Below are positions 1 through 64,000 of a stretch of DNA of 64,000 nt, piece after piece. Location of the stretch: the NCBI GenBank assembly GCA_964512315.1, contig CAZEIK010000002.1:45304-109303 (forward strand). Direction: 5' to 3'. This DNA is from an uncultured Candidatus Saccharibacteria bacterium (GTDB taxonomy: Bacteria > Patescibacteriota > Minisyncoccia > Phycocordibacterales > UBA5272). Numbering within the stretch: position 1 is the stretch's first letter; each line of letters begins with the position of its first letter. The notes under the pieces are model-generated. The model searched no databases. It worked only from the letters and a program-made list of their open reading frames with translations, and was not told where the DNA came from. Both the position numbers and the translations under genes were made by a program.

Positions 1-189
1 TATGTTGCAAGATTTAGAGATATATCTCTCGCGCAGTTTAGAAGAATGTCAGATGAAGATATTAAAGGTGTGAAAGATGAAGTTAAAAAAATAGGGGAAA
101 TAGTCAGTCCTTTTATAAAAAATGGTGAGCGCGAAGCATCAAGCGTTGAAGAGCTCCTCAACTTAGCCTCACAAAATAAAATTAGTTAA
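1..189 (+). CDS. 3' end of an upstream gene (partial; C-terminal 62 codons ending ...LASQNKIS*)
   Basis: Open frame from position 1 to a TAA at 187-189. No recognisable motif. Confidence 0.3.
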   Translation, partial: YVARFRDISLAQFRRMSDEDIKGVKDEVKKIGEIVSPFIKNGEREASSVEELLNLASQNKIS

Positions 190-213
190 TATGTTAAACT
201 AGCATTCTAAAAG

Positions 214-2127
214 ATGCTAAACGATAAACAATTAGAAGCAAGTAAGACAATAACTGGACCGCTGTTAATCCTAGCAGGGGCGGGGGCGGGTAAGACAAAG
301 ACAATAACTGAAAGAGTGGTGGAAATAGTGCGAGCTGGCAATGCGGTGGAGAGAATATTATGTGTAACATTTACTAACAAGGCCGCAGCAGAGATGCGTG
401 AGCGTATATCAAAAAGATTAAAAGAGGAGGGCCTCCTGGATGAGTGGGGCGGGGCACCATTAATCAAGACATTTCACTCGCTCGGCCTGTGGCTGATGCG
501 TAGGGAGTCGGGATACCTAGGACTCAACAAAAACTTTACAATATTAGACAGCGATGATACGAGGGGTATAGTAAAAAGAATACTAGAAGACAGGGGGTTC
601 GACACTAAGATGTATGAGCCAGCTAAAATACGTAATGCTATATCCAGGGAGAAGGGGGACTTTGTGACGGTTAACGAGTATCGCTCTCGCGTATCGAGTT
701 ACACAATGGACGTGGTGGCTACTGTGTGGGGACTGTACGAAGAGGAGCTACGCAATCAGGGCGCTGTGGACTTTGACGACTTGATTGTTCGCTGTGTTGA
801 GATGTTAGAAAGCGATACATTTATAAGAGAAAAGTATCAGAATTATTTTACGCACATACACATTGATGAGTACCAAGACACCAACAACTCTCAATATAAA
901 TTCTCTAAACTCCTAGTTAATCCTAAGCAAAATAATATTTGTGTAGTGGGTGACACTGATCAGAATATATATAGCTGGCGCGGAGCGAACCTCAAAAACA
1001 TAATGAATTTTGAAAAGGACTTCCCTAATACAAAAGTCATATTATTAGAGGAAAATTATCGCTCAACAGGCAACATACTATCTCTTGCTAATAATGCAAT
1101 TAAGAAGAATACTGTTAGAAAAGAAAAGAATCTTTTTACTCGCTCAGGAGATGGGGAGAAGATTGAAATACTTCCAAGCTGGGACGAGGAGTCCGAAGCA
1201 GAGTGGGTAGCAAAAAAGTCAAAAGAACTAATCGCTTCTGGAGTTGACCCCAACAGCATCGCTGTATTATATAGAACCAACTTTCAATCCAGAATAATGG
1301 AGGAAATGATGCTTCGCAATGATGTACCTTATGCAGTACTCGGTACCAAGTTCTTCGAAAGAAAAGAGGTTAAGGATATATTGAGTTACTTAAAGGCAGC
1401 CCTTAATCCAAAAAGTCAGCCAGACCTAAAGCGTGTATTCGAAACACCCAAAAAAGGCGTTGGTAAGACGACCATAGCCAAGCTGTTTTCTAATGAGGAG
1501 TTACCAGCTGCTGCGAGGAAAAAGGTGGATGCTGTTTTTAACTTTTTAAAAGAAATCGCTGACATGCTACAGACTGAGCCTCTCTCACATGTTATGAATT
1601 ATATTCTGGTAGAGTCTGGTATAGAAAAAGAATTAAAAGATGAAGGTGAAGACGGGATGATAAGGCTCGCCAACATATCCGAGCTGATCACACTAGCTAG
1701 CAAATACGATGAGATGGCTTATGACGAAAACATTGAGAAATTCTTCGAGCTTGCCTCACTTTCTAGCGATCAAGATGATGACAAAAAAGAGGCTTCTGGT
1801 GTTAGGTTGATGACCATACACTCATCCAAAGGTCTTGAATTCGATTATGTTTTTATTGTAGGACTAGAAGAAGACCTTTTCCCGTCTAAAAACTTTTCTG
1901 GCAAACAAAAGTCAAAAGAGGAGTCTGAGGAGGAAAGGAGGCTGTTCTATGTGGCCGTGACAAGGGCGAGAAAGAAGCTTTATCTTACTTATGCAGAGAT
2001 GAGAACAATATTCGGCCAACGTAACATCGCTCCACCCAGCCAATTCCTCTCAGATGTTGATCCAAACGAGACCGAGTATCACGACGTGTATTACAAGGAA
2101 AATAATGGTAAAGTGTTCTATATATAA
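214..2127 (+). CDS. pcrA: ATP-dependent DNA helicase, UvrD/PcrA/Rep family
   Basis: N-terminal GPLLILAGAGAGKTKTI Walker A in the typical PcrA context (LNxxQxEA..GPLLIxAGAGSGKT). 637 aa, consistent with the family. Confidence 0.9.
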   Translation: MLNDKQLEASKTITGPLLILAGAGAGKTKTITERVVEIVRAGNAVERILCVTFTNKAAAEMRERISKRLKEEGLLDEWGGAPLIKTFHSLGLWLMRRESGYLGLNKNFTILDSDDTRGIVKRILEDRGFDTKMYEPAKIRNAISREKGDFVTVNEYRSRVSSYTMDVVATVWGLYEEELRNQGAVDFDDLIVRCVEMLESDTFIREKYQNYFTHIHIDEYQDTNNSQYKFSKLLVNPKQNNICVVGDTDQNIYSWRGANLKNIMNFEKDFPNTKVILLEENYRSTGNILSLANNAIKKNTVRKEKNLFTRSGDGEKIEILPSWDEESEAEWVAKKSKELIASGVDPNSIAVLYRTNFQSRIMEEMMLRNDVPYAVLGTKFFERKEVKDILSYLKAALNPKSQPDLKRVFETPKKGVGKTTIAKLFSNEELPAAARKKVDAVFNFLKEIADMLQTEPLSHVMNYILVESGIEKELKDEGEDGMIRLANISELITLASKYDEMAYDENIEKFFELASLSSDQDDDKKEASGVRLMTIHSSKGLEFDYVFIVGLEEDLFPSKNFSGKQKSKEESEEERRLFYVAVTRARKKLYLTYAEMRTIFGQRNIAPPSQFLSDVDPNETEYHDVYYKENNGKVFYI

Positions 2128-2915
2128 TGCTAGTCAAAGCAAAGAAGTCATTAGGGCAGAATTTTCTTAGGTCAAAGGCAGCACTTTTGGCTATTGTTGA
2201 GTGTTCAAATATCAGCACCAGCGACACTGTTATAGAAATAGGTCCTGGCGAAGGGGTGCTAACTGAAGAACTGCTAAAAACTGGAGCAAAAGTGGTTGCT
2301 ATAGAAAAAGATGACAGATTAATTGAAATTCTAAATCAAAAGTTTTTAGAATATACAAAACAAAGCAAATTCGAACTGTTACATGCTGATGTAACTGATT
2401 TTGACTTTGCTAAGTTAGACAAAAATTATAAAGTAATAGCCAATATACCTTACTACATAACAGGGTTAATAATGAGAAAGTTGATTGATGACGGTGGGGC
2501 ACAATCATTAACACTTCTGGTTCAGCGTGAAGTAGCCGAGAGGGGTTGCGCAAGAGATGGTAAGGGGTCGCTACTTTCTAATTCAATATTGTCATACGGC
2601 GTACCCAAATACGTTAAGACTGTGCCGCGTGGATCATTTGTACCGTCACCCAATGTAGACAGCGCTATTTTATATATTAAGCGCCACGACGCATCAGCCT
2701 TTAGAGACGCGCAGGAAAAAGAGTTATTCTTTGAATTAATACATGCAGGGTTCGCTCACAAACGCAAAACATTATTACACAATTTAAATATATACAATCA
2801 AGAAAAAGGATTGAGCGTAAAATGGGAACAAATAATAGACAGCAAGGTGCGAGCTGAGGATGTGCATTTTGAAGACTGGCTACGTATTGTGCGTGATACA
2901 ATTAAGTTGTGGTAG
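2127..2915 (+). CDS. rsmA: 16S rRNA (adenine1518/1519-N6)-dimethyltransferase
   Basis: SLGQNFL...IEIGPGEGVLTEEL SAM-binding motif typical of KsgA/RsmA. Start overlaps the pcrA stop (TAATG). Confidence 0.9.
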   Translation: MLVKAKKSLGQNFLRSKAALLAIVECSNISTSDTVIEIGPGEGVLTEELLKTGAKVVAIEKDDRLIEILNQKFLEYTKQSKFELLHADVTDFDFAKLDKNYKVIANIPYYITGLIMRKLIDDGGAQSLTLLVQREVAERGCARDGKGSLLSNSILSYGVPKYVKTVPRGSFVPSPNVDSAILYIKRHDASAFRDAQEKELFFELIHAGFAHKRKTLLHNLNIYNQEKGLSVKWEQIIDSKVRAEDVHFEDWLRIVRDTIKLW

Positions 2916-3781
2916 AGAAAACACCGAACAATGACTCTCTTTCTAGAGAAAAAGCTTTTTTGATTCTAGCTGGACTTTTGGCTGTGATTGCATTTCTGAT
3001 TTATGGGCTTTTCCCGGATCAAGCCAAAACACCCGAGATACCCTCTTCTAGTCTTAGCTCCAAAATACAAACATATGATCAGCTGATAAGCCTTGGCCAG
3101 GACTTGAGCGGTAATGGTCAACCAGCATGGAGGGAAATAGTCTTCGGCGACAAGACAAAAAGTGGTGACAACTCAACAACAAGCAACCTTACTACAATAC
3201 TAGCTCGTGACACTATGGCAATAGGAGTGCTATCTAACAAGAACACAGACGTAAATGCTGACTTATATATGTCGGCCCTGGTAGACAGCGCGTCTCAACA
3301 GATAACAGTAAAAGATGTTGGTCAGATCAACGTTTCTAATGACAATTCAAGAGCTGCGCTCAAGGAATACGGTAACAATGCAGCAGTTGTGTTCGGTATG
3401 TTTTTCGGTAATGAGCAAAAAGAGTTAAAAGATTTGCAGAACTATATAAATACCAATAATGCGTCTAACCTGAACAATATAAAATCTCTACAGAAGCAAA
3501 TACAATCTCTCTGTGCGTCATTTAAGACAGTCGCCGCACCTAAAAACATCGCAACTCTACACAGAACACTTCTAGAGCAATGCTTCTACTATAACGACAT
3601 ATTGACAGCCTTTACAAAAGTCGACTCCGACCCAAGCTCGTCTTTGGTTGCTGTGGGGCAGTATCAAGGCATGATAAACAATCAGACTGAACTACTTAGC
3701 AAGATGCGAGACTTTTTTGACTCTAACAATGTCGTGTTCGGCGTGTCTGATTACGGTAGGATTTTTAACAAAAATATATGA
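2909..3781 (+). CDS. membrane-anchored hypothetical protein, first gene of the T4SS-like cluster
   Basis: One N-terminal TM helix (FLILAGLLAVIAFLIYGLF) then a soluble domain. Translationally coupled to flanking genes. No recognisable motif. Confidence 0.45.
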   Translation: MVEKTPNNDSLSREKAFLILAGLLAVIAFLIYGLFPDQAKTPEIPSSSLSSKIQTYDQLISLGQDLSGNGQPAWREIVFGDKTKSGDNSTTSNLTTILARDTMAIGVLSNKNTDVNADLYMSALVDSASQQITVKDVGQINVSNDNSRAALKEYGNNAAVVFGMFFGNEQKELKDLQNYINTNNASNLNNIKSLQKQIQSLCASFKTVAAPKNIATLHRTLLEQCFYYNDILTAFTKVDSDPSSSLVAVGQYQGMINNQTELLSKMRDFFDSNNVVFGVSDYGRIFNKNI

Positions 3782-5433
3782 AAAAAATAATTGCTTCATT
3801 CTTAATAGCTTTTGGACTTTGGACAAACACTGCGTCAGCTTTTATAGTTTTTGACCCTACACAATTCAGTACACAAGTACTACAATATGGGCTAGAAATT
3901 GCTGGCAACATAACAGCTTACCAAAGCATGATAAAAGAGTACGCACTAGACCCGCTCGCTTATGCAATAGCGCAACGTGTTAAGAATCAAATTAAGCAAG
4001 AGATAGTTAAGTGGGCACAAGATGGTGGTAGTGGTAAGCCTCAGTTCCTCGAGAATCCAGAAAGATTCTTCACTAATCTAGCAACTCAGGAGCTAACACT
4101 AGTTAAGCGTGACCTGATGACTAATATTGTTGGTAATGACGCCGTGTTGAAGGCTTTGGTCTCAGGTAATGCCGAAGGGTATGTTAAAAAGTCTTTCCAA
4201 GAATTCATGGTACCAACAACCAACAAAGTGATACAAAATGACATCTGTTCTCCTGCGAAGCTGCAAAAGATGGCTTCGGAGAACGCTGCTGGTGCAGCAG
4301 AATTCGCAAGGCGCTATTGTGGAGCAACAACCAGCACCTCATCTCAGCAGCAGCAATACAAAGACCTTCAGAACTGCTTTGCCAAAGACTTCTCATGTGG
4401 TGGCTGGAACGCCTTTCTGTCTATTACCCAGGACCCTTATCGAAATACAGAGACCGGACGCCTGGCCGTTGCACAGTTACAACTTCAGCAAAATGTAAAT
4501 CAAAAAACAACCAACACCAATAATGAGCTTAATCGTGGAGGAGGATTCTTCAGTCAAAAAGTATGCAAGAAGGGCGCTTTGTTAGAAAAAGATGACCAGG
4601 GCGAGCCGCTACCCAAAGAAAGTCAACTCTGTACCGAGTACGAAACACTCACTCCTGGTGACCAGATAAGGAACCTAACTAATGAAGTATTAGGCGACCC
4701 TCTCAAGCAATTGCAACAGTCAGACGAGATTAGTGAGATTATTGTTAGCGCACTTATGGTGAAACTGCAATCCATAGGTCTACGTCATCTAAAAGATGGT
4801 TTTGATAATCTTATTAGAGGCGCAACCGATGGATCTGGTAGTCTGCGAGACAGCGTGACTGCAGCTGGCGCTCCGAAGGACCCAACAGTAGCCAGCAGCT
4901 CAGTAACACTAAGTAACGCCGACCATCGCAACTTAACAGCGAACATGCTTCAACTTATGAATAGTGTGCTCAAGGAACACTCAACCAACTTAACTGTTGT
5001 ACAAGAAGAATTAACCAAATATCAGAATCTTGCTGACAAAATAGTTCAGATTGAGACCTGTTATCAAGAGAAATCTTCTTGGCTTGCAATGCCGCCACTT
5101 GTAAAAACAACAGTAGACTCACAGAAGCAAATAATAGGCCAGAAAGTCTTGGCTCTTGCTGATGAGTTTTCTACATACAAGGAGAAAGCTGACGACCTTT
5201 CAGCAGCAATAGAGACAGTCACAAGGAGTCGTGACGCCGACGCTATAACCAATATATATAACGCCTTCAATGCGGAGCTTTCTGCTAATTCATATCTAAC
5301 TTCTGCTGTGGCAGACAAGAGAAGGGCGGACAATGAGGAGCTGTACAAACAACTAGACCAACTTTCTACAACTTTTGACTCAATGTTAACCGAGTGTCAA
5401 CAGGCTCAACCAAGTACAGCTGGAGGTAACTAA
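3778..5433 (+). CDS. secreted hypothetical protein (T4SS-associated)
   Basis: Signal peptide MKKIIASFLIAFGLWTNTASAF. 551 aa with a Gln-rich stretch and predicted coiled-coil C-terminal half. Start overlaps the previous stop. Confidence 0.5.
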   Translation: MKKIIASFLIAFGLWTNTASAFIVFDPTQFSTQVLQYGLEIAGNITAYQSMIKEYALDPLAYAIAQRVKNQIKQEIVKWAQDGGSGKPQFLENPERFFTNLATQELTLVKRDLMTNIVGNDAVLKALVSGNAEGYVKKSFQEFMVPTTNKVIQNDICSPAKLQKMASENAAGAAEFARRYCGATTSTSSQQQQYKDLQNCFAKDFSCGGWNAFLSITQDPYRNTETGRLAVAQLQLQQNVNQKTTNTNNELNRGGGFFSQKVCKKGALLEKDDQGEPLPKESQLCTEYETLTPGDQIRNLTNEVLGDPLKQLQQSDEISEIIVSALMVKLQSIGLRHLKDGFDNLIRGATDGSGSLRDSVTAAGAPKDPTVASSSVTLSNADHRNLTANMLQLMNSVLKEHSTNLTVVQEELTKYQNLADKIVQIETCYQEKSSWLAMPPLVKTTVDSQKQIIGQKVLALADEFSTYKEKADDLSAAIETVTRSRDADAITNIYNAFNAELSANSYLTSAVADKRRADNEELYKQLDQLSTTFDSMLTECQQAQPSTAGGN

Positions 5434-5471
5434 CAACCAAACATGCCTATTTTTATGATACACTTTGTATT

Positions 5472-7832
5472 GTGAAAATCTGGCGCGCAATATTAATCTT
5501 AACCTGTTTTTCTATACTTTTTTTCGCGCCACAGATCAGTTATGGCCAAGCTGTGCAACCTTGTGACACAGCCGAAACAATAGGTACTACATATCCATGC
5601 AGAGACAGCCAAGGCAGAAGTTGGGGTAGTTTTGCTGAAAGGCAAAACGCTATGAACGCTGCCGGGGCAGCGGAAATGGCTAAAAAAAATGAATCTAAGC
5701 CAACAGGTCGAGTTCAAGTTTGTCCAGCTGCTGCATATGAAAAGTTTTCTCTCGCAAACCTAGCCTCTGTTGGGATTTTGCCAGCTCTTTGTGGTATTGT
5801 AGATTTCACTCTTTCTGGAATAGGGTGGGCCTTGGCTGGTTTAATGTATCTTTGTGCAACACTTTTTGACTATTCTTTCGATAATTTTGTGTTACACATA
5901 GCAACAATGTTCCAGGATGAAGACGGAGTTAACAAGGCTTATATATATGGCGCTTGGACAGCTATACGAGATTTAGCCAACATTGCAGCATTCTTTGCTG
6001 CTGTGTACGCCGGATTCTTACGAATTATAGGACAAAATCAAGAAGACTTTCGTAAGGCTGTTGCCAAGCTTCTACTCTTCGCATTACTTACTAACTTTTC
6101 TTTTGCTTTGTCAAAGTTCGCAATAGATGTTTCTAATGTTATCTCGCTGCAAATATATGGCGCTGCTTCTGGTTATAAGTTTTCTGGGAACGTTAGCACT
6201 AGTTCACAAGGAATGCTTTCAAGCGACTACGGCATTAGTACTGCCTATATGAAGCAGATGGGAATATCTGCTTTTGTGCAGGACACGTCACAAGTAAATC
6301 CGAACTCTGCTTTTAAGAACCTAGACTCTCTGACTGTTGTTTTTGTTTCTTATATTTTCTTTATTTTTGCGGGTTGGCAATTTTTAAGTATGGCGATTTT
6401 TATTTTAACGAGAAGCTTTTTATTAATTGCTAGTGTTATTTTTTCTCCGCTGATGTTTATTGGAGGGCTTGTGCCAGCTTTAGACAAAGCTCATGACAAG
6501 TGGCGAGAGACATTTTTTGGTAATTTGGTTGTTGCTCCTATATTGGCCATATTTACTTGGTTAGGTCTTCAGATTTTAAAGGGTGCCAATGAGACAACTT
6601 TAGGAATTATTGGCGACGGCAGCATACAAGATATGTTAAAGCAGATTGCCATGCTTGCTCTTACAGGAATATCTTTATATGTCGGCAAAAAATTTGCTGA
6701 GCAAGCCTCGGGGGCGGTTGGGCAATTTGCAGTAAAGGTCTTAGGTGGAGCGGTGGGTGGGGCGGCGATGGCTGTTGGTACTGCGGGTACCGGATTCGTA
6801 GCTCGTGCCGGCATGGCTCGTGCGGCAGCGATGGCTGGTAATGTTGGCAAGAAGTGGGCAACACAAGAGGGCGCAGGTAGAGCCAAAAAATTCGCAGGAG
6901 GGCTACTTCTTAAGGGTGGGGAGAGGATGGAGAAGACTCAAATATTCGGCCGCTCTGCTTATGATGTTAGAAAAGGGATTGAGGATAAGGTCGCAGATAA
7001 GCGCAATACAGTATTGAGGGAGAATCGTATGGCAGCCAGGAACCTAGGGTGGACAGACAGGTTAGAGCAAGCCAAGAGCGCTGATGAGGTGGCATATATG
7101 GAGCAACAAATCAAACGTGGCACTACATATTCGAGGGATACACATGACGCAGAGATAGCAGCGCTCAAGAACAAGCCAATACAAAGAGCTTCTGCTTCTG
7201 AGCTGCGTGTACTAGATAAAGACTTAGACAAGGCCCGTGATTTAGATGAGAAGATAAAGATAAAAGATTCCACTGTTGCTACACAGATACAAAATGGTCA
7301 GAAAGCGTTAGATGACGAATATGGAGATATAATAAAAACAAGAACAGAATATCTTGAAAATCAAAAGCGTGGCAACGCAACAGCAGAAGAGAGAAAGAAA
7401 ACTGAAGACTATATAGCCACCACAAGAAAAACTTTAGCCGATAAGAAGGCTGAATTAGAAAAGCAATTAACGGAACAAAAGAACTCTGACACTTATTATC
7501 AAGACCTACAAAATCAACTAAAAGTTTTACAAGATGATTACTCTAAAACAACCACAGCCTATAAATTAGGCTCAGCTGTTGGTGTTATGAATGAGACGCA
7601 GAGGCAGGCTGGTGAGCAGGATTTGGCTGCAATTAAGGGAGCAATATCAACTTTGGGGAGCATAAAACCTTTCACTACCGAGTTCGACCAGCCCAATTTA
7701 GCCCCTGGTCAAGCTACAACTTTCCAAAATATACAAAAAAGCTCTGGCGGTGAACCATTTAACACGCTGACACCAAAACAAGCAGACTCTATTGCTTCAA
7801 AATTAAGAGGCTTTAAGAAAGCGAAACAATAA
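5472..7832 (+). CDS. VirB6/TrbL-like polytopic membrane protein with a long C-terminal coiled-coil extension
   Basis: GTG start. Signal-like N-terminus, then at least 6 hydrophobic helices and a Gly/Ala-rich segment, followed by a roughly 300-aa charged coiled-coil tail. Sits upstream of the VirB3/VirB4 homologues. Confidence 0.55.
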   Translation: MKIWRAILILTCFSILFFAPQISYGQAVQPCDTAETIGTTYPCRDSQGRSWGSFAERQNAMNAAGAAEMAKKNESKPTGRVQVCPAAAYEKFSLANLASVGILPALCGIVDFTLSGIGWALAGLMYLCATLFDYSFDNFVLHIATMFQDEDGVNKAYIYGAWTAIRDLANIAAFFAAVYAGFLRIIGQNQEDFRKAVAKLLLFALLTNFSFALSKFAIDVSNVISLQIYGAASGYKFSGNVSTSSQGMLSSDYGISTAYMKQMGISAFVQDTSQVNPNSAFKNLDSLTVVFVSYIFFIFAGWQFLSMAIFILTRSFLLIASVIFSPLMFIGGLVPALDKAHDKWRETFFGNLVVAPILAIFTWLGLQILKGANETTLGIIGDGSIQDMLKQIAMLALTGISLYVGKKFAEQASGAVGQFAVKVLGGAVGGAAMAVGTAGTGFVARAGMARAAAMAGNVGKKWATQEGAGRAKKFAGGLLLKGGERMEKTQIFGRSAYDVRKGIEDKVADKRNTVLRENRMAARNLGWTDRLEQAKSADEVAYMEQQIKRGTTYSRDTHDAEIAALKNKPIQRASASELRVLDKDLDKARDLDEKIKIKDSTVATQIQNGQKALDDEYGDIIKTRTEYLENQKRGNATAEERKKTEDYIATTRKTLADKKAELEKQLTEQKNSDTYYQDLQNQLKVLQDDYSKTTTAYKLGSAVGVMNETQRQAGEQDLAAIKGAISTLGSIKPFTTEFDQPNLAPGQATTFQNIQKSSGGEPFNTLTPKQADSIASKLRGFKKAKQ

Positions 7833-7833
7833 C

Positions 7834-8433
7834 ATGAATCCAGAACTTCGTAATGCAATTGATATAGAGATAAGAAAGTCTTCAAAAGAGATGCAGGACT
7901 TTTTATTCGGGGAATATTTCAAAGACACAGTGAAATTAATTGAAAGAGTTAATAAGTTTACAGAAGACCAAGCTGTATCATTAGAATTAGAGGTTACAAT
8001 GTGCCTACTCGGAATTAGTGATTATCCATCTCTAGAAGAGGCTTTTAAAGGTGAACTAGGGCAGGGTGGGCAAGTTGCAAATGAAGCGACTGTAAGGCAG
8101 GCTGTGAAGGATGTAGAAAATTATATTCTATCCAAGGCTCCAAAAGTTGCCCCAGCTACTCAGGTTGCCACTATAGAAGTTAAACCAGAAATAGAAAGTA
8201 GCACAACAAACACCGCTGAGCCTTCTTCTAAAAATCTGCACGAAATACTTTATTCTCAATTAGAGGTAAACAAGGCCTCAGAAATGGAAACAAATACAGT
8301 ACCTAACCCAGAAGCAAAACCAGAAACTTTTGAAGATATAAAAGATAAAGTCGAAGAAAAAGCCCTACAAAAACCACTAGATTTCTACAGAGAAAAGGTT
8401 GATGAAGAGGATAAGAAAATGAAGACTTTATAA
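7834..8433 (+). CDS. acidic hypothetical protein
   Basis: 199-aa ORF. Acidic, no TM segment. Tightly packed inside the T4SS cluster. Confidence 0.4.
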   Translation: MNPELRNAIDIEIRKSSKEMQDFLFGEYFKDTVKLIERVNKFTEDQAVSLELEVTMCLLGISDYPSLEEAFKGELGQGGQVANEATVRQAVKDVENYILSKAPKVAPATQVATIEVKPEIESSTTNTAEPSSKNLHEILYSQLEVNKASEMETNTVPNPEAKPETFEDIKDKVEEKALQKPLDFYREKVDEEDKKMKTL

Positions 8434-8452
8434 TTTTTGATATAATTAAGTC

Positions 8453-8827
8453 GTGCAATTCAGAGTACCACAATTCATAGATATAGAAGACAAGATAATT
8501 GGGCCATTAACCTGGAGGCAGTTTGCTTATTGCCTTGGTGCTGTTGGTGTTACTTATCTAGCTATGAGGTTTATCCCGAGCAACATAATAGCTCTTATTG
8601 TTATATCTCCTGTAGCTGGCTTATTCCTAGCTCTAGCTTTTGTAAAAATAAACAATCAACCCTTTGTTGAAGTTATGGAGCATGCAATTAACTACTTTTC
8701 TCGCAGCAATATATATACTTGGCAAAGAAGAAATAATAACATTCAGGTTATAACCCCAGATCCGAGCACTCTCAAACAAAAGTCTTTGAGCTTAGACACC
8801 AAAAACGTGGAAACATCTTCTGAATAA
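8453..8827 (+). CDS. PrgI/VirB3-like small membrane protein
   Basis: 124 aa with two adjacent TM helices (FAYCLGAVGVTYLAMRFIP / IIALIVISPVAGLFLALAFV). Lies two genes upstream of the VirB4-like ATPase, as in Gram-positive conjugation-type T4SS. Confidence 0.55.
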   Translation: MQFRVPQFIDIEDKIIGPLTWRQFAYCLGAVGVTYLAMRFIPSNIIALIVISPVAGLFLALAFVKINNQPFVEVMEHAINYFSRSNIYTWQRRNNNIQVITPDPSTLKQKSLSLDTKNVETSSE

Positions 8828-8855
8828 AATCACTTACTGATGATATACTGAATCC

Positions 8856-9476
8856 ATGCAGGGTAGTGCCTCACAAGGATTTGTGCCTATTAAAAACATA
8901 CGTGACGGACTCATCGAATTACAAAACGGTGAGTATAGAGCCGTACTTATGACCAACTCACTAAATCTTTCTCTTAAGGGTGAGGATGAGCAGACCGCGA
9001 TATTGACCCAATTCCAAAACTTTCTTAACTCTCTAGAGTTTTCTGTGCAGATCTTTGTGAAGTCTCGTCGTATGGATATAGAGCCATATATAAATCTTTT
9101 AGAAGAGAGATTGGCTGTTGCGGAGGGTGAGCTGATCAAGCTACAAATCACTGAATATATAAGCTATATCAAGACCTTTTCAGAAGAGACAAATATAATG
9201 TCTAAACAATTCTTCGTTGTTGTTCCGTACACGCCAGCAGTTATTAATCAAAGCTCTGTACCCAGCCTTCCTTTTGGTAACAATGATGCCCTTGCAGCAA
9301 AAGCTGATGCAGCTTTTCAAGAAGTGTACAGACAGATGGAGCAAAGAATACTTGTGGTCTCTAGTGGGCTCACAAGAACTGGATTACGTGTTGAGAGGTT
9401 GCAAAGTGATGAAGTTGTGAGTCTTTTCTACAGCCTTTTCAACCCAGGAGCAGAACATAAAGCTATAATTAATTAA
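8856..9476 (+). CDS. hypothetical protein, possibly a detached N-terminal module of VirB4
   Basis: 206-aa soluble ORF ending 4 nt before the VirB4-like gene. 206+602 aa approximates a full-length VirB4. This is inference only. Confidence 0.4.
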   Translation: MQGSASQGFVPIKNIRDGLIELQNGEYRAVLMTNSLNLSLKGEDEQTAILTQFQNFLNSLEFSVQIFVKSRRMDIEPYINLLEERLAVAEGELIKLQITEYISYIKTFSEETNIMSKQFFVVVPYTPAVINQSSVPSLPFGNNDALAAKADAAFQEVYRQMEQRILVVSSGLTRTGLRVERLQSDEVVSLFYSLFNPGAEHKAIIN

Positions 9477-9480
9477 AACT

Positions 9481-11289
9481 ATGGGAATACTTGATTTTAT
9501 TTTAGGCAAAGACACAACGGTAGCAAACACAGCAGCCACTACACCTTCTGCGGAACAAAATACCGGGCCGAGTCTGCAAGATATAGTGGCGCCATCTGCT
9601 CTTAAAATAGAGTCTAAGGATTTTATTCTTGGTGACGTTAAAGGTAGAACATATTTTGTAATGTCTTACCCTAGATATCTAACAGATAATTGGTTGTCGC
9701 CGTTAGTTAATCTAGACAAAGTGTTCGACGTTGGTATACATATATCACCAGTAGATACCGCTGAGGTGATGAAGAAGTTCCAACGTAAAGTGGCTGAGGT
9801 TCAAAGCCAGATAATGATAAGAGAGGAGAAGGGTATGGTTCGTGACCCAATGCTAGAGACTGCTTATGAGGACCTAGAAAGTCTGCGTGACGACCTAATG
9901 CAAGCACAAGAGAAAATGTTCGAGGTGGGGCTATATATAACAATATACGCAAGAGACGACAAAGATCTAGACCGTGTAGAAAAAGAAATAAAATCAATAC
10001 TAGAAAGTAAGTTAATAACCGTTCGTCCTGCATACTTCCAGCAAGGCGAGGGAATACTTACAACAATTCCATTAGGTAAAGATGATTTGAAACAGGTTAC
10101 CAAGCTTAATACTTCACCATTATCTTCTATATTTCCATTTGTTTCTTTTGATCTAACTAGCGATAGAGGTATATTGTACGGCATCAACAGACATAACGGC
10201 TCACTGTTACTGTTCGACAGATTCTCAATGGAGAACTACAACTCTATAATATTTGCCAAGTCTGGTGCCGGAAAGTCTTTTGCGACAAAGCTAGAAATAT
10301 TGCGCACATTAATGTTCGACACCCAGGTTATTATTATAGACCCTGAGCGTGAGTACGAGACATTGACTGATGCAGTTGGTGGCAGATACTTTAACATATC
10401 ACTAACCAGTGATAATCACATTAATCCTTTTGACCTGCCGATCCCAGCAGAAGATGAGAGTATGAGCGAGGTTCTGCGCAGCAACATTGTAACGCTGGTT
10501 GGGTTGTTCCGTGTTATGTTTGGAGGACTTACCCCCGAAGAAGACGCAATCATAGACCGCGCCATAACTGAGACGTACGCCCTCAAAGACATCACACCTG
10601 ATGCGGACTTCACCAAGCTAGACCCACCACTTCTTTCTGACTTTGAAATGGTTTTGGGCGGTCTCGATGGCAGTGAGTCGTTAATAGAAAGACTTCAAAA
10701 ATACACCAAAGGCTCTTGGGCTGGATTCCTTAATAACCCAACAAATGTAAATATAGACCAGAAATGTGTCTCTTTCTCGATACGCGACATGGAAGACGAA
10801 CTCAAGCCGGTGGCAATGTTTCTTGTTACTCATTACATTTGGAACTCTGTAAGAAAAGAGTTACGTAAGAGGCTTCTAGTTGTGGACGAGGCGTGGATAA
10901 TGATGAAGTCTGAAGATACAGCAAGCTTCTTGTATGGTCTTGCAAAGCGTGGTCGTAAATATTACTTGGGGTTAGCAACAATAACACAAGACGTGAACGA
11001 CTTCCTTAAGAGTGAGTATGGAGTGCCGATCATCACCAACTCATCTCTTCAGCTTCTTTTGAAGCAGTCTCCAACTTCTATAGATTTGATACAGAAGACT
11101 TTTAACCTTACAGACGAAGAGAAATTCTTACTCCTTGAGTCTAATGTGGGCGAGGGTATATTCTTTGCTGGACTCAAGCATGTGGCTGTAAAGATTATCG
11201 CCAGCCACACCGAAGAGCAAATAGTAACTAGTGACCCTTCTGAAATACTTCGTGTCAAGGAGTTAAAGCAAGGCTTAACCAACTTATAA
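9481..11289 (+). CDS. VirB4/TraE/PrgJ-like T4SS ATPase
   Basis: Walker A IIFAKSGAGKSFATK and Walker B LLVVDEAWIMM, with a following GLATITQD motif. 602 aa. Confidence 0.85.
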   Translation: MGILDFILGKDTTVANTAATTPSAEQNTGPSLQDIVAPSALKIESKDFILGDVKGRTYFVMSYPRYLTDNWLSPLVNLDKVFDVGIHISPVDTAEVMKKFQRKVAEVQSQIMIREEKGMVRDPMLETAYEDLESLRDDLMQAQEKMFEVGLYITIYARDDKDLDRVEKEIKSILESKLITVRPAYFQQGEGILTTIPLGKDDLKQVTKLNTSPLSSIFPFVSFDLTSDRGILYGINRHNGSLLLFDRFSMENYNSIIFAKSGAGKSFATKLEILRTLMFDTQVIIIDPEREYETLTDAVGGRYFNISLTSDNHINPFDLPIPAEDESMSEVLRSNIVTLVGLFRVMFGGLTPEEDAIIDRAITETYALKDITPDADFTKLDPPLLSDFEMVLGGLDGSESLIERLQKYTKGSWAGFLNNPTNVNIDQKCVSFSIRDMEDELKPVAMFLVTHYIWNSVRKELRKRLLVVDEAWIMMKSEDTASFLYGLAKRGRKYYLGLATITQDVNDFLKSEYGVPIITNSSLQLLLKQSPTSIDLIQKTFNLTDEEKFLLLESNVGEGIFFAGLKHVAVKIIASHTEEQIVTSDPSEILRVKELKQGLTNL

Positions 11290-11290
11290 A

Positions 11291-12262
11291 ATGAAACCTT
11301 TAATATTAATCTTTAGTTTAGTTCTTAGTCTGCAAGCAGTTATGGCCCAGAACCTTCTACCTGACCCTATTACCATAAGTACCAACCCAGAAGCGCCAGC
11401 ACCAGGGCAGAGTGTAACAGTCTCAGCACAAAGCCTAACAGCAGACCTGAACAAGTCCGACATATCATGGAGCGTGAATGGAAGATTTGCTTCTTCTGGT
11501 TTTGGTTTAAAAAGTTTAAATCTAAATCTGCCTTTCGGTAACCAGGCAATATTAATAGAGGTTACAGTCAAGTCGACAACAGGCGAAACATTTTACGCAA
11601 AGAAAACAATTAGCCCAAAGAGATTAATTTTAATTACAGAGGCGGTGGATAGTTATGTTCCCTATTGGTACGGAGGTAAGGCTGAAGTTGCAAATGCTGG
11701 TAGATTTAGAGTTTATGCTTATGCTGAGATATATTCAGGTAGCAAAAGACTTCAACCTTCTGAGCTGCTTTACAAATGGTCAGTAAGGGACGAGCCATTG
11801 GGTGACTCTTCTGGTGTGGGGCGTGACACATTAACTTACAAATTATTAGATGAGTACGGGGACGACGTGCCAGTCTCAGTAACAGTTTCTCCTGTTAGCA
11901 GTGATGAAGAGGTAACGGAAACAACCAACATAAAGCCTAAAAATCCTGAGCTTCTAGCTTACTTGGGGAATGAGTATGGTGATGTTTCAAATTTAAATAC
12001 AATTAAAAATAACCAGACTATTAAAAATAAAACATTTTCTGTTGTTTTGGAGCCTTTCTTTTTTTCAACAGACTCATATAAACAAAAAAACTTAGAATAC
12101 TCTTGGTATGTTAATAACAATCCAGACACCGGTAGCTCTAATTATGTAAAGCTCTTCCGCCTAGCAGAAAATGCTACTGGTACAGCAATAATTGATGTTT
12201 CAGTTAAGCATTTAACTAGACTATTCCAAGAAGCTAAAAATAGAATTAGTATAAATTTCTAA
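11291..12262 (+). CDS. secreted hypothetical protein (T4SS-associated)
   Basis: Signal peptide MKPLILIFSLVLSLQAVMAQ. 323 aa, beta-rich composition. Confidence 0.5.
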   Translation: MKPLILIFSLVLSLQAVMAQNLLPDPITISTNPEAPAPGQSVTVSAQSLTADLNKSDISWSVNGRFASSGFGLKSLNLNLPFGNQAILIEVTVKSTTGETFYAKKTISPKRLILITEAVDSYVPYWYGGKAEVANAGRFRVYAYAEIYSGSKRLQPSELLYKWSVRDEPLGDSSGVGRDTLTYKLLDEYGDDVPVSVTVSPVSSDEEVTETTNIKPKNPELLAYLGNEYGDVSNLNTIKNNQTIKNKTFSVVLEPFFFSTDSYKQKNLEYSWYVNNNPDTGSSNYVKLFRLAENATGTAIIDVSVKHLTRLFQEAKNRISINF

Positions 12263-12290
12263 AAAATATTTGTGTTAAACTTTACTTAAC

Positions 12291-13142
12291 ATGAATGGAC
12301 AGAATCCTGTTGAATACGATCTTCTTGAACCCCTAACCGGCCTTACTGATGAGGAGGGGTTAACTTCTGTGCCTGTTTCTCCAGAAGGGATATCTGACTA
12401 CTTTAATCAGACTTATAACTTTCTATTAATACTTATTGCTATTACGGCTGTTTTTTATCTTATATATGGCGGCATGGTATACCTAACAACCGACATAGCC
12501 AACAAACAAAAACAAGGTAAAGAGATAATCATTCGTGTCATAACTGGCTTAATTTTTGTTTTTACTGTGTGGATAATACTTAACTCTATTAACCCCGCGA
12601 TACTTAATAACAAGCTAACGTTTGCCATTCTTGATTCTACTACAAACAACCCTGGTCCAAGTAATCCTCCCAACAATCCACCTAACAACCCTCCACCCAA
12701 CACAACAGGTGAGCAGTGTACCACAATACCAGAGTCTGACTTAGTTGTTGTGCAACCTTCCAGAAAACTAAAAACTGCTGCTGCCGACAAGTTTAACCAA
12801 ATGTACATGGCGGCACAAAAAGATGGCATCAACCTTAAACTAACATCTGCATATAGAAGTCCTGCTGACCAGTTACGTATCTGGAACGAGAATGGTTGCA
12901 AACTAGTAAACAGTAAAGCTGTTTGTTTTGGTGGCAAAAGCGTTGCTGTTCCTTGTCAGCTTGGCGGTAACGGGTCTAACCACTCTACTGGTTATGCGGT
13001 GGATATTAATGTGGGTTGTATTAATGGTCAGTCTAACTGTAACACTAAGACCTATCAGTGGCTAAAGTCTAATGGTAGTAAGTATAATTTTAACAATAAC
13101 CTGCCTAGCGATCCTGTGCACTGGTCGCCTTCTGGAAGATAA
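12291..13142 (+). CDS. membrane-tethered peptidase M15 (VanY/LAS-type D-Ala-D-Ala carboxypeptidase-like) cell-wall hydrolase
   Basis: Two N-terminal hydrophobic helices, then a Pro/Asn linker (PSNPPNNPPNNPPPN). C-terminal domain carries SAYRSPADQ, HSTGYAVDI (HxxGxAxD) and a distal DPVHW histidine, which are the LAS/M15 zinc-peptidase signatures. Confidence 0.65.
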   Translation: MNGQNPVEYDLLEPLTGLTDEEGLTSVPVSPEGISDYFNQTYNFLLILIAITAVFYLIYGGMVYLTTDIANKQKQGKEIIIRVITGLIFVFTVWIILNSINPAILNNKLTFAILDSTTNNPGPSNPPNNPPNNPPPNTTGEQCTTIPESDLVVVQPSRKLKTAAADKFNQMYMAAQKDGINLKLTSAYRSPADQLRIWNENGCKLVNSKAVCFGGKSVAVPCQLGGNGSNHSTGYAVDINVGCINGQSNCNTKTYQWLKSNGSKYNFNNNLPSDPVHWSPSGR

Positions 13143-13143
13143 T

Positions 13144-14208
13144 ATGCAAAATGACAACTTAAAAAAGAAAATATTAATTAGTGGTGGAGTGTTTATTGTT
13201 TTTATAATAATTTTTTCTTTATATTTAATATTTAAGGGCGGTGATACCGTGCAAACAACACAAAATAATGACAATAAAATTAACTTCCCAAGCTTATCTT
13301 TTGGTAACAAATTATTGTTAGATAATTCTGATTCTGAGGAGTCAAACAACTTAGAGACCTCAAATGAACTTAAAGATATTTATCTGGTGTGGGCAGGGCA
13401 GACAATAGGAGCTGCGTCTCTTGATGATGGTTCTGTGGCTTTTGTAGACAAAGCTTCTGGTGAGTTAAGAAAGTCTTCTGGACCTAACTACGAAGACACA
13501 AGCTTAATAACAACATTAAGACCGAATTGTTTCTCAGCTAAAATTTCCAACCCAGGATCTGTGGCGCTAATCCTTTGTGAAGATGGACTATATCTTTGGT
13601 CTAACTCTAGATTAAGCATTCTTAATCAGAACGCCTTTGATTATGAATTTATTAAAGGGTCTAATGATTTTGTTTTCTTTGTGAGAAGCTCATATGGAAC
13701 AGAAATATATCTTTCTAAACAAAACAAAATAACTAAGCTTTACACTTTACCGCTATTCGAAATAACAACGTTGGGGGCAGATGTTGATTATATTTACATT
13801 TCTGAAAAGCCTGCAGCAAGTCAAAATCTATTTGTTTACTCTTTTAAGAATAAGGATTTATATTTCATTAGGGACCTAAATTCTCAAGGTTTTGGTTTGT
13901 ATCAGAAGGGTTACGTTAAGGAGAAGTGTGCCAACTTTAACGAAAGCAGTAATTTGTGTTTCTTTAACTCACCAGAAAGTTTTAACTCTACAGCTTGGAG
14001 AAAGGGGGTGTTCTCGTCTAAAGACTCTGTATATTTCTACTCACTTGTAGATCAGAAATATACACTTAACACCAACTTATCTAAAGTTATAGACGCTGTA
14101 TCTGTTAACTATAATTCTAATGGTGGAATTGTTGACGTGATAGATAAGAACACTTTAAATCTTTTTGTTATAAAATCTGACGAATTGTTACAGGAGCACG
14201 AGCAATAA
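13144..14208 (+). CDS. membrane-anchored hypothetical protein (last gene of the T4SS-like cluster)
   Basis: ORF track starts at 13072 and overlaps the previous gene. The internal ATG at 13144 directly follows the upstream stop and is followed by a TM helix (ILISGGVFIVFIIIFSLYLIF). 355 aa from that start. Confidence 0.45.
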   Translation: MQNDNLKKKILISGGVFIVFIIIFSLYLIFKGGDTVQTTQNNDNKINFPSLSFGNKLLLDNSDSEESNNLETSNELKDIYLVWAGQTIGAASLDDGSVAFVDKASGELRKSSGPNYEDTSLITTLRPNCFSAKISNPGSVALILCEDGLYLWSNSRLSILNQNAFDYEFIKGSNDFVFFVRSSYGTEIYLSKQNKITKLYTLPLFEITTLGADVDYIYISEKPAASQNLFVYSFKNKDLYFIRDLNSQGFGLYQKGYVKEKCANFNESSNLCFFNSPESFNSTAWRKGVFSSKDSVYFYSLVDQKYTLNTNLSKVIDAVSVNYNSNGGIVDVIDKNTLNLFVIKSDELLQEHEQ

Positions 14209-14213
14209 AAAAA

Positions 14214-14873
14214 CTAACTGCTGTGTACTAACTTTCGTATTATTAAGCTTTGGAATATTCCAAATATATTAGCGATTACGAAATATAAGGTCAGTCCTGC
14301 TGGCAGGAAAATACTGGATATTAATATAAGTAGGGGCATCATATATTTCATCTGTATAGACATCATTTTGGCGAACTCTTTCTGAAAGCCATCCTTCATC
14401 TCTTCTGTCTTCATGTCTTTGGTGCTAACCTGCATCAAAATAAACATAGAAACAAAAGCAAGCCCGGCCAGAATCAGGCTTCTGTGTGATATATCTATAT
14501 AAGAGAACATTAATTGGCTACCAGCCAAATGTATCTCATTTTTGATAATTATGTACAAACCAAAAACAATTGGTATCTGAATAAACAGATTCAAAATAGA
14601 AGAGAAAGGTTTGATTCCGTTTTCTTTATACAAATTAGAAAGTTCTCTTCCTAGGTCTTGTGGGCTGTTTTTATGTTTCTCTCTTAATTTTTCAACTTCC
14701 GACTGAACCAGCTTCATACCTTTTGTGGTTTTTGCTGCCGAAAGGTTGAGCGGGAAAAGTAAAATCTTAACAAAAACCGTAAACATTACTATAGCGAGTC
14801 CAACATCCCCAGAAATTGATAGGAAAAAGTGTAAGGCGCTTGATAGGGGGGTTATTACTAAACTGTTCCACAT
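14214..14873 (-). CDS. yidC: membrane protein insertase YidC (short Gram-positive/CPR form)
   Basis: 219 aa. Lies directly downstream of rnpA in the conserved rpmH-rnpA-yidC arrangement. Confidence 0.85.
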   Translation of the reverse strand: MWNSLVITPLSSALHFFLSISGDVGLAIVMFTVFVKILLFPLNLSAAKTTKGMKLVQSEVEKLREKHKNSPQDLGRELSNLYKENGIKPFSSILNLFIQIPIVFGLYIIIKNEIHLAGSQLMFSYIDISHRSLILAGLAFVSMFILMQVSTKDMKTEEMKDGFQKEFAKMMSIQMKYMMPLLILISSIFLPAGLTLYFVIANIFGIFQSLIIRKLVHSS

Positions 14874-15163
14874 ATATCTTTTTTAATTTCTTTGTATTTA
14901 GGTATTTTTGATAAAGCTTTTTTAGTGTAGATAAAGAATGTTTTGTTTTCTTTTTCTAGAAACTGCCTATAAGCATAACATAGTCTTCTTTTTAAAAGAT
15001 GTCTCTGATTTGCTTTTTTAATGTGTTTCTTGGATATTATTACAACCAAACCCTTTTTTTCTTTATTTTCTTTAATGTTAAAAAGATCAGAGTTTTTATC
15101 TGATCTTTTTAATTCAATACTGTCTATCTGTTTCTTTGTAAGGCGGTTTTGCCTGTTTAACAT
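14858..15163 (-). CDS. rnpA: ribonuclease P protein component
   Basis: 101-aa basic protein (NRLTKKQ...). Between rpmH and yidC in the conserved order. Confidence 0.75.
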   Translation of the reverse strand: MLNRQNRLTKKQIDSIELKRSDKNSDLFNIKENKEKKGLVVIISKKHIKKANQRHLLKRRLCYAYRQFLEKENKTFFIYTKKALSKIPKYKEIKKDICGTV

Positions 15164-15169
15164 ATATAA

Positions 15170-15307
15170 CTAATCTGCTGATAGTTTCTTGCGGCCCTTT
15201 TGTCTTCTAGCAGAAATAACCTTTTTTCCTGTAGCAGAGGCCATTCTAACCAGAAATCCGTGTGTTGTGTATCTCTTTTTGTTTTTTGGGTTATAAGTTA
15301 CTGACAT
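15170..15307 (-). CDS. rpmH: 50S ribosomal protein L34
   Basis: Not in the ORF track (under 60 aa). Minus-strand translation is [45 protein letters not shown], the L34 signature. Sits upstream of rnpA. Confidence 0.8.
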
Positions 15308-15386
15308 AGGGGGTATTCTATAACAATTAAAAGATTTTGACAAGGTACACTTTCTTCAAAATAAAGCGTATACTCTAACTCACGAT

Positions 15387-16724
15387 ATGGACTACGAACA
15401 GCTTTGGAATACGGTATTGTCTCAAATTGGTTTAGAAGTTTCTCGGGTTAACTTCAACACTTGGTTCAAAAATTCAAGAATGGTTGATTATAAAGACGGC
15501 GACGTAACAGTTGGTGTGCCCAATCAATTCATAAAAGACTGGTTGGAGCAAAAATACCATAAAGACATTTTAAGAATACTGCGATCTGTTCATGAGGGGG
15601 TTAGGTCTTTATCTTTTTCTGTTGTAAGATTTGACGTTCCTCCTAAAAAAACTCAAGTAATACAAACAAATAACGGCTCTTTACCTCTAGATAACCTTTA
15701 TATAAATAGAGAAGATGGGCTTAATCCTAAATACACGTTTGATAGTTATATTGTAGGGCCATTTAACGAAATAGCTTATGTTTCTGCGCAAGCAATAATA
15801 CAAAATCCAGGTCTTTCTTATAATCCTTTCTTTGTTTATGGTAATACAGGCCTAGGCAAAACACACCTTCTACAGGCTGTAGGTAATGCTGTTAAGAAAA
15901 AATACCCCGAAAAAAAGGTTTTTTATATCTCTTTGGAGCGTTTTTATATGGAGTATGTGAACGCCCTTAATCAAAGCCGTGTTCCAAATTTCAAAGAAAA
16001 ATATAGAAAATTTGATGTTTTTATAATGGACGACATACAATTCATAACAGGTAAAGAGAAAACTCAGGATGAATTGTTCCACCTATTCAATATAATGTAC
16101 GAAACCAATCGTCAGATCATCTTTTCTTCAGATGTTCACCCTAATTTTATTATTGGTTTGGAGGAGAGGCTGCGCTCTCGTTTTAATCAAGGTATGGTTG
16201 TTGATGTTGAAGCTCCAACATTTGAATCGCGTCTTGCTATCTTGCAAAAAAAGGCGAAAGATCATTCTGATAAACTATCTCCTGAGGTTTTGGAGTTTAT
16301 AGCTGAGAGCGTCCATGGAAACATTAGAGAGCTTGAAGGCATTCTAACCAATCTTATAACTCAATGTGAGATCAAAAAGACTGTTTTAACCCTTATTGAC
16401 GTTAAAAGTTATTTAAAAAATAACATAAAAGCTAAAAAATCTGTATCTATACCAGAAATAGTAAAGACTGTCGCTGATTATTATCATGTTAATGATTCGC
16501 TTATATATAACAAAACAAGAAGAAAAGATATTATCAAGCCTCGCCAAATAATAATGTATATATTAAGAGAGGAGTATGATATATCTTATCCGGTGATTGG
16601 GGATAAGTTGGGTGGAAGGGATCATACCACTGTTATTCACTCTTATGAAAAAATAAAAAGAGAGCTTGAAAAAGACCCTCATTTAGCAAAAGAGATTGAC
16701 GACATACGCTCTATTATTGTTTAG
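15387..16724 (+). CDS. dnaA: chromosomal replication initiator DnaA
   Basis: AAA+ Walker A GNTGLGKTHLLQAVGN. Box VII/VIII and C-terminal helix-turn-helix (IIMYILREE...IGDKLGGRDHTTVIH). Confidence 0.95.
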   Translation: MDYEQLWNTVLSQIGLEVSRVNFNTWFKNSRMVDYKDGDVTVGVPNQFIKDWLEQKYHKDILRILRSVHEGVRSLSFSVVRFDVPPKKTQVIQTNNGSLPLDNLYINREDGLNPKYTFDSYIVGPFNEIAYVSAQAIIQNPGLSYNPFFVYGNTGLGKTHLLQAVGNAVKKKYPEKKVFYISLERFYMEYVNALNQSRVPNFKEKYRKFDVFIMDDIQFITGKEKTQDELFHLFNIMYETNRQIIFSSDVHPNFIIGLEERLRSRFNQGMVVDVEAPTFESRLAILQKKAKDHSDKLSPEVLEFIAESVHGNIRELEGILTNLITQCEIKKTVLTLIDVKSYLKNNIKAKKSVSIPEIVKTVADYYHVNDSLIYNKTRRKDIIKPRQIIMYILREEYDISYPVIGDKLGGRDHTTVIHSYEKIKRELEKDPHLAKEIDDIRSIIV

Positions 16725-16946
16725 TATTTTTTGTGTGTAAGTTGTGTATAACTTATCAAAGTTTTACAGAATTTAATTTGTATTGTTTTATTGATGTTAT
16801 TTATTTATATCTTTTCTTTATGTTTTTTGTTTTAAAAACCAAGATAAGTATTGATTTATAAGGTTTTAAAAGTTTTAAACCTAATCAACATATATATCTT
16901 TAATGTGAATTTTGTTTTTACTTATTAAAAGATTATAATTAACTAC
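16725..16946. promoter_or_regulatory. candidate oriC/DNA-unwinding region in the dnaA-dnaN spacer
   Basis: 222-nt strongly AT-rich spacer. Degenerate DnaA boxes TGTGTGTAA (16733-16741), TGTGTATAA (16743-16751) and TTATCAAA (16753-16760) versus consensus TGTGGATAA/TTATCCACA, then AT tracts. Confidence 0.45.
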
Positions 16947-18050
16947 ATGAAGTTCACCTGCCAAGCAAAAGACTTAAAAGATAAAATACAAAACCTTGCC
17001 AGAATATCGCTTAAGACAGGGCTAGATCCTATATTTGAATGTATTTATTTAGAAAATGAAGATCATAACCTAACATTAAGATCGGCTAATACTGAGATAA
17101 TTGCTGAGCAGAATATGCCGGTTAAAGCTGAAATAAATGGGTTATGTCTTGTGAATGCAGCACTTTTATCAAAAGTTCTATCTAATATATCAAAAAGCTC
17201 AGACATAGTAACTTTTGAGAGGGTTGATAATGTTTTAGTTATACAAAACGAGAACAATAGAACAGAAATTGATCTCTACAACGAATCAATGTTCCCTAAA
17301 ATACAAAATGGCGGGGAGAAAATGTTCTCAATAAACAGGGTTAAGTTTTTAGATTTGATAAAAAGTGTAGCTTTTTGTGCCGCTACAACAGAAATAAAAC
17401 CAGAAATAGCTAGTATTTATTTATATAATAAAGATAACAACCTATACGCCGTAGCAACAGACTCATATAGACTATCTGAGAATTGTATACCTTTTGAAGA
17501 AGAGTCTCAGATAAGCTTATTAATACCTCAGAAAAATATTAATCAAATCTTAGCGATATTAGGAGATGAAGAGAGTGAAACAATAGACGTTATAAAACAT
17601 AATGAGCTTATATTATTTGAAACAAAAACAAGTTTTGTGTCAACAAGATTAACTAACGGATCTTTTCCAGACTATAAACAACTTTTCCCTAAAGAATTCT
17701 TATTTAATTTCTCCGTCAGAAAAGAAGTTCTACAAAATGCTTTAGAATTATCTTCGATTATTACAAATCAAACCCCTATTTGTTCTTTTGAGTATAATAA
17801 AGACAAACAGACTATTAAAATATCCTCAGAGGAAAAAGGTGTTGGTCAAATGAGCAAAGAGATAACAGTAAAGTCAGAAAATCTTGAAGATATAAAGGTT
17901 TTTTATAACAGCAACTACTTCCTAGAGGGGCTATCTAAATTAAATGGTGATAATGTAACCCTGTCGTACACCACAACAAACAGGCCTGTATTTATCAAAT
18001 CAGAACAAAATACTAATTTTACGTATCTTTTAATGCCCATAAATAGATAA
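16947..18050 (+). CDS. dnaN: DNA polymerase III beta sliding clamp
   Basis: 367 aa immediately after dnaA. Confidence 0.85.
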   Translation: MKFTCQAKDLKDKIQNLARISLKTGLDPIFECIYLENEDHNLTLRSANTEIIAEQNMPVKAEINGLCLVNAALLSKVLSNISKSSDIVTFERVDNVLVIQNENNRTEIDLYNESMFPKIQNGGEKMFSINRVKFLDLIKSVAFCAATTEIKPEIASIYLYNKDNNLYAVATDSYRLSENCIPFEEESQISLLIPQKNINQILAILGDEESETIDVIKHNELILFETKTSFVSTRLTNGSFPDYKQLFPKEFLFNFSVRKEVLQNALELSSIITNQTPICSFEYNKDKQTIKISSEEKGVGQMSKEITVKSENLEDIKVFYNSNYFLEGLSKLNGDNVTLSYTTTNRPVFIKSEQNTNFTYLLMPINR

Positions 18051-18271
18051 TGTTTGAAAAATATCTTAATCTAATAAAATCTCACACAGACAATAAGAAT
18101 AAAATAAAACTCTTTCTAGATGAAAAAGGGTTAAGTAAAATTGATTTTAATATAGATGGAAATGAGGTGTTTTTTAATATACCATCAGCTTTTAAGTTAA
18201 GAATACATCAAAAAAGGTTAGAAATTATCAACTTTTTAAAAACGCTTAATCTAAAATCTAAAAACCTATAG
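18050..18271 (+). CDS. small hypothetical protein (resembles DUF721-type proteins often found next to dnaN)
   Basis: 73-aa ORF overlapping the dnaN stop. Basic C-terminus. Tentative resemblance only. Confidence 0.3.
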   Translation: MFEKYLNLIKSHTDNKNKIKLFLDEKGLSKIDFNIDGNEVFFNIPSAFKLRIHQKRLEIINFLKTLNLKSKNL

Positions 18272-20414
18272 TAGTGGTTGCCTCTGTTGATGTGCTAAAG
18301 CCACCAGAATAGAAAGGGCAAGAGTTATTTTGCGCCCAAGCCTGAATTGGTGTATTCCATAAGTTATACTGAGGGTCGTTATAATTAGGAGATCCACCAC
18401 CAACACCAATATCTCCTAATATTGTATGAGCTGGGTTACCTTCCCCACACCAAATACCGCGTAATATAGGTAAAGTGTTTTCATTTGTAGGAGTTGGTGC
18501 GTCAAAATACGAAATAGGGGTGTTGTTTAAAGCAACACTCATAAACTTTTTCCAAATAGGAGCAACAACCATACCAGCAACCTTTTTATCTATTGGAGTA
18601 TTATCGTTATTTCCAGCCCACATTCCAACAGCAATATCTGGAGTGTAACCAATAACCCAAACATCCTTATAGTCGTTAGTTGTACCAGTTTTGGCAGCAA
18701 CAGGCCTGTCGGGGAAATAAAGCGCGCTGTTAGCCCCAAAAGCCGGTATTCTGGCGTTGTTATCAGTTAAAACATTACTTAGTGTGTCTGTGTATTCTTT
18801 TGGCACGACATCGATAGAATTCTGTGTGTATTTCTCCAAAACATTACCATTTAAATCTTTTACCTCTAGAACAAGAGCTGGTTGGTTGTACACGCCACTG
18901 TTAGCAAAAGTCGCATAAACATTAGTTAGTTCTAAAAGAGACACCTCTCCACCACCCAACACAAGAGATAAACCAAACCTAGAACTGTCAGTAAGGCTTG
19001 TAATTCCTAAGGTTTTTGCGAAGTTTAGAGCGTTTTGAACCCCGACTAAGTATAAAGTTTTTACCGCGGGGACATTGAGTGATTGTTGCAACGCCGACCT
19101 TATTGATATTGGTCCACGATATTTACCATCATAATTCACCGGCATATAACACTGCCTTTTATCCCCACCGTTCAAAGGATTGCCGTACGCATCACAAAGG
19201 GTACTAAACTGTGTCGGTAGGTCGAATAGTGTGGTGTCAGGAGTTAACCCTTTCATAAACGCTAACAGGTACACAATAGGCTTGAATGCTGAACCTGGCT
19301 GACGTAAGGCAGTCGCTATATTAAATTGCCCATCTATTTCTTTATCAAAATAATCACGAGACCCAACAAGAGACAATACTTGCCCAGTTTTTGAGTCTAT
19401 TGCAACCAAGGCAGCATTTCGAGCTTTATATTTCTGCTCATTTTCTAAAGCACCCTCTTTTACTATTTGTTCAGCGTTCTTTTGAAGATTCCAATCTATT
19501 GTGGTAATTACTTTTAGCCCACCATTTTCAACTACCTCTTCACCATACTTACTCTCAAGATAGTCTTTGACCATAAAAACAAAATGCAAAGCCTTGGCGT
19601 TATTGGTTTCTTGGGGCAAGAAGGCGACATTCTCGTTTTTGGCTTCAGAGTATTGAGTGTCGTCTATCATTTTAAGCTCAAACATTCTAGAAAGCACAAG
19701 GTTTTTTCTCTCGTCTAGGGCGGATTTATTTTTACCGTAAGGAGAATAGAATGACGGCGCCTGTGGCATTGCAGCAAGATAGGCTGCCTCAGCAAGAGTG
19801 ACATCTTTGGCCGGCTTACCAAAATAAGACTGAGAGGCCTCTTCTACCCCATAAATAGACCCCCCATAAGGAGATTCGTTCAAATACATAGTCAAAATGG
19901 TATCTTTGTCCAGTTGTGCGTCCAACTTAACAGCCAATATCCACTCTTTTACTTTTCTTATAATTGTTTTTTGCCTATCCAACAAAGCGTTTTTTACAAC
20001 TTGTTGTGTTATTGTTGACCCACCCTGTGAGTATCCGCCTGATGCAAGGTTGGCAAGCACTGCTCTCATTATTGATTGAGGTCGTATCCCGTAATGCTCG
20101 TAAAAATGAGAATCCTCAATAGCAACAGCGGCATTTTTAATATTTAGACTTATTTGATCAGACGGAACAACGGTACGTTTGATATTCTCGTGTATATTGT
20201 AGAGCACAACTTTACCAGTTCTGTCATAAATCTTGGTAGAATTGGCTATTTTACGATTCTCAAAGTCACTAAAATCAGGAAGTTTTATTGTGGCTATCCA
20301 TACAACAAAAAGCGCAGAGGTTATAAGGGTCAACCCAACCAAGGCGTAAAAAGACTCTTTCATCATATGTGAGACAAAACGAGACCTGCGATGATTGTGT
20401 TTCGGATGGTTCAT
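18258..20414 (-). CDS. class A penicillin-binding protein (bifunctional glycosyltransferase/transpeptidase, PBP1A-like)
   Basis: N-terminal TM. GT51 motif AIEDSHFYEHYGIRP. Transpeptidase SxxK-type region (GSAFKP) and KTGT motif. Confidence 0.9.
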   Translation of the reverse strand: MNHPKHNHRRSRFVSHMMKESFYALVGLTLITSALFVVWIATIKLPDFSDFENRKIANSTKIYDRTGKVVLYNIHENIKRTVVPSDQISLNIKNAAVAIEDSHFYEHYGIRPQSIMRAVLANLASGGYSQGGSTITQQVVKNALLDRQKTIIRKVKEWILAVKLDAQLDKDTILTMYLNESPYGGSIYGVEEASQSYFGKPAKDVTLAEAAYLAAMPQAPSFYSPYGKNKSALDERKNLVLSRMFELKMIDDTQYSEAKNENVAFLPQETNNAKALHFVFMVKDYLESKYGEEVVENGGLKVITTIDWNLQKNAEQIVKEGALENEQKYKARNAALVAIDSKTGQVLSLVGSRDYFDKEIDGQFNIATALRQPGSAFKPIVYLLAFMKGLTPDTTLFDLPTQFSTLCDAYGNPLNGGDKRQCYMPVNYDGKYRGPISIRSALQQSLNVPAVKTLYLVGVQNALNFAKTLGITSLTDSSRFGLSLVLGGGEVSLLELTNVYATFANSGVYNQPALVLEVKDLNGNVLEKYTQNSIDVVPKEYTDTLSNVLTDNNARIPAFGANSALYFPDRPVAAKTGTTNDYKDVWVIGYTPDIAVGMWAGNNDNTPIDKKVAGMVVAPIWKKFMSVALNNTPISYFDAPTPTNENTLPILRGIWCGEGNPAHTILGDIGVGGGSPNYNDPQYNLWNTPIQAWAQNNSCPFYSGGFSTSTEATTTIGF

Positions 20415-20434
20415 AGTTGTGATATAGTATTTAT

Positions 20435-21625
20435 ATGCCTAATACTAACACAGACGAAACCAAGATTAAACAGCTGTTGTCAAGAGCTGTGGAGGAGATT
20501 TTTGTAAAAGAAGAGATGGAAAAAGATCTCCTGTCTGGACGCGAGCTCAGAATAAAATTTGGAATAGACCCAACGGGCCCCAAAATACACCTAGGTCGCG
20601 CTATTCCAATAAGAAAGCTTCGCGAGTTTCAAAAACTAGGACACAAAATAGTTCTTATTATTGGTGACTTTACAGCACAGATAGGTGACGCTAGCGACAA
20701 GACAGAAAAGAGGCCAATGTTAACACGCGCCCAGATAGACGAGAATTTGAAAGACTATAAGAGTCAGATAGGTAAGATTTTGGATTTAGAGAAGGTTGAG
20801 TTTGTTTACAATAACGATTGGCTTTCAAAATTAACATTTCAAGATGTCACACAACTAGCGGAATGCTTCACTGTGCAGCAAATGTTAGCAAGGAGGAATT
20901 TTAAAGACAGATTCGATGCTGGTACAGAGATCTCTTTGCGTGAATTTTTATACCCACTAATGCAGGGATATGACAGCTATGCTGTGAAGTCAGATGTTGA
21001 GATTGGTGGCTACGATCAACTTTTTAACTTAAAAGCTGGTCGCGCTATACAAGAGTTCTTCGGCATGCCAAAGCAGCACATTATGAATCTCCAAATGCTA
21101 GAAGGAACAGACGGAAGAAAAATGTCTACTAGTTGGGGTAATGTTGTAACTGTAGTAGATGAGCCGAACGATATGTTTGGTAAGATTATGTCTTTGCGTG
21201 ATGAGCTTATAATTAAGTATTTCAATCTTTGTACTGACGCAGACGAGAACCAAATTAAAAAGTACGAAGAAGATTTAAAAAATGGAGTAAATCCTAGAGA
21301 TATAAAATTTATTTTAGCTGAGGAGATAGTTAAGATGTATCACAATGAGAAGGTGGCAGCCCAAGCCAAACAAAACTTTATTGAAGTATTCCAGAACAAG
21401 GGTCTGCCAGACGATATACCAGAAGTATATGCAGAAGAAAAAGAAATGTTTTCCGATGTTGCGTTAAGGTCTGGAACAGTGGAGAGTAAGAGTGAATGGA
21501 AGAGGCTTGTTGAAGAGGGTGCTGTTAGTTATGAGAGTGGCGAAGTGTTGTCTGATTACAAAGAGTTAGCCAAAAGCGCAACATTAAAAATAGGCAAAAA
21601 AAGATTTCTAAAAGTAAGAGCTTAA
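20435..21625 (+). CDS. tyrS: tyrosyl-tRNA synthetase (class I aaRS with C-terminal S4-like domain)
   Basis: HIGH-region variant GIDPTGPKIHLGRAI, KMSTS (KMSKS) motif and a C-terminal S4-like segment. TrpRS cannot be fully excluded. Confidence 0.7.
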   Translation: MPNTNTDETKIKQLLSRAVEEIFVKEEMEKDLLSGRELRIKFGIDPTGPKIHLGRAIPIRKLREFQKLGHKIVLIIGDFTAQIGDASDKTEKRPMLTRAQIDENLKDYKSQIGKILDLEKVEFVYNNDWLSKLTFQDVTQLAECFTVQQMLARRNFKDRFDAGTEISLREFLYPLMQGYDSYAVKSDVEIGGYDQLFNLKAGRAIQEFFGMPKQHIMNLQMLEGTDGRKMSTSWGNVVTVVDEPNDMFGKIMSLRDELIIKYFNLCTDADENQIKKYEEDLKNGVNPRDIKFILAEEIVKMYHNEKVAAQAKQNFIEVFQNKGLPDDIPEVYAEEKEMFSDVALRSGTVESKSEWKRLVEEGAVSYESGEVLSDYKELAKSATLKIGKKRFLKVRA

Positions 21626-21825
21626 TACCAATCTCTGGGGTCGTCGTGAGGGAATGCTATATCCAACTCGTCATCGTCATCACTTAATATAAAAACCTCC
21701 TCCTCTTCTAGCTCAACATATCCATCATCACCAAGAGCTGCATCTAAGGCATCCGGGTTAACTGAGTCTTCATTTACAGGTTTTTCCTCTTCTTCCATAT
21801 TTGTTTTTTGATTCTTGATAAGATA

Positions 21826-22317
21826 TCAAATTGTTTTTAAATATGCAAGGGCTGCTAGTCCTGACGCCACCGCATCGTATTCATCATCTAGCCCAGTCTT
21901 AGCAACATGCTTACTAATTAGCTTAACCATTTTAATAACCTGATCCTTTTTTGCATTACCAACACCAGTCACAGCTAGCTTTATTTTCTGTGGGGTCATC
22001 TCTACGATTTTTATTCCGCGCCTAACACAAATCAACTTAACAGCCCCTTTAATCTCAGCAACATTAATAACACTCTTTGCGTTGTCGTGCATAAACACAG
22101 ACTCGACACATAATATTTCTGGGTGATATTCATCTAGAACTTTTTCAAACTCACTTATAACTTGCATAAGACGCGCCTCAAAAGTTAAAGTTTTGGATGT
22201 CTGAAAGCAGTCAGAGAATAACACGGAGTCTTTATAATTCTCTCTAACAACAACTGCGACACCAAAACGATCGAACCCTGGATCAACAGCAACCACAACA
22301 GTTTTATTTTGCTGCAT
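21826..22317 (-). CDS. ruvC: Holliday junction resolvase RuvC
   Basis: N-terminal VVAVDPGFDRFGVAVV. 163 aa. Overlaps the ruvB stop. Confidence 0.85.
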   Translation of the reverse strand: MQQNKTVVVAVDPGFDRFGVAVVVRENYKDSVLFSDCFQTSKTLTFEARLMQVISEFEKVLDEYHPEILCVESVFMHDNAKSVINVAEIKGAVKLICVRRGIKIVEMTPQKIKLAVTGVGNAKKDQVIKMVKLISKHVAKTGLDDEYDAVASGLAALAYLKTI

Positions 22318-23287
22318 AGTCTTTACCTTTCTGTGTTAGTTGTCTTCCGCGTGTGGTTTTTTCTATTAGACCCATTTGTAAGAGATACGGCTCTAATACA
22401 TCTTCTAGCGTACTCTCTTCCTCTGAGAGTGCCGCCGCAAGAGTAGAGAGTCCAACCGGGCCGCCCGAGAATTTATCTAATATAGTTTTTAAATACTCTC
22501 TTTCGTTGTGACCCAAACCTTCCTCATCAATTTCTAAAAGGTCTAAAGATTTTTTTACTGTAAAAACATCAAGAGGCAACTCATGAACCTCAGCATAATC
22601 ACGAGCACGCTTGAGGTAGAAGTTGGCAATACGTGGGGTGAATCTCGAGCGCTTAGCTATTTCGAGGGCCGCCTCGTGAGATATTTTTGCTCCAAGCTTC
22701 TCTGAGCTCTTCTCCACAATTTGCGCCAACTCTTCTAAGGTGTAGAATTGTAAACGGTATACACCACCTGAGAATCTTGATCGCAGTGGTGACGAGAGTA
22801 GCGACACACGTGTTGTGGCACCAACAAGAGTAAATGGCGGTATGTCTAATTGTATACTTCTTGCGGCTGGACCTTTGCCGATAATAATATCAAGAACACC
22901 TGATTCCATTGCAGGATATAGCACCTCCTCAATCATTTTGTTAAGGCGGTGTATCTCGTCGATGAACAGAACATCATGCGGTTGCAAGTTGGTTAATATA
23001 GCAGCCAAGTCACCAACTTTTGTAAGAGTGGGTCCAGATGTTACTTTTATATTTGTATTAAGTGTTCTTGCTACTATGTGAGCGAGAGTTGTTTTACCTA
23101 GTCCTGGTGGACCATATAACAAAATATGCTCAGGGGGCGTTCCGCGTGAGAGGGCTGCGCGTAAGAGTACGTCTATATTTTTTTTAATCTGGGTCTGACC
23201 AATATAATGTTCAAAAGTTGTCGGGCGAAGGCTCGAATCTAGATGTCTACTCTCCTCATTTTTAACTTCTTCTTGACCACTTGACAT
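22304..23287 (-). CDS. ruvB: Holliday junction branch-migration ATPase RuvB
   Basis: LLYGPPGLGKTTLAHIVA Walker A, FIDEIHRL Walker B, arginine finger region. Confidence 0.95.
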   Translation of the reverse strand: MSSGQEEVKNEESRHLDSSLRPTTFEHYIGQTQIKKNIDVLLRAALSRGTPPEHILLYGPPGLGKTTLAHIVARTLNTNIKVTSGPTLTKVGDLAAILTNLQPHDVLFIDEIHRLNKMIEEVLYPAMESGVLDIIIGKGPAARSIQLDIPPFTLVGATTRVSLLSSPLRSRFSGGVYRLQFYTLEELAQIVEKSSEKLGAKISHEAALEIAKRSRFTPRIANFYLKRARDYAEVHELPLDVFTVKKSLDLLEIDEEGLGHNEREYLKTILDKFSGGPVGLSTLAAALSEEESTLEDVLEPYLLQMGLIEKTTRGRQLTQKGKDYAAK

Positions 23288-23478
23288 AGAATTTAATTAT
23301 GTTATAATTGTCCACAGTTCAATCTTTTAAAAAGCTCGTCAATCTTTAAGCAATCGGGTTCGCCCATACTTCTATTACGAAGGACGTTTTGGTTCTAAAG
23401 CATTTGCTTTACTACTGCGGCTATCCTTATGTAGGAAATATTCTTCACCAAGGGGTTGTTTAAAGATTAATGAGCTTT

Positions 23479-25173
23479 TTATTTTTCGTACAGATCAACA
23501 ACTGTTCCCAACTCCTCTAGCGAGGTGACCCCGTCTAGTACCTTCATTATACCATCTTCTCTCATTGAGGGTATCATTTGTTTTGCCGCTACAGCTTTTA
23601 TCTCTCTTTCACCAGCACCACCAACAGCAGCAGTCTCTATTTCTCCTGTCATTTGTATTGCTTCGTATATACCAGTTCTACCTTTGTAACCATTGTTGCA
23701 CTTATCACAACCCCCATCCTTGGCTACAAATATTTGATATATTTTTTGTGGTGGATGAGCTACGTCTTTACCTTCGGAGACCATGTTACCAATTACATCA
23801 GTTATTAATTTTGACTCTTCTGCTGTTGCGTCTCTTCTTTCTTTACAATTTACACACAACTTCCTACACAATCTTTGTGCCATTACAAGAGTAAGCGACG
23901 AGGCTAATGTCTTAGCATCAACCCCGAGGTCTATCATGCGAGGTATTGATCCTGCTGCCGAGTTGGTGTGTAGGGTAGAGAGTACTATGTGACCAGTTAG
24001 TGCCGCGCTCGCTGCTACCTTTGCTGTGTCTTCATCACGGATCTCACCCACCATAATTACATCTGGGTCTTGGCGTAATGCAGCACGCAGTCCGAGTAGA
24101 AAAGTGTAATCTTTTTTCTGGTCGACTTGTGTCTGGGTTATTCCGTCTAAGTGATACTCGATAGGGTCTTCGATAGTGATTATTTTTTTCTCAGATGTGT
24201 AGACTTTACGAAGACAGGCATACAAAGTTGTAGACTTACCTGATCCAGTTGGTCCAGTAGTTAAGACCATACCATAAGGCTTCTTTATTGCGCGGTCGAG
24301 TACACCTAACACCTTTTCATTCATACCTAACTGGTCAAATCCAACATTAGCAGCCTTAGGGTCCAAGATTCTCATTACATAATTTTCACCATAATTGCCA
24401 GGCACAACCGACACACGCACTTCTATTTTGTCTCCGCCCCAATCAATTTCAAATCTTCCATCTTGCGCAGACTTTTGTATAGAGAGCTTCATCCCGGCGA
24501 GCAGTTTAAGACGACTATTAAGTAAATTAAAAGTCTTTTCATCAGTGAAGAATATATCTTGTAGGGCGCCATCTATACGATATCTAACTTTCACAGTGCC
24601 ATCTTCTGGTTCTATATGTATATCGCTCGCGGTGAAGTGTATGGCACCAACTAGTGACATCTCAATTATTTTCGAAACTCTCTCTCTGTCACTATTCATA
24701 ATAACTTGTTCCAACTTATCCCTGAATGTCTGCAGGTTGCTAACATCCTCCAGCAACTCCCTTAAGTGAGACTCGCTTAGGTTGACCAACCCCCTTTCTA
24801 CAACCGTCCCAGCATCCAGGTCAGCGTAACGCGCCCACACTTTTTTAACTGACGTATCAGATGCAATATATATTATCGGTTTATCACCTTTGTTAGAAAG
24901 CTTCGCCAAGTACTCAACAACATCGTCACGAGTCGGGTCTGATATTGCTATGTGAAGCTGTCTACCAACCATTTTAAATGGAGCAAAGGAGTATTTTTGT
25001 GCATCTTCTAAGGGGAGTGCTGCTAGCGCATCCATTTCAGGAGACTTAATACGAAGGTCTATGTAAGGGAGACCTGTTTGGGCAGCCAGGAACTCCGCCT
25101 CTTTTTCTTCATCTTCCGCAGCCAATTTGTTCAGGCTTGTTTTGATTTTTAGCTCTGCAATATCATCGATCAT
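23479..25173 (-). CDS. pilB: type II secretion/type IV pilus assembly ATPase (GspE/PilB family)
   Basis: Walker A LTTGPTGSGKSTTLYACL, Asp/His boxes and a C-terminal tetracysteine (CxxC...CxxC). 564 aa. Confidence 0.85.
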   Translation of the reverse strand: MIDDIAELKIKTSLNKLAAEDEEKEAEFLAAQTGLPYIDLRIKSPEMDALAALPLEDAQKYSFAPFKMVGRQLHIAISDPTRDDVVEYLAKLSNKGDKPIIYIASDTSVKKVWARYADLDAGTVVERGLVNLSESHLRELLEDVSNLQTFRDKLEQVIMNSDRERVSKIIEMSLVGAIHFTASDIHIEPEDGTVKVRYRIDGALQDIFFTDEKTFNLLNSRLKLLAGMKLSIQKSAQDGRFEIDWGGDKIEVRVSVVPGNYGENYVMRILDPKAANVGFDQLGMNEKVLGVLDRAIKKPYGMVLTTGPTGSGKSTTLYACLRKVYTSEKKIITIEDPIEYHLDGITQTQVDQKKDYTFLLGLRAALRQDPDVIMVGEIRDEDTAKVAASAALTGHIVLSTLHTNSAAGSIPRMIDLGVDAKTLASSLTLVMAQRLCRKLCVNCKERRDATAEESKLITDVIGNMVSEGKDVAHPPQKIYQIFVAKDGGCDKCNNGYKGRTGIYEAIQMTGEIETAAVGGAGEREIKAVAAKQMIPSMREDGIMKVLDGVTSLEELGTVVDLYEK

Positions 25174-25221
25174 GCTTATATTATAACCAATAAAATCTAT
25201 ATAAATATAATCTTTTACACC

Positions 25222-25249
25222 TTGACAAAAGTATTATTTAGTGTATACT
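25222..25249 (+). promoter_or_regulatory. near-consensus sigma70-type promoter (TTGACA-N16-TATACT) upstream of the lipoprotein gene
   Basis: TTGACA at 25222-25227 and TATACT at 25244-25249 with a 16-nt spacer. RBS AGGAGA precedes the ATG at 25316. Confidence 0.4.
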
Positions 25250-25315
25250 AGTGTTAGTAATCTGATCATTCATTTTGCGGTGAGATAATATCAACAACCC
25301 GCCAAGGAGACGCGA

Positions 25316-25624
25316 ATGCGTTCAATTTTCATTATCGCAGGACTCGCTTCGCTCGCCTTATCAGGCTGTGTTACGATTGTTGCGCGAGAACAACCGGCGC
25401 AACAGGCGGTCTATTACCGCCAAGCGCCAGCACCTGTTGTAAATGGCCTTCCTCAAGGTTGTCAGCGCACCATTTACGGTACGCACTGCAATCAGGCGGA
25501 TGGTTACATCCTCCAGGCGCCGCAAGTGCCAGGCCGCACGGCTCAGCCGGGTGCCGGTCAGCCGACTTGCCCCTACGGTGGTACGCTACGCACAGTCAAC
25601 GGACAACTCTTGTGTGTCCGCTGA
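25316..25624 (+). CDS. small Cys-containing lipoprotein (high-GC island gene 1)
   Basis: Signal peptide with lipobox LALSGC, AGGAGA RBS, roughly 62% GC codon usage with strongly GC-biased third positions. Confidence 0.55.
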   Translation: MRSIFIIAGLASLALSGCVTIVAREQPAQQAVYYRQAPAPVVNGLPQGCQRTIYGTHCNQADGYILQAPQVPGRTAQPGAGQPTCPYGGTLRTVNGQLLCVR

Positions 25625-25706
25625 CACCAACTTTCACTTTTAGGGTACCGGGACTGTGATCACTCCCAAGCGCTCGCTTATCCTTCCCCGGACGAGCTGC
25701 TGATAT

Positions 25707-25741
25707 TCCCTGAACGGACCCCTGTGGTCCGTTTTTCTTTT
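25707..25741 (+). terminator. rho-independent terminator
   Basis: Stem ACGGACC-CCTGT-GGTCCGT followed by TTTTTCTTTTT. Confidence 0.5.
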
Positions 25742-25776
25742 TATATAAAGTAATAAAAAATATTAAATGTATAGTC

Positions 25777-25804
25777 TTGACAAAAGATTAAAAACATGTA
25801 TACT
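25777..25804 (+). promoter_or_regulatory. second copy of the near-consensus promoter (TTGACA-N16-TATACT)
   Basis: TTGACA at 25777-25782 and TATACT at 25799-25804. Shares CTTGACAAAAG.ATT...GTATACT with the promoter at 25222. Confidence 0.4.
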
Positions 25805-25905
25805 TATACACAGAGGTTTTGAGAAATTATCTTGAATAAATTAGGGTAATTTACAAAACTTTACTTTCACAACCAACGCGGCAGCCCGCCGCAAAAGGAA
25901 AATGT

Positions 25906-26862
25906 ATGGCAGCAGCTGCCCCCCGCCCCGTCGCCCCTCGAGTTCGTCCCGCTGCGCATCGCCGCAGTTGGACGAAGTGGCTCAAGTATGCAGGATACAC
26001 CATCTTCGCTCTGCTTGCAGCTGCCTTTTTACTCTGGCTCGCGGCATTGATGTTCTCACCGGTTATCAGCTGGTGGAACACGTCGTCGTTCAGCGCATGG
26101 TCTTCGGATCGTGCGTTGGCGTCAGCCCGCGACAACTTGAGTGCAAATCGCAAAGTCGCGAACAACAGCGGTCGCATCAAGGCGATCGACAGCAAAACCC
26201 CTGATCTCGTCGACTCCGCCAACACGGCAGGCGAGCGAGCTGAAGGAAAAACCTTAACTCGCCAGCTGGCGAGAGAGCGTGCCGCTACGGTTCGAGATCA
26301 GGCGGCAGAGATGAAAAACTCAGCCGCGGTATCTCGTGCCGATGCAGCCGAGATAGCCCTCTCTGCTTGTGACGACGGTGATGATGCTTGCATTGAGCGA
26401 GCCCTCAAGCTTCTGCGCCCACCGTTCATGGTGAAGCAGGAAATGGATGAGCTCGCGGCTGCGAAAAAAGCAGCCGAAGATGCGAAAGCTGCCCAAAAGG
26501 TGGCTGAGGATGCTCTTGCGAAAGAGAAAGCCAAGCCAGCAAAGGTGGTTCGTATTCCTGGTCCTACGGTGTACTTGCCGCAACCAGTGGCCACGCCACC
26601 CTCAGCAGCTCTGGCAATCGTCCCGTCTCGCCCAACTACTACACCAGCAGCACCGTCCAGCGGAGCTGTGCCCTGCACATTTAGCCGGCACGGTGTCGCG
26701 ATCGAGACGTTCACCGTCTCGTCTGGAGAGGAATGCAAGAGAGCGACGTTCGAAAAGAACGAAGCCTTCATCTTCCGTGAGTGCGTCCAAAAGTGGGGGC
26801 AAGACCACTGCATCAAGCAGCGAGATATTCGCAAGCAGGCGCAAGGGCAAAACTCTTGGTAG
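25906..26862 (+). CDS. Ala-rich single-pass membrane protein (high-GC island gene 2)
   Basis: 318 aa. TM helix YAGYTIFALLAAAFLLWLAALMF, then charged Ala-rich helical region, a Pro-rich segment (PQPVATPPSAALAIVPSRPTTTPAAPSS) and a Cys-containing C-terminal domain. GC-rich. Confidence 0.5.
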   Translation: MAAAAPRPVAPRVRPAAHRRSWTKWLKYAGYTIFALLAAAFLLWLAALMFSPVISWWNTSSFSAWSSDRALASARDNLSANRKVANNSGRIKAIDSKTPDLVDSANTAGERAEGKTLTRQLARERAATVRDQAAEMKNSAAVSRADAAEIALSACDDGDDACIERALKLLRPPFMVKQEMDELAAAKKAAEDAKAAQKVAEDALAKEKAKPAKVVRIPGPTVYLPQPVATPPSAALAIVPSRPTTTPAAPSSGAVPCTFSRHGVAIETFTVSSGEECKRATFEKNEAFIFRECVQKWGQDHCIKQRDIRKQAQGQNSW

Positions 26863-26879
26863 GAATTTCCCTACCGCAA

Positions 26880-26912
26880 AGGTCCGTCGTAACGACGGCC
26901 TTTTTTTATTTT
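26880..26912 (+). terminator. rho-independent terminator
   Basis: GGTCCGTCG-TAA-CGACGGCC hairpin followed by TTTTTTTATTTT. Confidence 0.5.
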
Positions 26913-26973
26913 GACAACAAAACTTTTTGTTGTTAGTGTTTAGTAGTCTTTAACTATACAAGGAGCAAGAGAC

Positions 26974-27444
26974 GTGACGTTCTTTAAAACAATTTTTATG
27001 TTGGCAAGCTTTCTGCTTGCCGGTGTGGCTGCCTCTCAGGTCTGTGAGTTGAGTAAGGGTTGCAATGACCCTAACAGCATCGGTGCCAGGGTTACCTTGC
27101 CCGGTGTTGGTGTTAAGGCGCCGCCACCAGCAAACACAGCTTCTGTCACGCAGAATATTGGTGTAGGTGTTGACGTCAAAATCATCCCCGAGATCACCTC
27201 CGTGACGGTGGACAGCTCTCGTTTGCGAGGTATCTGCATCTCGTGGGAAAATGGCGAGCCGTGTCCGGCAGCAAAGGCAATTGACTCACCGGTCAGGGAG
27301 GTAAAAGCTTCGGAACAAAAACCGAAACAACTCAAACCCTCAAAACAGGCAAGTCGTTCAAAAGTTGCAACGGTGACTATTCCGGCTTCCGAATATGAAA
27401 AACTCGTCAAGAGTTGCAGCAAACCAGCAGCACAAAAACCTTAA
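26974..27444 (+). CDS. secreted Cys-motif protein, paralogue A (high-GC island gene 3)
   Basis: GTG start 8 nt after AGGAG. Signal peptide FMLASFLLAGVAAS. Motifs C-x-L-S-K-G-C-N-D-P-N and ISWENGEPC are shared with the next gene. Confidence 0.5.
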   Translation: MTFFKTIFMLASFLLAGVAASQVCELSKGCNDPNSIGARVTLPGVGVKAPPPANTASVTQNIGVGVDVKIIPEITSVTVDSSRLRGICISWENGEPCPAAKAIDSPVREVKASEQKPKQLKPSKQASRSKVATVTIPASEYEKLVKSCSKPAAQKP

Positions 27445-27459
27445 TAGGAGAGAAGTGAG

Positions 27460-27879
27460 ATGAGAAAGCATTTGTTGTCGTTATGGCTCTTTCTTTCGGT
27501 GTTGGCAATGCCAATCTTTGCAGAAGAAAGGGAAGCGGGACTGTGTCAGGGTTGCAAAGACCCTAACGCAATCTCAACAACCATAAAACTGCCCACACCT
27601 AGTGTGCAGTCGCCACCACCAGTTACATTGCCGCCCGTGTATCAAGACGTGTATCAGCCGGTTGTGCAGCGTATACACCCTCAGATCGTTTCTGTGCAGG
27701 TGGCGGAGACGGTTGGTGTTGTGTGTGTTAATTGGCAGAACGTGCCTTGTTCTTGTGCTGTTGCTCCGGCACCAGACATGCGCAGGTGCGCCATCCATAA
27801 AGGGCGTCCAGATTTAGGGTTTTTCCCAGGTTTGTTTTCCCAAAATGGCTGCGAGGAAGAGCGGGCACGAAGAAAATGA
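27460..27879 (+). CDS. secreted Cys-motif protein, paralogue B (high-GC island gene 4)
   Basis: Signal peptide LLSLWLFLSVLAMPIFA. Shares C-QGC-KDPN-I...LP...V..PPP...I.SV.V...C..W.N.PC with the preceding gene. Confidence 0.5.
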   Translation: MRKHLLSLWLFLSVLAMPIFAEEREAGLCQGCKDPNAISTTIKLPTPSVQSPPPVTLPPVYQDVYQPVVQRIHPQIVSVQVAETVGVVCVNWQNVPCSCAVAPAPDMRRCAIHKGRPDLGFFPGLFSQNGCEEERARRK

Positions 27880-27905
27880 TGCTTGACCGGCGGTTTTCCG
27901 CCAAG

Positions 27906-27936
27906 ACCCAGACGCTGTTTGTCTGGGTTTTTTGTT
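27906..27936 (+). terminator. rho-independent terminator closing the GC-rich island
   Basis: CCCAGAC-GCTGTTT-GTCTGGG followed by TTTTTTGTTT. Confidence 0.5.
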
Positions 27937-27983
27937 TATAAAAAATATTTACATTACTTATATTTGTTATACTTCATACTGTA

Positions 27984-28661
27984 ATGCAAGAAATTCAACC
28001 CAAACAACCAACAACACCAGATCAAAACTTTAAAGAAAGTATATCTGGTATTTGGGACGATGGTTCAAGGGACGCAAGAGAAAGCTCTAAAACAAAAAGC
28101 TTCCTTGGCGCTGCGGCATTGGGTATTTTGGCTGCAATATCTCCAAACAAACAAGCTGATGCTCATAATTTAGATACACAGTCCCAGAACACAACAACTA
28201 TAAGGGAGGGGGTAAGTGAAATGGTTGACGGATATAAAATATTTAATAATCTGTCAGATGCAGAAACAAAATATAATAACGCAGAAAAGGATATAAGATT
28301 TGAAGGTAAAAAGGGGTTCGTTTTCTATACACCAGCTGTGACAGGTGAGAATAGTGTTTATTTTGTTAAAAAAAGTAAACAGCCAGGGGTTCGTTTTGAA
28401 ATAGGCAAGCATGGCAAGAGGGTTGCCCTCATGCCGGATGAAAAATTGATGGATTTGCCACAAGACACTATAGTTCAAGCTGATATTGTTGGTGGCGTTG
28501 GTATTGTAATACTAGAAAAAGGTGCAGAAATGGTTGTTAAGAAATTTATAAGAGATGGCAAAGAGGTTTGGGATGTGGAGGAGGTCGCGGCCTGTAACAA
28601 TAAGATATACAAAATAAAGAAAATGTGCCCACCTTGCCCAACAGGACAACAGTGTAACTAA
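27984..28661 (+). CDS. hypothetical protein (host-like AT-rich composition)
   Basis: 225 aa. Weak N-proximal hydrophobic segment. C-terminal KKMCPPCPTGQQCN. Confidence 0.45.
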   Translation: MQEIQPKQPTTPDQNFKESISGIWDDGSRDARESSKTKSFLGAAALGILAAISPNKQADAHNLDTQSQNTTTIREGVSEMVDGYKIFNNLSDAETKYNNAEKDIRFEGKKGFVFYTPAVTGENSVYFVKKSKQPGVRFEIGKHGKRVALMPDEKLMDLPQDTIVQADIVGGVGIVILEKGAEMVVKKFIRDGKEVWDVEEVAACNNKIYKIKKMCPPCPTGQQCN

Positions 28662-28670
28662 CTTGACATC

Positions 28671-31232
28671 TTGTCAAATATAGATTATAATATGAAAACC
28701 CTAAAAAGTGTAATAAATAAAGGAAATATGAAAAAAATATTATTTAGTTTAATTGGTTTCTCGATGCTTGTTTCTGGGTTTTCTTTTGTAGTGTTTGCCC
28801 AGGATTGTTCTGATTGTGGATATAACTACACCGACGAATATAATGGACCTGGTTATAATTACGGATACAACTATACCGACGAGTATCAAGGGCCAGGGTA
28901 TAATTATAATTTTAATAATTCGTGGGATACAAATACGCAAATAAATTGTACTTCTTGTGGTTTGAATTACAACTATACCGATGAATATCAAGGACCAGGT
29001 GGTTACGGATATAATTTTACAGACAGTTACCCTGCACCAACAACACCAACTAATACTGGGGGGATATATGTTGGTGACTGTAGTTATACTAACGATTGCT
29101 ACACACCACAGACTACAACATATGTACCGACATATACGAACACTACTACATATGTTCCTACTTATACCAATACATATGTTCCGGTATATACAAACGGTAG
29201 TACATATTATGGTACTTATTACACCCAACCTACTTACACCAATACTTATAATCCTGTATACACGACATGTCCTTCGAATGCTTACTGTCCACCAACAACA
29301 ACGCCAGCTCCTGTATACCGCGTTCCAACCAACTCATATCCACCTTCTACAGTAACAACACCTAGCAATAATTCTAGCTATTGGAATTATAACTACAACA
29401 GTACGACCAACACTAACACAACAACTAATACTAATAATAGTGTTACATACGGTCCAGCTTACACTTATACAAATAACACTTGCGCAGGAACAAATAACTG
29501 TAATACAACAGTTAACAACACAACTAACACAACAAATACAACAGGAAGCAATAATGTAAATTATTATTATGGTAACACCACAAACCCAACGCCTGTATGT
29601 ACCAATGGTGCGACCAATTATCCAGGATGTACAATATGTCCAACAGGTCTTGTTTACAGTAATGGTTATTGTATAACTAACATTACTACTAATAACTGTC
29701 CTACTAATTACTATTGGAATGGAACAAGTTGTGTACCACAAACTAGAACATGTCCGAATGGAACAGTGGTGAGTATATGGGATGTTTGTCCAAATCAAAC
29801 ACAAACATGTTGGAATGGAACAGTTATACCAGTATCGTCAGTATGTCCTTCTCAATACAAAACATGTCCAAACGGAACAGTGGTACTAATAAGCCAGCAA
29901 TGTTACAAGACATGTTCTAATGGAACAACGGTACCTGACACACAAGTGTGTTACAGAGTGTGTCCAAATGGGCAATCTATACCGGAGACACAATATTGTC
30001 CATCGTATAACAATTATCCAACAGTAGACATTAACGCTAACCCGAGCGTGATAAGCCGTGGAGGTAGCACAACATTAACTTGGACAAGTCAGAACGCTTC
30101 ATACTGTACTGCATCTAATGGCTGGTCAGGAAGTGTTAACCTGTCAGGATCAACACAGAGAGTGAATGTCTTAGATGCTACAACTTATTCTATTAGATGT
30201 TGTAACTCTCAGAATCAATGTGCAACAGACAGCACAACAGTGAATGTTACTCAGCCATTACCAACATCACATCGCGTGGTAACAACATCAGCAACAGGCA
30301 TAACAAATACTAGTGCTCGTTGTAATGGTGTTGGAATTATTTCAAACGGAGTTGTATCTAACGGATGGTTCGAGTACGGTGAGACCACATCGCTAGGCAA
30401 AGTAACTAACAGTGCCTCAATCGGCAATCAACCATCTTCACCTTTCTCTAACACTATTAATAACTTAAAACCAAATACTACATATTATTGTAGAGCGGTA
30501 ATGAGTAATGCTAATGGTACATATAGAGGTGAGATAGTCTCGTTCAAGACAACTGGTTCAGTTATTAACTATGTGCCAGTAACGCCAACAAAAACTCCAA
30601 ACAAAACAGTCGTTGTTTGTACTGACGAAACAGGAACAAAAGAGACTTTAAAAGAAGGAGAGAAGTTGATGACTATAACTTTAGACAAAAGATCAGGTAA
30701 CACAACACCGGGATCTACGGTTGATTATCGTGTGCATTATCTGAACACAAGTAAGATCAAGTTAAGTAATGCAACGGTCAAAGTTGTAATACCTAGCGAG
30801 ATGGAGTTCGTATCTAGTAATCGTGGTATGTATGATGCAGACACAAGAACTGTAACAGCAGACCTAGGCACTGTGGGTGCTGGATCCTCAGATGACTTGA
30901 TCGTCAGAGTAAAAGTTAAAGATAATGCCGAGACTAACAAGTCAGCAGTAATGAGTAGCTATATTTCATACGACGCATTAGACCAAAAAGGCCAAACAAT
31001 TCGTGATGAGAACACTTCTTATGTAATCAGCACAATAACCAAAGCTGAGCAGAATAATAATGTTTCAAATACAGACAATAATAATTCTGCACAAAAATCA
31101 ACACAAACAGATAGATCGTATTTGCCTAATACAGTTCTAGAGTGGCTAGCAATAATCGCATTAATATTCGTTCTGATTGTCTTAGGTAAGGCAATCTGGA
31201 CAGGATTAAAAGGCGAGGAGCACAGTCACTAG
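28671..31232 (+). CDS. large repetitive Cys/Asn/Thr/Tyr-rich cell-surface protein with FN3-like and DUF11-like domains and a C-terminal membrane anchor
   Basis: Signal or TM at the N-terminus. Tandem NYTDEYQGPG repeats, TYVPTYTNT repeats and at least 5 C-P-N-G-T-V-V...C repeats. WFEYGETTSLG...TTYYCRA (fibronectin-III-like) and DYRVHYLNTS...TVKVVIP (DUF11-like). C-terminal hydrophobic helix LAIIALIFVLIVLG. Confidence 0.7.
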   Translation: MSNIDYNMKTLKSVINKGNMKKILFSLIGFSMLVSGFSFVVFAQDCSDCGYNYTDEYNGPGYNYGYNYTDEYQGPGYNYNFNNSWDTNTQINCTSCGLNYNYTDEYQGPGGYGYNFTDSYPAPTTPTNTGGIYVGDCSYTNDCYTPQTTTYVPTYTNTTTYVPTYTNTYVPVYTNGSTYYGTYYTQPTYTNTYNPVYTTCPSNAYCPPTTTPAPVYRVPTNSYPPSTVTTPSNNSSYWNYNYNSTTNTNTTTNTNNSVTYGPAYTYTNNTCAGTNNCNTTVNNTTNTTNTTGSNNVNYYYGNTTNPTPVCTNGATNYPGCTICPTGLVYSNGYCITNITTNNCPTNYYWNGTSCVPQTRTCPNGTVVSIWDVCPNQTQTCWNGTVIPVSSVCPSQYKTCPNGTVVLISQQCYKTCSNGTTVPDTQVCYRVCPNGQSIPETQYCPSYNNYPTVDINANPSVISRGGSTTLTWTSQNASYCTASNGWSGSVNLSGSTQRVNVLDATTYSIRCCNSQNQCATDSTTVNVTQPLPTSHRVVTTSATGITNTSARCNGVGIISNGVVSNGWFEYGETTSLGKVTNSASIGNQPSSPFSNTINNLKPNTTYYCRAVMSNANGTYRGEIVSFKTTGSVINYVPVTPTKTPNKTVVVCTDETGTKETLKEGEKLMTITLDKRSGNTTPGSTVDYRVHYLNTSKIKLSNATVKVVIPSEMEFVSSNRGMYDADTRTVTADLGTVGAGSSDDLIVRVKVKDNAETNKSAVMSSYISYDALDQKGQTIRDENTSYVISTITKAEQNNNVSNTDNNNSAQKSTQTDRSYLPNTVLEWLAIIALIFVLIVLGKAIWTGLKGEEHSH

Positions 31233-31269
31233 ACTAAAAACTTCAACAACAAAGCCTTAGAATAGTAAC

Positions 31270-31302
31270 AAAAGGCGGCCCGCGAAGCGGGCCGCCTTTT
31301 GT
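31270..31302 (+). terminator. rho-independent terminator (hairpin GGCGGCCCGC-GAA-GCGGGCCGCC)
   Basis: Perfect 10-bp GC stem flanked by an A-run and a T-run. The same core hairpin recurs at 50542. Confidence 0.6.
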
Positions 31303-31316
31303 GTTAAAATACTAAT

Positions 31317-31757
31317 ATGAAATTAAAAGGTGTAAAACTAGAACACTTGGATCAGGTTGCAGCAGCGTTGATTGAGAGCTTGGGTGACAACAAGGATGGA
31401 TCGGTTGTATACCTTTCCGGTGACCTGGGTGCCGGCAAGACAACACTTGTGAAGTCTGTTGCTAAGCTACTAGGTGTTACTGACTCAGTTCAGAGTCCTA
31501 CTTTTGTTTTTATGCGTGAATACAAAACCAAAGATAAAAGTTTTAAAAATCTTTATCACGTGGACGCTTATAGATTTGAACAAAAAGAAGACGGTAGCAT
31601 ATTAAAATTGGACTCCTTAAAAAAGAAAGGTAACTTAGTTATTATTGAATGGCCAGAAAAGATGCACAGTCCAGAAGCTTCCATTGCTTTACATATTAAA
31701 CACAAGAATGAAAATGAGAGAGATATAGAAATAAAAGACAATGCTAAGAAAAAATAA
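31317..31757 (+). CDS. tsaE: tRNA threonylcarbamoyladenosine biosynthesis protein TsaE
   Basis: P-loop VYLSGDLGAGKTTLVK followed by SPTFVFMREY, the TsaE/YjeE signature. Confidence 0.85.
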   Translation: MKLKGVKLEHLDQVAAALIESLGDNKDGSVVYLSGDLGAGKTTLVKSVAKLLGVTDSVQSPTFVFMREYKTKDKSFKNLYHVDAYRFEQKEDGSILKLDSLKKKGNLVIIEWPEKMHSPEASIALHIKHKNENERDIEIKDNAKKK

Positions 31758-34086
31758 AAAAAGGGTAATATTGATAGACTCTCACGCGTTACTTCATCGT
31801 GCCTATCACGCGATGGCCGGCTTCTCAACTAGAGACGGCAGACCAACGGGGGCAATTTTTGGTTTCGTTAGGATGATATTTAATGGAGTCAAAGACATAG
31901 ATCCACAACACGTGATAGCTTGTTATGATTTGCCTAAGCCAACCTTTAGACATATTGCTTATGAGAATTATAAAGGCACAAGACAGAAGATTGATGACGA
32001 CTTAAAAGTTCAGATCAAAGAGAGTAAAAAGTTCTGCCAAGCCCTCGGTATACCAATAGTCGAATGTGAAGGGTTTGAAGCTGACGACCTGTTGGGTACA
32101 TTGTCTAGAAAGTTCGACCCAAAAGAATTCGATGTTGTTATTGTCTCTGGCGACATGGATGTTATGCAGTTGATAAACAAGAATGTTTTTGTGTATACAA
32201 TGAAAAAGGGTAACGAGACGGCCTTTTTTGATGAGGAGGCGGTAGTTGGTAAGTATGGGATTAAGCCAAGTCAAATACCTGACTACAAGGGGTTGGCTGG
32301 GGATGCAGGAGATAACATCGTGGGCGTGGACGGAATAGGTGATAAGACGGCGGTTAAGTTAATAAATACATTTGATAGTATTGAGAACCTTTACAAACAA
32401 ATAGAAAAAAATGAAGAGAAGGTCTTGGAAGTAATCAGTCCTAGAATATTAGAAAAGCTGAAAGCCGGCAAAGAGGAGGCGGAGTTCTCTAAGACATTAG
32501 CCACCATTAGAATTGATGCGCCGGTCGAAGAAGATGTTAAACATATTTGGCCGAATGGCGCAGACATTGTAACTTATCAAAAGCTTTGTGATGAGTATGA
32601 ATTAAGGAGTCTGCGTAATTATTTTGACTATTTAGATATGGAAAAGGAGGGCCAAATGCTTGACCAAAAGTTAGACAAGTCAGCAGTCTTAAATGAGTCG
32701 CAAATGAATGAGCTTTGGAGTATGGCGGCGCTACTTAACTCAGAACAATTAAAACCAACATTTGAAGAGATTAAGACAGCTTACTCTTTGGATGGTAACT
32801 TTGATATGGTTAAGATTGGTCTCTTGAGTAAAATAAAAGAAGAAGGTCTCCTGGATTACTATTCTCAAATAGAAAAACCAATACTAGAAATAGTCAAACA
32901 CATGAAGTCCTCGGGCATGCTGATTAATAGAAAGGCTTTGACTGACGCGTTAGAAACTTTTTCTAAAAAGATAAAAGAAAAAGAAAAGACTATACACTCG
33001 CTAGCCGGCAAAGAGTTCTTAATATCTAGTCCAAAGCAATTAGGTGAGGTGTTGTACGATGATCTGGGCTTAGGGCAAAAAATAAAGAAGACAGCAACTG
33101 GCAAGCGAAGCACAAATGTTGAGATGCTTAACACTCTCAAAGATGAACACCCGATAGTAAGTGAAATACTCGTCTGGAGAGAGCTGACCAAATTATATGG
33201 CACATATCTCGAGCCTCTTGCTGGGTTTATAGGAGAAGATGGCAGAATACATCCGCACTTTATACCAGCTGGTGCTGCTACTGGAAGATTTAGTTGTGAG
33301 AATCCGAACATGCAGAACCTGCCAATTAAGAGCGAATATTCTGAGTCAATACGTAATATATTTGTCTCAGAGTGGGGGTATAGGTTACTCTCCTTAGATT
33401 ATTCTCAGGTTGATTTGCGTAGTGCAGCGATACTTTCGGGAGATGAGCAGTTAATAGATATTTTTAAAAGAAATCAAGACATTCATCTTGGTGTTGCTGC
33501 GAGGACTTTACACAAAAGCGAAGAAGAGGTAACGAAAGAAGAAAGGCGCAAAGCTAAAGCTATTAACTTTGGGATACTTTACGGTATGGGGGTTAGTTCT
33601 CTCAAGGAGTCGATGGGTGTCGATAGGCTAGAGGCTCAGGAGTTCTATGATACATACAAGAGCACCTTTGTAACCTTGATGGAGTATTTGGAAAAGGTTA
33701 AGTCGGAAGCCACAAAGCTTGGCTACACCAAGACCCTTTTCGGTAGACCAAGGCATATACCATTATTGCGATCTAAGATGCCCTTTATGCGAGCTCAAGG
33801 GGAGCGCATAGCAATTAACGCTCCAATACAAGGCACGTCAGCGGACATCATAAAACTCGGCATGATAGATGTCTGGAATGAGTTATCTAAATATTTTGAA
33901 AATGGAACACTTAAAATGCAATTACAGATTCATGACGAGTTGGTGTTCGAGGTTAAGGACGAAGTGGCCGATGAGTTAGGTCTGAAAATCAAAAGCATTA
34001 TGGAAAATGTTTTAGAAAAAAGGGATATCAAAAATGTGCCGCTTGTTGTTAGCTTGGATGTTGGTGATACACTAGGACAGATATGA
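31741..34086 (+). CDS. polA: DNA polymerase I (5'-3' exonuclease plus polymerase domains; short form)
   Basis: N-terminal 5' nuclease (VILIDSHALLHRAYHA, GVDGIGDKTA). Polymerase motifs RRKAKAINFGILYG and QIHDELVFE. At 781 aa the 3'-5' exonuclease domain is probably reduced. Confidence 0.9.
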   Translation: MLRKNKKRVILIDSHALLHRAYHAMAGFSTRDGRPTGAIFGFVRMIFNGVKDIDPQHVIACYDLPKPTFRHIAYENYKGTRQKIDDDLKVQIKESKKFCQALGIPIVECEGFEADDLLGTLSRKFDPKEFDVVIVSGDMDVMQLINKNVFVYTMKKGNETAFFDEEAVVGKYGIKPSQIPDYKGLAGDAGDNIVGVDGIGDKTAVKLINTFDSIENLYKQIEKNEEKVLEVISPRILEKLKAGKEEAEFSKTLATIRIDAPVEEDVKHIWPNGADIVTYQKLCDEYELRSLRNYFDYLDMEKEGQMLDQKLDKSAVLNESQMNELWSMAALLNSEQLKPTFEEIKTAYSLDGNFDMVKIGLLSKIKEEGLLDYYSQIEKPILEIVKHMKSSGMLINRKALTDALETFSKKIKEKEKTIHSLAGKEFLISSPKQLGEVLYDDLGLGQKIKKTATGKRSTNVEMLNTLKDEHPIVSEILVWRELTKLYGTYLEPLAGFIGEDGRIHPHFIPAGAATGRFSCENPNMQNLPIKSEYSESIRNIFVSEWGYRLLSLDYSQVDLRSAAILSGDEQLIDIFKRNQDIHLGVAARTLHKSEEEVTKEERRKAKAINFGILYGMGVSSLKESMGVDRLEAQEFYDTYKSTFVTLMEYLEKVKSEATKLGYTKTLFGRPRHIPLLRSKMPFMRAQGERIAINAPIQGTSADIIKLGMIDVWNELSKYFENGTLKMQLQIHDELVFEVKDEVADELGLKIKSIMENVLEKRDIKNVPLVVSLDVGDTLGQI

Positions 34087-34649
34087 TTTATTTACGCGTA
34101 GGCACAGATGCTAACATTAGGAAAAGGGGTGACGAACTCTTTTCTCACACCACACGTGTTTTGCGTAAGGAAGAGATAGAGAGTCTTAGGCAATATCTCT
34201 CAGCTGACATGTTCGGCAACAAAGAGGTGATTAGAATAGAAGATTGGCAAGGAGAAAAAGAAAGAGAGTTTTTATACGAACATTTGGAAGATATAAAAAA
34301 GTCGGAGAATATATTTTTGATAGACGAGATGAGCATGTTGGCGCCAACTTTTAAAAAGCTTTCAGGATTTGCAGATAAGGTTTTTGATGCAAGAGAAGAA
34401 GAGAAAGACGGAGACCCCTTTAAGCTCGTTAACTATATAAATAAAAAAGATAAACGTAACGCCTGGATAGAGTTCACAAAAGTTAAGAATCAAATACCAG
34501 CCGAAGAGTTACAAGGGGCTTTGTTCTGGAAAATGAAAACAATTAGCGACAAGTCGGCGATGTTCGATCTTATAAAAGCTAGATATGAGACACATGAGGG
34601 TGTTGCGGATTTGTATGATGAAATAGAAAAACTTATACTAAGAATATGA
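34083..34649 (+). CDS. hypothetical protein
   Basis: 188-aa charged soluble ORF translationally coupled to polA. No P-loop, so it is not coaE. Confidence 0.4.
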   Translation: MIYLRVGTDANIRKRGDELFSHTTRVLRKEEIESLRQYLSADMFGNKEVIRIEDWQGEKEREFLYEHLEDIKKSENIFLIDEMSMLAPTFKKLSGFADKVFDAREEEKDGDPFKLVNYINKKDKRNAWIEFTKVKNQIPAEELQGALFWKMKTISDKSAMFDLIKARYETHEGVADLYDEIEKLILRI

Positions 34650-34843
34650 AATACCTCTTATACATTTTTGTTGGGTTCTGGGCTCTATGGATATTGTGGT
34701 ATCTAACTGGTGGGCCGTTGCGTGACGATAAGACTAAAATGTTCGTGACACCAACTGAGAACGGTGTTGAATACACTGGATCTGTAAAAGATTTGAATCA
34801 ACAGGGGTTAGACAGTATAAATAATTTTATAAACAAAAACTAA
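34646..34843 (+). CDS. small membrane protein (hypothetical)
   Basis: 65 aa with one TM helix (LLYIFVGFWALWILWYL). Confidence 0.3.
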   Translation: MKYLLYIFVGFWALWILWYLTGGPLRDDKTKMFVTPTENGVEYTGSVKDLNQQGLDSINNFINKN

Positions 34844-34880
34844 AAAGCGGTTTTGATTTTCTTAACGTTTTTGTATTTTT

Positions 34881-34950
34881 AGCAGGATTCGGTCACAAAA
34901 CATATTCCGCTGACACTACATTGTTTCGCGACCCCGTATTCGAATCCTGA
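34881..34950 (-). repeat. conserved tRNA-associated element, copy A (ends in a copy of the tRNA-Lys T-arm)
   Basis: Shares TCGAATACGGGGTCGCGAAA and ATATGTTTTGTGACCGAATCCT (tRNA sense) with the copies at 43448-43521 and 38537-38581. Terminal 11 nt are identical to tRNA-Lys 35008-35018. Confidence 0.6.
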
Positions 34951-35000
34951 CAAAAGACGCCCTGGCGTCTTTCTCTGTGTTCACAATTTTTACAAAATTG

Positions 35001-35073
35001 TGCCCCCAGCAGGATTCGAACCTGCGACCATCTGCTTAAAAGGCAGTTGCTCTACCGACTGAGCTATAGGGGC
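35001..35073 (-). tRNA. tRNA-Lys (anticodon UUU)
   Basis: Cloverleaf GCCCCTATAGCTCAGTCGGTAGAGCAACTGCCTTTTAAGCAGATGGTCGCAGGTTCGAATCCTGCTGGGGGCA. Anticodon loop CTTTTAA. Confidence 0.85.
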
Positions 35074-35357
35074 GATTGCGATATATTATCATGTTTTTCG
35101 GTATTTGTCATTTCTGATTTGACAAACACTTAATAAGGAGTAGAATTTTGTTAGGAGCTGCGGACGAGGAGGAGACCCCGCCACGTTTACGGCTTGTTAC
35201 TCGGCCTCAATTGCGACACTGTTGATTCAAAAAACCTCTCGCAGAGCAGACGCAGAGGAGTCAAAACTAACTATGGATTACGTTGAGCAACACTGCTGAG
35301 AACCCAGCCGACCCGAGAGTCGGCTGGCCACAACCCGGACCATCAGGCCCGGTGTTT

Positions 35358-36271
35358 TTATTTCTGGCAATTGGGGCAGAATACTGTAGTGCGGCCAGAT
35401 ATAATCATTTTTTCTAAAACACTTCTACATCTCACACATTTTTCTCCAGCTCGGCCGTACACTTTGTGTTCACGTGCAAAGTTACCACGACTGCCATCAG
35501 CTAGTAGATAGTCCGATATAGAAGATCCGCCTAGGTCTATTGCTCGCTGAAGTATTGAGATTATATTTTTATAAATAAGAGATATCTCTTGCTTACTCAA
35601 TGTCTTACAATTCCTATCGGGCCTAACCTTAGAAGCAAAACATACTTCATCTGCATATATATTGCCACACCCAACCACAACAGACTGCTCGAGTAGCACC
35701 GTCTTAATGGCTTTGTTTTTTTTAAAATATTTTCTTTAAAGTGGTCTAAAGTAAAGTTTGCGTCAAATGGTTCGAGGCCTATTTTATCGAAATGTTTTTG
35801 GCTTATTGCTTCTTGCTCACTTTTGTAATGCAAGACATAGCCGAATTGTCTGACGTCATTGTAGTATAAGTTGCCACGGTCTAACTCGAATATTATGTGA
35901 GTATGCTTGTGGGGCAGTGGCTGCCTGTACGACTCCTCTATCGGGTGGCCACCAGTCACTATGTCATTTTTGGTTTTGTTATTGGTTTCGTCTACGTAAA
36001 CAAGTTGCCCGGTCATTTTTAAATGAATTAGAACAACATCACCTTCTGTTGTTTTTATTATTAAGTTTTTGGCACGACGAGAAACAGAGTCTATGGTTTT
36101 ACCTTCTAAAAGTTCTTCAAAGTTTGTGGCTTTTATGTTGCTTGCCTTTCTGATTGTTCCAGATCCTGATACTATTTTTTTATTTTTTACAGTGACTTTT
36201 CTGATGATTCTCTTTTTAAGAACTTTGTCTAAACCTTTTCTTAGTGACTCTACTTCAGGTAGTTCCGGCAT
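35358..36271 (-). pseudogene. mutM: formamidopyrimidine-DNA glycosylase (mutM/fpg) interrupted by a frameshift
   Basis: ORF 35597-36271 gives the MPELPEVE... N-terminal half. ORF 35358-35699 in another frame gives the H2TH and zinc-finger half (GNIYADE...CxxC...CPNCQ). The frames switch near a T8/A8 homopolymer at about 35708-35720. Confidence 0.75.
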
Positions 36272-36273
36272 GT

Positions 36274-37506
36274 TTATGCTTGAGTAGACAGATACCTGTC
36301 TAACTCTTCTCTTGCTATACGCGCATCACTCCAAGGCTCCTTTTTGCCGTCAGCTCGCATAATGTATGGGTCGGTGCCTTTGCCTGTTATTAGAATTGTG
36401 TCGCCGGATTCAGCTTTTGATATAGCTAATCTTATAGCCAGCCTTCTATCTTGCTCAATTATTGGAGTATGAACAGTCACACCACTCGCAACATCGTTAA
36501 TAATCTCCATAACATCATCATCATAAGGATCTTCATCTGTTACTATTATTGTGTCGCAGTATTTATCCGCTAATTCACCAAGCTTAGGTCTTTTTGATTT
36601 ATCTCTACCACCACCACAAGACCCAAGTATAGCTATCTTTTTGCCAGGATAGGTCTTGTATAACTTCTCAAGGCTTTCAGGTGTATGAGCATAGTCAACA
36701 ACCACGCGGAAGCTTTGTCCGGCATTAACCTCTTCCACTCGCCCAGGGACCACAGTTAGATGCATTAGCGCTGAAGATATTTTATCTTCAGATATTCCTA
36801 GACTACGCGCAAATGTAGCCGCTGCCAAAGCGTTAACTTTGTTGAACTCCCCAGGCAGTGATATTTTTATGTCAGTAGCATCTTTTTCATAATAAGGTAT
36901 ATTGTGTTCTACGTTGTATATTAAAAAGTGAGGACCATTTTTGTCAGTGACATTTGCTATTATGCGGCGATTCTTTTTGCTTGACCTCGCAACAGATCTG
37001 GCTATGCGTAACTTGGCATCACGGTATTTCTCAAATGACCCATGCGACTCGATGTGCTCAGGTGTTAAGTTGGTGAATATTAGAGTGTTGAGTGAGGTAA
37101 AAGCGTGGCGCCAGAATTTTGACCCCTCGCTTGTAGTCTCTACTATTGCGAATTGGCACCCAGCATCAACGGCCTCGCGCAAGAACTTTTGTACGAAGAA
37201 TCTTCCTGGCATAGTCATCTTGTATAAGTTAGACTTGTTGTGGTCAGCTATTTTGAAACGTATTGTAGAGAGTATTGCAGTCTTGTATCCAGCTTCTTCT
37301 AATATTGCATTCACGAACTCTGTGGTTGTGGACTTGCCTTTGGTCCCAGTTATTGCAACTACATGTATTTTCCTAGCGGGGAAGCGATACATAACAGCTC
37401 CAACAAAAGACAACATAAGGTGATATGTCGGTTGGAAAAATTTATATACTTTTCTAGGTATCAACTTTTCTGTTCTGCGCAAAACTTTTTCTAATACTTT
37501 ATTCAT
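36274..37506 (-). CDS. Mur ligase family protein (MurE-like, short N-terminus)
   Basis: P-loop VVAITGTKGKSTTTEF, DYAHTPESLEKL and C-terminal LITGKGTDPY, which are Mur ligase central and C-terminal domain features. Assignment within the family is uncertain. Confidence 0.65.
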   Translation of the reverse strand: MNKVLEKVLRRTEKLIPRKVYKFFQPTYHLMLSFVGAVMYRFPARKIHVVAITGTKGKSTTTEFVNAILEEAGYKTAILSTIRFKIADHNKSNLYKMTMPGRFFVQKFLREAVDAGCQFAIVETTSEGSKFWRHAFTSLNTLIFTNLTPEHIESHGSFEKYRDAKLRIARSVARSSKKNRRIIANVTDKNGPHFLIYNVEHNIPYYEKDATDIKISLPGEFNKVNALAAATFARSLGISEDKISSALMHLTVVPGRVEEVNAGQSFRVVVDYAHTPESLEKLYKTYPGKKIAILGSCGGGRDKSKRPKLGELADKYCDTIIVTDEDPYDDDVMEIINDVASGVTVHTPIIEQDRRLAIRLAISKAESGDTILITGKGTDPYIMRADGKKEPWSDARIAREELDRYLSTQA

Positions 37507-37515
37507 CTCTCTATT

Positions 37516-38133
37516 CTACTTTGTCTTGGATAAAATTTGAAGAGCCTCTCTAATGATCTCATTCATTGCTCCAGACGGTGATATATTGGTTAATGCTGAG
37601 GTAATATCTTTTTGATTGTAACCCAAGGTCTCAAGGGCAAGTCTCGCGTCACGCATAGCGTCAGTCTCATCTTTTGCGGCTTGATCCAAGTTGAATGAAT
37701 TCTTTAGCTCCAGTATTAACTTTTCTACAGTTTTCCTTCCTACACCAGGAACCTTGGGGAATAGGTCCACATTTGCAGATGCGATGGCTCTTATGATTGT
37801 GCTCGGTGTTGCTACTGACAGTATTCCTAATGCTGATTTAGGTCCCACACCAGAAACACTTATTAATTTTCTAAATAGCTGCCTCTCATTATCGTCAAAG
37901 AATCCGAATAGTGATATCTGGTCTTCGCGTACATGTGTATGAACGTATAATTCAATACTTGCGCCTGGCTGCAGAGCAATTAGGCTCGCTAGTGGAAGGT
38001 TGACTTCGTATCCTATGCCGCCCTGTACTATTAATATCTTGCTTTCGTCTATCAGTTTTACATCGCCAGCGAGGTATCCTATCATCCTTTGATTATAACA
38101 CAAATCTGTGGTATCATTGTCCCCATATGGCAA
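37516..38133 (-). CDS. ruvA: Holliday junction DNA helicase RuvA
   Basis: MIGYLAGDV...IVQGGIGYEVNLP N-terminal OB domain, HhH region (GVGPKSALGILS). 205 aa. Confidence 0.85.
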   Translation of the reverse strand: MPYGDNDTTDLCYNQRMIGYLAGDVKLIDESKILIVQGGIGYEVNLPLASLIALQPGASIELYVHTHVREDQISLFGFFDDNERQLFRKLISVSGVGPKSALGILSVATPSTIIRAIASANVDLFPKVPGVGRKTVEKLILELKNSFNLDQAAKDETDAMRDARLALETLGYNQKDITSALTNISPSGAMNEIIREALQILSKTK

Positions 38134-38390
38134 TTACCAAATCAGCAAAAAAAGCTCTTCGTGTAAGCGATCGTAAGAAGGTTGTAAATGACCGTCTATC
38201 GAAAACTATGAAAGAGGCTGTAAAAACAGTTCGCGCTAAAGTTCAAAAGTCTGATGCTTCTGCAAAAGACAGTCTTTCAAAAGCCTTCAAAGCTCTAGAC
38301 AAAGCAGCAAAGAGGGGAACAATTAAACGCGGAACAGCAGACCGCAAGAAGTCACGTCTTGCTAAAGCTGTAGCTAAGGTTTCTAAGTAA
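38127..38390 (+). CDS. rpsT: 30S ribosomal protein S20
   Basis: MAITKSAKKALRVSDRKK... basic alpha-helical 87-aa protein. Confidence 0.85.
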   Translation: MAITKSAKKALRVSDRKKVVNDRLSKTMKEAVKTVRAKVQKSDASAKDSLSKAFKALDKAAKRGTIKRGTADRKKSRLAKAVAKVSK

Positions 38391-38429
38391 ATTTAAAAGA
38401 ACGTCGACCGACGGGTCGGTGTTCCATAC

Positions 38430-38501
38430 GCTCTCGTAGTTCAATGGATAGAATTCAGGTTTGCGGTACCTGCGATGTAGGTTCGATTCCTACCGAGAGC
38501 A
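38430..38501 (+). tRNA. tRNA-Arg (anticodon read as GCG)
   Basis: GCTCTCGTAGTTCAATGGATAGAATTCAGGTTTGCGGTACCTGCGATGTAGGTTCGATTCCTACCGAGAGCA. Acceptor, D, anticodon (CAGGT/ACCTG) and T stems all pair. Loop TTGCGGT. Confidence 0.7.
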
Positions 38502-38536
38502 CTAAAAATTAAAGAAAATCAAACATGGTTTTCAAT

Positions 38537-38581
38537 TGAGTGAAGTGACTATATTTTGTGACCGATTCCTACCGAGAGCAC
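38537..38581 (+). repeat. conserved tRNA-associated element, truncated copy C (ends in a copy of the tRNA-Arg 3' end)
   Basis: GAGTGAAGTGACTATATTTTGTGACCGATTCCTA is 36/37 identical to copy B. Terminal CGATTCCTACCGAGAGCAC duplicates tRNA 38483-38501. Confidence 0.6.
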
Positions 38582-38606
38582 GTTCTAGTGAGATATACTA
38601 AATATC

Positions 38607-39179
38607 ATGAAAACTTTCTTTATTATCCCAGGCTTTAAACAAAAAGTGAATGATAAAAGTTTTGTGTGGTTAAAAGATTTTCTTACTAAAAAAGGATTTC
38701 GGGTGGTTATGGTTCCTGTTAAATGGAATCGAACTACGTTAACAGATTGTGCAGTTTTATTTGAGGATTTTTTTGATGAGAATAGAGGCGCAGAAAATTA
38801 TGTACTTGGTTTTTCCTATGGTGCTATTATTGCACTCATGACTGCAGAGAAACTTCAACCGAAGAAGCTTTTTCTGTGTTCACTAAGTTCTGATTTTAAA
38901 GAAGACGTTCCCAGTATGAGCGATGCAATAAAAAGATATATCGGCAAAAGAAGGGTGGACGATTGTTTGACTAGAAGCGGTAAAGATATTGCTAAAAAAC
39001 TTTCTATTCCTACGGTTATTTTTTATGGTGATAAGGAAGGAATTGAATATCCTCAACTTAAAAAGAGGTGTGAAGAAACCGCTCGTTTATCAGCAAGGAC
39101 AAAGATTGTAATTGTAAAAAACTCACCACACGATATATCTTTTCCAAGTTATAAAAAGGCTATTTGCGATTATGTTTAG
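38607..39179 (+). CDS. alpha/beta-hydrolase fold protein
   Basis: Nucleophile-elbow-like GFSYGA. 190 aa. Confidence 0.5.
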   Translation: MKTFFIIPGFKQKVNDKSFVWLKDFLTKKGFRVVMVPVKWNRTTLTDCAVLFEDFFDENRGAENYVLGFSYGAIIALMTAEKLQPKKLFLCSLSSDFKEDVPSMSDAIKRYIGKRRVDDCLTRSGKDIAKKLSIPTVIFYGDKEGIEYPQLKKRCEETARLSARTKIVIVKNSPHDISFPSYKKAICDYV

Positions 39180-39208
39180 CGTTTATTATATTTATAAGTG
39201 ATATAAAT

Positions 39209-39961
39209 CTAAAACCACGGGAGCATGGCGTTAGTTTTGGATTTGTATTCTTGCCAGGCTTTGCGGACTTTCTCATCTGGATTTTTATCCCATCTTTTTT
39301 CTAACATCGGAACACCAGAGACAAAACGTAGTAGGTAAGTGATGAGAAGCGGTGAGACTATCATCCACCAGCGAGCAGGTTCGAGCGTTGCAATAAATAT
39401 TCCCCACCACATTGTAGCTTCACCAAAATAATTAGGGTGACGTGTGTATCTCCACAGTCCGCTAGTCATAATGCCACTAACACCACTTCGAATGAATTTA
39501 TCTAATTGATAATCACCCACAGCTTCGAAGATAAATCCAAATATCCAAATAACTAGACCCAAATAGAAGTATTTGGATGTGCCATCAAAAACAACAACAG
39601 GGGACACGATAATTGCTGCGATAGCGGCTTGGAGTATAAAAACTTGTAATAGGCTGCGTAAATAAAAATATAATTTGCCGCTCTTGCTCCAGAGTTCACG
39701 CCAAGCGGCGTATCTAAAGTCCTCAGGTTTGCCGGCATTTTTCTTATATATTCTATATGACAGTCTGATGCCCCAAGTCAAAACCAAGATTGTCACAATT
39801 ACTTTTTGTACAGAAGGGTTATCGTTTAAAAATAGGGAGGTTGTCGCAGCCACCATGAATCCATATGAATAACATATGTCAGCGATCGAGTTATCCTTTT
39901 TAAATATTGAAAAAATGAACACCACAATGGCAACTAAAAATATTAGTATAAATGGGGCCAT
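39209..39961 (-). CDS. DUF1295 / steroid-5-alpha-reductase / ICMT-like membrane methyltransferase-fold protein
   Basis: Polytopic. C-terminal RYTRHPNYFGEATMWWG motif characteristic of the family. Confidence 0.6.
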   Translation of the reverse strand: MAPFILIFLVAIVVFIFSIFKKDNSIADICYSYGFMVAATTSLFLNDNPSVQKVIVTILVLTWGIRLSYRIYKKNAGKPEDFRYAAWRELWSKSGKLYFYLRSLLQVFILQAAIAAIIVSPVVVFDGTSKYFYLGLVIWIFGFIFEAVGDYQLDKFIRSGVSGIMTSGLWRYTRHPNYFGEATMWWGIFIATLEPARWWMIVSPLLITYLLRFVSGVPMLEKRWDKNPDEKVRKAWQEYKSKTNAMLPWF

Positions 39962-39975
39962 GTGTGTAGTATACT

Positions 39976-40440
39976 ATGGAGTATATGGAAGCTTTTAAGA
40001 TTGGTGATGGGGGTGGTGATATGTGGAATAGAAAAAACCAGGGAAGTGACGTGGAAAGTATTGAGGCTTTTTTGAGGGATAGGAGCAAAGGTTCGCGTGA
40101 GGCAGTAATTAAGAATGAGGCGTATGCAGATGTACCAAAAGAGCTCATATCGAATCCAAATATTTCAGAGATTGGCTTGGTTTTCTATGACGAGAGCTCT
40201 ACTTTGAACGATGGCGCAGAGATGTTTAAAAGAAAGGTTAGATTAGAGGTAGGTTTTAAAAACACAGAAGGACATAGAACTTACACTTTTGTTTTGCCTG
40301 AAGATTTGATTAAAATCCCAATCCAAGCAATGACTGAAATTTCCGGAGAAGAAAACCCAGTATTAGGCTATCAAAAATTTTACCCGATTAAAGAGCTTAT
40401 TCTAGAATCAGACAAAAAGATTAACAAAAGTTTGGCCTAG
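39976..40440 (+). CDS. hypothetical protein
   Basis: 154-aa ORF with no recognised motif. Confidence 0.35.
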   Translation: MEYMEAFKIGDGGGDMWNRKNQGSDVESIEAFLRDRSKGSREAVIKNEAYADVPKELISNPNISEIGLVFYDESSTLNDGAEMFKRKVRLEVGFKNTEGHRTYTFVLPEDLIKIPIQAMTEISGEENPVLGYQKFYPIKELILESDKKINKSLA

Positions 40441-40478
40441 AAAAAAACTAATATACGTGCTAGAATACTGTCTTATAA

Positions 40479-40565
40479 GGAAGTGTGGCCGAGTGGTTTA
40501 AGGCACCTGTCTTGAAAACAGACGACCCCTTAAAGGTCCGTGAGTTCGAATCTCACCACTTCCGC
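40479..40565 (+). tRNA. tRNA-Ser (anticodon UGA)
   Basis: GGAAGTGTGGCCGAGTGGTTTAAGGCACCTGTCTTGAAAACAGACG... with a long variable arm and GAGTTCGAATCTC T-arm. Matches the canonical tRNA-Ser(UGA) architecture from memory. Confidence 0.85.
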
Positions 40566-40572
40566 TAAAATC

Positions 40573-41010
40573 ATGAAAATACATGAATTGGGTCATGTTG
40601 TGTTATATGTTTCTAATTTAGAAAAATCTGCGAATTTCTATCGAGATATTTTGGGTTTTAAAGAAATACATAGAGACTCGCACACTGCATTCTACTCAAC
40701 AGGTAGGACTCATCACGAGATGCTTCTGATTGAGGTTGGCGGACAGAAAGATGTAACCAATTATCCAAAGCCTGGACTCTATCATATTGGTTTTAAAATT
40801 GGTAATACCGATGACGAGCTGCGCGAAGCAAAAGATACTCTACTAAAAAATGGAATAGAAATAGTTGGCTCAGCCGATCATCATGTGACACATAGCTTGT
40901 ATATATTAGATCCAGATCAAAATGAGCTAGAGCTGTATATTGATGTAGATGACACCTGGAAGACGGACCATAGCAAAATACTAAATCCAACAAAAAGATT
41001 AGACCTCTAG
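40573..41010 (+). CDS. VOC (glyoxalase/bleomycin-resistance/dioxygenase) family protein
   Basis: MKIHELGHVVLYVSNLEKSANFYRDILGF... and the YHIGFKI second module. The ORF-track start at 40540 lies inside the tRNA-Ser, so the ATG at 40573 is preferred. Confidence 0.7.
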   Translation: MKIHELGHVVLYVSNLEKSANFYRDILGFKEIHRDSHTAFYSTGRTHHEMLLIEVGGQKDVTNYPKPGLYHIGFKIGNTDDELREAKDTLLKNGIEIVGSADHHVTHSLYILDPDQNELELYIDVDDTWKTDHSKILNPTKRLDL

Positions 41011-41044
41011 GACAGGCAAAATGTTCTGTGTTAAAATACTAAGA

Positions 41045-41473
41045 ATGAAATATCTTGGTATAGATTATGGTAGTAAAAAAGTAGGATTTGCAGAAAGTGA
41101 TGACGAAGGCGCGTTAGCATTCCCAATGATGATAGCCGCAAATGATAAGTCATTACTACGCGACACATTAGAAGTTATAAAGGCGTTACATATACACACT
41201 GTTGTAATAGGAGAAAGCTTGGATGGCAAAGGTAAGCCAAACCCAATAGCAAAAGAAGCAAGAGAGTTCGGGGTTAACTTGGAGAATTCTTGTGATGTTA
41301 GGGTTGTTTTTGAAAAAGAATGGTACAGTACAGCAGAAGCTAGAAAGCAGCCAGAAGCCGGAGACAATGTGGATGACGCAGCAGCAGCTATAATCTTGCA
41401 GAGATATTTGGATAAAATTAATCCTAAGAAATATGCAGACGAGGAGGTAGAAGAGGAAGATAATGAAGATTAA
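41045..41473 (+). CDS. ruvX: Holliday junction resolvase-like protein RuvX/YqgF (pre-16S rRNA nuclease)
   Basis: MKYLGIDYGSKKVGFAESD N-terminus. Acidic C-terminal tail. Confidence 0.8.
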   Translation: MKYLGIDYGSKKVGFAESDDEGALAFPMMIAANDKSLLRDTLEVIKALHIHTVVIGESLDGKGKPNPIAKEAREFGVNLENSCDVRVVFEKEWYSTAEARKQPEAGDNVDDAAAAIILQRYLDKINPKKYADEEVEEEDNED

Positions 41474-41478
41474 ATATT

Positions 41479-41832
41479 ATGGAAAACGAAATCAAAATAG
41501 AAAATAATCACATTACAATAGATGACTTTGCAAAAGTTGAGATAATGCTAGGCACTATTATAAGCGCAGAAGAGGTGGAGGGTAGTGATAAGTTATATAG
41601 ACTCAAGGTTAATTTTGGGGAAGAAAGGGTGAGAAACGTTTTCTCTGGTATTAAGAAGTATATTACCACAGAAGAGTTGGTTGGTAAGCAGTTCCCATTT
41701 GTTACCAATCTTGAGCCACGCAAAATGATGGGTGATTATAGTGAGGCCATGATACTAGCTGGAAGTGTTGGGGATGACTTGGCATTAATGTCTCCAACTA
41801 AACAATTACCTAACGGAACCAAATTAAGGTAG
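41479..41832 (+). CDS. tRNA-binding domain protein (CsaA/Trbp111-like)
   Basis: DFAKVEIMLGTIISAEEVEGSDKLYRLKVNFGEE...FPFVTNLEPRKMMGDYSEAMILA, an OB-fold tRNA-binding (Myf) domain. Confidence 0.75.
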   Translation: MENEIKIENNHITIDDFAKVEIMLGTIISAEEVEGSDKLYRLKVNFGEERVRNVFSGIKKYITTEELVGKQFPFVTNLEPRKMMGDYSEAMILAGSVGDDLALMSPTKQLPNGTKLR

Positions 41833-41841
41833 ACTAATAAA

Positions 41842-42432
41842 GTGAGACACTTTTTAGAAAAAATATTTTCCCGGGTGGAAAAATTTGCTAATACAAAATA
41901 TAAGCTGCATGCGTTATTTTGGGTTGCTTTTACTGAGTCGTCTTTTTTCATAGTTCCGCCTGATGTGTTGGTGGCACCGATTGCTTTGTATAAAAAATAC
42001 ACACCCAGATTCCTTGCTATTTTTACTGGTGTAGCCAGCTCGCTCGGAGGCATTTTTGGTTATGGTGTAGGGTACTTTTTCTTTCACACCATTGGAGTTA
42101 AAATAATTAATTTTTATAATGCTTGGGAGGTGTTCGATAAGGTTAAACATCTGTATGAGGGTAGTACGTTCTTTACAGTTCTGGTTGCTGCTTTTACCCC
42201 GATACCATATAAAGTCTTTACAATAGCTGGTGGTATGTTTGGGGTTAATATTATTACTTTTACATTAGCATCCCTCTTGGGTAGAGGCACAAGATTCTAC
42301 CTGGTGGCGAAGCTATCTGAAAAGTATGGCCAAGATGCCCTAGGATTGATTTTAAAAAGGTACGATAAGGTGTTATTAGTAATAGGCGTTATTCTTTTAG
42401 CTGGTTTATACTTCTTATTAAATGAAAATTAA
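41842..42432 (+). CDS. DedA/YqaA-family membrane protein
   Basis: FTESSFFIVPPDVLVAPIAL motif and 4-5 TM helices. Confidence 0.6.
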   Translation: MRHFLEKIFSRVEKFANTKYKLHALFWVAFTESSFFIVPPDVLVAPIALYKKYTPRFLAIFTGVASSLGGIFGYGVGYFFFHTIGVKIINFYNAWEVFDKVKHLYEGSTFFTVLVAAFTPIPYKVFTIAGGMFGVNIITFTLASLLGRGTRFYLVAKLSEKYGQDALGLILKRYDKVLLVIGVILLAGLYFLLNEN

Positions 42433-42679
42433 AATAGAAGATACACAAATAGAAGTTCTAGCAAGAGATGGTTACAAAAATACCTTCAATTATGGCTCAT
42501 TACATATAGATGAGGCAGGCTTCCAAGCGGTAGATAATATTGTAGAAGCCACATCTAAACACATAGCTAGCGATGAGGAAGTGTTTGTTGAGTCAGTTCA
42601 AAATAACGTAGCCGCTAAGATGATAGGCAGGAAAATAGAGGACAAAATAAAACGAGAAGTTAGTTTTATTTATATTTAG
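42422..42679 (+). CDS. hypothetical protein
   Basis: 85-aa ORF. Confidence 0.3.
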   Translation: MKIKIEDTQIEVLARDGYKNTFNYGSLHIDEAGFQAVDNIVEATSKHIASDEEVFVESVQNNVAAKMIGRKIEDKIKREVSFIYI

Positions 42680-43383
42680 TTATCAGATATTTTTCTGTAT
42701 ACAGCAACCGTTGCAAAGCAGAATACGCCAGCAAGTATTACTCCAGGAATGAAAAGCAGAGCAAAACCAATAGTCATGACAATTACAGATATTACATAAA
42801 ACGCTGCTAATTTGAATGCGTGAGGGTGGCATATTTTGTAGCTGTACTTAAGAGAGGCGATTACACCTTTTTGCCTGTCTATCATCGATAGAATTGAAAA
42901 TCCGAATAGGGTGTACACATACAATCCACCAATTATCGCAAAAGCTACCAGTAAGTATGATGTGAGGTCTGGTGCGTAGAAGTTGTCGCTATCAGCTAAA
43001 TGTATAGCAATAGGTAATACAAACACAAAAGACATTGCTCCGGTTATAAGTTGTATAAGTATATATCTCCAACAATCTCTTAATGTGTGTGAAGTTTTTT
43101 CAAAAAGATTTTTGATTGATACAGGGTGATTATCACTCGCGCGCAGTATGCCTTTTATCAAGTTATACCCTAAAAATACACCCACCAAGCTAAGCACAAA
43201 GTTAGCTAGGGCGTATATTGGACCTTGTTCTACTTGGAAGGACCAGTTTTTAATATACATATACATGTCTGCACCAGAAGTCACCAGTGAGATGATTAGC
43301 CCAGAAATTATTACGTATTTCCAGTTATTTTTGAATTTAGACCATCCGACCTTGTATGCATCTAGTATAGAAAATGTATTCAT
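42676..43383 (-). CDS. polytopic integral membrane protein (hypothetical)
   Basis: Six or more hydrophobic helices across 235 aa. Confidence 0.5.
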   Translation of the reverse strand: MNTFSILDAYKVGWSKFKNNWKYVIISGLIISLVTSGADMYMYIKNWSFQVEQGPIYALANFVLSLVGVFLGYNLIKGILRASDNHPVSIKNLFEKTSHTLRDCWRYILIQLITGAMSFVFVLPIAIHLADSDNFYAPDLTSYLLVAFAIIGGLYVYTLFGFSILSMIDRQKGVIASLKYSYKICHPHAFKLAAFYVISVIVMTIGFALLFIPGVILAGVFCFATVAVYRKISDN

Positions 43384-43447
43384 ACAAAAAGTATAGCAGA
43401 TTTTGATGTTTAGTTAGTATTTGTTGCCACAGATACTTTTTAAAATT

Positions 43448-43521
43448 GGTGTCCCTGCTAGGAATCGGTCACAAAATATAGTCGCTTCACTCCTTATTTC
43501 GCGACCCCGTATTCGACTCCT
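43448..43521 (-). repeat. conserved tRNA-associated element, copy B (ends in a copy of the tRNA-Arg(UCU) 3' end)
   Basis: Shares TCGAATACGGGGTCGCGAAA and GAGTGAAGCGACTATATTTTGTGACCGATTCCTA (tRNA sense) with copies A and C. Terminal GATTCCTAGCAGGGACACC matches tRNA 3' end GATTCCTAGCGGGGACA with one mismatch. Confidence 0.6.
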
Positions 43522-43563
43522 AAAAGCAAAACCTAAGTTTTGCTTTTGTGTACACTTTACAAG

Positions 43564-43635
43564 TGTCCCCGCTAGGAATCGAACCTAGATCTAGAGCTTA
43601 GAAGGCTCTCGTTCTATCCATTGAACTACGGGGAC
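43564..43635 (-). tRNA. tRNA-Arg (anticodon UCU)
   Basis: GTCCCCGTAGTTCAATGGATAGAACGAGAGCCTTCTAAGCTCTAGATCTAGGTTCGATTCCTAGCGGGGACA. Anticodon loop CTTCTAA. Confidence 0.8.
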
Positions 43636-43681
43636 AATGGAATAGCATATACTCTAGCATATTTTTGTTATACTTGGAATT

Positions 43682-44164
43682 ATGGAACACATAGATAAAG
43701 TAGACACTCTTTCTGCTGCAGATAAACACAACTCACCGCTTGAGGGGGATTACGGTTTCGATAAAAATAAGACAGCTACAAGTATGTTAATAGAAATGTT
43801 ACCAAAACCATTTGAGGAGATTCTGGAAATCTCTCGTTCGGACGAAAAAGTCTTCAAGGCTTTTAAGGAAATGGTTAAGCAGTCATTTAGATATATGTTA
43901 ACCATTCATGAATTGCAAGAAGAGATAAAAAATTCCCAAGTTGGTAGTGAGGAGTTTCAAAGAAAAGACGCCAGTAGAACCAGGACTCATAACTCAACAA
44001 TTGACTCAATAAATATATGGTCAAGGTCTTTAAGATATGCAGATATAGATAATGGTTTTTTACAAAACGTTGTTCAGAACAGAGTGTCGTACGGTAATTT
44101 TGCTATGGGTATCGCGGCAGCTGTTTACTTAGATAAAAAGCTTTTTAATGAGTTGACACAGTAG
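43682..44164 (+). CDS. hypothetical protein
   Basis: 160-aa ORF. Confidence 0.4.
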   Translation: MEHIDKVDTLSAADKHNSPLEGDYGFDKNKTATSMLIEMLPKPFEEILEISRSDEKVFKAFKEMVKQSFRYMLTIHELQEEIKNSQVGSEEFQRKDASRTRTHNSTIDSINIWSRSLRYADIDNGFLQNVVQNRVSYGNFAMGIAAAVYLDKKLFNELTQ

Positions 44165-44211
44165 TGATTATATTATACAATATATTTCTTACTTTTTCTT
44201 TGGGGTATAAA

Positions 44212-44388
44212 ATGGCCTGTAAAGGTCGAAACAAAGACCGCGCAACCCTAAAACAGTTGACGGCAAAAGAGATACGTTCCGCGTTGGTTTCTGGCGCAAA
44301 GACGGATGTAATTGAAAACGTTTCTGACCGCGACCGCCTGCAGGGCGTGGAGCAAATTTTGAAAGGATACATTAATGAGAAAAAGTAA
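44212..44388 (+). CDS. small basic hypothetical protein
   Basis: MACKGRNKDRATLKQLTAKE..., an internal ATG of ORF 44164-44388. Confidence 0.25.
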   Translation: MACKGRNKDRATLKQLTAKEIRSALVSGAKTDVIENVSDRDRLQGVEQILKGYINEKK

Positions 44389-44421
44389 AAGCCGCACAGT
44401 GTCACTGGCGACTTTTATAAT

Positions 44422-44497
44422 TGGTGGGGGATAAGGGATTTGAACCCCTGACCTTCGCAGTGTAAATGCGCTGCTCTACCAACTGAGCTAATCCCCC
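44422..44497 (-). tRNA. tRNA-Val (anticodon UAC), CCA encoded
   Basis: GGGGGATTAGCTCAGTTGGTAGAGCAGCGCATTTACACTGCGAAGGTCAGGGGTTCAAATCCCTTATCCCCCACCA. Loop TTTACAC. Confidence 0.85.
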
Positions 44498-44525
44498 GAA
44501 TATGTGCTAGTATAATACAGTATTT

Positions 44526-45278
44526 ATGAGTAATAATCAACTAGCTACAGATTTGTATAAAAAGAAAGCTTTTCCATTCGAAGTCCTATATGAAGACGAT
44601 AATATTTTTATTATGAATAAGCCAGCTGGGGTAATGGTTCATGCTGACGGGCGCAGCGACGAGGAGACGTTGGCAGACATTATAAGAAAAAGTATGCCGG
44701 AGTTGGTTGGTGTAGGCGAGGATGATAGGCCGGGTATAGTGCATCGCTTGGACAGGGACACGACAGGTGTGATGGTTATATGTAAGACACAGGAGGCTTT
44801 TAAGAAAATGAAGAATAAGTTTAAAGAGCATCATGTTAAAAAGGTCTATCGTGCAATTGTTGAAGGTAATATTAGAAATGAGACTGGGGTGATAGATACG
44901 CCAATTGCTCGTGCCAAGAGTGACTTTAGAAAAAAGAGCGTAGTGGACCCTTATTCGCAAGATTATAGAGGCGAAGAGAGGGAGGCTGTGACACGTTATA
45001 AAGTTATACAAAGAAGTGAAGATAAAAAGTTTACTTATATAGAAGTATACCCAGAGACGGGCCGCACCCATCAAATACGTGTACACATGCGCAGCATTAG
45101 GCATCCAATAATTGGAGATGATTTGTATGGCTCAAGGCTTGGTAAGGATGAAGCCACAAGGACGATGCTGCACGCAAGAAGTATAGAATTTACCTTGAGA
45201 AATAAAGATATTAAGGTAGAGTCACCTATACCTGCTGACATGGAGCAGTGTCTTGATAAGCTTTTTAAAATGTGTTAG
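44526..45278 (+). CDS. RluA-family pseudouridine synthase
   Basis: Catalytic HRLDRDTTGVMVICK. 250 aa without an S4 domain. Confidence 0.85.
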   Translation: MSNNQLATDLYKKKAFPFEVLYEDDNIFIMNKPAGVMVHADGRSDEETLADIIRKSMPELVGVGEDDRPGIVHRLDRDTTGVMVICKTQEAFKKMKNKFKEHHVKKVYRAIVEGNIRNETGVIDTPIARAKSDFRKKSVVDPYSQDYRGEEREAVTRYKVIQRSEDKKFTYIEVYPETGRTHQIRVHMRSIRHPIIGDDLYGSRLGKDEATRTMLHARSIEFTLRNKDIKVESPIPADMEQCLDKLFKMC

Positions 45279-45281
45279 GAT

Positions 45282-45707
45282 ATGCACACTATGAATACTA
45301 TTCCTGAAACTCTAAAGAGCCGCGCAGAACTTGAATTTGCGAGCGGTGACACAGTTCGTGTTTGGAGTAAACTAAAAGATAATGACGGCAAGATCCGTCT
45401 TCAAGCTTTTGAGGGCCTTGTTCTTGCTCGCAAGCATGGCACTGAAGCTGGAGCCACATTTACAATTCGTAAAGTTGCCTCAGGTGTTGGTGTTGAGCGT
45501 ATATTCCCACTTTACTCTCTTAATATAGACAAGATAGAAGTGGTACGTCATGCTAGAACAAGAAGATCTAAACTTTACTACGTTCGCGAGAAGGCAATCA
45601 AGGACGTTCGTCGCCGCATGAAAGTAGACACAAAAAGAGTAAGTAAGAATGGTGTGACTACAGCAGCCGACGTGGTGGAGGAGACAGCAGAAGCAGTAAC
45701 AGAATAG
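45282..45707 (+). CDS. rplS: 50S ribosomal protein L19
   Basis: RLQAFEGLVLARKHG...FTIRKVASGVGVERIFPLYSLNIDKIEVVRHARTRRSKLYYVRE, the L19 signature. Confidence 0.85.
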   Translation: MHTMNTIPETLKSRAELEFASGDTVRVWSKLKDNDGKIRLQAFEGLVLARKHGTEAGATFTIRKVASGVGVERIFPLYSLNIDKIEVVRHARTRRSKLYYVREKAIKDVRRRMKVDTKRVSKNGVTTAADVVEETAEAVTE

Positions 45708-45711
45708 TACA

Positions 45712-45745
45712 AATACAAAACTCGCCGAAAGGCGAGTTTTGTATT
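45712..45745 (+). terminator. rho-independent terminator after rplS
   Basis: AAAACTCGCC-GAAA-GGCGAGTTTT then TGTATTATAAT (a possible -10 for the downstream tRNA). Confidence 0.5.
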
Positions 45746-45759
45746 ATAATGCGCGACAT

Positions 45760-45841
45760 GCCCAGGTGGCGAAATTGGTAGACGCACTACCTTGAGGTGG
45801 TAGCGAGGCAACTCGTGCTGGTTCAAATCCAGTCTTGGGCA
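45760..45841 (+). tRNA. tRNA-Leu (anticodon GAG)
   Basis: GCCCAGGTGGCGAAATTGGTAGACGCACTACCTTGAGGTGGTAG... with a long variable arm and TTCAAATCC T-loop. Confidence 0.8.
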
Positions 45842-45851
45842 CCCAAAATAT

Positions 45852-46691
45852 TTACAACCCTCTGATTCTTTTTGAGAAGTCTGGGTCGTTCTGATATCTT
45901 TCGGCTAAGTCGTTAATCTTATAGGCTTCGCGTATTTTACCAATTGGTAACTTGGTATCGATGAGACCAAGCTTATAAGCATAATAGTCGGCATCAGCAG
46001 GGAATAGTATAGACCAGTCGAATGGCACTCGACGATAGTAGACTTTGTTAACATGTTCGACTATGTTGGTTGTGCAGCTGTTGGTTATGGTGTTGTAGAA
46101 CTCTGGTACAGCTTGCGTCTCTTGTGCGCGTATTAGCATATCTTCGAACAGCTCATTAGCACGCTCGCGAGTGGTTTTCATCGGATACAAGTATACACTG
46201 TCATGTCTATAATTAGTTCGCAGCTTAAGTAGGTCTTGTTCGTCACCTATTACATACATAAGTTCATATTGTCGCATAAGGCCTAGTATAGGGTTAAAGC
46301 TTTCACCTTTTTCTTTTCTTATTTCAACTGAGATGGGCAAGTATCTGCCATCGTCGAATTCAAAAGATAGGAATGTGTGTGCCGCTCCCAACCCTTTGAA
46401 TGGCTCCACTACGAACCAGACACGCTTAACGGATCCTCTTTCATATGACGCGCTGTAGTAGGCTGGTGTGTAACTTGTAGTTGAAGCATAAGTAAAGTTG
46501 CGTATGTCTTCAATTGTTACCGTTTTGGGTCCGATTTTTATTTTGGGTAGTACAGACTGGTCTGTAGACCAGTTCCTGTCATTGCTTGGCTGTATTAATA
46601 CAGCAGCGAGGACATAGGCAAAGATTAGGAACAATGCAGCAAATAGAACACTTTTTAGAAATATTTTAAAAACTTTTTTTAGTTTTTGCAT
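45852..46691 (-). CDS. membrane-anchored exported protein (DUF4105-like; tentative)
   Basis: The ORF-track start at 46850 overlaps tRNA-His, so the internal ATG at 46691 is preferred (MQKLKKVFKIFLKSVLFAALFLIF signal anchor). Confidence 0.45.
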   Translation of the reverse strand: MQKLKKVFKIFLKSVLFAALFLIFAYVLAAVLIQPSNDRNWSTDQSVLPKIKIGPKTVTIEDIRNFTYASTTSYTPAYYSASYERGSVKRVWFVVEPFKGLGAAHTFLSFEFDDGRYLPISVEIRKEKGESFNPILGLMRQYELMYVIGDEQDLLKLRTNYRHDSVYLYPMKTTRERANELFEDMLIRAQETQAVPEFYNTITNSCTTNIVEHVNKVYYRRVPFDWSILFPADADYYAYKLGLIDTKLPIGKIREAYKINDLAERYQNDPDFSKRIRGL

Positions 46692-46778
46692 TAGTAGAGA
46701 GTGTAACACACTCAACTTAACAATTAAGGGAAAATGTGTTAATATGTTGTTACTAAATTCTTCAAATTTAGAAAAGAT

Positions 46779-46854
46779 GGTGGCTATAGTGTAATGGTTA
46801 GCACGCGGGCTTGTGGAGCCCTCAGTTCGGGTTCGAATCCCGATAGCCACACCA
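46779..46854 (+). tRNA. tRNA-His (anticodon GUG) with extra 5' G(-1) and encoded CCA
   Basis: G-GTGGCTATAGTGTAATGGTTAGCACGCGGGCTTGTGGAGCCCTCAGTTCGGGTTCGAATCCCGATAGCCACACCA. Loop TTGTGGA. Confidence 0.8.
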
Positions 46855-46887
46855 AGATATCAAGAGGTTGGGTGTTATACTTTGTTA

Positions 46888-47328
46888 ATGAACGAAGATA
46901 AGATTTTATTCTACGAAAGTAAATATTACATGTTTTCTAATTTCTCTTCTTTTGCCGTAGAGTGGCGAGGGGTTGTGTGGATGACTTCTGAACACGCTTA
47001 TCAGGCTGCCAAGTTTGAAGATTCTGAGATAATAGAAAAAGTTAAACAAGCCAGGTCTGCATACGACGCTAAGACTATAGCCAGAAGTAACGACGACAAG
47101 AAAATTAAAAATTTTACAGAGATTAAAATTGGAATAATGGAAGATATACTTCGTGCTAAATTAGCGCAGCACAATTGTGTCAGAGATGCTCTAATTGAAA
47201 CAGGAAATAGAGAAATAGTTGAGAACTCACACAGGGATGCATTCTGGGGTCGTGGACCAGATTGGCAAGGCAGGAATGAGCTAGGTAAAGTTTGGATGAA
47301 ATTAAGATCAGAAATACAAAATGGTTAA
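46888..47328 (+). CDS. NADAR/YbiA-family (DUF1768) N-glycosidase-like protein
   Basis: FSNFSSFAVEWRGVVWMTSEHAYQAAKF ... HRDAFWGRG motifs. The start is moved to the ATG at 46888 to avoid tRNA-His. Confidence 0.7.
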   Translation: MNEDKILFYESKYYMFSNFSSFAVEWRGVVWMTSEHAYQAAKFEDSEIIEKVKQARSAYDAKTIARSNDDKKIKNFTEIKIGIMEDILRAKLAQHNCVRDALIETGNREIVENSHRDAFWGRGPDWQGRNELGKVWMKLRSEIQNG

Positions 47329-48559
47329 GATTGAAGACATAGTGGAACATTTGGATAATTGCATTTATCTAGACATTGAAACAACAGGACTGTCTAAATA
47401 TTATGACAAGGTCACAATGATTGGTTATGACAACGGTTATGAATTCAAATATGTAATTGAGCCGAGTGATGTGAAGTCATTACAGAGAGATCTTAATAAT
47501 TCAAAAGTATTAGTTACATTCAACGGAACATTGTTCGATAAGAAATTCCTGGAGCATCACTTTCCAGAATTAAAATTCCCAGAACATCATATTGATTTGC
47601 GCTATCTACTGCGTAGAGCAGGGCATACGGGAGGGCAGAAAAGTATAGAGGTGCAATTAGGACTTAAACGAGCTGACGAGTTAATTGGAGTAACAGGATA
47701 TGAAGCTGTTGTTTTGTATCATGAATATAGACGTGGCAATAGAGAGGCTCTTGAGAAATTAATTGCATATAATCATGCAGATGTGCAGGGTATGAAGCAT
47801 ATGCTTAGTTATGCGCTTAAGAAGCTGCACGATATAGAATTGAATCACAATAAAACCGATATAAGCGAGAGTGTAAAAACCAAAACTAAAAAGTATAATG
47901 GCCCACTTATTACGGCGGAGGAATTATGGTCATTAACTAAGAGCAAGAAACCAGTAGTTGGTATTGATATAACAGGCAGTGAAGAGAGGCCGAGTGGATT
48001 CGCTATAATTTATAAGGATGGAGAAGTTGTAACTAAGAGAATATTTACAGACAAGCAAATAATCGCTGAATGTGTTGCCTCGGGTGCAAAATTAATCTCA
48101 ATTGATTCACCGCTAGGCATACCAAAAGGTAGAACTAGAGTTACTGATGATGATCCGAAACGTTGGGAGATAGGTATTATGCGCTGGAGCGAGAGAGAGC
48201 TTAAGAGGCGTGGCGTGAATGTGTACCCATGCCTTATACCAAGTATGCAGAAGTTAACAGCAAGAGGAATTAGATTAGCTAAGAAGTTAAGAGCACTCGG
48301 ATTCACTGTGATTGAAAGTTATCCAGGAGCAGCCCAAGATATAATGCAAATACCTCGTAAGCATGCAGGACTGCCTTATCTAAAAGATGGGCTAAGAGAA
48401 TTTGGAATGAAAGAGGGTGATTGGTATAGAGAAAAAGTCTCACATGATGAATTAGATGCAATCACTTCGGCCATTGTTGGATTATTCTATTTAGCTAAGA
48501 AGTATGAGGGTCTGGGCAATGATGATGAAGAGTATTTAATAATCCCGAGAATTAATTAG
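47321..48559 (+). CDS. two-domain nuclease-fold protein: N-terminal DnaQ/DEDD-like exonuclease plus C-terminal RNase-H-fold (DUF429-like) domain
   Basis: Exo I-like YLDIETTGL near the N-terminus. C-terminal VGIDITGSEERPSGFAII...IDSPLG...DAITSAIVG. Confidence 0.5.
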   Translation: MVKIEDIVEHLDNCIYLDIETTGLSKYYDKVTMIGYDNGYEFKYVIEPSDVKSLQRDLNNSKVLVTFNGTLFDKKFLEHHFPELKFPEHHIDLRYLLRRAGHTGGQKSIEVQLGLKRADELIGVTGYEAVVLYHEYRRGNREALEKLIAYNHADVQGMKHMLSYALKKLHDIELNHNKTDISESVKTKTKKYNGPLITAEELWSLTKSKKPVVGIDITGSEERPSGFAIIYKDGEVVTKRIFTDKQIIAECVASGAKLISIDSPLGIPKGRTRVTDDDPKRWEIGIMRWSERELKRRGVNVYPCLIPSMQKLTARGIRLAKKLRALGFTVIESYPGAAQDIMQIPRKHAGLPYLKDGLREFGMKEGDWYREKVSHDELDAITSAIVGLFYLAKKYEGLGNDDEEYLIIPRIN

Positions 48560-48596
48560 ACAGAGCAAGTAAATTTGTTATAGACTTATTCTTAAC

Positions 48597-49973
48597 ATGG
48601 CAACAGAACAAAATGGTGCGGGGCTAGCGGAGAATAAGATAGGATTACTAGGCTCTACATTAATGGGAATAGCGGGAACGGCGCCTGCGTTTAGTATTGA
48701 GGTTACAACTTCAACAATATTGGCTGCGGTTGGAGTATTGGCGCCAGCCTCAATATTCTATTGCGGATTAATAATGCTTGGTATTGCTTTTGCATTTATT
48801 AATTTAAATAAAATGTATCCAAGTGCGGGGACATCTTATACATGGGTTAGTAAAATATTTGGCAAGACATTAGGATTCTTCGTGGGCTGGTCGCTCTTAG
48901 CTGCCGTGTCTATATTCATGGTTTCAGGAACGCTACCAATTGCGAACGCGACATTACTTCTGTTCGCACCAGAGTATGTTAACAATGTTAATTATGTAGA
49001 GTTACTGTCAGTGTTTTGGTTAACATTTGTAAGTGCAGTAGTGCTTAAAGGCATTAAGCTATCAAGTGTGGTCCAAACAACAATCACATTAGTTGAGATG
49101 GTAATACTTGCAGTACTTCTTATTGCTGGCTTCATAATGTTCGGCGATGCCCCAGTTAATCCAATTAGCATGGATTGGTTTTTACCAACTGGATTCACCA
49201 GTGCACTCTTTGTAACTGGAGCATTAACGGCTATGTTCTTCTATTGGGGTTGGGATGTAATACTTAATCTATCAGAAGAAACAAAAGAGAAAAATAAAAT
49301 ACCAGGTAAGGTGGTGTTTCTAACTATGATTGTTCTTATATCAATGTTTATTGGGTTCATGGTTCTGTCTCTGATGGGGTTAACCGCAGCTGATGTTGAA
49401 CATTACAATACCAATATTATATTTGCCTTAGCAGAGAAAGTGTTCGGCAGCACATATGGTTATATTGCTATTATTGTAGTTCTTCTTAGTACTCTTGGAA
49501 CAATTGAGACAGGTATGCTGCAATTCACCAGGACATTATTCGCTAAGAGTAGGGACGGAATATTACACGGCAGATATTCTTCTCTACACAAAGAGTGGCA
49601 AACTCCATGGGTAGCAACATTAGTTGTGTGGGGCATGGGAACAGCGCTTATATTTGCATCTTCATACTTACCTTCAGTTAATGAGATATTGTCTATGTCT
49701 ATTAGTGCTATAGGTATACAAATATGTTTCTATCTTGGTGTTACTGGTTTTGCTTGCGCATATTTCTATAGAGATTATGCAAAGAGAATTATAAGTAGAC
49801 AGTCTTGGCAATCTGTTACCCATTTTTATTATCCTCTTATTTCGGCAGCATTCTTGGCTTATATTGGTATTCTTAGTTTCTTTGATTTTGATATGTTCAC
49901 CAAAATTGTAGGTGTTGGGGCGGTAGCGCTCGGAGCTATACCACTTCTACTTAATAAATATAAACAGAATTAA
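48597..49973 (+). CDS. APC-superfamily amino-acid/polyamine permease
   Basis: About 12 TM helices across 458 aa. Confidence 0.7.
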   Translation: MATEQNGAGLAENKIGLLGSTLMGIAGTAPAFSIEVTTSTILAAVGVLAPASIFYCGLIMLGIAFAFINLNKMYPSAGTSYTWVSKIFGKTLGFFVGWSLLAAVSIFMVSGTLPIANATLLLFAPEYVNNVNYVELLSVFWLTFVSAVVLKGIKLSSVVQTTITLVEMVILAVLLIAGFIMFGDAPVNPISMDWFLPTGFTSALFVTGALTAMFFYWGWDVILNLSEETKEKNKIPGKVVFLTMIVLISMFIGFMVLSLMGLTAADVEHYNTNIIFALAEKVFGSTYGYIAIIVVLLSTLGTIETGMLQFTRTLFAKSRDGILHGRYSSLHKEWQTPWVATLVVWGMGTALIFASSYLPSVNEILSMSISAIGIQICFYLGVTGFACAYFYRDYAKRIISRQSWQSVTHFYYPLISAAFLAYIGILSFFDFDMFTKIVGVGAVALGAIPLLLNKYKQN

Positions 49974-50028
49974 GTTTTTCTTTAGTTTTCCCTTGATATA
50001 TAAATAATCTAAAGTTACACTTGTTGTT

Positions 50029-50532
50029 ATGACAACAGACACTATTAAGGATGTATTGAGCCGCATAGTCTCAATCAATAAAAATCTAACCGAAAGTTCC
50101 CTGCGTAACTTGCTAGTTGCTAGCGGTTGGGAGAATGCGGATATAGAGGAGGGGGTAAAGGTGTTCCATGATTATATGGGCAGTACGAACTTGCCTCCCA
50201 GTGAGCAACAAGTAAATGTCGCAGATCTTAAAATGCCTACGCCAGAGAGGACTCCTGCAGACGAGGCGAAAGTCTCCGATAGTGGTATTTCACTTGCAGC
50301 AGAAGAGAGGCCTATTACAGAAGTCGCTCAGCCCGCGCCAGTTGTAAAAGTTGTAGAGCAGGCACCATCCCCAGTAGCGGTTCCAGTTAGTATCCCAAGT
50401 GTCGCTGTACAAAGTGAGGCCCCTACTACAAGCGAGATGTCTTCTGTGTCTAGACCTTGGGCTTTGATAGTTATTGATTCTGTTCTATTTCTTGTTGCTT
50501 TAGGGTTACTTATTTATATTGTTACTAACTAA
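50029..50532 (+). CDS. hypothetical C-tail-anchored protein
   Basis: 167 aa, Pro/Ala/Val-rich middle, C-terminal TM (ALIVIDSVLFLVALGLLIYIV). Confidence 0.4.
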   Translation: MTTDTIKDVLSRIVSINKNLTESSLRNLLVASGWENADIEEGVKVFHDYMGSTNLPPSEQQVNVADLKMPTPERTPADEAKVSDSGISLAAEERPITEVAQPAPVVKVVEQAPSPVAVPVSIPSVAVQSEAPTTSEMSSVSRPWALIVIDSVLFLVALGLLIYIVTN

Positions 50533-50536
50533 ACAA

Positions 50537-50570
50537 AAAAACGGCCCGCGAAGCGGGCCGTTTTTTTGTT
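50537..50570. terminator. bidirectional rho-independent terminator (hairpin CGGCCCGC-GAA-GCGGGCCG)
   Basis: GC hairpin flanked by an A7 run and a T7 run, between convergent genes. Same core as the terminator at 31274-31296. Confidence 0.6.
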
Positions 50571-50573
50571 TAG

Positions 50574-51596
50574 TTACACACCGAGCGAGGTTAAGACCTT
50601 CTCATTGATTAAAATCTGCTCCGCGTACATGCGTACTGATTTTTCATCAGCGTCCTTGTGCGCAGTTAGGATTTTAATAGTCTCAGCTTCTATTTCTTCT
50701 TCTGTTGGTTTTAGATTCTCTTTGTTAGCGATCTCAAAAATAACAAGTTGAACCTTAGCTCTTTTTGTTGCTGGTTCTTGTAATTCGTTGCGTATCTCTT
50801 CTTCTGTCTTCTTAACATGAGTAAGATAGTCTGAGAATTTACCCCCGAATCTTTCTATGTCTTGCTTTGTCTGAGCCATTAATCTGTCTACCTCTCCTGC
50901 AACTAGCGACTCAGGCATATCAGCTTTTGTCTCAGATTGTAACTTCTCGAGTAACTCACTACGAAGTTTTTCTTTTTCAATTTGTTGCTTTTCAAGCAGG
51001 GAGTTCTCTTTGATTTTTTGTTTTAATATATCAACTGTTGCAAACTCTTCACCGAAAGACTTGGCGAATTCATCGTCTAGTGCTGGCAAGTCAGAATCTT
51101 TTATCTCTTCGTCTGCTGGCTTCTGTACGCGCATTTTGCGTAAGTCATACAGAACCTTTTCTACATCCTCATCAGTTACAACTGCTTCTTTTTTATCTTT
51201 TGTAATCTCAGCTGCTATCTTCTTATAATCAGGCAATGTAACTTCTGGCATAACGTCAACATGTGCGTGGTATACAAAGTCTTCACCACGAGCCAGCTTC
51301 ACAACGTGTATGTGTGGGTGAGAGATAATTTTGATTTTGTGTTCCATCACAATTGCTGGATATGTCTCGTTAATACACAGGTCGCTCATAGCCTCTAACA
51401 CAGTCATCTCGCCGTACTTAGATATAACCATTTCCTCGGGCGCCATACCTTTGCGGAATCCTGGTATCTCCACCATGTCTTGTATTTTCTTGAAACCTTT
51501 TTCCCAGTATTTGTGAAAGTCTGCCCAAGGTACTGTAACCTCTATCTCAACTTGAGATTTTTCTTCTTTATTTATTTTTACTTGCATATAATTCAA
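50574..51596 (-). CDS. tig: trigger factor (short form)
   Basis: N-terminal ribosome-binding signature IPGFRKGMAPEEMV. 340 aa. Confidence 0.8.
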   Translation of the reverse strand: MNYMQVKINKEEKSQVEIEVTVPWADFHKYWEKGFKKIQDMVEIPGFRKGMAPEEMVISKYGEMTVLEAMSDLCINETYPAIVMEHKIKIISHPHIHVVKLARGEDFVYHAHVDVMPEVTLPDYKKIAAEITKDKKEAVVTDEDVEKVLYDLRKMRVQKPADEEIKDSDLPALDDEFAKSFGEEFATVDILKQKIKENSLLEKQQIEKEKLRSELLEKLQSETKADMPESLVAGEVDRLMAQTKQDIERFGGKFSDYLTHVKKTEEEIRNELQEPATKRAKVQLVIFEIANKENLKPTEEEIEAETIKILTAHKDADEKSVRMYAEQILINEKVLTSLGV

Positions 51597-52092
51597 TCGA
51601 TTCTTTTATAACTGCTTCAGCGCTTGCTTTATCTCTAACACCGTCAATCGTAACAACTTTATTTTGTAACTTTTTGTAATGCTCATAGAAATGAGTAACT
51701 TCTTTTATAAAGTGCTCATTAACATCAGATAAATCTTTGATATTTTTAAACCTAGGATCAGAAGATGGCACTGCAATTATTTTTGCATCACTGTCACCGC
51801 TATCATTCATATCCATAACTGCAACAGGCCTAGCCTCAACCCACACACCAGGGAAAAGTGGTGCAGTCGTTAAAAGTACAACATCAAGAGGGTCTCCGTC
51901 ATGCCAGAGTGTATTAGGAACGAAACCATAATCAAAAGGAAATACTTGGGCTGTGTGAGACACTCTGTCTAATTTGATTAATCCAGTCTCTTTATCTAAT
52001 TCATACTTGTTCAGAGAGCCTTTTGGAATTTCTACTATAACGTTAAGGTGTCCGTCGTCGTTAAGTGGGGGGATTGAGTGTAATATATTCAT
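51568..52092 (-). CDS. ppa: inorganic pyrophosphatase (family I)
   Basis: VIVEIPKGSLNKYELDKETGLIKLDR...DGDPLDVVLL...AKIIAVP metal-binding signature. Confidence 0.9.
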   Translation of the reverse strand: MNILHSIPPLNDDGHLNVIVEIPKGSLNKYELDKETGLIKLDRVSHTAQVFPFDYGFVPNTLWHDGDPLDVVLLTTAPLFPGVWVEARPVAVMDMNDSGDSDAKIIAVPSSDPRFKNIKDLSDVNEHFIKEVTHFYEHYKKLQNKVVTIDGVRDKASAEAVIKESIELYASKNK

Positions 52093-52113
52093 GATTTTAT
52101 TTTTTCAATTTCT

Positions 52114-53280
52114 TTAATTGTTCTCCTCTTCGTTGTATTCGTCTTCGTATGACTCAGATGAATCAACTAGCTCGTCGTCGCTACCGTCTATATCTATCTT
52201 ATAGCCAGTAAGCTTGGCAGCAAGGCGTACATTTTGCCCACCTTTACCAATAGCCAGCGATTGCTCATCTCTGGTTACTATTACCTTAGCAGATTTATTT
52301 TCTTCATCTACTTCGATAGATATAGGCTTAGCAGGAGACAGGGCCTTTTTAATAAACTCCTTAGAGTCAGAGCTGTACTCGATGATGTCGATTTTCTCGC
52401 CGTGTAGTTCAGCGGTGATGGCATTAACACGTACACCGCGCTGGCCAACACATGCCCCGATAGGATCGATTTTCTCATCTGTTGTCCTGACGGCTATCTT
52501 AGAGCGACTTCCTGGCTCACGAGCAACTGAGACTATTTCTACTAACCCTTCGGCTATTTCACTTGACTCTGACTTGAAAAGTTCAGATAAGAATTTTGGA
52601 TGAGAGCGAGACATGCGTATGCTAAGCCCACGAGGTGTGTCCTCGATGCTGTATAAGTAACCACGAACTCTAGCTCCAGGTATTAGCCTCTCATTCTGTA
52701 GTTGCTCTTCTATAGGCATGATCGCAGTAGCTTTGCCTAGGTCTATAAAAGTTAGACCTCTGTCTACACGTTCAACAACACCGGAAACAATGGTACCTTC
52801 CTTTGCTCCGAATTCTGTTGCTGTTTGTTCACGCTCAGCTTCACGCAGTGATTGCATGATAACTTGCTTAGCTGTCTGAGCAGCAATACGCCCGAAATCA
52901 TCTTTTTGATCTAATGGGAATACTAGCTCCTCACCAACCTCAACATTTTTCTTTAACAACTTTGCGTCGTTAATCATTATGTGACGCTCCTCGTTGTAGC
53001 GAGGCAGTAGCGATCTTGGGTCGTCTTCAGGTAGGGGTTCAGCATTCTCATCTTCGAATCTAACAGAGTTCTCATCTATTACAATTTTGACCTGCTCGAA
53101 GCTCATCACATTCGCATCAAAGTCAATGTGACAACGAATTAGTTGACCTTTTTTACCGTACTCTTTTTGATAAGCGGCAGCCAAAGCTTTTTCAACAGCT
53201 TCTTGCACCTTCTCAATAGGGAGCTTTTTCTCGCCAGTTAACTCAGCGAGACCTTGTTTTAACATTTTTAAATCTATCAT
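52114..53280 (-). CDS. nusA: transcription termination/antitermination factor NusA
   Basis: S1 plus tandem KH region with IDPIGACVGQRGVRVNAITAELHGEKIDII. Confidence 0.85.
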   Translation of the reverse strand: MIDLKMLKQGLAELTGEKKLPIEKVQEAVEKALAAAYQKEYGKKGQLIRCHIDFDANVMSFEQVKIVIDENSVRFEDENAEPLPEDDPRSLLPRYNEERHIMINDAKLLKKNVEVGEELVFPLDQKDDFGRIAAQTAKQVIMQSLREAEREQTATEFGAKEGTIVSGVVERVDRGLTFIDLGKATAIMPIEEQLQNERLIPGARVRGYLYSIEDTPRGLSIRMSRSHPKFLSELFKSESSEIAEGLVEIVSVAREPGSRSKIAVRTTDEKIDPIGACVGQRGVRVNAITAELHGEKIDIIEYSSDSKEFIKKALSPAKPISIEVDEENKSAKVIVTRDEQSLAIGKGGQNVRLAAKLTGYKIDIDGSDDELVDSSESYEDEYNEEENN

Positions 53281-53384
53281 GAATATTTGTTTATTTTTTT
53301 AATAAAAACGGCCGACCGGGAGGTCAGCATTACACTTCTAGAACCTCTTAATAATATCACATTTTGTGTTAAAATGGAAGTCAT

Positions 53385-54629
53385 ATGAATTCTCTTAAAT
53401 TAGGAATGTTTCTGGCGGTAAAGACTGTAAGACATGCTAGTAAGTGGACTACTGCGCTCATTATCGCTGTGATGCTCATCACATTTCTTAACCTTGTGAT
53501 TGTATCTGGTATTTTAGTTGGTCTTATACAAGGCTCAGAAGTTGCTTTTCGTGAGAAATATCTAGGCGACGTAGTTGCTAGCCCGCTTGAGAAGAAAACT
53601 AAAGTAGAAAAAGCCGGAGAAATCGAGTACACGTTGGACGGTATGCCGGATGTTCTGGGTTACAGTGCTAGATATATATCTGGCGGTAGCATTGAGGCTA
53701 ATTATGCAACCAGAAAAAGTGATGACGTTGCTAATAAGAAAAGCGTATCTATAAGAGGGATTAACCCTGAAAAGGAAGAGGTCGTGACCAAGCTAAGTGA
53801 AAATGTAATAGAAGGTGAGTATCTGACAAGTGCTGATGCTGGTAAATACATATTGGTAGGCAAGGACGTGTTGGCGAAGTATTCTGTTGTGGCTGATGTG
53901 GACTCGAGCGCTTTGCGCGATGTTGAGCCTGGTACTAAAGTGCGCATTACAATAGGCACAACAACTCAGGAGTACAAAGTAAAAGGCATACTTAAGATCA
54001 AAGCTGGTGACCTCTCGTCAGGAATATTTATGGTTGATTCTGAGTTGCGCAAATTCGCTAACAAAAATATTAGCGATGTGGATGAAATAGCTATTAAGTT
54101 AAATAAGGGAGGCAATGCAGTCAAAGTAAGGGATACATTGCTTCAGAATGGGTTCGGTGAGTATGCAAAGATACAGACTTTTGAAGAGGGTACGCCTGCA
54201 TTCGTTATTAATATGAAGCAACTGTTCGGCGCCTTGGGTACATTGTTCGGCTCGGTAGGTGTTGTGGTTGCAGCTATTACGCTATTTATTGTTATATTTA
54301 TTAATGCACTCACCAAACGGAGACAGATTGGAATTCTAAAAGGAATAGGTATAACGAGCGGGACAATACTTTGGAGTTATGTGTTCCAGAGTATGTTCTA
54401 CGCATTCTGTGGGTCCATGTTAGGTCTTCTTGCTACATTTGGCTGGCTTAAGCCATTCTTTGATAAGAATCCAATAGACTTTCCATTCTCGGATGGTATA
54501 TTAGTGGCTGACTTATCTACAACAATGATACGCGTTGCGACGTTAATAATAGTTGCTATGCTGGCTGGATTTATACCGGCCTGGATGGTCGTAAGGCGTA
54601 ATACACTTAATGCAATTTTAGGAAGATAA
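53385..54629 (+). CDS. ABC transporter permease, FtsX/MacB/LolE-like
   Basis: N-terminal TM, large extracytoplasmic domain and a C-terminal 3-TM FtsX-like domain. Confidence 0.8.
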   Translation: MNSLKLGMFLAVKTVRHASKWTTALIIAVMLITFLNLVIVSGILVGLIQGSEVAFREKYLGDVVASPLEKKTKVEKAGEIEYTLDGMPDVLGYSARYISGGSIEANYATRKSDDVANKKSVSIRGINPEKEEVVTKLSENVIEGEYLTSADAGKYILVGKDVLAKYSVVADVDSSALRDVEPGTKVRITIGTTTQEYKVKGILKIKAGDLSSGIFMVDSELRKFANKNISDVDEIAIKLNKGGNAVKVRDTLLQNGFGEYAKIQTFEEGTPAFVINMKQLFGALGTLFGSVGVVVAAITLFIVIFINALTKRRQIGILKGIGITSGTILWSYVFQSMFYAFCGSMLGLLATFGWLKPFFDKNPIDFPFSDGILVADLSTTMIRVATLIIVAMLAGFIPAWMVVRRNTLNAILGR

Positions 54630-54633
54630 ATTT

Positions 54634-55302
54634 ATGACAGCAATTATTTCAGTAAAAAATTTAGAGAAGTCCTTCATGGACGGTAAGGAGATTACAAAAG
54701 TTCTAAAAGGTGTAGATCTTGAGGTAGAAAAAGGCGAATTCGTTGCTATTATGGGACGCTCTGGAGCCGGTAAGTCGACGTGTTTGTATCAGCTGTCACT
54801 ACTTGATCACCCAACTGGAGGGCAGATTATAATAGACGGGCGCAATACAGAGAAGATGGACAGTGACGACAGGACTAATTTTAGACTGTATGAGCTCGGA
54901 TATGTTTTCCAAGATTATTCACTGATACCGGAGTTGTCAGCAACTGAAAATGTTATGTTGCCACTCTTGATGCAAGGAGTTAAGAAGACTGACGCTATTG
55001 CTCGTGCGGAGGAGGCCTTACGAGCTGTAGACCTGGGACACAGGCTAGGCAACTTGCCTAGCGAGATGTCTGGTGGTGAGCAGCAACGTACAGCGGTTGC
55101 TCGTGCAATATGTCACAGGCCAAAAATACTTTTCGCGGACGAGCCGACAGCTAATCTTGACGTTGCTTCGAGTGAGAGAGTTATGGAAATTTTTAGAAAG
55201 CTTAACAAGGAAGGACTAACTATTGTTATGGTTACTCATGAGGAAGAATACGGAAAGCTTTGCGATCGCGTCATTCGCCTCTCAGACGGAATGGTGGTTT
55301 AG
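54634..55302 (+). CDS. ABC transporter ATP-binding protein (MacB/LolD-like)
   Basis: Walker A GRSGAGKST, signature LSGGEQQR, Walker B ILFADEPT. Confidence 0.9.
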   Translation: MTAIISVKNLEKSFMDGKEITKVLKGVDLEVEKGEFVAIMGRSGAGKSTCLYQLSLLDHPTGGQIIIDGRNTEKMDSDDRTNFRLYELGYVFQDYSLIPELSATENVMLPLLMQGVKKTDAIARAEEALRAVDLGHRLGNLPSEMSGGEQQRTAVARAICHRPKILFADEPTANLDVASSERVMEIFRKLNKEGLTIVMVTHEEEYGKLCDRVIRLSDGMVV

Positions 55303-55958
55303 ATCTGGACGTTTTTGAGCTCTACGCTAGCGTCGTTAAAGGCGACTATTTCCCAAGGGTTTTTGAAGAACTCAAGTGGATGATATTTGACTAACGTTAT
55401 ACCCGCATTATCTACTGGGTTGAACACTGCCAACTTAACATATTGCTCAACAGTTAAGTCTTTGCCGTATATTAATACACACAGCAACATTTTTAGAAAT
55501 ATTCCATGAGTAACACACAATGTGTTGTTTGAGGCATTCTTTTGCAGAAAGTCTTTGGCTTTGAGTGCTCTAGCTTTTAAGTCTTCAAAGTTCTCCTCAT
55601 CTTCATATCTATAGTCTGGCGCGTGGAAGCTTTTGTCCATGGCGTTTATAGCTTCTATTGCTTTGGGGTCATCGTACTTTTTGCCGACAATAGAAGAAGG
55701 GTTATGTCTCTCGGCGAGTAGGGGTGAGTATTCTATAGTTAATCCTAGCTTCTGGTTAATTATGTCGGCCGTTTCTATTGTTCTTTGGAACGGGCTACAG
55801 AATATTTTTTTTATATGGAACTTTTCTAACCTTTCTGCTAACTCTGTAGTTTGTTTCTTGCCAAGATCAGAAAGTCCTCCAGACTCAGCTTGTCTAATTT
55901 TCTCTTTGTTCAATATTGTCTCGCCGTGCCTTACAAAATAAATATTTTTATCAAGCAT
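55299..55958 (-). CDS. histidine phosphatase family protein (phosphoglycerate-mutase-like)
   Basis: IYFVRHGET catalytic RHG motif and a later C-terminal histidine. Confidence 0.8.
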   Translation of the reverse strand: MLDKNIYFVRHGETILNKEKIRQAESGGLSDLGKKQTTELAERLEKFHIKKIFCSPFQRTIETADIINQKLGLTIEYSPLLAERHNPSSIVGKKYDDPKAIEAINAMDKSFHAPDYRYEDEENFEDLKARALKAKDFLQKNASNNTLCVTHGIFLKMLLCVLIYGKDLTVEQYVKLAVFNPVDNAGITLVKYHPLEFFKNPWEIVAFNDASVELKNVQI

Positions 55959-56145
55959 TTTATATCTTTACATAGACATTCTTGCCGTGTATATAAAGTA
56001 GGAAAATCACAATCACAAGTAGCAGCATGCCAGCTATAATTAGCAGATTTTTCCAAGAGAGGTCGAATTGATTCATACAGTCAGTATATATTTTTTATGT
56101 GTATTACTTTCTGTTTTTTCCACATATTTATCGTATACTTTTTAT

Positions 56146-56970
56146 ATGGATTTCAAAAAGTATCGCTTGGCTACTTCTCTAGTATTACTTATGTCTTCAT
56201 TCGTTTTTGCTCAAGACGTAACATCTAGCCCAAGGATTCACATGAATATAATAGACAAGATGTCGCTTTCTGTTTATTGTGGACTATCTTATGTTTTTGA
56301 TAACTCTAACCGCTCTAAATGTTATGCGTCCAATCTTCCCGTTGCTATGCCAGCAGTAAGAGCTAATCAGAATCGCGACATGAATGTTCCGACAGGATTT
56401 ATTCCTTCTCAGCCGGCGGTCGCAATGCAAAGAGACGCATCAACTACAATAATAAATATCGCCTCACCTTCAGCTAGTGTACTTGTTCCAGCTAGTAGCA
56501 CCAATCAGGTGTTAGAAGAGATTAAGAAGAGATTGGATCAAAACTCTGCCGCAATAGAAGGGTTAGACAAGAGAACAACAAGTCTAGAGAATCGTGCCGT
56601 GGGGCAGACTATTGTTAAGTATGTAGCTGGCACTAGGGGTCCAAAGGGTGCAGACGGGGTTACTAGAGTAGTGTATGCGACACCTACACCAGAGGTATTC
56701 AACAGCTTATCGGGGTCTATATTAATAGGAGAGAACAATCAAAGCTTTGCCGACAACAATGTAACTATAGGTAAAGAGTTAGTTAATACTGTAGCGGGTA
56801 GCCTTCAAATAGGACCTAATGATGCCTCTAAGCTTACTATTGTTCCTGGTGCCACTTCTGGCGATATGTCTGTTAACATACAAGGCAGATTTGTTGCTGG
56901 CGCATTTTGTATCGACGACGTCTGTATAGACAAAAATATTTTGAAAAAGGTTGTAGACATGTTTAAATAG
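56146..56970 (+). CDS. secreted hypothetical protein
   Basis: Start is placed at the internal ATG (MDFKKYRLATSLVLLMSSFVFAQD signal peptide) rather than 56068. Confidence 0.4.
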   Translation: MDFKKYRLATSLVLLMSSFVFAQDVTSSPRIHMNIIDKMSLSVYCGLSYVFDNSNRSKCYASNLPVAMPAVRANQNRDMNVPTGFIPSQPAVAMQRDASTTIINIASPSASVLVPASSTNQVLEEIKKRLDQNSAAIEGLDKRTTSLENRAVGQTIVKYVAGTRGPKGADGVTRVVYATPTPEVFNSLSGSILIGENNQSFADNNVTIGKELVNTVAGSLQIGPNDASKLTIVPGATSGDMSVNIQGRFVAGAFCIDDVCIDKNILKKVVDMFK

Positions 56971-56975
56971 CCAAC

Positions 56976-57533
56976 ATGCAAAAGGTTGTATCTTTTCTAT
57001 CCAAAATACTATCGTGTTTATTTTTGCTGTCTACAGTAACAGCCTTTTTTTACCTTAAAACATCCTTTTATATCTTTATTACATTTTTTATAATTTCTTT
57101 ATTTTTATTTTTTAAAAATGGGAACAAGTTTAAATTATTCCTAGCAAATATACTCCTGTTAACCCTTATTCTGTCAGTCTTTTTCTCTAGCATTAGAAGT
57201 GAGGTTAATAATGAGACCCAAAGTTTTAAGCAAGACACTAGCGTTAGCGCTAATAGACTTATGCAAGAAAGGTTGGTGACATTGAGAGAAATGATACGCT
57301 CAGGAGTAGAAGAGGATAGTGTGTTGGTTTATATGTATGACACCATTGAGACAGGAGAGGGATTGCTTGCCACCAGCACACCACTGTCTTATCTTGATCT
57401 TGGTTTTACTTATGAGATAGCCGATTCGCTGGGAATACCTTACGCAAAAGAAAAGGCCATTGAGAACTTTTCTAAATATTGCAACCTGGCCCCAACAGAA
57501 AAGACTTGCCAATCCTTGCGAACTAAAAAATAA
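56976..57533 (+). CDS. hypothetical membrane protein
   Basis: Three N-terminal hydrophobic helices and a soluble C-terminal domain. Confidence 0.35.
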   Translation: MQKVVSFLSKILSCLFLLSTVTAFFYLKTSFYIFITFFIISLFLFFKNGNKFKLFLANILLLTLILSVFFSSIRSEVNNETQSFKQDTSVSANRLMQERLVTLREMIRSGVEEDSVLVYMYDTIETGEGLLATSTPLSYLDLGFTYEIADSLGIPYAKEKAIENFSKYCNLAPTEKTCQSLRTKK

Positions 57534-57551
57534 GTAATATACTGACTTTAT

Positions 57552-58310
57552 ATGTCAAAAGAATTATCAAATTTATACAAAATGGGTGGTTTGTTCTTAT
57601 TGGTGGCTACTATATTGTGTGCTGTTTATGCTTATTCAGAATTAAAAACAGTTAAGTATATCGGTCTTGCTCCGCAGAATACAATAGTTGTAAGTGGTGA
57701 GGGTAAGGTTACTGCTGTACCAGATATATCTCGTGTTACTTCTACAATACGTGAATCAGCAAAAACAACAAAAGAAGCAACCGAAAAAGCTTCACAAAAG
57801 TCAGCCGCACTTAAGAAGGCTTTGCTTGCTTTAAAGATAGACGAGAAAGATATTAAGACTGTTAACTACTACACTTCTCCAAAATATACATACACAAATA
57901 CAGGTAAGGCTATTTTAGATGGATATGAGACTGTTCAAACAGATGAGATTAAGGTTCGTGATACAGACCTGGTTGCAAAAGTTCTAACTGAGATAACTGG
58001 CGCTGGTATTAATGAAGTGTCTGGCCCTGAGTTTACAATTGACGACACTAACAAGTTAAAAGAAGAGGCTCGCGGTAAAGCTATCGCCGAAGCTAAACAA
58101 AAAGCCGAGAAGCTGGCTGATCAGCTTGGTGTTGATCTGGTTAGAATTGTATCTTTCTCTGAGGAGGGTAATTATGCTTATATGCCTTATGTAAGAGAGG
58201 CTGCCATGACTATGTCTCGCGATATGACCAAGGATGCTGTTGCTCCTAGCGTTAATGCCGGTGAGCAAGAAGTGAAGAGTAACGTCTCTATAACTTACGA
58301 AATCAAGTAA
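57552..58310 (+). CDS. SIMPL/DUF541-domain protein
   Basis: Signal anchor, then VSGEGKVTAVPD...GYETVQTDEIKVRD...VSGPEFTIDD two-lobed SIMPL pattern. Confidence 0.75.
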   Translation: MSKELSNLYKMGGLFLLVATILCAVYAYSELKTVKYIGLAPQNTIVVSGEGKVTAVPDISRVTSTIRESAKTTKEATEKASQKSAALKKALLALKIDEKDIKTVNYYTSPKYTYTNTGKAILDGYETVQTDEIKVRDTDLVAKVLTEITGAGINEVSGPEFTIDDTNKLKEEARGKAIAEAKQKAEKLADQLGVDLVRIVSFSEEGNYAYMPYVREAAMTMSRDMTKDAVAPSVNAGEQEVKSNVSITYEIK

Positions 58311-58375
58311 TTGACTTTTCGCAAGAAGAGTAATATTATTGTAATTAAGACGCCCGAAAGGGTGTTTTAATTTGA

Positions 58376-58465
58376 AAAATTATTAAAAACAAAAACAACT
58401 TTTATTTTCAAAATTTCTTTACCCTTCCTTTCAGGTGGGTCCTACGAAATTTCTCAAATTAAAAG
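58376..58465. promoter_or_regulatory. long imperfect inverted repeat upstream of secE-nusG
   Basis: Arm AAAACAACTTTTATTTTCAAAATTTC (58384-58409) against GAAATTTCTCAAATTAAAAGTTGTTTT (58447-58473) gives an interrupted stem of about 23 bp (bulges on both arms) and a 37-nt loop. The right arm ends 7 nt into secE, so the ATG lies inside the stem. Confidence 0.45.
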
Positions 58466-58663
58466 TTGTTTTCAAACAAAATTCATATGATGAAATTTAT
58501 AAATGAAGTTCGTGCTGAGATGGCTTTTGTAAAATGGCCAACAAGGAGAATGGTTATAGTTAGTGCGGTAGCAGTTGTTATAATTTCTGCTTTTCTTGCA
58601 GCTTTCTTAGGTGGTGTAGATTTTGGTTTACACAAGTTATTAGCTAAATTCTTTACAAAATAA
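58466..58663 (+). CDS. secE: preprotein translocase subunit SecE
   Basis: 65 aa. KWPTRR then a single TM helix. Confidence 0.8.
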   Translation: MFSNKIHMMKFINEVRAEMAFVKWPTRRMVIVSAVAVVIISAFLAAFLGGVDFGLHKLLAKFFTK

Positions 58664-58664
58664 T

Positions 58665-59210
58665 ATGGCTAAGCAAGAATTAGGAGGAGAGAGACATTGG
58701 TATGCAGTGCACACATACAGCGGTTACGAGAACGCCGTTGAGCGTAACTTGCGTCAACGTATTGATTCGTTAGATCTTAACGAGCGTATATTTAACGTCG
58801 TTGTCCCAACAGAAAAGAAAATAAAAGTAAAAGCTGGCAAGCGTGTTGAAGTGGAGGAGAAGGTGTACCCTGGATATGTACTAGTGGACATGATAGTGGA
58901 TGATGAGACATGGTATGCGATACGTAACACACCACGCGTAACTGGATTCGTAGGAGCTGGTAATACGCCAGTACCACTTACCCCTAAGGAGGTCGATTAC
59001 TTGTTAGGTAAGATGCAGAATGCAACACCAGTTCACGATGTTGAAATTGTAACTGGAGAGATGGTACATATTAGTGATGGTCCGTTTAAGGACTTTGAGG
59101 GTAAAGTAGACGAAGTAGACAGGGTTCGTGGCAAGTTGCGCGTACTTGTTAACATGTTCGGACGTGAGACCCCGGTGGAGCTAGACTTCTTGCAAGTTAG
59201 AAAAATCTAA
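58665..59210 (+). CDS. nusG: transcription termination/antitermination factor NusG
   Basis: HWYAVHTYSGYENAV NGN domain and C-terminal KOW (GEMVHISDGPFKDFEGKV). Confidence 0.9.
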   Translation: MAKQELGGERHWYAVHTYSGYENAVERNLRQRIDSLDLNERIFNVVVPTEKKIKVKAGKRVEVEEKVYPGYVLVDMIVDDETWYAIRNTPRVTGFVGAGNTPVPLTPKEVDYLLGKMQNATPVHDVEIVTGEMVHISDGPFKDFEGKVDEVDRVRGKLRVLVNMFGRETPVELDFLQVRKI

Positions 59211-59317
59211 TGTATTATATAGGGGCTTCTAGAGTTTGCTGCTCTTAAAAATTTCGCAAAAAGCAATATTACGTATATTTCTTATACACGAAAATTATTT
59301 CAAATTAAAACAAAAAC

Positions 59318-59743
59318 ATGGCAGATAAAAAAGTAACAAAGTACGTAAAAGTACAAATCATGGCTGGTAAGGCAATGCCTGCGCCACCACTTGGGCCCGC
59401 CCTAGGTCAAGCTGGGGTTAACATCGCAGACTTTACAAAGAAGTTCAACGATGCGACTAAGGAAATGTCAGGACTACTATCTTGTAAGATTTATGCTTAC
59501 GAGGACAGAACTTATGACTTCGTAGTTAAGAGTCCTACAGCAACAAGTTTGATCAAGGAGGCTGCTGGTATCAAATCAGGAAGCCAAAAACCAGGATCAT
59601 CTAAAGCTGGCAAGATATCGCGCGCTCAACTTGAGAAGATTGCCGAGATCAAGCTTAAAGACTTAACAGCTAACACTATTGACCAAGCTGTTAAAATCTT
59701 AGAAGGTTCAGCTCGCTCAATGGGTCTAGAGGTTACAAAGTAA
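59318..59743 (+). CDS. rplK: 50S ribosomal protein L11
   Basis: VQIMAGKAMPAPPLGPALGQAGVNIADFTKKFN. Confidence 0.9.
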   Translation: MADKKVTKYVKVQIMAGKAMPAPPLGPALGQAGVNIADFTKKFNDATKEMSGLLSCKIYAYEDRTYDFVVKSPTATSLIKEAAGIKSGSQKPGSSKAGKISRAQLEKIAEIKLKDLTANTIDQAVKILEGSARSMGLEVTK

Positions 59744-59771
59744 CACAAAATCAAAACAAAAAACTTCGCAT

Positions 59772-59800
59772 TCGCGAAGTTTTTTGTTTTGTGGTAGATT
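59772..59800 (+). terminator. rho-independent terminator after rplK
   Basis: AACTTCGC-ATTC-GCGAAGTT followed by TTTTTGTTTT. Confidence 0.55.
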
Positions 59801-59831
59801 TTTATTGGACTAACAACATGAGGGCAACCCC

Positions 59832-60410
59832 GTGATACTCAGCGCAAAAACTATAAAGTCTCTTTGTATAAGGCCAGCCGATGCTGGCAATAACTGGAAG
59901 CCGATGATCACCAATTTCGTGGATCGAGAGGTTCGAGAAGGTGGACTTCCTTCGTACGGACTAACTTCGGAAGGTTACGATGTTCGTGCCAGAAGAGAGG
60001 GCTGGATGATGTGCGACAAAAATCGTACAGCACCGCTTGACACCTGGAAGCCTGACGCATCAGCGTTTATCGAGTTCGACGTCAAGGGAGACATTGTCGA
60101 AATACCACCCCATAGCATGGTTATGGGCCGTACAGAAAACGGCTTTCATTTACCTTCGAATGTTTTGATGGGCGTTTACACGAAGTCCAGTTTCGCTCGT
60201 TGTGCCGTGTCGTTAAACACCACAAAAGCGGTTCCGACTTGGTCTGGAGAGTGGTTGGTGGTAGAAATCACAAACAATGCGCCGTTCCCGGTCCGTTTCA
60301 ACATTAGGGGCGGCATTGCCTCACTTGTCTTTTTTGGCCTTGATGGAGAAGGTCAGGAATATCGAGGTCTTTTTAGCGGCGGACAGGACTTTCTAAAGTC
60401 CGCCACATAA
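59832..60410 (+). CDS. dcd: dCTP deaminase-like protein (dUTPase superfamily)
   Basis: ILSAKTIKSL N-terminus, SYGLTSEGYDVRA (compare Dcd SYDLRLG), GRTENGFHLPSNV...EWLVVEITNNAPFPVRF...ASLVFFGL (compare GRSSLARLG...TLELSN...PV.L...I.QLVF). About 50% GC. Confidence 0.6.
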   Translation: MILSAKTIKSLCIRPADAGNNWKPMITNFVDREVREGGLPSYGLTSEGYDVRARREGWMMCDKNRTAPLDTWKPDASAFIEFDVKGDIVEIPPHSMVMGRTENGFHLPSNVLMGVYTKSSFARCAVSLNTTKAVPTWSGEWLVVEITNNAPFPVRFNIRGGIASLVFFGLDGEGQEYRGLFSGGQDFLKSAT

Positions 60411-60431
60411 GATTAAGATCGTTGTTCTTTT

Positions 60432-60465
60432 ACGGCACCTTGGTGCCGTTTTCTTTTTTGTAAAA
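60432..60465 (+). terminator. rho-independent terminator
   Basis: ACGGCA-CCTTGG-TGCCGT followed by TTTCTTTTTTG. Confidence 0.5.
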
Positions 60466-60492
60466 TCTATTGAAATAAAATATAATTTAAAT

Positions 60493-60912
60493 ATGAAAGT
60501 CCTAATAAAAAAATTGCGTGACGATGCTCGCATTCCAACTCGTGCCCATAATGATGATGCTGGTATAGACCTATACGCTTGTGGCCAGCATGTTATTGCT
60601 CCGGGGGAGACAGTGATGATACCGTTAGGCGTTGCGTTCGAGATACCACTCGGTTATGTCGGTTTAATTTGGGACAAGTCTAGCATAGGGTCAAAATCAG
60701 TTAAGAGTCTGTGTGGGGTTATAGATGCTGGCTATCGTGGTGAAGTAAAAGTGATGATGAATAATCTTGGCAAAGAGACTTACACATTTGAACACGGCCA
60801 CAAAGTCGCACAGATGTTGATCCAAACTGTTGAGTTGTGTGAAGTAGAAGAGGTGTCCGAGTTGTCGGATTCTGCCAGAGGACAAGGCGGCTTCGGCAGT
60901 ACAGGGAAGTAG
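60493..60912 (+). CDS. dut: dUTP diphosphatase
   Basis: dUTPase motifs AGIDLYA, GLIWDKSSIG, GVIDAGYRGEV and C-terminal RGQGGFGSTG. Confidence 0.85.
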   Translation: MKVLIKKLRDDARIPTRAHNDDAGIDLYACGQHVIAPGETVMIPLGVAFEIPLGYVGLIWDKSSIGSKSVKSLCGVIDAGYRGEVKVMMNNLGKETYTFEHGHKVAQMLIQTVELCEVEEVSELSDSARGQGGFGSTGK

Positions 60913-60982
60913 ATTTTAATATTTGCGAACATCTGCAGAAAAGAGTAGGATAAAATAAATTGTAGTTCTTTCGGAGGTTTTT

Positions 60983-61192
60983 ATGGAGGTGGATGCTAGT
61001 GCGCTCACATTTTTCAATCCTGGTGTTGCTGTTGATCGGTTTGTGGTTGTATACCAAGATCCGACGACGAAAGTAGACAGAGGTGAAGGAGAGTTCGCCA
61101 AAAGGGTTACTGACTTTCGGTTAACAATTGAGGTGGAGGGTAACGACCCTTGGCTTCGCCAAACCTGGGACAGGAAAGGAGGTTTGAAATGA
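60983..61192 (+). CDS. small hypothetical protein
   Basis: 69-aa ORF inside the nucleotide-metabolism island. Confidence 0.3.
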   Translation: MEVDASALTFFNPGVAVDRFVVVYQDPTTKVDRGEGEFAKRVTDFRLTIEVEGNDPWLRQTWDRKGGLK

Positions 61193-61512
61193 AAGTTTCT
61201 TATCTGTCGGTGCTTATCAGGGCACTTGAAATGCAGACAAGATTTGCAGACCCAGAAGTCGGGTTACATGTTTTCGCTAACAGCGCCTGGTCCGTGGTTT
61301 ATGGTTGTGGTGTTTCTCCTGTATACCACAAACCAGAAACAGAAAAAGAGGCTTGGTGTTACGACCTGCTTGGATTTGGTTCCGTTTTCTTGTTTGAGAG
61401 CAATCCAAATCAGCTAATGCTTCGTTTCGAATGCCCAAGTATTGACTCATGCACGCGCGGTTTAGGGCTTGATGCCGCCCAAAAATTGCTTGAGATCTTG
61501 AGCAAAGAATAA
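61189..61512 (+). CDS. hypothetical protein
   Basis: Start is placed at ATG 61189 after GGAGG. 107 aa. Followed by a GC-rich terminator at about 61515-61550. Confidence 0.35.
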   Translation: MKVSYLSVLIRALEMQTRFADPEVGLHVFANSAWSVVYGCGVSPVYHKPETEKEAWCYDLLGFGSVFLFESNPNQLMLRFECPSIDSCTRGLGLDAAQKLLEILSKE

Positions 61513-61605
61513 CCCCGCTCGCTTTACGGCTCGCGGGGTTTCGTTTTGCTTTTTGCTCGCAACTGATGTATTGTTTAAAAGGTTTTATTCTAGGAGAAAG
61601 ATCTG

Positions 61606-62210
61606 TGAGTAATGTAAAGCTCATTGTTGTAGACGGTATGGACGGAACTGGTAAGGGTACTGTCATTGAGGCTGTGCGGCAAAGATTCCCAGGGTTTGCT
61701 TTTGTGCGCGAACCAGGAGGAACCGAACTCGGAGAAAAGATAAGAGGCCTATTTCTGGGCCAGACAATGCAGCCGGCGACAGAAGTTTTTCTGCTTTTGG
61801 CGCAAAGGTCCGAGCTTAGGAGCGTTATCTCGGCGCTTTTAGGTCAGGGCAAGACCGTACTTTCTGATCGGTCTGACTCATCAACATTCGCTTATCAGGT
61901 GGTCGCTAGGGAGCAGCCGTTTCTTGAGGGTCTTTTCTGGGAAACAAGGAAGTACCTGGTACCAATCCCGGATGCTTACGTTTTTCTTGATACTGATCCA
62001 GTTATTGCAATTGAGCGTACTGGTCGCCGATCAAGTGACGACCGATTCGACTCCGCTGGGCTTGAGTTTTTCTCAAGGGTTCGAGATGGATTCCGAGTTT
62101 TTGCCAGCAAAGTAGATACTCCGTGCCATTTTGTGGACGCAACACCTAATGATCCGACTGTCGTCTCAAATTCTGTGATCGCCGTCATCGAGCAGTATCT
62201 TTCGACTTAA
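61606..62210 (+). CDS. tmk: thymidylate kinase
   Basis: P-loop VVDGMDGTGKGT and a Tmk-like DRSDSS/LID region. GTG start after AGGAGA is proposed; the ORF-track ATG is at 61566. Confidence 0.75.
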
Positions 62211-62233
62211 ATGCTGTTCGGTGGTCAAGTAAA

Positions 62234-62265
62234 ACAGTGCGCTTGCGCACTGTTTTTGTTATTTG
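62234..62265 (+). terminator. rho-independent terminator
   Basis: ACAGTGCGC-TTG-CGCACTGT followed by TTTTTGTTATTTG. Confidence 0.55.
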
Positions 62266-62289
62266 TTTTTATTTTGTTAGAATGGTCAC

Positions 62290-63963
62290 ATGTTAAAGCA
62301 AATCAGAAAAATTGTACAAGAGACTAGCGGAGCTGAGAATTTTTCTGTTGCATTTACTGAGCATGACGGGTTCGGGCATGTTACTACCAATGTTGCAATG
62401 GCAACAGCTAAGGATTTAAAAAGAAATCCAAAAGAGTTGGCAGATGAGATATGTAACAAGTTGGCAAGCTTCGACATATTCAAAAAAGTTGAAGTGGCAG
62501 GACCAGGGTTCATTAACTTTACATTAACAGATGAGTTTATCTTATCTAACGTAAAAGATGTTAAAAATGTAAAGTCAGAGTATGAGGGTAAGAAAGTGTT
62601 AGTCGAATACACAGACCCGAATCCATTTAAAGTTTTCCATATTGGCCACTTGATGACTAATATTATCGGTGAAGCCATAGCTAGATTGTACGAGGCGGGT
62701 GGTGCAGATGTAAAGCGTGTTAATTATCAAGGTGATGTTGGTAGGCATATTGCGATCAATATATGGGCGATACTTAATTCACTCGAGGAGTTCAAGGATT
62801 TGGGTGCGAGTGGCAAAACAATAAGAGAAAAAGTTGAGTGGCTGGGTCAGAAGTATGCAGAAGGGTATAAAGCATTTGAGGGGGATATTGATGGCGGAGA
62901 GGTAAAGCTTGCTGTTGCGGATATAAATAAAAAGATTTACGAGAAGTCTGACACTAGAATAAACGAAATATACGAAGCCGGTCGCAAATGGAGTCTGGAT
63001 TATTTTGAAGAGTTATATAAAATGCTTGGCACAAAATTCGATACATATATATTCGAAAGTGAAGTGGCGAGTAGGGGTACTGAGCTGGTAAAAGATAACA
63101 CGACTCCACAAGGTAAATGTGTATTTGAAGTTGGTGATGGTGGTGCTGTTATATATGACGGAGAGAATAAGGGGTTACACAAGAGAGTGTTTTTGAATCA
63201 AAATGGATTACCTACTTATGAGGCCAAAGACCTCGGTAACGTTGAGATGAAGATAGAGAGATTGGGCGAGTTTGATAAAAGTATAGTCATAACCGGTAAT
63301 GAGCAGTCTGACTATTTTAAAGTTTTATATTCGGCTATTAATGACCTCGGTCTAGCCGACCTAAATAAGATGGAGCATAAAGGTCACGGCATGATGAGAT
63401 TCGCTAACGGCAAGATGTCTAGTCGTAGTGGTAATGTGATTGCTGGTGAAGACCTTATTAATGATGTAAAAGATGTGCTTAAGGATAAATTCCTCTCGAG
63501 TCGCATAGACAATGAGTTAGAAAAAGAAAACGTGTTAACCTCCACTGCCATTGCTTCTATTAAGTATTCTATTTTAAAACAAGAGACAGGGCGTGACGTT
63601 GTCTTTGACTTTGATAAGGCTATTAGCGTAGAGGGGGACAGTGGTCCATATTTACAATATTCATATGCGAGACTATTTTCTGTCGGTCAAAATACTGGAG
63701 AGAATGTTACAGCCAATGAAGACAACAGGTCGCTACTGTTCACACTTTCCAAATTCGAAAGTGTATTGGAGGAGGCGGTGAGTCAGACAGCACCACAGAA
63801 GTTGTGTTCATACTTGATAGAGCTCGCTCGTGCAGCTAATAGTTGGTATGCCACAGAGAAAATATCTGGCAGTAAGAGCAATGAGCAGCTTGCCTATAAT
63901 GTTTGTTCTAATTTGGGACAAGGCTTAAAGATATTAGGTATTGTTGTGCCAGATAGAATGTAG
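62290..63963 (+). CDS. argS: arginyl-tRNA synthetase
   Basis: Class I HIGH (FHIGHLMTNIIGEAIARL), KMSSRSG (KMSKS-like) and a C-terminal DALR-type anticodon-binding region. 557 aa. Confidence 0.85.
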   Translation: MLKQIRKIVQETSGAENFSVAFTEHDGFGHVTTNVAMATAKDLKRNPKELADEICNKLASFDIFKKVEVAGPGFINFTLTDEFILSNVKDVKNVKSEYEGKKVLVEYTDPNPFKVFHIGHLMTNIIGEAIARLYEAGGADVKRVNYQGDVGRHIAINIWAILNSLEEFKDLGASGKTIREKVEWLGQKYAEGYKAFEGDIDGGEVKLAVADINKKIYEKSDTRINEIYEAGRKWSLDYFEELYKMLGTKFDTYIFESEVASRGTELVKDNTTPQGKCVFEVGDGGAVIYDGENKGLHKRVFLNQNGLPTYEAKDLGNVEMKIERLGEFDKSIVITGNEQSDYFKVLYSAINDLGLADLNKMEHKGHGMMRFANGKMSSRSGNVIAGEDLINDVKDVLKDKFLSSRIDNELEKENVLTSTAIASIKYSILKQETGRDVVFDFDKAISVEGDSGPYLQYSYARLFSVGQNTGENVTANEDNRSLLFTLSKFESVLEEAVSQTAPQKLCSYLIELARAANSWYATEKISGSKSNEQLAYNVCSNLGQGLKILGIVVPDRM

Positions 63964-64000
63964 AAGGTTAAGGTTTGATATATTAACCCCTTTGTTGTAT

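Follow-up and report, generated by a model that had tools for sequence, protein, structure and literature searches.

A tandem pair of exported cysteine-motif paralogues in an uncultured Candidatus Saccharibacteria bacterium: a possible surface or host-interface factor

ESAT-6/CFP-10 (WXG100) proteins are adjacent, co-transcribed distant paralogues of about 100 aa, which are exported by a type VII system, carry no signal peptide and no conserved cysteines, and fold as a helical hairpin with a W-x-G turn. Class IIb two-peptide bacteriocins are likewise encoded by two adjacent small genes with exported products, the peptides being 25-60 aa long with double-glycine (or short Sec) leaders and GxxxG motifs, and are accompanied by an adjacent immunity gene and an ABC/C39 exporter. 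In toxin-immunity pairs, a toxin domain is matched by a non-homologous immunity protein that is usually cytoplasmic or located in the membrane. The SSCPs (small secreted cysteine-rich proteins) that symbionts and pathogens produce, such as the effectors of fungi and oomycetes, form a generic eukaryotic class defined by its properties and not by homology, namely a Sec signal peptide, a mature size of 10-15 kDa, few invariant cysteines, fast divergence, lineage restriction, tandem duplication, and no detectable homology to known domains. To our knowledge, host recognition and attachment by Saccharibacteria and other CPR epibionts are largely unexplained, and most of the candidates are unannotated envelope proteins. 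In the cultivated species Southlakia epibionticum, a Tn-seq study described envelope-associated host-interaction proteins of this kind (PMC10633639).

The locus described here lies in a stretch of 64,000 nucleotides (the window) from an uncultured Candidatus Saccharibacteria bacterium (contig CAZEIK010000002.1). The original prediction had placed two tandem ORFs at 26974-27444 and 27460-27879, and both were found at these positions in the ORF list. The two genes, named A and B, and the elements assigned to them are as follows.

26911-26939, + strand: promoter-like element of A-B, TTGACA (26911-26916), a 17-nt spacer and TAGTGT (26934-26939)
26961-26965, + strand: ribosome-binding site (RBS) of A, AGGAG, 8 nt ahead of the GTG
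26974-27444, + strand: gene A, 156 aa, GTG start
About aa 1-21 of A, + strand: signal peptide, judged by eye from the sequence
27043-27264 (Cys24 to Cys97 of A), + strand: core of A, C-x5-C...C-x8-C
aa 98-156 of A, + strand: Lys-rich tail of A, pI 10, net charge +8, with a fifth Cys at position 148
27447-27451, + strand: RBS of B, AGGAG, inside the 15-nt spacer between A and B
27460-27879, + strand: gene B, 139 aa, ATG start
aa 1-21 of B, + strand: signal peptide, judged by eye from the sequence
27544-27750 (Cys29 to Cys97 of B), + strand: core of B, from the sequence alignment
3′ of the core of B, + strand: tail of B, C-x-C, then C-A-I-x-K-G-R-P-D-L-G-F-F-P-G-L-F and a final Cys
27903-27931, + strand: intrinsic terminator of A-B, a 12-bp stem followed by a T-run

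A and B are true paralogues. They are aligned by BLASTP over 92 aa with 34% identity and 53% positives (E=3e-14). By Smith-Waterman the pair scores 136, where shuffles of B (n=2000) give 30 +/- 5, which corresponds to z of about 19-21. None of the 2000 shuffles reached the score of the real pair, with or without the signal peptides, and the relationship thus passed the comparison with shuffled controls that had been proposed together with it. Kinship with the neighbouring genes isl1 and isl2 (see below) or with the adjacent 225-aa protein was rejected by BLASTP and hhalign (probabilities of 0.3% and 2%). One A-type and one B-type gene are present in four of four genomes, which indicates that the duplication predates the divergence of the species examined. 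Beneath the GCNDPN motif, 23 of 26 nucleotides are identical between A and B; a nucleotide-level element at this place was rejected, and the conservation of both Cys motifs is ascribed to the protein, because synonymous positions are free to vary among the members of the family.

The start of A requires some comment. Its GTG is aligned with an ATG at the same position in the L011 and L077 orthologues, behind the same AGGAG, and is therefore regarded as the correct start, so that the NCBI model P0001 (148 aa) lacks N-terminal residues. A and B form a two-gene operon; its promoter, RBSs, and terminator recur across four related genomes of Candidatus Saccharibacteria. Since the spacer between them is short and holds no terminator, the two genes are probably co-transcribed. 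L011, L077, and L001 have both promoter hexamers conserved 5′ of their A orthologues; the element had been missed by the consensus scan because its -10 hexamer matches the consensus at only 3/6 positions. In L001, the RBS of the A orthologue is a weaker AGGAAG. A hairpin and T-run equivalent to the terminator were found 3′ of B in L013, L001, and L019.

With regard to the proteins, the predicted signal peptides on both A and B agree with what had been expected from the ORFs. By eye they are of the Sec type, comprising a basic n-region, a hydrophobic core of 12-15 residues, and a small-residue cleavage site that is placed 1-7 residues ahead of the first Cys. The mature proteins measure 113-135 aa (about 135 for A and about 118 for B). 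The two proteins share a core of ~72 aa with four invariant cysteines. Its N-terminal loop, C-x(2-5)-C, lies within [QK]-G-C-[NK]-D-P-N-[AS]; a Pro-rich stretch (L-P...V...P-P-P) and a hydrophobic, strand-like I-x-S-V-x-V follow, and the C-terminal loop is C-x-x-W-x-N-x(1-2)-P-C, with its cysteines spaced by x(7-8). Ten aligned family sequences agree without exception at the four Cys, at one G and one D, and at two P and two V. The shared pattern on which the original prediction was built is thus real and extends to a wider family, but two of its details need correction: the spacing given as C-x(2,4)-G-C is actually C-x-G-C in B (LCQGC), and the W and N of C-x-x-W-x-N are poorly maintained, being absent from conservation in the most distant members. 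In A-type proteins, the fifth Cys lies within a motif that closes the Lys-rich tail. In B-type proteins, the C-x-C comes directly after the core, and the C-A-I-x-K-G-R-P-D-L-G-F-F-P-G-L-F segment ahead of the last Cys is strikingly conserved.

The number of cysteines in the mature protein is five in five A-type members and in P0011, and seven in five B-type members and in P0009, where P0009 and P0011 are distant members assigned to neither type. The count is therefore odd in 12/12 full-length members, which represent few independent lineages (roughly eight). With five cysteines in every A-type and seven in every B-type protein, one thiol per protein would be left unpaired. Two AlphaFold2 runs, based on alignments of 5 and 9 sequences, gave no confident fold (pLDDT 41.6 and 48.5), so that the domain picture presented here is drawn from sequence patterns alone. 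Several familiar modes of surface localization were considered and rejected. The lipobox L-[AS]-[GA]-C is absent from the end of both signal peptides, which argues against bacterial lipoproteins, the neighbouring isl1 product being one that does carry a lipobox. A sortase-anchored surface protein would have a C-terminal LPXTG, a hydrophobic segment, and a basic tail; A and B both lack LPXTG, and their tails are hydrophilic. The prepilin motif G-F/M-T-L-x-E is absent from the N-termini of A and B (MTFFKTIFMLASFLLAGVAAS and MRKHLLSLWLFLSVLAMPIFA), and these do not have the class III signal peptide (G followed by F-x-x-x-E) of type IV pilins or pseudopilins, on which a prepilin peptidase acts.

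The A/B family is a very rare orphan, encountered in a single narrow clade and on a handful of short metagenomic contigs. Among 185,579 GTDB species genomes, the sole match was a MAG of an uncultured Candidatus Saccharibacteria bacterium, whose locus is syntenic with the window: the genes for beta-clamp, PBP, TyrS, RuvC, RuvB, and PilB are followed by four unannotated genes, a 230-aa gene, a giant DUF11/CLIPPER protein, TsaE, and PolA. Two indexed searches of 5.8 billion proteins returned 4 and 8 clusters (about ten altogether), and nine matches came from an exhaustive HMM scan covering 1.84 billion representatives. Seven of these are credible; the spurious ones, P0007 and P0008, are long proteins with repeats whose similarity is limited to short stretches that are Pro-rich or of low complexity. 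The A-B pair occupies the same place in four related genomes (the window, L011-L014, L077/L078, and L001-L010), and the distant members P0005 and P0009-P0012 lie on contigs of <1 kb. On one of the contigs, L018, an ORF resembling a signal peptide (MKKTFRYFIAA) begins 13 nt after an A-type gene, with 11 codons visible before the contig ends, which suggests that the tandem layout may be old. No relatives were detected by scanning JGI metagenome contigs and IMG/VR viral contigs with the family alignment, by tblastn of A and B against phage and plasmid records, in Pfam, NCBIfam, PHROGs, or PADLOC, or by a profile search of PDB sequences. The family matches none of the described ones, but its general type, small Cys-containing proteins that are exported, is a familiar one and abundant in CPR genomes.

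A separate observation concerns P0010 (136 aa; L017 90-674) and P0012 (192 aa; L018 322-900), which represent one gene apart from an in-frame TAG in P0010 at a position occupied by Lys in P0012 (GPF*PAAVKK vs GPFKPAAVNK). The Lys-rich tail continues in frame beyond it, and the TAG may represent a truncated allele, a sequencing error, or read-through.

A and B are under relaxed yet purifying selection and evolve faster than their housekeeping flanks. In comparisons with a close relative (L013/L011), dN/dS by the Nei-Gojobori method reaches 0.45 in A, 0.24 in B, and 0.19 in isl2, as against 0.03 in PilB and 0.09 in RuvB. Relative to the more distant L001, amino acid identity is 39% for A and 60% for B, with 76-89% for the housekeeping flanks. 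The indels comprise whole codons, which, together with dN/dS of 0.24-0.45 (<1), argues that A and B are real coding genes.

The pair is the 3′ half of a block of four genes at about 25250-27900. Its other genes, designated isl1 and isl2, and their signals are given below.

25222-25249: promoter of isl1
25316-25624, + strand: isl1, 102-aa lipoprotein with lipobox L-S-G-C and Cys-bounded modules that vary between genomes
25712-25734: terminator of isl1
25777-25804: promoter of isl2
25906-26862, + strand: isl2, 318 aa, N-terminal membrane anchor and a conserved WWNTSSFSAWSSDR motif
26884-26898: terminator of isl2

The remainder of isl2 comprises an Ala/Lys-rich helical (coiled-coil) region, a Pro-rich linker, and a C-terminal domain with four Cys, and its family (P0013-P0016) is likewise restricted to this lineage. 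The block has a GC content of 0.5-0.59, compared with about 0.39 around it. With GC3 of 0.48-0.60 against a mean of 0.36 over the 69 ORFs of the window, its genes are the only clear outliers in that set. When conditioned on amino acid composition, the GC3 excess remains at z of 3.7-9.1 (4.8 for isl1 and 9.1 for isl2), and the same value is about 0 for PilB, NusG, L11, and trigger factor. High expression found no support as its cause, since NusG, L11, and trigger factor have no such excess and the codons preferred in the island (ACG, ATC, CTC, CCC, CGA, and TGC) are unlike those of bulk or highly expressed genes. The spacers inside the island retain the native AT-rich composition (GC 0.30-0.39) and native-looking promoters, and the coding-only pattern recurs in the syntenic relative L001. 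Distant members of the family on other contigs are also GC-rich genes with AT-rich upstream flanks, so that the bias goes along with coding DNA. The island borders show neither an integrase nor a tRNA nor flanking repeats, and the island is syntenic in 4/4 related genomes, including relatives with saturated synonymous sites. Together these observations speak against a simple insertion of recent date. Close relatives without the island, sought via PilB in the JGI set, were not found: only one close PilB locus was recovered (the L010 contig), and the other 55 PilB loci are <=47% identical and have no A/B family member nearby. The island may have arrived long ago from a very GC-rich donor and ameliorated in part, or its composition may be due to selection on codon usage.

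The genes around A and B encode envelope proteins, including PilB, the lipoprotein isl1, the membrane-anchored isl2, and an 853-aa DUF11/CLIPPER protein. Among the neighbours, Pfam and NCBIfam matches were obtained for PilB, RuvB, RuvC, DUF11, and PolA only, and none for the island proteins. The proximity to pilB may be incidental; the gene lies on the opposite strand beside ruvB/ruvC, with no other pilus genes nearby.

Some further features of this neighbourhood were observed. The isl1 gene of L011 (6039-6422) encodes two C-x(~16)-C modules around a conserved GLPxGCxRT[IV]YGxHCxQADGY core; the first module is missing in isl1 of the window (25316-25624) and the last in that of L001 (7759-8187), whose lipobox is L-Q-G-C, and no isl1 gene was called in L077/L078. 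L011 (1-8424) is a mosaic when compared with window 20400-27600 and L001, in that it shares 98.8% (RuvC) and 94.5% (RuvB) amino acid identity with L001, and its PilB (97.7%) and island genes are window-like. The switch point lies near window 23000-23100; either two lineages have undergone homologous recombination, or the metagenome assembly is chimeric. The 225-aa protein downstream of B (27984-28661) ends at aa 214-225 in M-C-P-P-C-P-T-G-Q-Q-C-N, which is conserved in 4/4 orthologues and resembles the mature N-terminus C-P-P-G-Q-G-C-N-D of A/B, the similarity being non-significant by hhalign (E=0.022, 10 columns). The DUF11/CLIPPER protein (28671-31232, 853 aa) contains 33 cysteines and Tyr/Asn/Thr-rich GYNYTDEYQGPGYNY repeats, and it bears a membrane anchor at its C-terminus. 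Its listed TTG start is overlapped by a perfect sigma-70 consensus (TTGACA-17-TATAAT, 28663-28691), and its true start is probably the Met of MKKILFSLIGF near 28728, because the L001 orthologue begins with MKKTLL.

Elsewhere in the window, a type IV secretion-like cluster spans 9481-13142, with a VirB4/TraG P-loop ATPase at 9481-11289 and, at 12291-13142, a T4SS pilin domain fused to a VanY D-Ala-D-Ala carboxypeptidase; several ORFs without a Pfam match occupy 2909-9476 upstream of the ATPase. Seven tRNA genes (Lys, Arg x2, Ser, Val, Leu, and His) are spread over 12 kb among small genes at 35000-46854. The 156-aa ORF at 40540-41010 probably starts further downstream than listed, because the listed start overlaps tRNA-Ser (40479-40565).

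Taken as a small duplicated family of exported Cys-motif domains, as originally predicted, A and B are supported by their homology, their export signals, and their relatives. As to function, we tentatively favour the reading that they are a lineage-specific, fast-evolving, disulfide-stabilised heteromeric factor at the cell surface or host interface of an epibiont. Briefly, the four invariant cysteines would form two disulfides after export and clamp both ends of the small domain. Such bonds fit an exported protein, with Cys4 metal binding as the alternative. The subfamily-specific tails would then serve attachment: the polycationic tail of A (net +8) could bind anionic wall polymers of the cell's own surface or the host's, and the strongly conserved hydrophobic motif in the tail of B (GRPDLGFFPGLF) could dock to a conserved partner. 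The unpaired thiols would join A to B by an intermolecular disulfide, yielding a covalent heterodimer. The cysteine counts hint at this bond as the simplest use of the spare thiols, and homodimers or linkage to a third protein would fit equally. The pair would act with isl1, isl2, and the large surface protein rich in Cys that is encoded next to the island. The term effector, one of the roles named by the original prediction, is possible if taken loosely to mean a host-interface factor.

The main rival takes A and B as structural parts of the cell's own envelope, that is, wall or matrix proteins under weak constraint with no role in host recognition. It draws on the same evidence for export and surface location; in addition, dN/dS is below 1 throughout with no sign of positive selection, and all the neighbours are envelope genes. 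We consider it unlikely, though worth serious attention, as a general component would be expected in more Saccharibacteria than the one narrow clade in which the family occurs, and a tail as strongly conserved as that of B points to a specific partner. A second question is whether the cysteines form disulfides at all or instead coordinate a metal (Cys4 Zn or similar), which would make A and B exported metal-binding or redox modules. Many habitats of Saccharibacteria are anoxic, and disulfides are less favoured there. Moreover, two plus two cysteines at the ends of a short domain resemble a knuckle-type site, and B of the window clade has C-Q-G-C, a CxxC. Zinc knuckles usually have CxxC, however, and the spacings observed here, x5 (x2 in one clade only) and x7-8, are atypical; CxxC is not conserved across the A/B family, and neither Pfam nor PDB gave a zinc-ribbon match, so that a metal site appears improbable.

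The composition of the island raises another alternative, in which the four genes are cargo gained by horizontal transfer from a donor of higher GC, perhaps an actinobacterial host. A and B would then do whatever they did in the donor, and any link with epibiosis would be coincidental. The GC3 values, their persistence after amino acid conditioning, and codon preferences that differ from bulk and highly expressed genes all speak for it. On the other side are the lack of a donor homologue in the 5.8 billion proteins and 185,579 GTDB species genomes, the borders without traces of integration, the native spacers and promoters within the block, the AT-rich flanks of the GC-rich distant members, and synteny in relatives whose synonymous sites are saturated; we regard mere cargo as distinctly unlikely. 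Also suggested was a bacteriocin or an immunity pair, in other words a two-component secreted antimicrobial or toxin-immunity system acting against competitors or the host. Tandem small exported Cys proteins do superficially resemble two-peptide bacteriocins, and lineage restriction and fast evolution would suit such a role, yet neither proposal found support. The mature proteins of 113-135 aa have Sec leaders without a double-glycine; the annotated neighbourhood is devoid of ABC exporters, C39 peptidases, immunity-like proteins, and toxin domains; PADLOC, Pfam, and NCBIfam gave no matches; and the two proteins are homologues that are both exported, unlike a toxin and its immunity protein. An antimicrobial role is accordingly judged highly improbable.

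Returning to the favoured surface or host-interface factor, its interest lies in a cleanly defined operon that is conserved yet fast-evolving, with two Cys loops and one spare thiol per subunit. The defined operon and the simple Cys feature make A and B amenable to tests of heterodimer formation and cell-wall binding. A bolder version, in which an A-B disulfide heterodimer is a determinant of host specificity and the distinct four-gene cassette has its GC3-rich codons actively maintained or repeatedly recombined between lineages, seems a long shot; if true, the cassette would be a swappable host-interface module in CPR bacteria. The coding-only GC3 anomaly is a second small puzzle, with ancient transfer set against codon-usage selection. 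For the present, A/B is one among many orphan families of secreted proteins in CPR bacteria, and its importance is modest.

Compared with the systems introduced above, A and B differ from class IIb bacteriocins in size and leader, and also in having no GxxxG motif, no adjacent immunity gene and no C39 ABC transporter. They were not accepted as a toxin-immunity or polymorphic toxin system either, being a homologous pair in which both members have signal peptides, and Pfam, PADLOC, and PHROGs searches were empty. With ESAT-6/CFP-10 they share the adjacency and co-transcription of distantly related exported paralogues of similar size, and a heterodimer is proposed for A/B. Membership in WXG100 was rejected, as there is no Pfam WXG100 match, Sec leaders and four invariant Cys are present, and no FtsK/EssC-like gene is adjacent; nor is a helical hairpin predicted in the low-confidence AlphaFold2 models. 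The S. epibionticum proteins resemble A/B in that they come from the same phylum, are exported or located in the envelope, have unknown folds, and lie among pilus and surface genes, and a role in the epibiotic lifestyle was inferred for them (PMC10633639). No sequence relationship with A/B was found, and the published genetics is not directly applicable, since the A/B family was detected solely in a single uncultured clade and on a handful of short metagenomic contigs. The SSCPs are eukaryotic and A/B comes from a CPR bacterium, so that the likeness is a resemblance only, but it covers each of the properties listed for that class at the outset, from the Sec signal peptide, mature size, and few invariant cysteines to fast divergence, lineage restriction, and tandem duplication.

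Follow-up and report, generated by a model that had tools for sequence, protein, structure and literature searches.

A conserved surface protein of Patescibacteria with a C-terminal membrane helix, beta-sandwich domains and a variable repetitive N-terminal region

Gene organization and transcription signals

The window analyzed here is the whole 64,000-nucleotide stretch of DNA. A preliminary description had placed an 853-aa repetitive open reading frame at positions 28671–31232 of the forward strand. This frame is present, with a mechanically assigned TTG start at 28671, and residue numbers below follow it. The true start is probably the ATG at 28728, which defines a shorter coding sequence (Table 1). 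The TTG at 28671 and an ATG at 28692 would precede or coincide with the expected start of the transcript, given that the -10 box of the predicted promoter ends at 28691. The end of the predicted signal peptide (..FAQ or ..AQ) is common to many homologues.

The promoter is one of only two perfect consensus promoters in the 64-kb window, where 0.07 would be expected by chance. Among orthologous genes, a TTGACA-N16-18-TATAAT promoter matches at all 12 positions in 31/46 and at 11 or more of the 12 in 38/46. Terminator hairpins comparable to that of the window gene (dG <= -10) were found in 34 of the 46 orthologues. A consensus promoter combined with its own strong terminator suggests a highly expressed, monocistronic gene. 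We infer strong expression from the promoter only; a codon-bias test for high expression gave no signal (NNC fraction 0.39, mean 0.41).

Comparison with a 97%-identical strain revealed 65 synonymous and 10 non-synonymous codon differences, indicating that the frame is a constrained, real coding gene. Purifying selection on the gene is strong. This ratio and the existence of a protein family rule out an artefact of non-coding or low-complexity sequence. We also rejected horizontal acquisition, as the gene's GC3 (0.28) falls within the range of the window, near its lower limit; the upstream cassette, unlike the gene, is atypical.

Table 1. Features of the surface-protein gene and its product, with positions in the window
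Feature	Position	Strand	Basis
Sigma-70 consensus promoter, TTGACA-17-TATAAT	28663..28691	+	Match 12/12
Shine-Dalgarno-like AAGGA before ATG 28728	28720..28724	+	Read from sequence
Most likely CDS, 834 aa + stop	28728..31232	+	Homologues begin MK....hydrophobic...(A/V)xAQ
Predicted Sec-type signal peptide MKKILFSLIGFSMLVSGFSFVVFAQ, aa 20-44	28728..28802	+	Read from sequence
Repeat type 1, (G)YNYTDEYxGPG, four copies	28818..29045	+	Repeat windows vs shuffles
Repeat type 2, TYVPTYTN(T), five copies	29112..29270	+	Repeat windows vs shuffles
Asn/Thr-rich low-complexity stretch, ACN microsatellite-like DNA	29343..29591	+	
Eight Cys-bracketed beta-hairpin units	29592..30011	+	AlphaFold2 paired short strands, pLDDT 75-90
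Ig-like beta-sandwich PTVDINANP...LTWTSQNASYCTASNGWSG..., optional module	30015..30266	+	pLDDT above 90
FN3-like beta-sandwich, ..ARCNG..WFEYGET..LG..TTYYCRAV..	30267..30560	+	Sub-threshold HMMs + fold
DUF11 / CLIPPER domain (CnaA-like Ig fold)	30621..31040	+	HMM match aa 674-763
Low-complexity polar juxtamembrane linker	31041..31118	+	pLDDT below 50, model residues 493-514
Juxtamembrane motif Y-L-P-N-T-V-L-E-W	31119..31145	+	P and W invariant in family
Transmembrane helix WLAIIALIFVLIVLGKAIW	31143..31199	+	Helix in AlphaFold2 model
Short charged cytoplasmic tail TGLKGEEHSH	31200..31229	+	Read from sequence
Intrinsic terminator, GGCGGCCCGC-GAA-GCGGGCCGCC hairpin then TTTT	31270..31303	+	dG -23 kcal/mol

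Repetitive N-terminal region and Cys-bracketed hairpins

Internal repeats were assessed by protein self-comparison, counting off-diagonal 9-aa windows with identity of at least 7/9 against 200 composition-preserving shuffles. All three repeat types proposed in the preliminary description exceed the composition-matched shuffles. The NYTDEYQGPG repeat gives 25 repeat windows against 0.00 in shuffles, and the TYVPTYTNT repeat gives 20 against 0.21. The same test returned 0 repeat windows in the C-terminal domains. Copies of NYTDEYxGPG are located at aa 52, 67, 101, and 115 (nt 28824-29045); CxxC pairs occur in the same region at aa 46/49 and 93/96, and TRF reports its core as two copies of a 45-nt unit at 28818-28906. 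Copies of TYVPTYTN occupy aa 150-198 (nt 29118-29265). PTY-type periodic motifs are found in the N-terminal region of most homologues. Residues 45-302, composed of low-complexity Thr/Asn/Tyr repeats, have no Pfam match. The many N-x-T sequons reported earlier are also borne out, with 41 N-x-S/T sites against 25.4 +/- 4.1 in shuffles, a 1.6-fold enrichment.

The Cys-bracketed units are real (11 repeat windows against 0.01 in shuffles), but they number eight and not about five. They comprise C310-320, 323-334, 343-354, 361-373, 380-392, 399-411, 415-427, and 431-443, together nt 29598-29999; the range given before covered the five clean units, and three units are degenerate. Their consensus is T-C-P-N/D-G-T-x-V-P-x-x-Q-x-C. 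Members of the family carry 0-29 such units. In 372 family hairpin units the turn position is Asn in 42% and Asp in 34%, a mix that fits an Asx-Gly beta-turn. It is doubtful, judging from these sequences, that the N-x-T sequons inside the hairpins serve as glycosylation sites.

Disulfide closure of the Cys pairs is predicted, and the protein may be glycosylated. MdbA-like disulfide oxidoreductases and VKOR, enriched in CPR genomes (PMC6744442), would support extracytoplasmic disulfides. Short tandem beta-hairpin units closed by a disulfide and forming a rod, as predicted here with 16-19 aa per unit, are also seen in EGF/LDLR-A arrays, follistatin/FN-I modules, and the Myxococcus Cys-rich repeat DUF4215. 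The hairpin units matched no Pfam family and no PDB fold, and the predicted disulfide-hairpin repeat is undescribed and absent from Pfam and NCBIfam. A hairpin-repeat profile search scored 0/875 candidates and is uninformative on spread outside the family.

Beta-sandwich ectodomains

The AlphaFold2 models of the beta-sandwiches and the hairpins have mean pLDDT values of 82 and 76, respectively. The first sandwich is an extra Ig-like domain (aa 449-532) that the preliminary description did not include. A Pfam scan of this domain gave no hit. The module is present in about 27% of family members and is repeated in many unrelated proteins.

The FN3-like domain is the most conserved ectodomain (conservation 0.76). 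The FN3-like call made earlier is supported by the modelled fold, a beta-sandwich (AlphaFold2, pLDDT above 90), but not at the level of curated families, since the HMM scores fall below the Pfam GA. Pur_ac_phosph_N (PF16656) scores 20.8 bits (GA 30, E=5.8e-4) and fn3 (PF00041) scores 14.4 bits (GA 25, E=0.045). Among relatives, 7/38 match Pur_ac_phosph_N (E <= 0.01) and 6/38 match PhoD_N. A PDB search with the three-domain model placed FN3 tandems of fibronectin, titin, and LAR among its top matches (E about 1e-7 to 1e-6), along with integrin legs and MG domains of complement, indicating a generic Ig/FN3-type sandwich.

The DUF11-like module proposed earlier is confirmed. As an isolated domain it scores 37.3 bits with PF01345 (GA 24.6). 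The score is 33.1 bits for aa 303-853, and the low-complexity N-terminus lowers it to 23.2 bits, below GA, when the full-length sequence is used. Scans of the undivided protein against Pfam and NCBIfam returned sub-threshold DUF11 only, and domain-wise splitting resolved it. A DUF11 match was found in 29/38 relatives, and the domain has a conservation of 0.56 in the family. DUF11 has been renamed CLIPPER and structurally characterised, and the stalks of fibrillar adhesins are built from CLIPPER domains (PMC12617251). Searches of the DUF11 region and the family profile against PDB sequences found no link to the CLIPPER structure 9IFR or to any chain, so the isopeptide triad has no residue-level alignment here. 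An intramolecular Lys-Asn isopeptide bond with a catalytic Asp is present in many CLIPPER members, not all. In the family alignment of DUF11 a Lys (L-[DE]-K) is common and some members have Arg. At aa 779-781 the window protein reads D-E-N, in contrast to D-E-V in most relatives. The Asp of D-x-L-P, which we take to be the usual CLIPPER consensus, appears to be replaced by V-I-P-S-E.

C-terminal motif and transmembrane helix

The hydrophobic C-terminal helix noted in the preliminary description is modelled by AlphaFold2 at aa 822-848. No other segment of the family is as conserved (0.78, compared with 0.56 for DUF11). The helix follows a tail motif with the family consensus [FL]-[FLM]-P-x-[TS]-L-[IV]-E-W and precedes a cytoplasmic tail with the consensus ..YK(D/E)(D/E)..HH. 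In an exhaustive HMMER search, all 86 representative clusters had the tail at the very C-terminal end of the protein. The motif occurs once per locus in 66/80 genome loci, and within 10 kb of the gene in the 80 loci the other tail- or hairpin-bearing ORFs were only fragments of the same gene. Motif and helix also close proteins with other ectodomains, in at least four other architectures. A word-indexed search with the tail profile matched nothing but short fragments of genes from this family and was uninformative on modularity.

The tail had been described as not being a canonical LPxTG, and this is accurate: the motif here is LPNTV, lacking Gly at the fifth residue. The protein could be a substrate of a sortase or another transpeptidase, with LPNT(V/L), helix, and charged tail forming a signal that would be cleaved after Thr and leave the protein linked to peptidoglycan. 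An L/F-P-x-T/S motif, a helix, and a basic residue do follow one another in the LPXTG layout (WLAIIALIFVLIVLGK...K..), the tail is modular, and a PBP1-type peptidoglycan synthase is encoded nearby. Sortase genes are found in over half of CPR genomes (PMC6744442). However, sortase is patchy outside Microgenomates (PMC6744442), whereas this family occurs in 168 Patescibacteria species genomes. None of the 67 tails listed has G as the fifth motif residue, which is L, V, I, F, or M in all of them. NCBIfam LPXTG models gave no match at E <= 10, and other NCBIfam CTERM models (PEP-, IPTL-, PGF-, GlyGly-CTERM etc.), run with three divergent tails at the same cutoff, gave only chance matches to transmembrane segments. 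A scan of the 64-kb window for the TLxTC motif found no sortase-like ORF, and no sortase Pfam family is present among the called genes within 10 kb at four related loci. Conservation is high over the entire helix and at the E and W that follow the motif, which is unusual for the discarded part of sortase substrates. We regard processing by a sortase as quite unlikely. LPXTG sortase-anchored MSCRAMM-type proteins resemble the window protein in having a signal peptide, repeats, Ig-like domains, an L-P-x-T-like motif, a helix, and a charged tail, but they differ in their motif, which here has no Gly, and in that the helix is the most conserved part here. The tail motif is absent from Pfam and NCBIfam and matches no curated sorting signal.

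Sequence variation between strains and species

The DNA repeats had suggested a likely site of phase variation. This suggestion does not hold, as the gene contains no SSR of four or more units and its longest exact repeat is 14 nt. The only homopolymers are A7 (28731) and G6 (29058). The DNA repeat copies are 70-91% identical, and the units differ in synonymous codons.

The accompanying suggestion of length variation stands in part. Relative to the 97% strain, three 6-nt in-frame indels are located in ACN-rich tracts and one block is replaced (29266-29341), and copy number is widely spread between species; on the other hand, the copy number of the named repeats is unchanged in that strain. Two of the 6-nt indels lie inside the Asn/Thr-rich stretch, and the third (29041-29046) and the replaced block lie upstream of it. 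These indels, the replaced block, and the very different copy numbers between species speak for a contingency adhesin that its DNA repeats would make phase-variable or rapidly length-variable. Every indel found against the 97% strain is in frame, however, and strong purifying selection, the divergence of the repeat copies, and the lack of suitable SSRs all count against it, making such an adhesin very improbable. The changes seen give length drift, not phase variation, and on/off switching is largely refuted.

Distribution and synteny of the family

The protein belongs to a previously unannotated family found only in Patescibacteria, with members in the 168 species genomes; a protein search recovered 56 clusters. 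Full-length members have a total length of about 590-1150 aa. Their N-terminus is unalignable, with a constant composition. The gene order consists of a pilB-like ATPase, variable small secreted proteins, the surface-protein gene, tsaE, and polA, and this synteny persists at identities as low as about 35%. We considered and rejected a conserved upstream gene for a chaperone or partner: the small proteins are kept in the 97% strain, not in distant loci. The family, its synteny, the promoter and terminator, and the conservation of tail and helix were all missed in the preliminary description. In cultured Paceibacteria, some of the most highly expressed genes encode secreted proteins with an Ig fold (PMC10936435).

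A candidate membrane-anchored coat protein

We favor the reading, at a probability of about 0.55, that the gene encodes a conserved, single-copy coat protein that resembles fibrillar adhesins, is permanently anchored in the membrane of Paceibacteria-type Patescibacteria (CPR), and has a variable tip. The large adhesin or S-layer-like protein proposed at the outset is still the right class, that of a secreted, C-terminally anchored, multi-domain repetitive protein.

The consensus promoter and own terminator would yield a monocistronic, highly transcribed unit, and the precursor would be exported by Sec via the predicted N-terminal signal peptide. The C-terminal helix and the short charged tail would hold the protein in the cytoplasmic membrane. 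The helix may act as a permanent anchor with specific membrane contacts, as opposed to a sorting signal that is discarded. Starting at the membrane, the predicted order is a flexible linker, the CLIPPER/DUF11 domain, the FN3-like domain, the optional Ig-like domain, and eight putatively disulfide-stapled beta-hairpins arranged as a rod. At the distal tip, some 260 aa of repeats rich in Thr, Tyr, Asn, and Pro are probably extended and may be glycosylated or adhesive. Conservation lies in the membrane-proximal half; the distal half would be rebuilt between species, presumably by gain or loss of hairpin units and turnover of short repeats. The variable tip may be presented to a host cell or a substrate.

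Three beta-sandwiches, eight hairpins, and a transmembrane anchor provide the stalk and anchor of a fibrillar adhesin, and no adhesive or ligand-binding domain was recognised at the tip by Pfam (residues 45-302). The protein resembles fibrillar adhesins with a CLIPPER stalk (Costa et al., 2025; PMC12617251) in its signal peptide, its Ig-like stalk including DUF11/CLIPPER, its repetitive elongated layout, its C-terminal anchor, and its variable distal end. Those adhesins have a tandem CLIPPER array, whereas the window protein has one CLIPPER domain only and lacks a recognised adhesive tip domain. Its anchor is a conserved transmembrane helix and not an LPXTG or outer-membrane anchor, and its gene is core and syntenic and carries a consensus promoter. 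This core, syntenic, single-copy status looks more like that of a structural envelope component than that of an accessory adhesin.

Alternatively, the protein could be an S-layer or major envelope-coat protein, with a lattice formed by the conserved FN3-like and DUF11 base. S-layers are reported to be prevalent in Patescibacteria (bioRxiv 10.1101/2024.05.28.596244). Archaeal S-layer glycoproteins have a similar layout that combines a signal peptide, Ig-like domains, a Thr/sequon-rich region, and a C-terminal anchor; the gene is predicted to be monocistronic, most orthologues have a perfect promoter and a strong terminator, it is present in one copy per locus at a conserved core-genome position, the conserved domains are the membrane-proximal ones, and sequons are enriched. 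In Haloferax volcanii SLG (PGF-CTERM), an archaeal S-layer glycoprotein, a C-terminal membrane anchor is combined with a juxtamembrane Thr-rich segment. In general terms, archaeal SLGs share with the window protein a highly expressed monocistronic gene (as predicted here), a signal peptide, Ig-like arrays, a Thr/sequon-rich segment, and a C-terminal helix after a short conserved motif. The window protein differs in that it is bacterial, lacks the PGF motif, and has its Thr-rich segment distal (N-terminal); we know of no archaeosortase for these genomes. Against a lattice, no SLH or other known S-layer family was matched in Pfam or NCBIfam, the fold matches are to generic strings of Ig/FN3 domains, and a long disordered tip and a variable rod are atypical of lattice subunits. 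The range of hairpin counts in the family means that overall height is not conserved, which also counts against an S-layer. We consider an S-layer role unlikely. A broader proposal, joining a principal S-layer-type coat protein of Paceibacteria, a new CPR-specific tail signal for sorting or anchoring that several surface proteins would share and a dedicated partner would recognise, and a new coat-height-setting C-P-[ND]-G-[TS]...C hairpin class, is likewise tentative and doubtful as a whole.

Significance

As first flagged, a repetitive and perhaps phase-varying surface protein would be a fairly ordinary finding. CPR/Patescibacteria are very widespread and mostly attached to other cells, and their surface cover and attachment are almost unstudied. 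The tail motif and the hairpin repeat could each be defined as a new model. The family may be of use as an antibody target, for cryo-ET labelling, and for host-range comparison. With its consensus-perfect promoter, which points to high abundance, its syntenic single-copy gene, conserved anchored base, and fast-evolving tip, this family is a concrete candidate for the principal protein of surface cover or attachment in Paceibacteria.

Surface-protein gene and its expression signals

The -10 box of the perfect promoter upstream of the surface-protein gene ends one base ahead of ATG 28692, and AAGGA is located just 5' of ATG 28728. These signals point to a likely product of 834 aa starting at ATG 28728, with the predicted N-terminus MKKILFSLIGFSMLVSGFSFVVFAQ followed by D; this start is consistent with homologue N-termini. 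Residue numbers below count from the TTG of the listed ORF. Compared with L001 (SRR12487046), a strain of 97% identity, the gene differs synonymously at 65 codons and non-synonymously at 10, and eight of these 10 fall in one replaced block. This marks it as a real gene under constraint.

Two perfect TTGACA-N16-18-TATAAT sites were found in the window against 0.07 expected, and one of them precedes this gene. Promoters and terminators (hairpin plus T-run, dG <= -10 kcal/mol) were surveyed in 46 complete orthologous genes. Within 160 nt upstream, 31/46 have a 12/12 promoter and 38/46 one of at least 11/12, and 34/46 have a terminator 3' of the gene. This conservation suggests a monocistronic unit with strong transcription, and the protein is probably abundant. 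The codon usage of the gene shows no bias supporting high expression.

Features of the surface-protein locus (window coordinates)
Feature	Position	Strand	Remarks
ruvB	22304-23287	-	
Candidate RNA region	23281-23495	+	between ruvB and the pilB-like gene
Perfect sigma-70 promoter	23281-23308		
pilB-like gene (T2SSE/PilB-type ATPase)	23479-25173	-	PF00437, E = 1.5e-119
GC-rich patch	25200-27900		GC 0.47-0.58 vs about 0.40; GC3 0.49-0.59
Lipoprotein-like small ORF	25316-25624		in GC-rich patch
Ala-rich membrane protein			318 aa; in GC-rich patch
Two paralogous secreted Cys-containing proteins	26974-27444 and 27460-27879		34% identical; in GC-rich patch
Perfect sigma-70 promoter	28663-28691	+	TTGACA-17-TATAAT; upstream of surface-protein gene
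Surface-protein ORF	28671-31232	+	853 aa, TTG start, ORF listing
6-nt indel vs L001	29041-29046		in-frame
Replaced block vs L001	29266-29341		aa 199-224
ACN-rich DNA	29343-29591		two in-frame 6-nt indels vs L001
Cys650 codon	30618-30620		in ..VVVCTDETG..
Terminator hairpin	31270-31303	+	dG -23 kcal/mol

Family distribution and gene neighbourhood

A protein search for relatives retrieved 56 clusters, none functionally named; where an organism is named, it is assigned to Nomurabacteria or Paceibacteria. A one-genome-per-species scan retrieved 168 relatives, and the named organisms among the 80 loci listed are Patescibacteria. Gene order is kept down to about 35% identity: minus-strand genes for PBP1, a tRNA synthetase, ruvC, ruvB and the pilB-like ATPase lie upstream, followed by three to five small secreted proteins, the surface-protein gene, tsaE and polA. 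The small upstream proteins were ruled out as conserved partners because they are not conserved between distant loci; they are a variable cassette. In the window, a GC-rich patch between the pilB-like and surface-protein genes holds them, and none of the patch proteins matches Pfam. Related genomes retain the slot but not its content. The PilB-type ATPase adjoins the cassette in 4/4 related loci examined. No type IV pilus gene was detected among the immediately flanking ORFs scanned, which are ruvB and, at the other end, small proteins lacking annotation.

The only other perfect sigma-70 promoter in the window lies between ruvB and the pilB-like gene. About 170 nt follow it, ending in a T-run and containing no ORF longer than 24 aa. 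The RNA of this region has a folding z of -6.2 and a long closing stem; 19 related loci carry it, highly conserved, in the corresponding position, with compensatory changes in 11 of 37 predicted pairs. No Rfam match was found, even at E <= 10. The region is a candidate for an undescribed small structured RNA of Paceibacteria.

Domain architecture

DUF11 was the sole match in a whole-protein Pfam scan (23.2 bits, under GA). The score rises to 33.1 bits without the biased N-terminus and to 37.3 bits for the isolated domain, and 29 of 38 relatives also match, supporting the DUF11-like module of the preliminary description. DUF11, now named CLIPPER, is a domain typical of fibrillar-adhesin stalks, with a CnaA-like Ig fold and often an intramolecular isopeptide bond (PMC12617251). 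An AlphaFold2 model of aa 303-853 (38 sequences; mean pLDDT 82) predicts a string of short beta-hairpins, three beta-sandwiches, a disordered linker and a 27-residue helix, the last in agreement with the hydrophobic C-terminal helix described earlier. The predicted sandwiches, all at pLDDT above 90, are an Ig-like module (aa 449-532) that had been overlooked, the FN3-like module and DUF11. The FN3-like module ('WFEYGET...TTYYCRAV') matches Pur_ac_phosph_N (20.8 bits) and fn3 (14.4 bits), both sub-threshold. Foldseek against PDB matched strings of FN3/Ig domains (fibronectin, titin, integrin legs, giant bacterial adhesins), so the original FN3 call, judged on the model, appears right at the fold level and is unproven at the family level.

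Repeats and cysteines

The protein is composed of 16.8% Thr, 12.2% Asn, 9.1% Ser, 8.2% Tyr and 3.9% Cys (33 residues). Repeat windows were counted against composition-preserving shuffles, giving 25 vs 0 for NYTDEYxGPG (four copies), 20 vs 0.21 for TYVPTYTN (five copies) and 11 vs 0.01 for the Cys-bracketed units. All three repeat kinds first seen by inspection are thus present far above shuffled expectation; the Cys-bracketed units number eight (aa 310-443), not about five. Close Cys pairs also occur upstream of them (46/49, 93/96, 137/143, 200/206, 271/277). Repeat copies are only 70-91% identical in DNA, and TRF detected little.

The Cys-bracketed unit (consensus x-x-T-C-P-[ND]-G-[TS]-x-V-P-x-x-Q-x-C) is modelled by AlphaFold2 as a two-strand hairpin closed by its Cys pair. 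It has no Pfam match, and its best Foldseek match in PDB is at E = 0.22; it is without a relative in these libraries. The unit is also present in one unrelated architecture (proteins P0053/P0054). N-x-S/T sequons are enriched overall in the protein (41 vs 25.4 +/- 4.1 in shuffles). Among 372 units drawn from 58 members of the family, Asn occupies the turn in 42% and Asp in 34%, and only 30% contain an N-G-[ST] sequon, which leads us to read N-G-T here as a probable Asx-Gly turn and not a conserved glycosylation site. MdbA-like oxidoreductases and VKOR are enriched in CPR genomes (PMC6744442), making extracytoplasmic disulfides plausible.

Cys650 is nearly invariant and lies just ahead of DUF11 (family consensus I-C-S-D-G-S), in a hairpin resembling a half-unit of the Cys repeat. 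Because the protein has 33 Cys, this residue is without an evident partner; it may stay a free thiol or form an intermolecular disulfide.

C-terminal tail

The family tail comprises a [FL]-[FLM]-P-x-[TS]-L-[IV]-E-W motif with invariant Pro and Trp, a helix, and G-R-S-I-Y-x-S-Y-K-[DE], all conserved. When 1.84 billion representatives were searched exhaustively with HMMER, the tail profile matched only 86 clusters, nearly always at the extreme C-terminus. Other ectodomains carrying it include one or two FN3-like domains alone, an IPT/TIG-like domain, and four FN3-like domains plus DUF11, so the tail is a modular anchor element. For example, P0107, P0110, P0111, P0114, P0117, P0118, P0119 and P0128 are secreted proteins, small (about 240-360 aa) apart from one of 792 aa, with a single FN3-like 'WFEYG' domain, IPT/TIG-like, or four FN3-like plus DUF11 ectodomains. 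All end in ..FLPxTLxEW-helix, suggesting a set of surface proteins with a common type of anchor.

As proposed earlier, the tail is not a canonical LPxTG: its fifth motif residue is never Gly in the 67 tails listed, and no NCBIfam sorting-signal model matches it. Processing of this LPxT-like motif by a sortase-like enzyme is unlikely; no sortase-like ORF was found in the 64-kb window or listed near four related genes. The helix has the highest mean top-residue frequency among 54 members (0.78, vs 0.76 for the FN3-like domain and 0.56 for DUF11). Such conservation of the helix itself favours a permanent anchor, one making specific contacts within the membrane, over a sortase signal that is cut off.

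Variation and interpretation

Besides three in-frame 6-nt indels, the gene differs from L001 in the replaced block, which is wholly different: TCPSNAYCPPTTTPAPVYRVPTNSYPP in the window and the shorter VPTTGNTYTQTYR in L001. The window version adds the pair C200/C206. The block could have originated by recombination or compensating frameshifts. Simple-sequence tracts of 4 or more units are absent from the gene, whose longest exact DNA repeat is 14 nt. Between species, the N-terminal region is unalignable, with its Thr/Tyr/Ser/Asn/Gly/Pro composition and 'PTY' periodicity kept; family members carry between 0 and 29 hairpin units and are about 590-1150 aa long in total, and about a quarter of them have the Ig-like module. 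The distal half thus drifts in length over evolution, with no sign of an on/off switch. The suggested phase variation is largely refuted; length variation holds between species, close strains showing only the three indels and one block.

The class is already known: repetitive surface proteins built of Ig domains, with DUF11 as a stalk domain. The family, tail motif, hairpin repeat and promoter conservation are undescribed in Pfam, NCBIfam and the literature searched. A lattice-forming S-layer protein, among the first readings of this repetitive sequence, is unlikely. The evidence best supports a stalked protein of coat or adhesin type, exported by Sec and anchored in the membrane at its C-terminus, whose base is conserved and whose distal tip evolves rapidly.

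Follow-up and report, generated by a model that had tools for sequence, protein, structure and literature searches.

Candidate miniature integrative elements with a folded core behind tRNA and tmRNA genes of Patescibacteria

Results

Three tRNA genes of the window are followed by related elements

The window, that is, the whole 64,000-nt stretch of Candidatus Saccharibacteria DNA that was analyzed, was searched for tRNA genes using ARAGORN and Rfam. Three of its seven tRNA genes carry a related element directly downstream, and the element is absent from the other four. The features of the three loci are as follows.

35001-35073, minus strand: intact tRNA-Lys(UUU) (ARAGORN; Rfam, 76 bits; sequence)
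35018-35001 plus CAA at 35000-34998, minus strand: block a, the upstream repeat copy, comprising the last 18 nt of tRNA-Lys and CAA (sequence)
34892-35018, minus strand: copy A, a 127-nt insertion from tRNA C56 to the base before the downstream duplicate (alignment with the empty alleles L105 and L107)
34984-35000, minus strand: smaller hairpin of copy A, CAAUUUUGUAAAAAUUG (sequence)
34953-34972, minus strand: terminator-like hairpin of copy A, AAAGACGCCAGGGCGUCUUU, between the tRNA and the conserved hairpin (sequence)
34941-34949, minus strand: 5' strand of stem P0 in copy A, CAGGAUUCG (b'), an inverted copy of tRNA positions 56-64
34934-34940, minus strand: one-sided internal loop of copy A, AAUACGG; the family-wide form is GAAUA(C)GG
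34891-34933, minus strand: stem P2 of copy A, GGUCGCGAAACA / UGUUUUGUGACC, with two G.U pairs, around the variable tip H3
34871-34891, minus strand: downstream copy c of copy A, CGAAUCCUGCU; 11 nt are identical to the tRNA and make the P0 3' strand, followed by AAAAAUA instead of GGGGGCA and then by CAA
43564-43635, minus strand: tRNA-Arg(UCU) (ARAGORN, Rfam, sequence)
43563-43581, minus strand: block a at tRNA-Arg(UCU)
43468-43581, minus strand: copy B, a 114-nt unit (covariance model, 67 bits; fold; strain comparison)
43522-43547, minus strand: terminator-like hairpin of copy B
43514-43522, minus strand: P0 5' strand of copy B, UAGGAGUCG
43507-43513, minus strand: loop of copy B, AAUACGG
43467-43506, minus strand: P2/H3 of copy B
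43449-43467, minus strand: downstream copy c of copy B, CGAUUCCUAGCAGGGACAC; 18 of 19 positions agree with the tRNA 3' end
38430-38502, plus strand: tRNA-Arg(GCG), called at 38430-38501 (ARAGORN, Rfam, sequence)
38484-38502, plus strand: block a at tRNA-Arg(GCG)
38538-38562, plus strand: copy C, a remnant with only the 3' half of a B-type core (GAGUGAAGUGACUAUAUUUUGUGAC)
38563-38581, plus strand: downstream copy c of copy C, CGAUUCCUACCGAGAGCAC; 19 of 19 positions agree with the tRNA 3' end

Because of the repeat, copy A can be placed equivalently at 34871-34997. The terminator scan marked its hairpin stem at 34953-34972 on the plus strand only.

The three copies had been proposed by a sequence-only reading, and they were recovered: motif TATTTTGTGACCGAWTCCT matched three times in the window, at these places only, against 0.04 matches expected, and a second motif, TCGAATACGGGGTCGCGAAA, matched twice against 0 expected. 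The terminal duplicates of the tRNA were as described there, with 11 nt exact in copy A (CGAATCCTGCT) and 19 nt exact in copy C. In copy B, 11 nt were exact, and one mismatch was found over the longer span of 19 nt. The inverted termini CAGGATTCG...CGAATCCTG were also present, and they make up the base of a long hairpin. Copy C holds a 3' half only, as had been claimed; it has neither the inverted copy nor the P2 5' strand, and it has a 34-nt repeat in common with copy B (97%). A covariance-model scan of the whole 64-kb window with filters off gave 77 bits for copy A (34879-34952), 67 bits for copy B and a weak partial match of only 8 bits for copy C, and found nothing convincing elsewhere. 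The sequence-only reading had missed the inverted repeat that covaries with the tRNA, the strand specificity of the core hairpin and the wide spread of the element in Patescibacteria.

The core is a strand-specific hairpin

In tRNA sense, the full unit runs from tRNA position 56 to about 76, through a terminator-like hairpin, an inverted copy of the tRNA and the loop GAAUACGG, to the P2/H3 hairpin. This hairpin ends ...UUGUGAC and is immediately adjoined by the second direct copy of the tRNA, which starts at C56. The core hairpin thus described has four parts: the base P0, the one-sided loop, the near-invariant stem P2 and the variable tip H3. In P0, the direct copy pairs with an inversion of tRNA positions 56-65, and this base covaries with the tRNA. 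Tandem G.A motifs are present in the hairpin, and both G.U pairs of P2 are invariant.

The hairpin and its strand specificity were confirmed. In RNA folds, the strand in tRNA sense reached -26.3 kcal/mol in copy A (z -3.5) and -25.8 in copy B (z -4.5), in comparison with -18.1 and -14.1, respectively, on the opposite strand. When copy B was folded as DNA, z was only -1.45, and the G.U pairs together with the fold energies point to RNA over DNA. Paired cells amounted to 91%, against 82% in shuffles, and double-change cells numbered 95, against 33 in shuffles; none of 500 shuffles attained 95. Within P0, G.T was about four times commoner than A.C. Among the loci examined, 55 of 56 distinct core hairpins were followed by tRNA-like sequence, with a GA start in 53. 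GC skew was positive over the whole window, which places the folding of copies A and B on the leading-strand template and leaves a mechanism biased to the lagging-strand template unsupported.

Several readings of the core were rejected. A resemblance to the 5' end of E. coli tmRNA (GGAUUCGAC..GGG..GCGAAAC) did not hold against a tmRNA from within the lineage. The tmRNA found at L055 (L numbers denote individual loci or contigs) starts GGGGGUGAUCUUUGGCUUCGACAUAUAAAA and has nothing further in common with the core, and ARAGORN called no tmRNA at the copies. The core motifs of hammerhead and other small ribozymes were absent on inspection, and Rfam gave nothing. A promoter for the downstream gene was dismissed, as the gene beyond copy A is convergent.

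Direct and inverted copies of the tRNA 3' end

The tRNA, its duplicate and the inverted copy were compared in 32 copies. Direct repeats of the tRNA 3' part flank the insert, leaving one complete gene and one fragment. The repeat comprises 19-21 nt of the specific gene, and its left edge is always C56 of the T-loop, as in all three window copies. Identity reaches 1-3 nt beyond the discriminator, without CCA; the duplicate is therefore derived from DNA and not from mature tRNA. A reverse-transcribed mature tRNA (the primer-binding-site idea) was rejected, since the duplicates run into genomic CAA, CU or CAU at the CCA position. Patescibacteria are reportedly without group II introns (PMC13011429). 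A target-site duplication in the T-loop was also rejected, since the 5' arm is the complement (AAUCG, ACUCG), not a repeat, of CGAUU/CGAGU. A T-loop intron or split tRNA does not fit either, because the tRNA is already complete with the first 3' end, and the second is often acceptor-dead.

The inverted copy always spans the T-loop/T-stem part and in many copies the acceptor strand too, and it is sometimes interrupted by a second hairpin with the loop CUGC. Where tRNA and duplicate disagree, it agreed with the tRNA 11 times and with the duplicate in no more than two valid cases. At L083, the upstream and inverted copies are of Leu type and the duplicate and flank are of Arg type, which makes this locus a Leu/Arg recombinant. 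The upstream and inverted copies therefore travel together. Templating of the inverted copy anew at each insertion was rejected, as it is imperfect even where the direct copies are identical at 21 of 21 positions (L071, L006, L019). In the case of L053, the scaffold flanking the 10-nt inverted copy was nearly identical on both sides at two tRNAs.

Divergence of the duplicate was 5% in the hairpin-forming part and 31% in the acceptor part (p 1.6e-13), and the acceptor strand of the second tRNA 3' end is often dead. A tRNA-like minihelix RNA with an acceptor stem was rejected on the unconserved acceptor part. The related proposal of an RNA that mimics a tRNA 3' end did not hold, since the acceptor part decays freely and only the part that pairs in the hairpin is kept, and since an allele of tRNA-Lys without the element exists. 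The copy A duplicate differs from the empty-site sequence by six transitions in 7 nt; by sequence, an element-borne duplicate inserted after the tRNA fits better than a recently displaced tRNA end. When strains were compared at copy B, the 41-nt core was identical between strains whose surrounding element differs at nine sites, and a compensatory pair was found in the terminator hairpin. The kept hairpin part and the unchanged core look like the outcome of selection in situ, which would not be predicted for a purely selfish waiting element.

Distribution and turnover between strains

The sequence-only reading had named a lack of additional copies, in this genome or in relatives, as grounds for its refutation; dozens more copies were found in related genomes, and the reading withstood this check. 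In total, about 60 copies are known from Saccharibacteria, Nomurabacteria and unbinned metagenome contigs, all in tRNA orientation. The units are 79-250 nt in length and gene-less, and their targets are at least 21 anticodons and one tmRNA gene (L055; Rfam tmRNA, 85.8 bits; smpB upstream). Most copies outside Saccharibacteria have a conserved terminator-like hairpin with a U run ahead of the structure. Rfam matched only tRNA and tmRNA, and an E-value search with copy B gave nothing meaningful. No published description of the element was found. A phage or plasmid origin was not supported: no copy of the element was found in IMG/VR, GenBank phages or PLSDB, where BLAST returned the tRNA part alone or nothing, the two-part pattern had no match in IMG/VR and 16-mer matches there were chance matches in coding sequence.

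At tRNA-Lys, four contigs (L105-L108) carry an empty allele, in which the tRNA is followed directly by CAAAAACGTTAAG. The window and L104 carry exactly 127 nt more with identical flanks, and alignment of the window allele with L105 and L107 showed one single 127-nt gap. The element is therefore evidently dispensable at tRNA-Lys. In a third allele (L110), a solitary 43-nt GGGGTCG...GTGACC hairpin stands without tRNA copies. At tRNA-Arg(GCG), strains with identical S20 protein carry either the core 3' half with the duplicate or the left hairpins only. Tandem arrays of two structurally different units follow one tRNA at L063, L067 and L066, and nested palindromes lie within other copies at L053 and L067. 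These data showed that a unit can be present or absent as a block between close strains and that differing units replace each other or stack at one tRNA. Homologous recombination alone could spread such presence/absence alleles. At tRNA-Arg(UCU), L095 and L097 have a plain terminator in place of the element. They were rejected as an empty site for copy B, since the whole segment to the next gene differs and the comparison is not clean.

Neighboring genes

The genes flanking the copies are housekeeping genes. Because the units (79-250 nt) are too short, no recombinase gene lies inside them. No recombinase family was found among the families common to at least two of 150 nearby ORFs, and no locally encoded recombinase was found among the ORFs around copies or the window proteins scanned. 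The proteins scanned, a small sample, contained no Y1 transposase. No cassette array or intI was found nearby, and the collections searched gave no parent IS, transposase or free circular form. Larger islands with large serine recombinases do occupy tRNA 3' ends in these genomes (L068, L110). The L068 island is 6 kb in length and has a different junction; the mini-element lies at its far side, and the island's own decayed tRNA remnant stands between the two. One strain island contains an RVT_1 gene.

Discussion

We consider it about an even chance that the family is a non-autonomous miniature integrative element, site-specific for the T-loop and 3' end of tRNA and tmRNA genes in Patescibacteria. 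A miniature tRNA-targeting mobile element was one of three readings offered from the sequence alone, and it is the best supported of them, by the exact 127-nt presence or absence at tRNA-Lys, the differing remnants at tRNA-Arg(GCG), the tandem unlike units and the tmRNA target. Integration into tRNA genes generally yields one complete gene and one fragment (PMC9897764), and attB sites in the T-loop are known (PMC1762012). By the same logic as in integrase-borne islands, the unit would supply its own tRNA 3' end and terminator, so that the gene stays intact, and the downstream copy would be the displaced original end (attR-like). The attachment site may be the folded hairpin itself, by analogy with CTX phage attP and integron attC, which are folded single-stranded sites that undergo single strand exchange (PMC3442271, PMC5027507). 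The inverted copy would let one strand fold, with a putative crossover GUGAC|CGA in a target-mimicking duplex opposite the bulge. This geometry resembles that of CTX attP+ and attC, on which a trans-acting tyrosine recombinase carries out one strand exchange that replication then completes. For copy A, the predicted circle junction is ...AATATGTTTTGTGAC|CGAATCCTGCTGGGGGCACAATTTTGTAAAAATTG. The mobile-element reading leaves unaccounted for how tRNA-matched direct and inverted copies came to be on one scaffold for more than 20 targets.

A further-reaching version, which we regard as unlikely, is a self-contained, protein-less mobile DNA with its target written in nucleic acid, whose T-arm copies form the base of the folded site and which is excised as a single-stranded circle and served by a housekeeping or helper recombinase. 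Since the direct and inverted T-arm copies would make the folded base, re-addressing would need a change of only about 10 nt between constant parts of the scaffold. The excised form would be a nearly fully self-complementary single-stranded circle of about 110-250 nt, shaped as a rod or dumbbell. It would comprise H3-P2-P0, a three-way junction with the CUGC hairpin and the terminator hairpin lengthened by acceptor/anti-acceptor pairing.

Known systems share parts of this layout. Integrase-borne islands and prophages at tRNA or tmRNA genes are also bordered by an intact tRNA at one end and by a direct repeat of the tRNA 3' part at the other. They likewise have a repeat from the T-loop to just past the 3' end, with the T-loop sublocation of mycobacteriophage Ms6, and tmRNA targets, tandem accretion and presence or absence between strains. 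In contrast, the units here are 79-250 nt, gene-less, with an inverted target copy, a hairpin abutting the junction and no integrase nearby. CTX attP(+), IMEX and attC likewise have an inverted duplication of the attachment sequence, a strand that folds into a duplex site, an unpaired stretch opposite the crossover region and a hairpin tip of variable length, and IMEX and integron cassettes encode no recombinase of their own. However, their target is dif or attI and not a tRNA T-loop, the CTX phage is about 100 times larger, and single-stranded recombination is only inferred for the present elements. On inspection, no attC boxes (GTTRRRY/RYYYAAC) were evident at the hairpin, whose base, unlike that of attC, is the T-arm sequence (CGAWUCC...) and varies with the tRNA. 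No dif-like (XerC/XerD) arms were recognized in it, and integration is at tRNA/tmRNA T-loops, not at dif. MITEs are marked by terminal inverted repeats, a short duplication of fixed length and a known transposase family; these were not found, and the repeat here is 19-21 nt and gene-specific. CIMEs are cis-mobilizable elements bounded by attL and attR, with att sites and without recombination genes, that depend on an integrase in trans; they are kilobases in length, derive from a known ICE and have a single target. The present family would similarly be non-autonomous and integrated and depend on a trans integrase, but it has units of about 100-250 nt, more than 20 targets and a folded core. 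At casposon insertions (PMC5137440), as here, the tRNA is intact and a copy of its 3' end stands on either side of the insert. Casposons are large, with Cas1 and polymerase genes, a duplication of about 14-15 bp and terminal inverted repeats, none of which is found here; the genes are ruled out because the units are too short.

The elements may instead be cis-acting structured RNAs, belonging to the 3' trailer of the tRNA or tmRNA or forming a small RNA. They would affect stability, termination or 3' processing; one way would be to keep an anti-T-arm segment from pairing with the tRNA. The position of all copies directly downstream of the gene and in its sense favors this, as do the invariant G.U pairs and tandem G.A, an RNA fold far better than antisense and shuffles, the core kept identical across strains, the compensatory pair and a duplicate that is kept where it forms the hairpin and decays elsewhere. 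At copies A and B, the tRNA strand has no terminator that the scan called strong, and therefore read-through is possible. However, such an RNA would be dispensable, given the element-less tRNA-Lys allele, the plain terminator of L095/L097 and its absence at four of the seven window tRNAs, and truncated remnants survive. The terminator-like hairpin with its U run precedes the structure in most non-Saccharibacteria copies, the element comes as a block insertion and stacks in tandem, and it belongs to no Rfam family. We judge the RNA explanation improbable. A little less probable again is that internal deletion of a larger island or prophage left each copy as an immobile residue. These tRNAs do receive large islands (L068, L110, L098), many copies are plainly decayed or truncated, and the mini-element at L068 lies on the far side of an island. 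The proposal of decayed scars holds for single copies (copy C, L090) and for the decayed acceptor part of many duplicates. It fails for the complete architecture, which dozens of loci, at more than 20 tRNAs, show in one order and within a narrow size range. At tRNA-Lys, the 127-nt unit is all that separates the filled allele from the empty one, no larger element with the core hairpin was found in any collection searched, and at L068 the junction differs and the tRNA remnant parts the island from the mini-element.

We assign the lowest probability to a REP/REPIN-like or IS200/IS605-derived palindrome. It would be mobilized in the form of single-stranded DNA by an HUH (Y1) transposase whose gene lies elsewhere, and DNA-DNA pairing of the inverted copy would guide it to the tRNA site. 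REPINs, REPs with RAYT and hairpin derivatives of IS200/IS605 are also gene-less imperfect palindromes (40-100 nt); their stem is conserved and their loop varies, and they are strand-specific and sited after genes and terminators. Gene-less copies with strand-specific imperfect hairpins at each unit end, the nested palindromes of L053 and L067, the solitary L110 hairpin and the guide-like 10-nt segment within a conserved scaffold agree with such an origin; in IS608, the target is read through base pairing with hairpin-adjacent sequence. However, the present copies are restricted to tRNA/tmRNA 3' ends and not dispersed, and in the window search copies lay at tRNAs only. They have a target-specific hairpin base and direct repeats of the target, which IS200/IS605 elements do not leave. 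Furthermore, the putative cut site lies within a duplex rather than a loop or a single-stranded flank, GC skew places the folding strand of copies A and B on the leading-strand template, and the proteins scanned, a small sample, held no Y1 transposase.

If the family is mobile, it is a counterpart of MITEs in the world of integrases, about 100-250 nt in length and gene-less, with a tRNA-specific address and a folded attachment site, and thriving within some of the smallest bacterial genomes. It would also exemplify harmless targeting of essential genes, in which the element supplies a terminator and a replacement for the 3' end. An exchangeable address of 10 nt within a constant scaffold could hint at a recombinase of programmable specificity. 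Should the unlikely protein-less version be true, no smaller integrative element would be known, and programmable site-specific insertion would have a new form. If the copies are RNA elements instead, they form a new, widespread class of structured RNA in Patescibacteria. The elements mark hot spots of strain-level variation in Saccharibacteria and are repeats that drive rearrangement between tRNA loci, as in the Leu/Arg hybrid of L083. The tRNA 3' fragments that they make can also mislead tRNA annotation.

A related element behind three tRNA genes of the window

Seven tRNA genes were found in the window, in agreement with Rfam, and three of them were followed by a related element.

35001-35073, minus strand: tRNA-Lys(UUU), element-bearing (copy A)
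38430-38501, plus strand: tRNA-Arg(GCG), element-bearing (copy C)
43564-43635, minus strand: tRNA-Arg(UCU), element-bearing (copy B)

The 19-mer TATTTTGTGACCGAWTCCT matched the window three times against 0.04 expected, and the 20-mer TCGAATACGGGGTCGCGAAA twice against 0 expected. The sequence-only reading had placed a related element behind these three genes, with the end of each copy repeating part of the adjacent tRNA; this observation was confirmed in detail. In all three copies the terminal repeat began at C56 of the T-loop, and it was exact over 11 nt in copy A, 11 nt in copy B (18 of 19 with one mismatch) and 19 nt in copy C, which lacked the 5' half. CCA was encoded in tRNA-Val, -Leu and -His (44422-44497, 45759-45845 and 46780-46854) and was not encoded in tRNA-Lys, both tRNA-Arg genes and tRNA-Ser (35001-35073, 38430-38501, 43564-43635 and 40479-40565); all three element-bearing tRNAs were CCA-less, but so was tRNA-Lys in its empty allele.

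Distribution and layout of the mini-element

Copies outside the window were found by genome scan, in metagenome contigs and with a covariance model. The scan, which covered one genome per species, returned 24 loci: seven true copies (in Saccharibacteria, one Nomurabacteria MAG and one unclassified MAG) and 17 that matched by chance within genes of unrelated bacteria. A two-part pattern matched 38 metagenome contigs, and the covariance model, built from the pattern-found copies, detected additional, more divergent copies within the same loci. An intact tRNA lay within about 150 nt upstream, in constant orientation, in 30 of 49 pattern-defined copies; of the others, most adjoined a contig end or followed either a further copy or the decayed 3' remnant of a tRNA. 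The element-bearing tRNAs had at least 21 anticodons, one copy (locus L055) stood behind a tmRNA gene (Rfam 85.8 bits; smpB upstream), and most tRNAs of a cluster bore an element in several contigs (L053, L060, L063, L076 and L077). Both tRNA and tmRNA genes are targeted, at the T-loop and 3' end.

The full unit of the non-Saccharibacteria copies started with tRNA positions 56 to about 76. Next came a conserved hairpin resembling a terminator (AAAAUAC-stem-GUAUUUU), then one of 9 bp with CUGC as its loop and, at the 3' end, an inverted T-arm copy, the core hairpin and the duplicate, which is a direct copy of the tRNA 3' part. The element carries direct and inverted copies of its target and no genes. 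The arms of the terminator-like hairpin were often longer, the acceptor 3' strand pairing with an inverted copy of itself, and in some copies, including L001 and L066, the inverted copy was uninterrupted over 19-20 nt. A second kind of perfect palindrome of 70-80 nt (GAAAAACCGG...CCGGTTTTTC / GAAAAAGCG...CGCTTTTTC) was seen at L053:7650-7727 and in L067 (about 190 nt behind tRNA-Gln). Its insertion site is the internal loop of mini-elements that belong to a divergent subfamily (core GGGGTCGAGACTTTG...CAAAGTGGTGACC), so that one palindrome is nested in another.

The core hairpin

The conserved part forms one long hairpin with four parts, read here in tRNA sense. At its base (P0), tRNA positions 56-65 recur in inverted form (CAGGAUUCG in copy A) and pair with the terminal duplicate. 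Then follow a one-sided internal loop, (G)AAUA(C)GG, the stem P2 (GGUCGCGAAAC / GUUUUGUGACC), which has two G.U pairs in 44 of 44 aligned copies, and a tip (H3) of variable length with abundant tandem G.A motifs. Among 44 distinct copies, 91% of the cells were paired, compared with 82% in shuffles and 35-48% with the partner slid; double-change cells numbered 95 against 33 in shuffles, and 0 of 500 shuffles reached the observed value. P0 varied along with the tRNA (at one position CG 19, AU 10, UA 6 and GC 2), and covariation was also seen in upper P2. The tRNA-sense strand gave a better fold than the complement, both as RNA and as DNA, and G.T outnumbered A.C about 4:1 in P0; therefore, one strand, of tRNA polarity, is what folds. 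The hairpin is strand-specific and conserved, and it matched no Rfam family.

The core 5' motif GGGGUCGCG (window 34932-34927 and 43505-43500; family consensus) is that of the variable-loop/T-stem junction of many tRNAs. At this junction the window tRNA-Lys carries GGUCGCAGG and E. coli tRNA-Asp GGGGGUCGCGGG. A tRNA 3' half may be the ancestor of the core.

Insertion alleles between strains

Contigs of closely related strains were retrieved via identical flanking proteins. Because these contigs differ by its presence, the mini-element is a discrete DNA insertion. At tRNA-Lys, four contigs had an empty allele, with CAAAAACGTTAAG directly after the tRNA, and the filled allele (the window and one other contig) had exactly 127 nt extra between identical flanks. 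In a third allele (strain contig L110), a solitary 43-nt GGGGTCG...GTGACC hairpin (GGGGTCGACTGAAATTTGAGTAAACAAATTTACAGGTGACC; L110:6792-6870, tRNA sense) stood in place, 13 nt behind tRNA-Lys, with neither inverted nor direct tRNA copy; it alone among 56 core-like hairpins had no tRNA-like sequence after it. At tRNA-Arg(GCG), strains with an identical S20 protein had either of two remnants: the 3' half of a B-type core together with a duplicate free of mismatches (the window allele), or nothing but the left hairpins of a different subfamily, the next gene being deleted.

At tRNA-Arg(UCU), some strains had copy B with nine substitutions, none within the 41-nt core and one of them a compensatory pair in the terminator hairpin. 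Other strains had a plain terminator and an ahpC gene, and in one (L098) the tRNA was chimeric and a different gene came after it. The chimera (L098:1310-1500, ERZ650296 NODE_9319; window 43564-43635) was identical to the window tRNA up to the anticodon stem and had another T-arm from the variable loop on; its acceptor 3' strand was one base too long (CGGAGGAC), and a Calx-beta gene came next. The arrangement resembles a junction of a different integrative element whose crossover lay on the anticodon side.

Tandem arrays in L063, L067 and L066 held two structurally different units behind one tRNA. The elements of L049 (tRNA-Arg-UCU) and L083 (tRNA-Leu-UAA) were about 93% identical by eye.

L083:1860-2170 versus L049:180-480: near-identical element pair

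L083 had Leu-type upstream and inverted copies, yet an Arg-type duplicate and Arg-locus flank, and is therefore recombinant between two loci. This implies a rearrangement, by deletion or inversion, between two tRNA loci through their elements.

Origin and fate of the tRNA copies

Identity of the two direct copies to each other stopped 1-3 nt past the discriminator, where genomic sequence and not CCA was found; therefore, the copy was made from DNA. In 32 copies, the duplicate differed from its own tRNA by 5.4% at positions 59-65 and by 30.9% at positions 66-73 (Fisher p 1.6e-13), and 56 of 79 changes at positions 66-73 were G/C to A/T. This pattern indicates that the copy was full-length at the start, and that its acceptor part decays while the hairpin-pairing part is kept. 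Where tRNA and duplicate mismatched in the first ten nt, the inverted copy agreed with the tRNA in 11 cases and with the duplicate in at most two valid ones, and several duplicates (L055, L063, L080 and L069) had 2-4-nt indels at positions 59-60, adjoining the junction. The divergence pattern, the inverted-copy matching and the junction indels fit a unit that would consist of the upstream 3' end, terminator, inverted copy and core, the downstream copy being the putative displaced chromosomal end. However, a cluster of transitions in copy A is a caveat to this reading and to the crossover position. Its duplicate has AAAAAUA, compared with GGGGGCA in the empty allele, i.e. six transitions in seven bases, flanked by 11 and 30 unchanged bases. 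This is more easily accounted for if the element brought the duplicate along and was inserted immediately behind the tRNA.

Nature of the element

The best explanation, held at about even odds, is a non-autonomous integrative element of miniature size, whose attachment site is folded and bears the target sequence; the chance of something more unusual is moderate. On integration, such an element would replace the tRNA 3' end and supply a terminator. The inverted copy would fold one strand and place the junction GUGAC|CGA in a duplex that mimics the tRNA gene, facing the GAAUACGG bulge. By analogy, this geometry would be shared with the sites of CTX phage and integron attC, which are single-stranded and folded; there, one strand is exchanged and replication resolves the product (PMC3442271, PMC5027507, PMC4792948). 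The excised form would be a single-stranded circle, almost fully self-paired. Conservation of the hairpin in place could possibly come from arm-to-arm correction within the palindrome, or from selection on a cis RNA role.

A cis-acting trailer RNA is a less likely rival. It is in keeping with the polarity, with the G.U pairs and with local conservation, but it does not explain why the structure is dispensable, is inserted as a block, leaves remnants and is preceded by a terminator-like hairpin. The hairpins and nested palindromes could also belong to a REPIN or an IS200/IS605-like single-stranded element; the restriction to tRNA genes, the direct repeats, the putative cut site within a duplex and the strand data do not fit that rival. 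The interpretations offered in the sequence-only reading were partly supported: the exact 127-nt strain difference favours a miniature tRNA-targeting mobile element, whereas integration scars of larger islands would account for individual decayed copies but not for the recurrent complete unit or for that allele difference.

With tRNA-integrating islands the mini-element shares attL/attR repeats and tRNA fragments, which are by-products of integration at tRNA genes (PMC9897764), and its T-loop site is like that of phage Ms6 (PMC1762012). However, such islands encode an integrase, and the mini-element does not. It is like folded att sites, yet by inspection is neither an attC nor a dif mimic, and like REPINs and MITEs, yet is tied to one target kind. 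Full-text literature searches found no published description of it; the nearest Patescibacteria tRNA-gene paper deals with anticodon-loop group I introns (PMC13011429).

Surrounding genes and larger islands

The window copies were neighboured by housekeeping genes (polA, fpg, Mur ligase, ruvA, rpsT, ruvX, rplS and others), and further window proteins scanned included dnaA, dnaN, ruvB, nusA and tig. Among 150 ORFs close to copies at 45 loci, no recombinase or transposase family was found in the families common to two or more members. GC skew was positive throughout the window, which puts folding of copies A and B on the leading-strand template and that of copy C on the lagging-strand one. The genes yidC, dnaA (15387-16724) and dnaN (16947-18050) lay in a low-GC stretch (32-35%; 14214-18050). 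On either side of the dnaA region the skew was still positive and genes were still on the plus strand, so it does not look like a chromosome skew switch point.

Larger islands, too, occupy sites at these tRNAs; the core hairpin was absent from the two described here. A 6-kb island between tRNA-Gln(UUG) and a mini-element (L068:8883-14790, Ga0194060_10001918) carried a large serine recombinase, whose ORF, on the strand opposite to the tRNA gene, overlapped that gene by about 60 nt, a G2P-type rolling-circle Rep (inovirus-like) and two peptidoglycan-binding proteins; the island may represent a single-stranded-DNA replicon that has integrated into a CPR genome. A defence-type island in one strain (L110:12400-20264, ERZ4208449 NODE_1591; window about 40565) began exactly at the tRNA-Ser(UGA) 3' end, where the window has a glyoxalase gene, and encoded a Shedu SduA_C nuclease, a large serine recombinase, an N6/N4 methyltransferase, an 812-aa protein and an RVT_1 reverse transcriptase.

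The formamidopyrimidine-DNA glycosylase gene fpg, a single 304-aa protein in related strains L084, L105 and L110, appeared split in the window (35358-36271, minus strand) into two ORFs, 224 and 113 aa long, reflecting either a frameshift/pseudogene or an assembly error.
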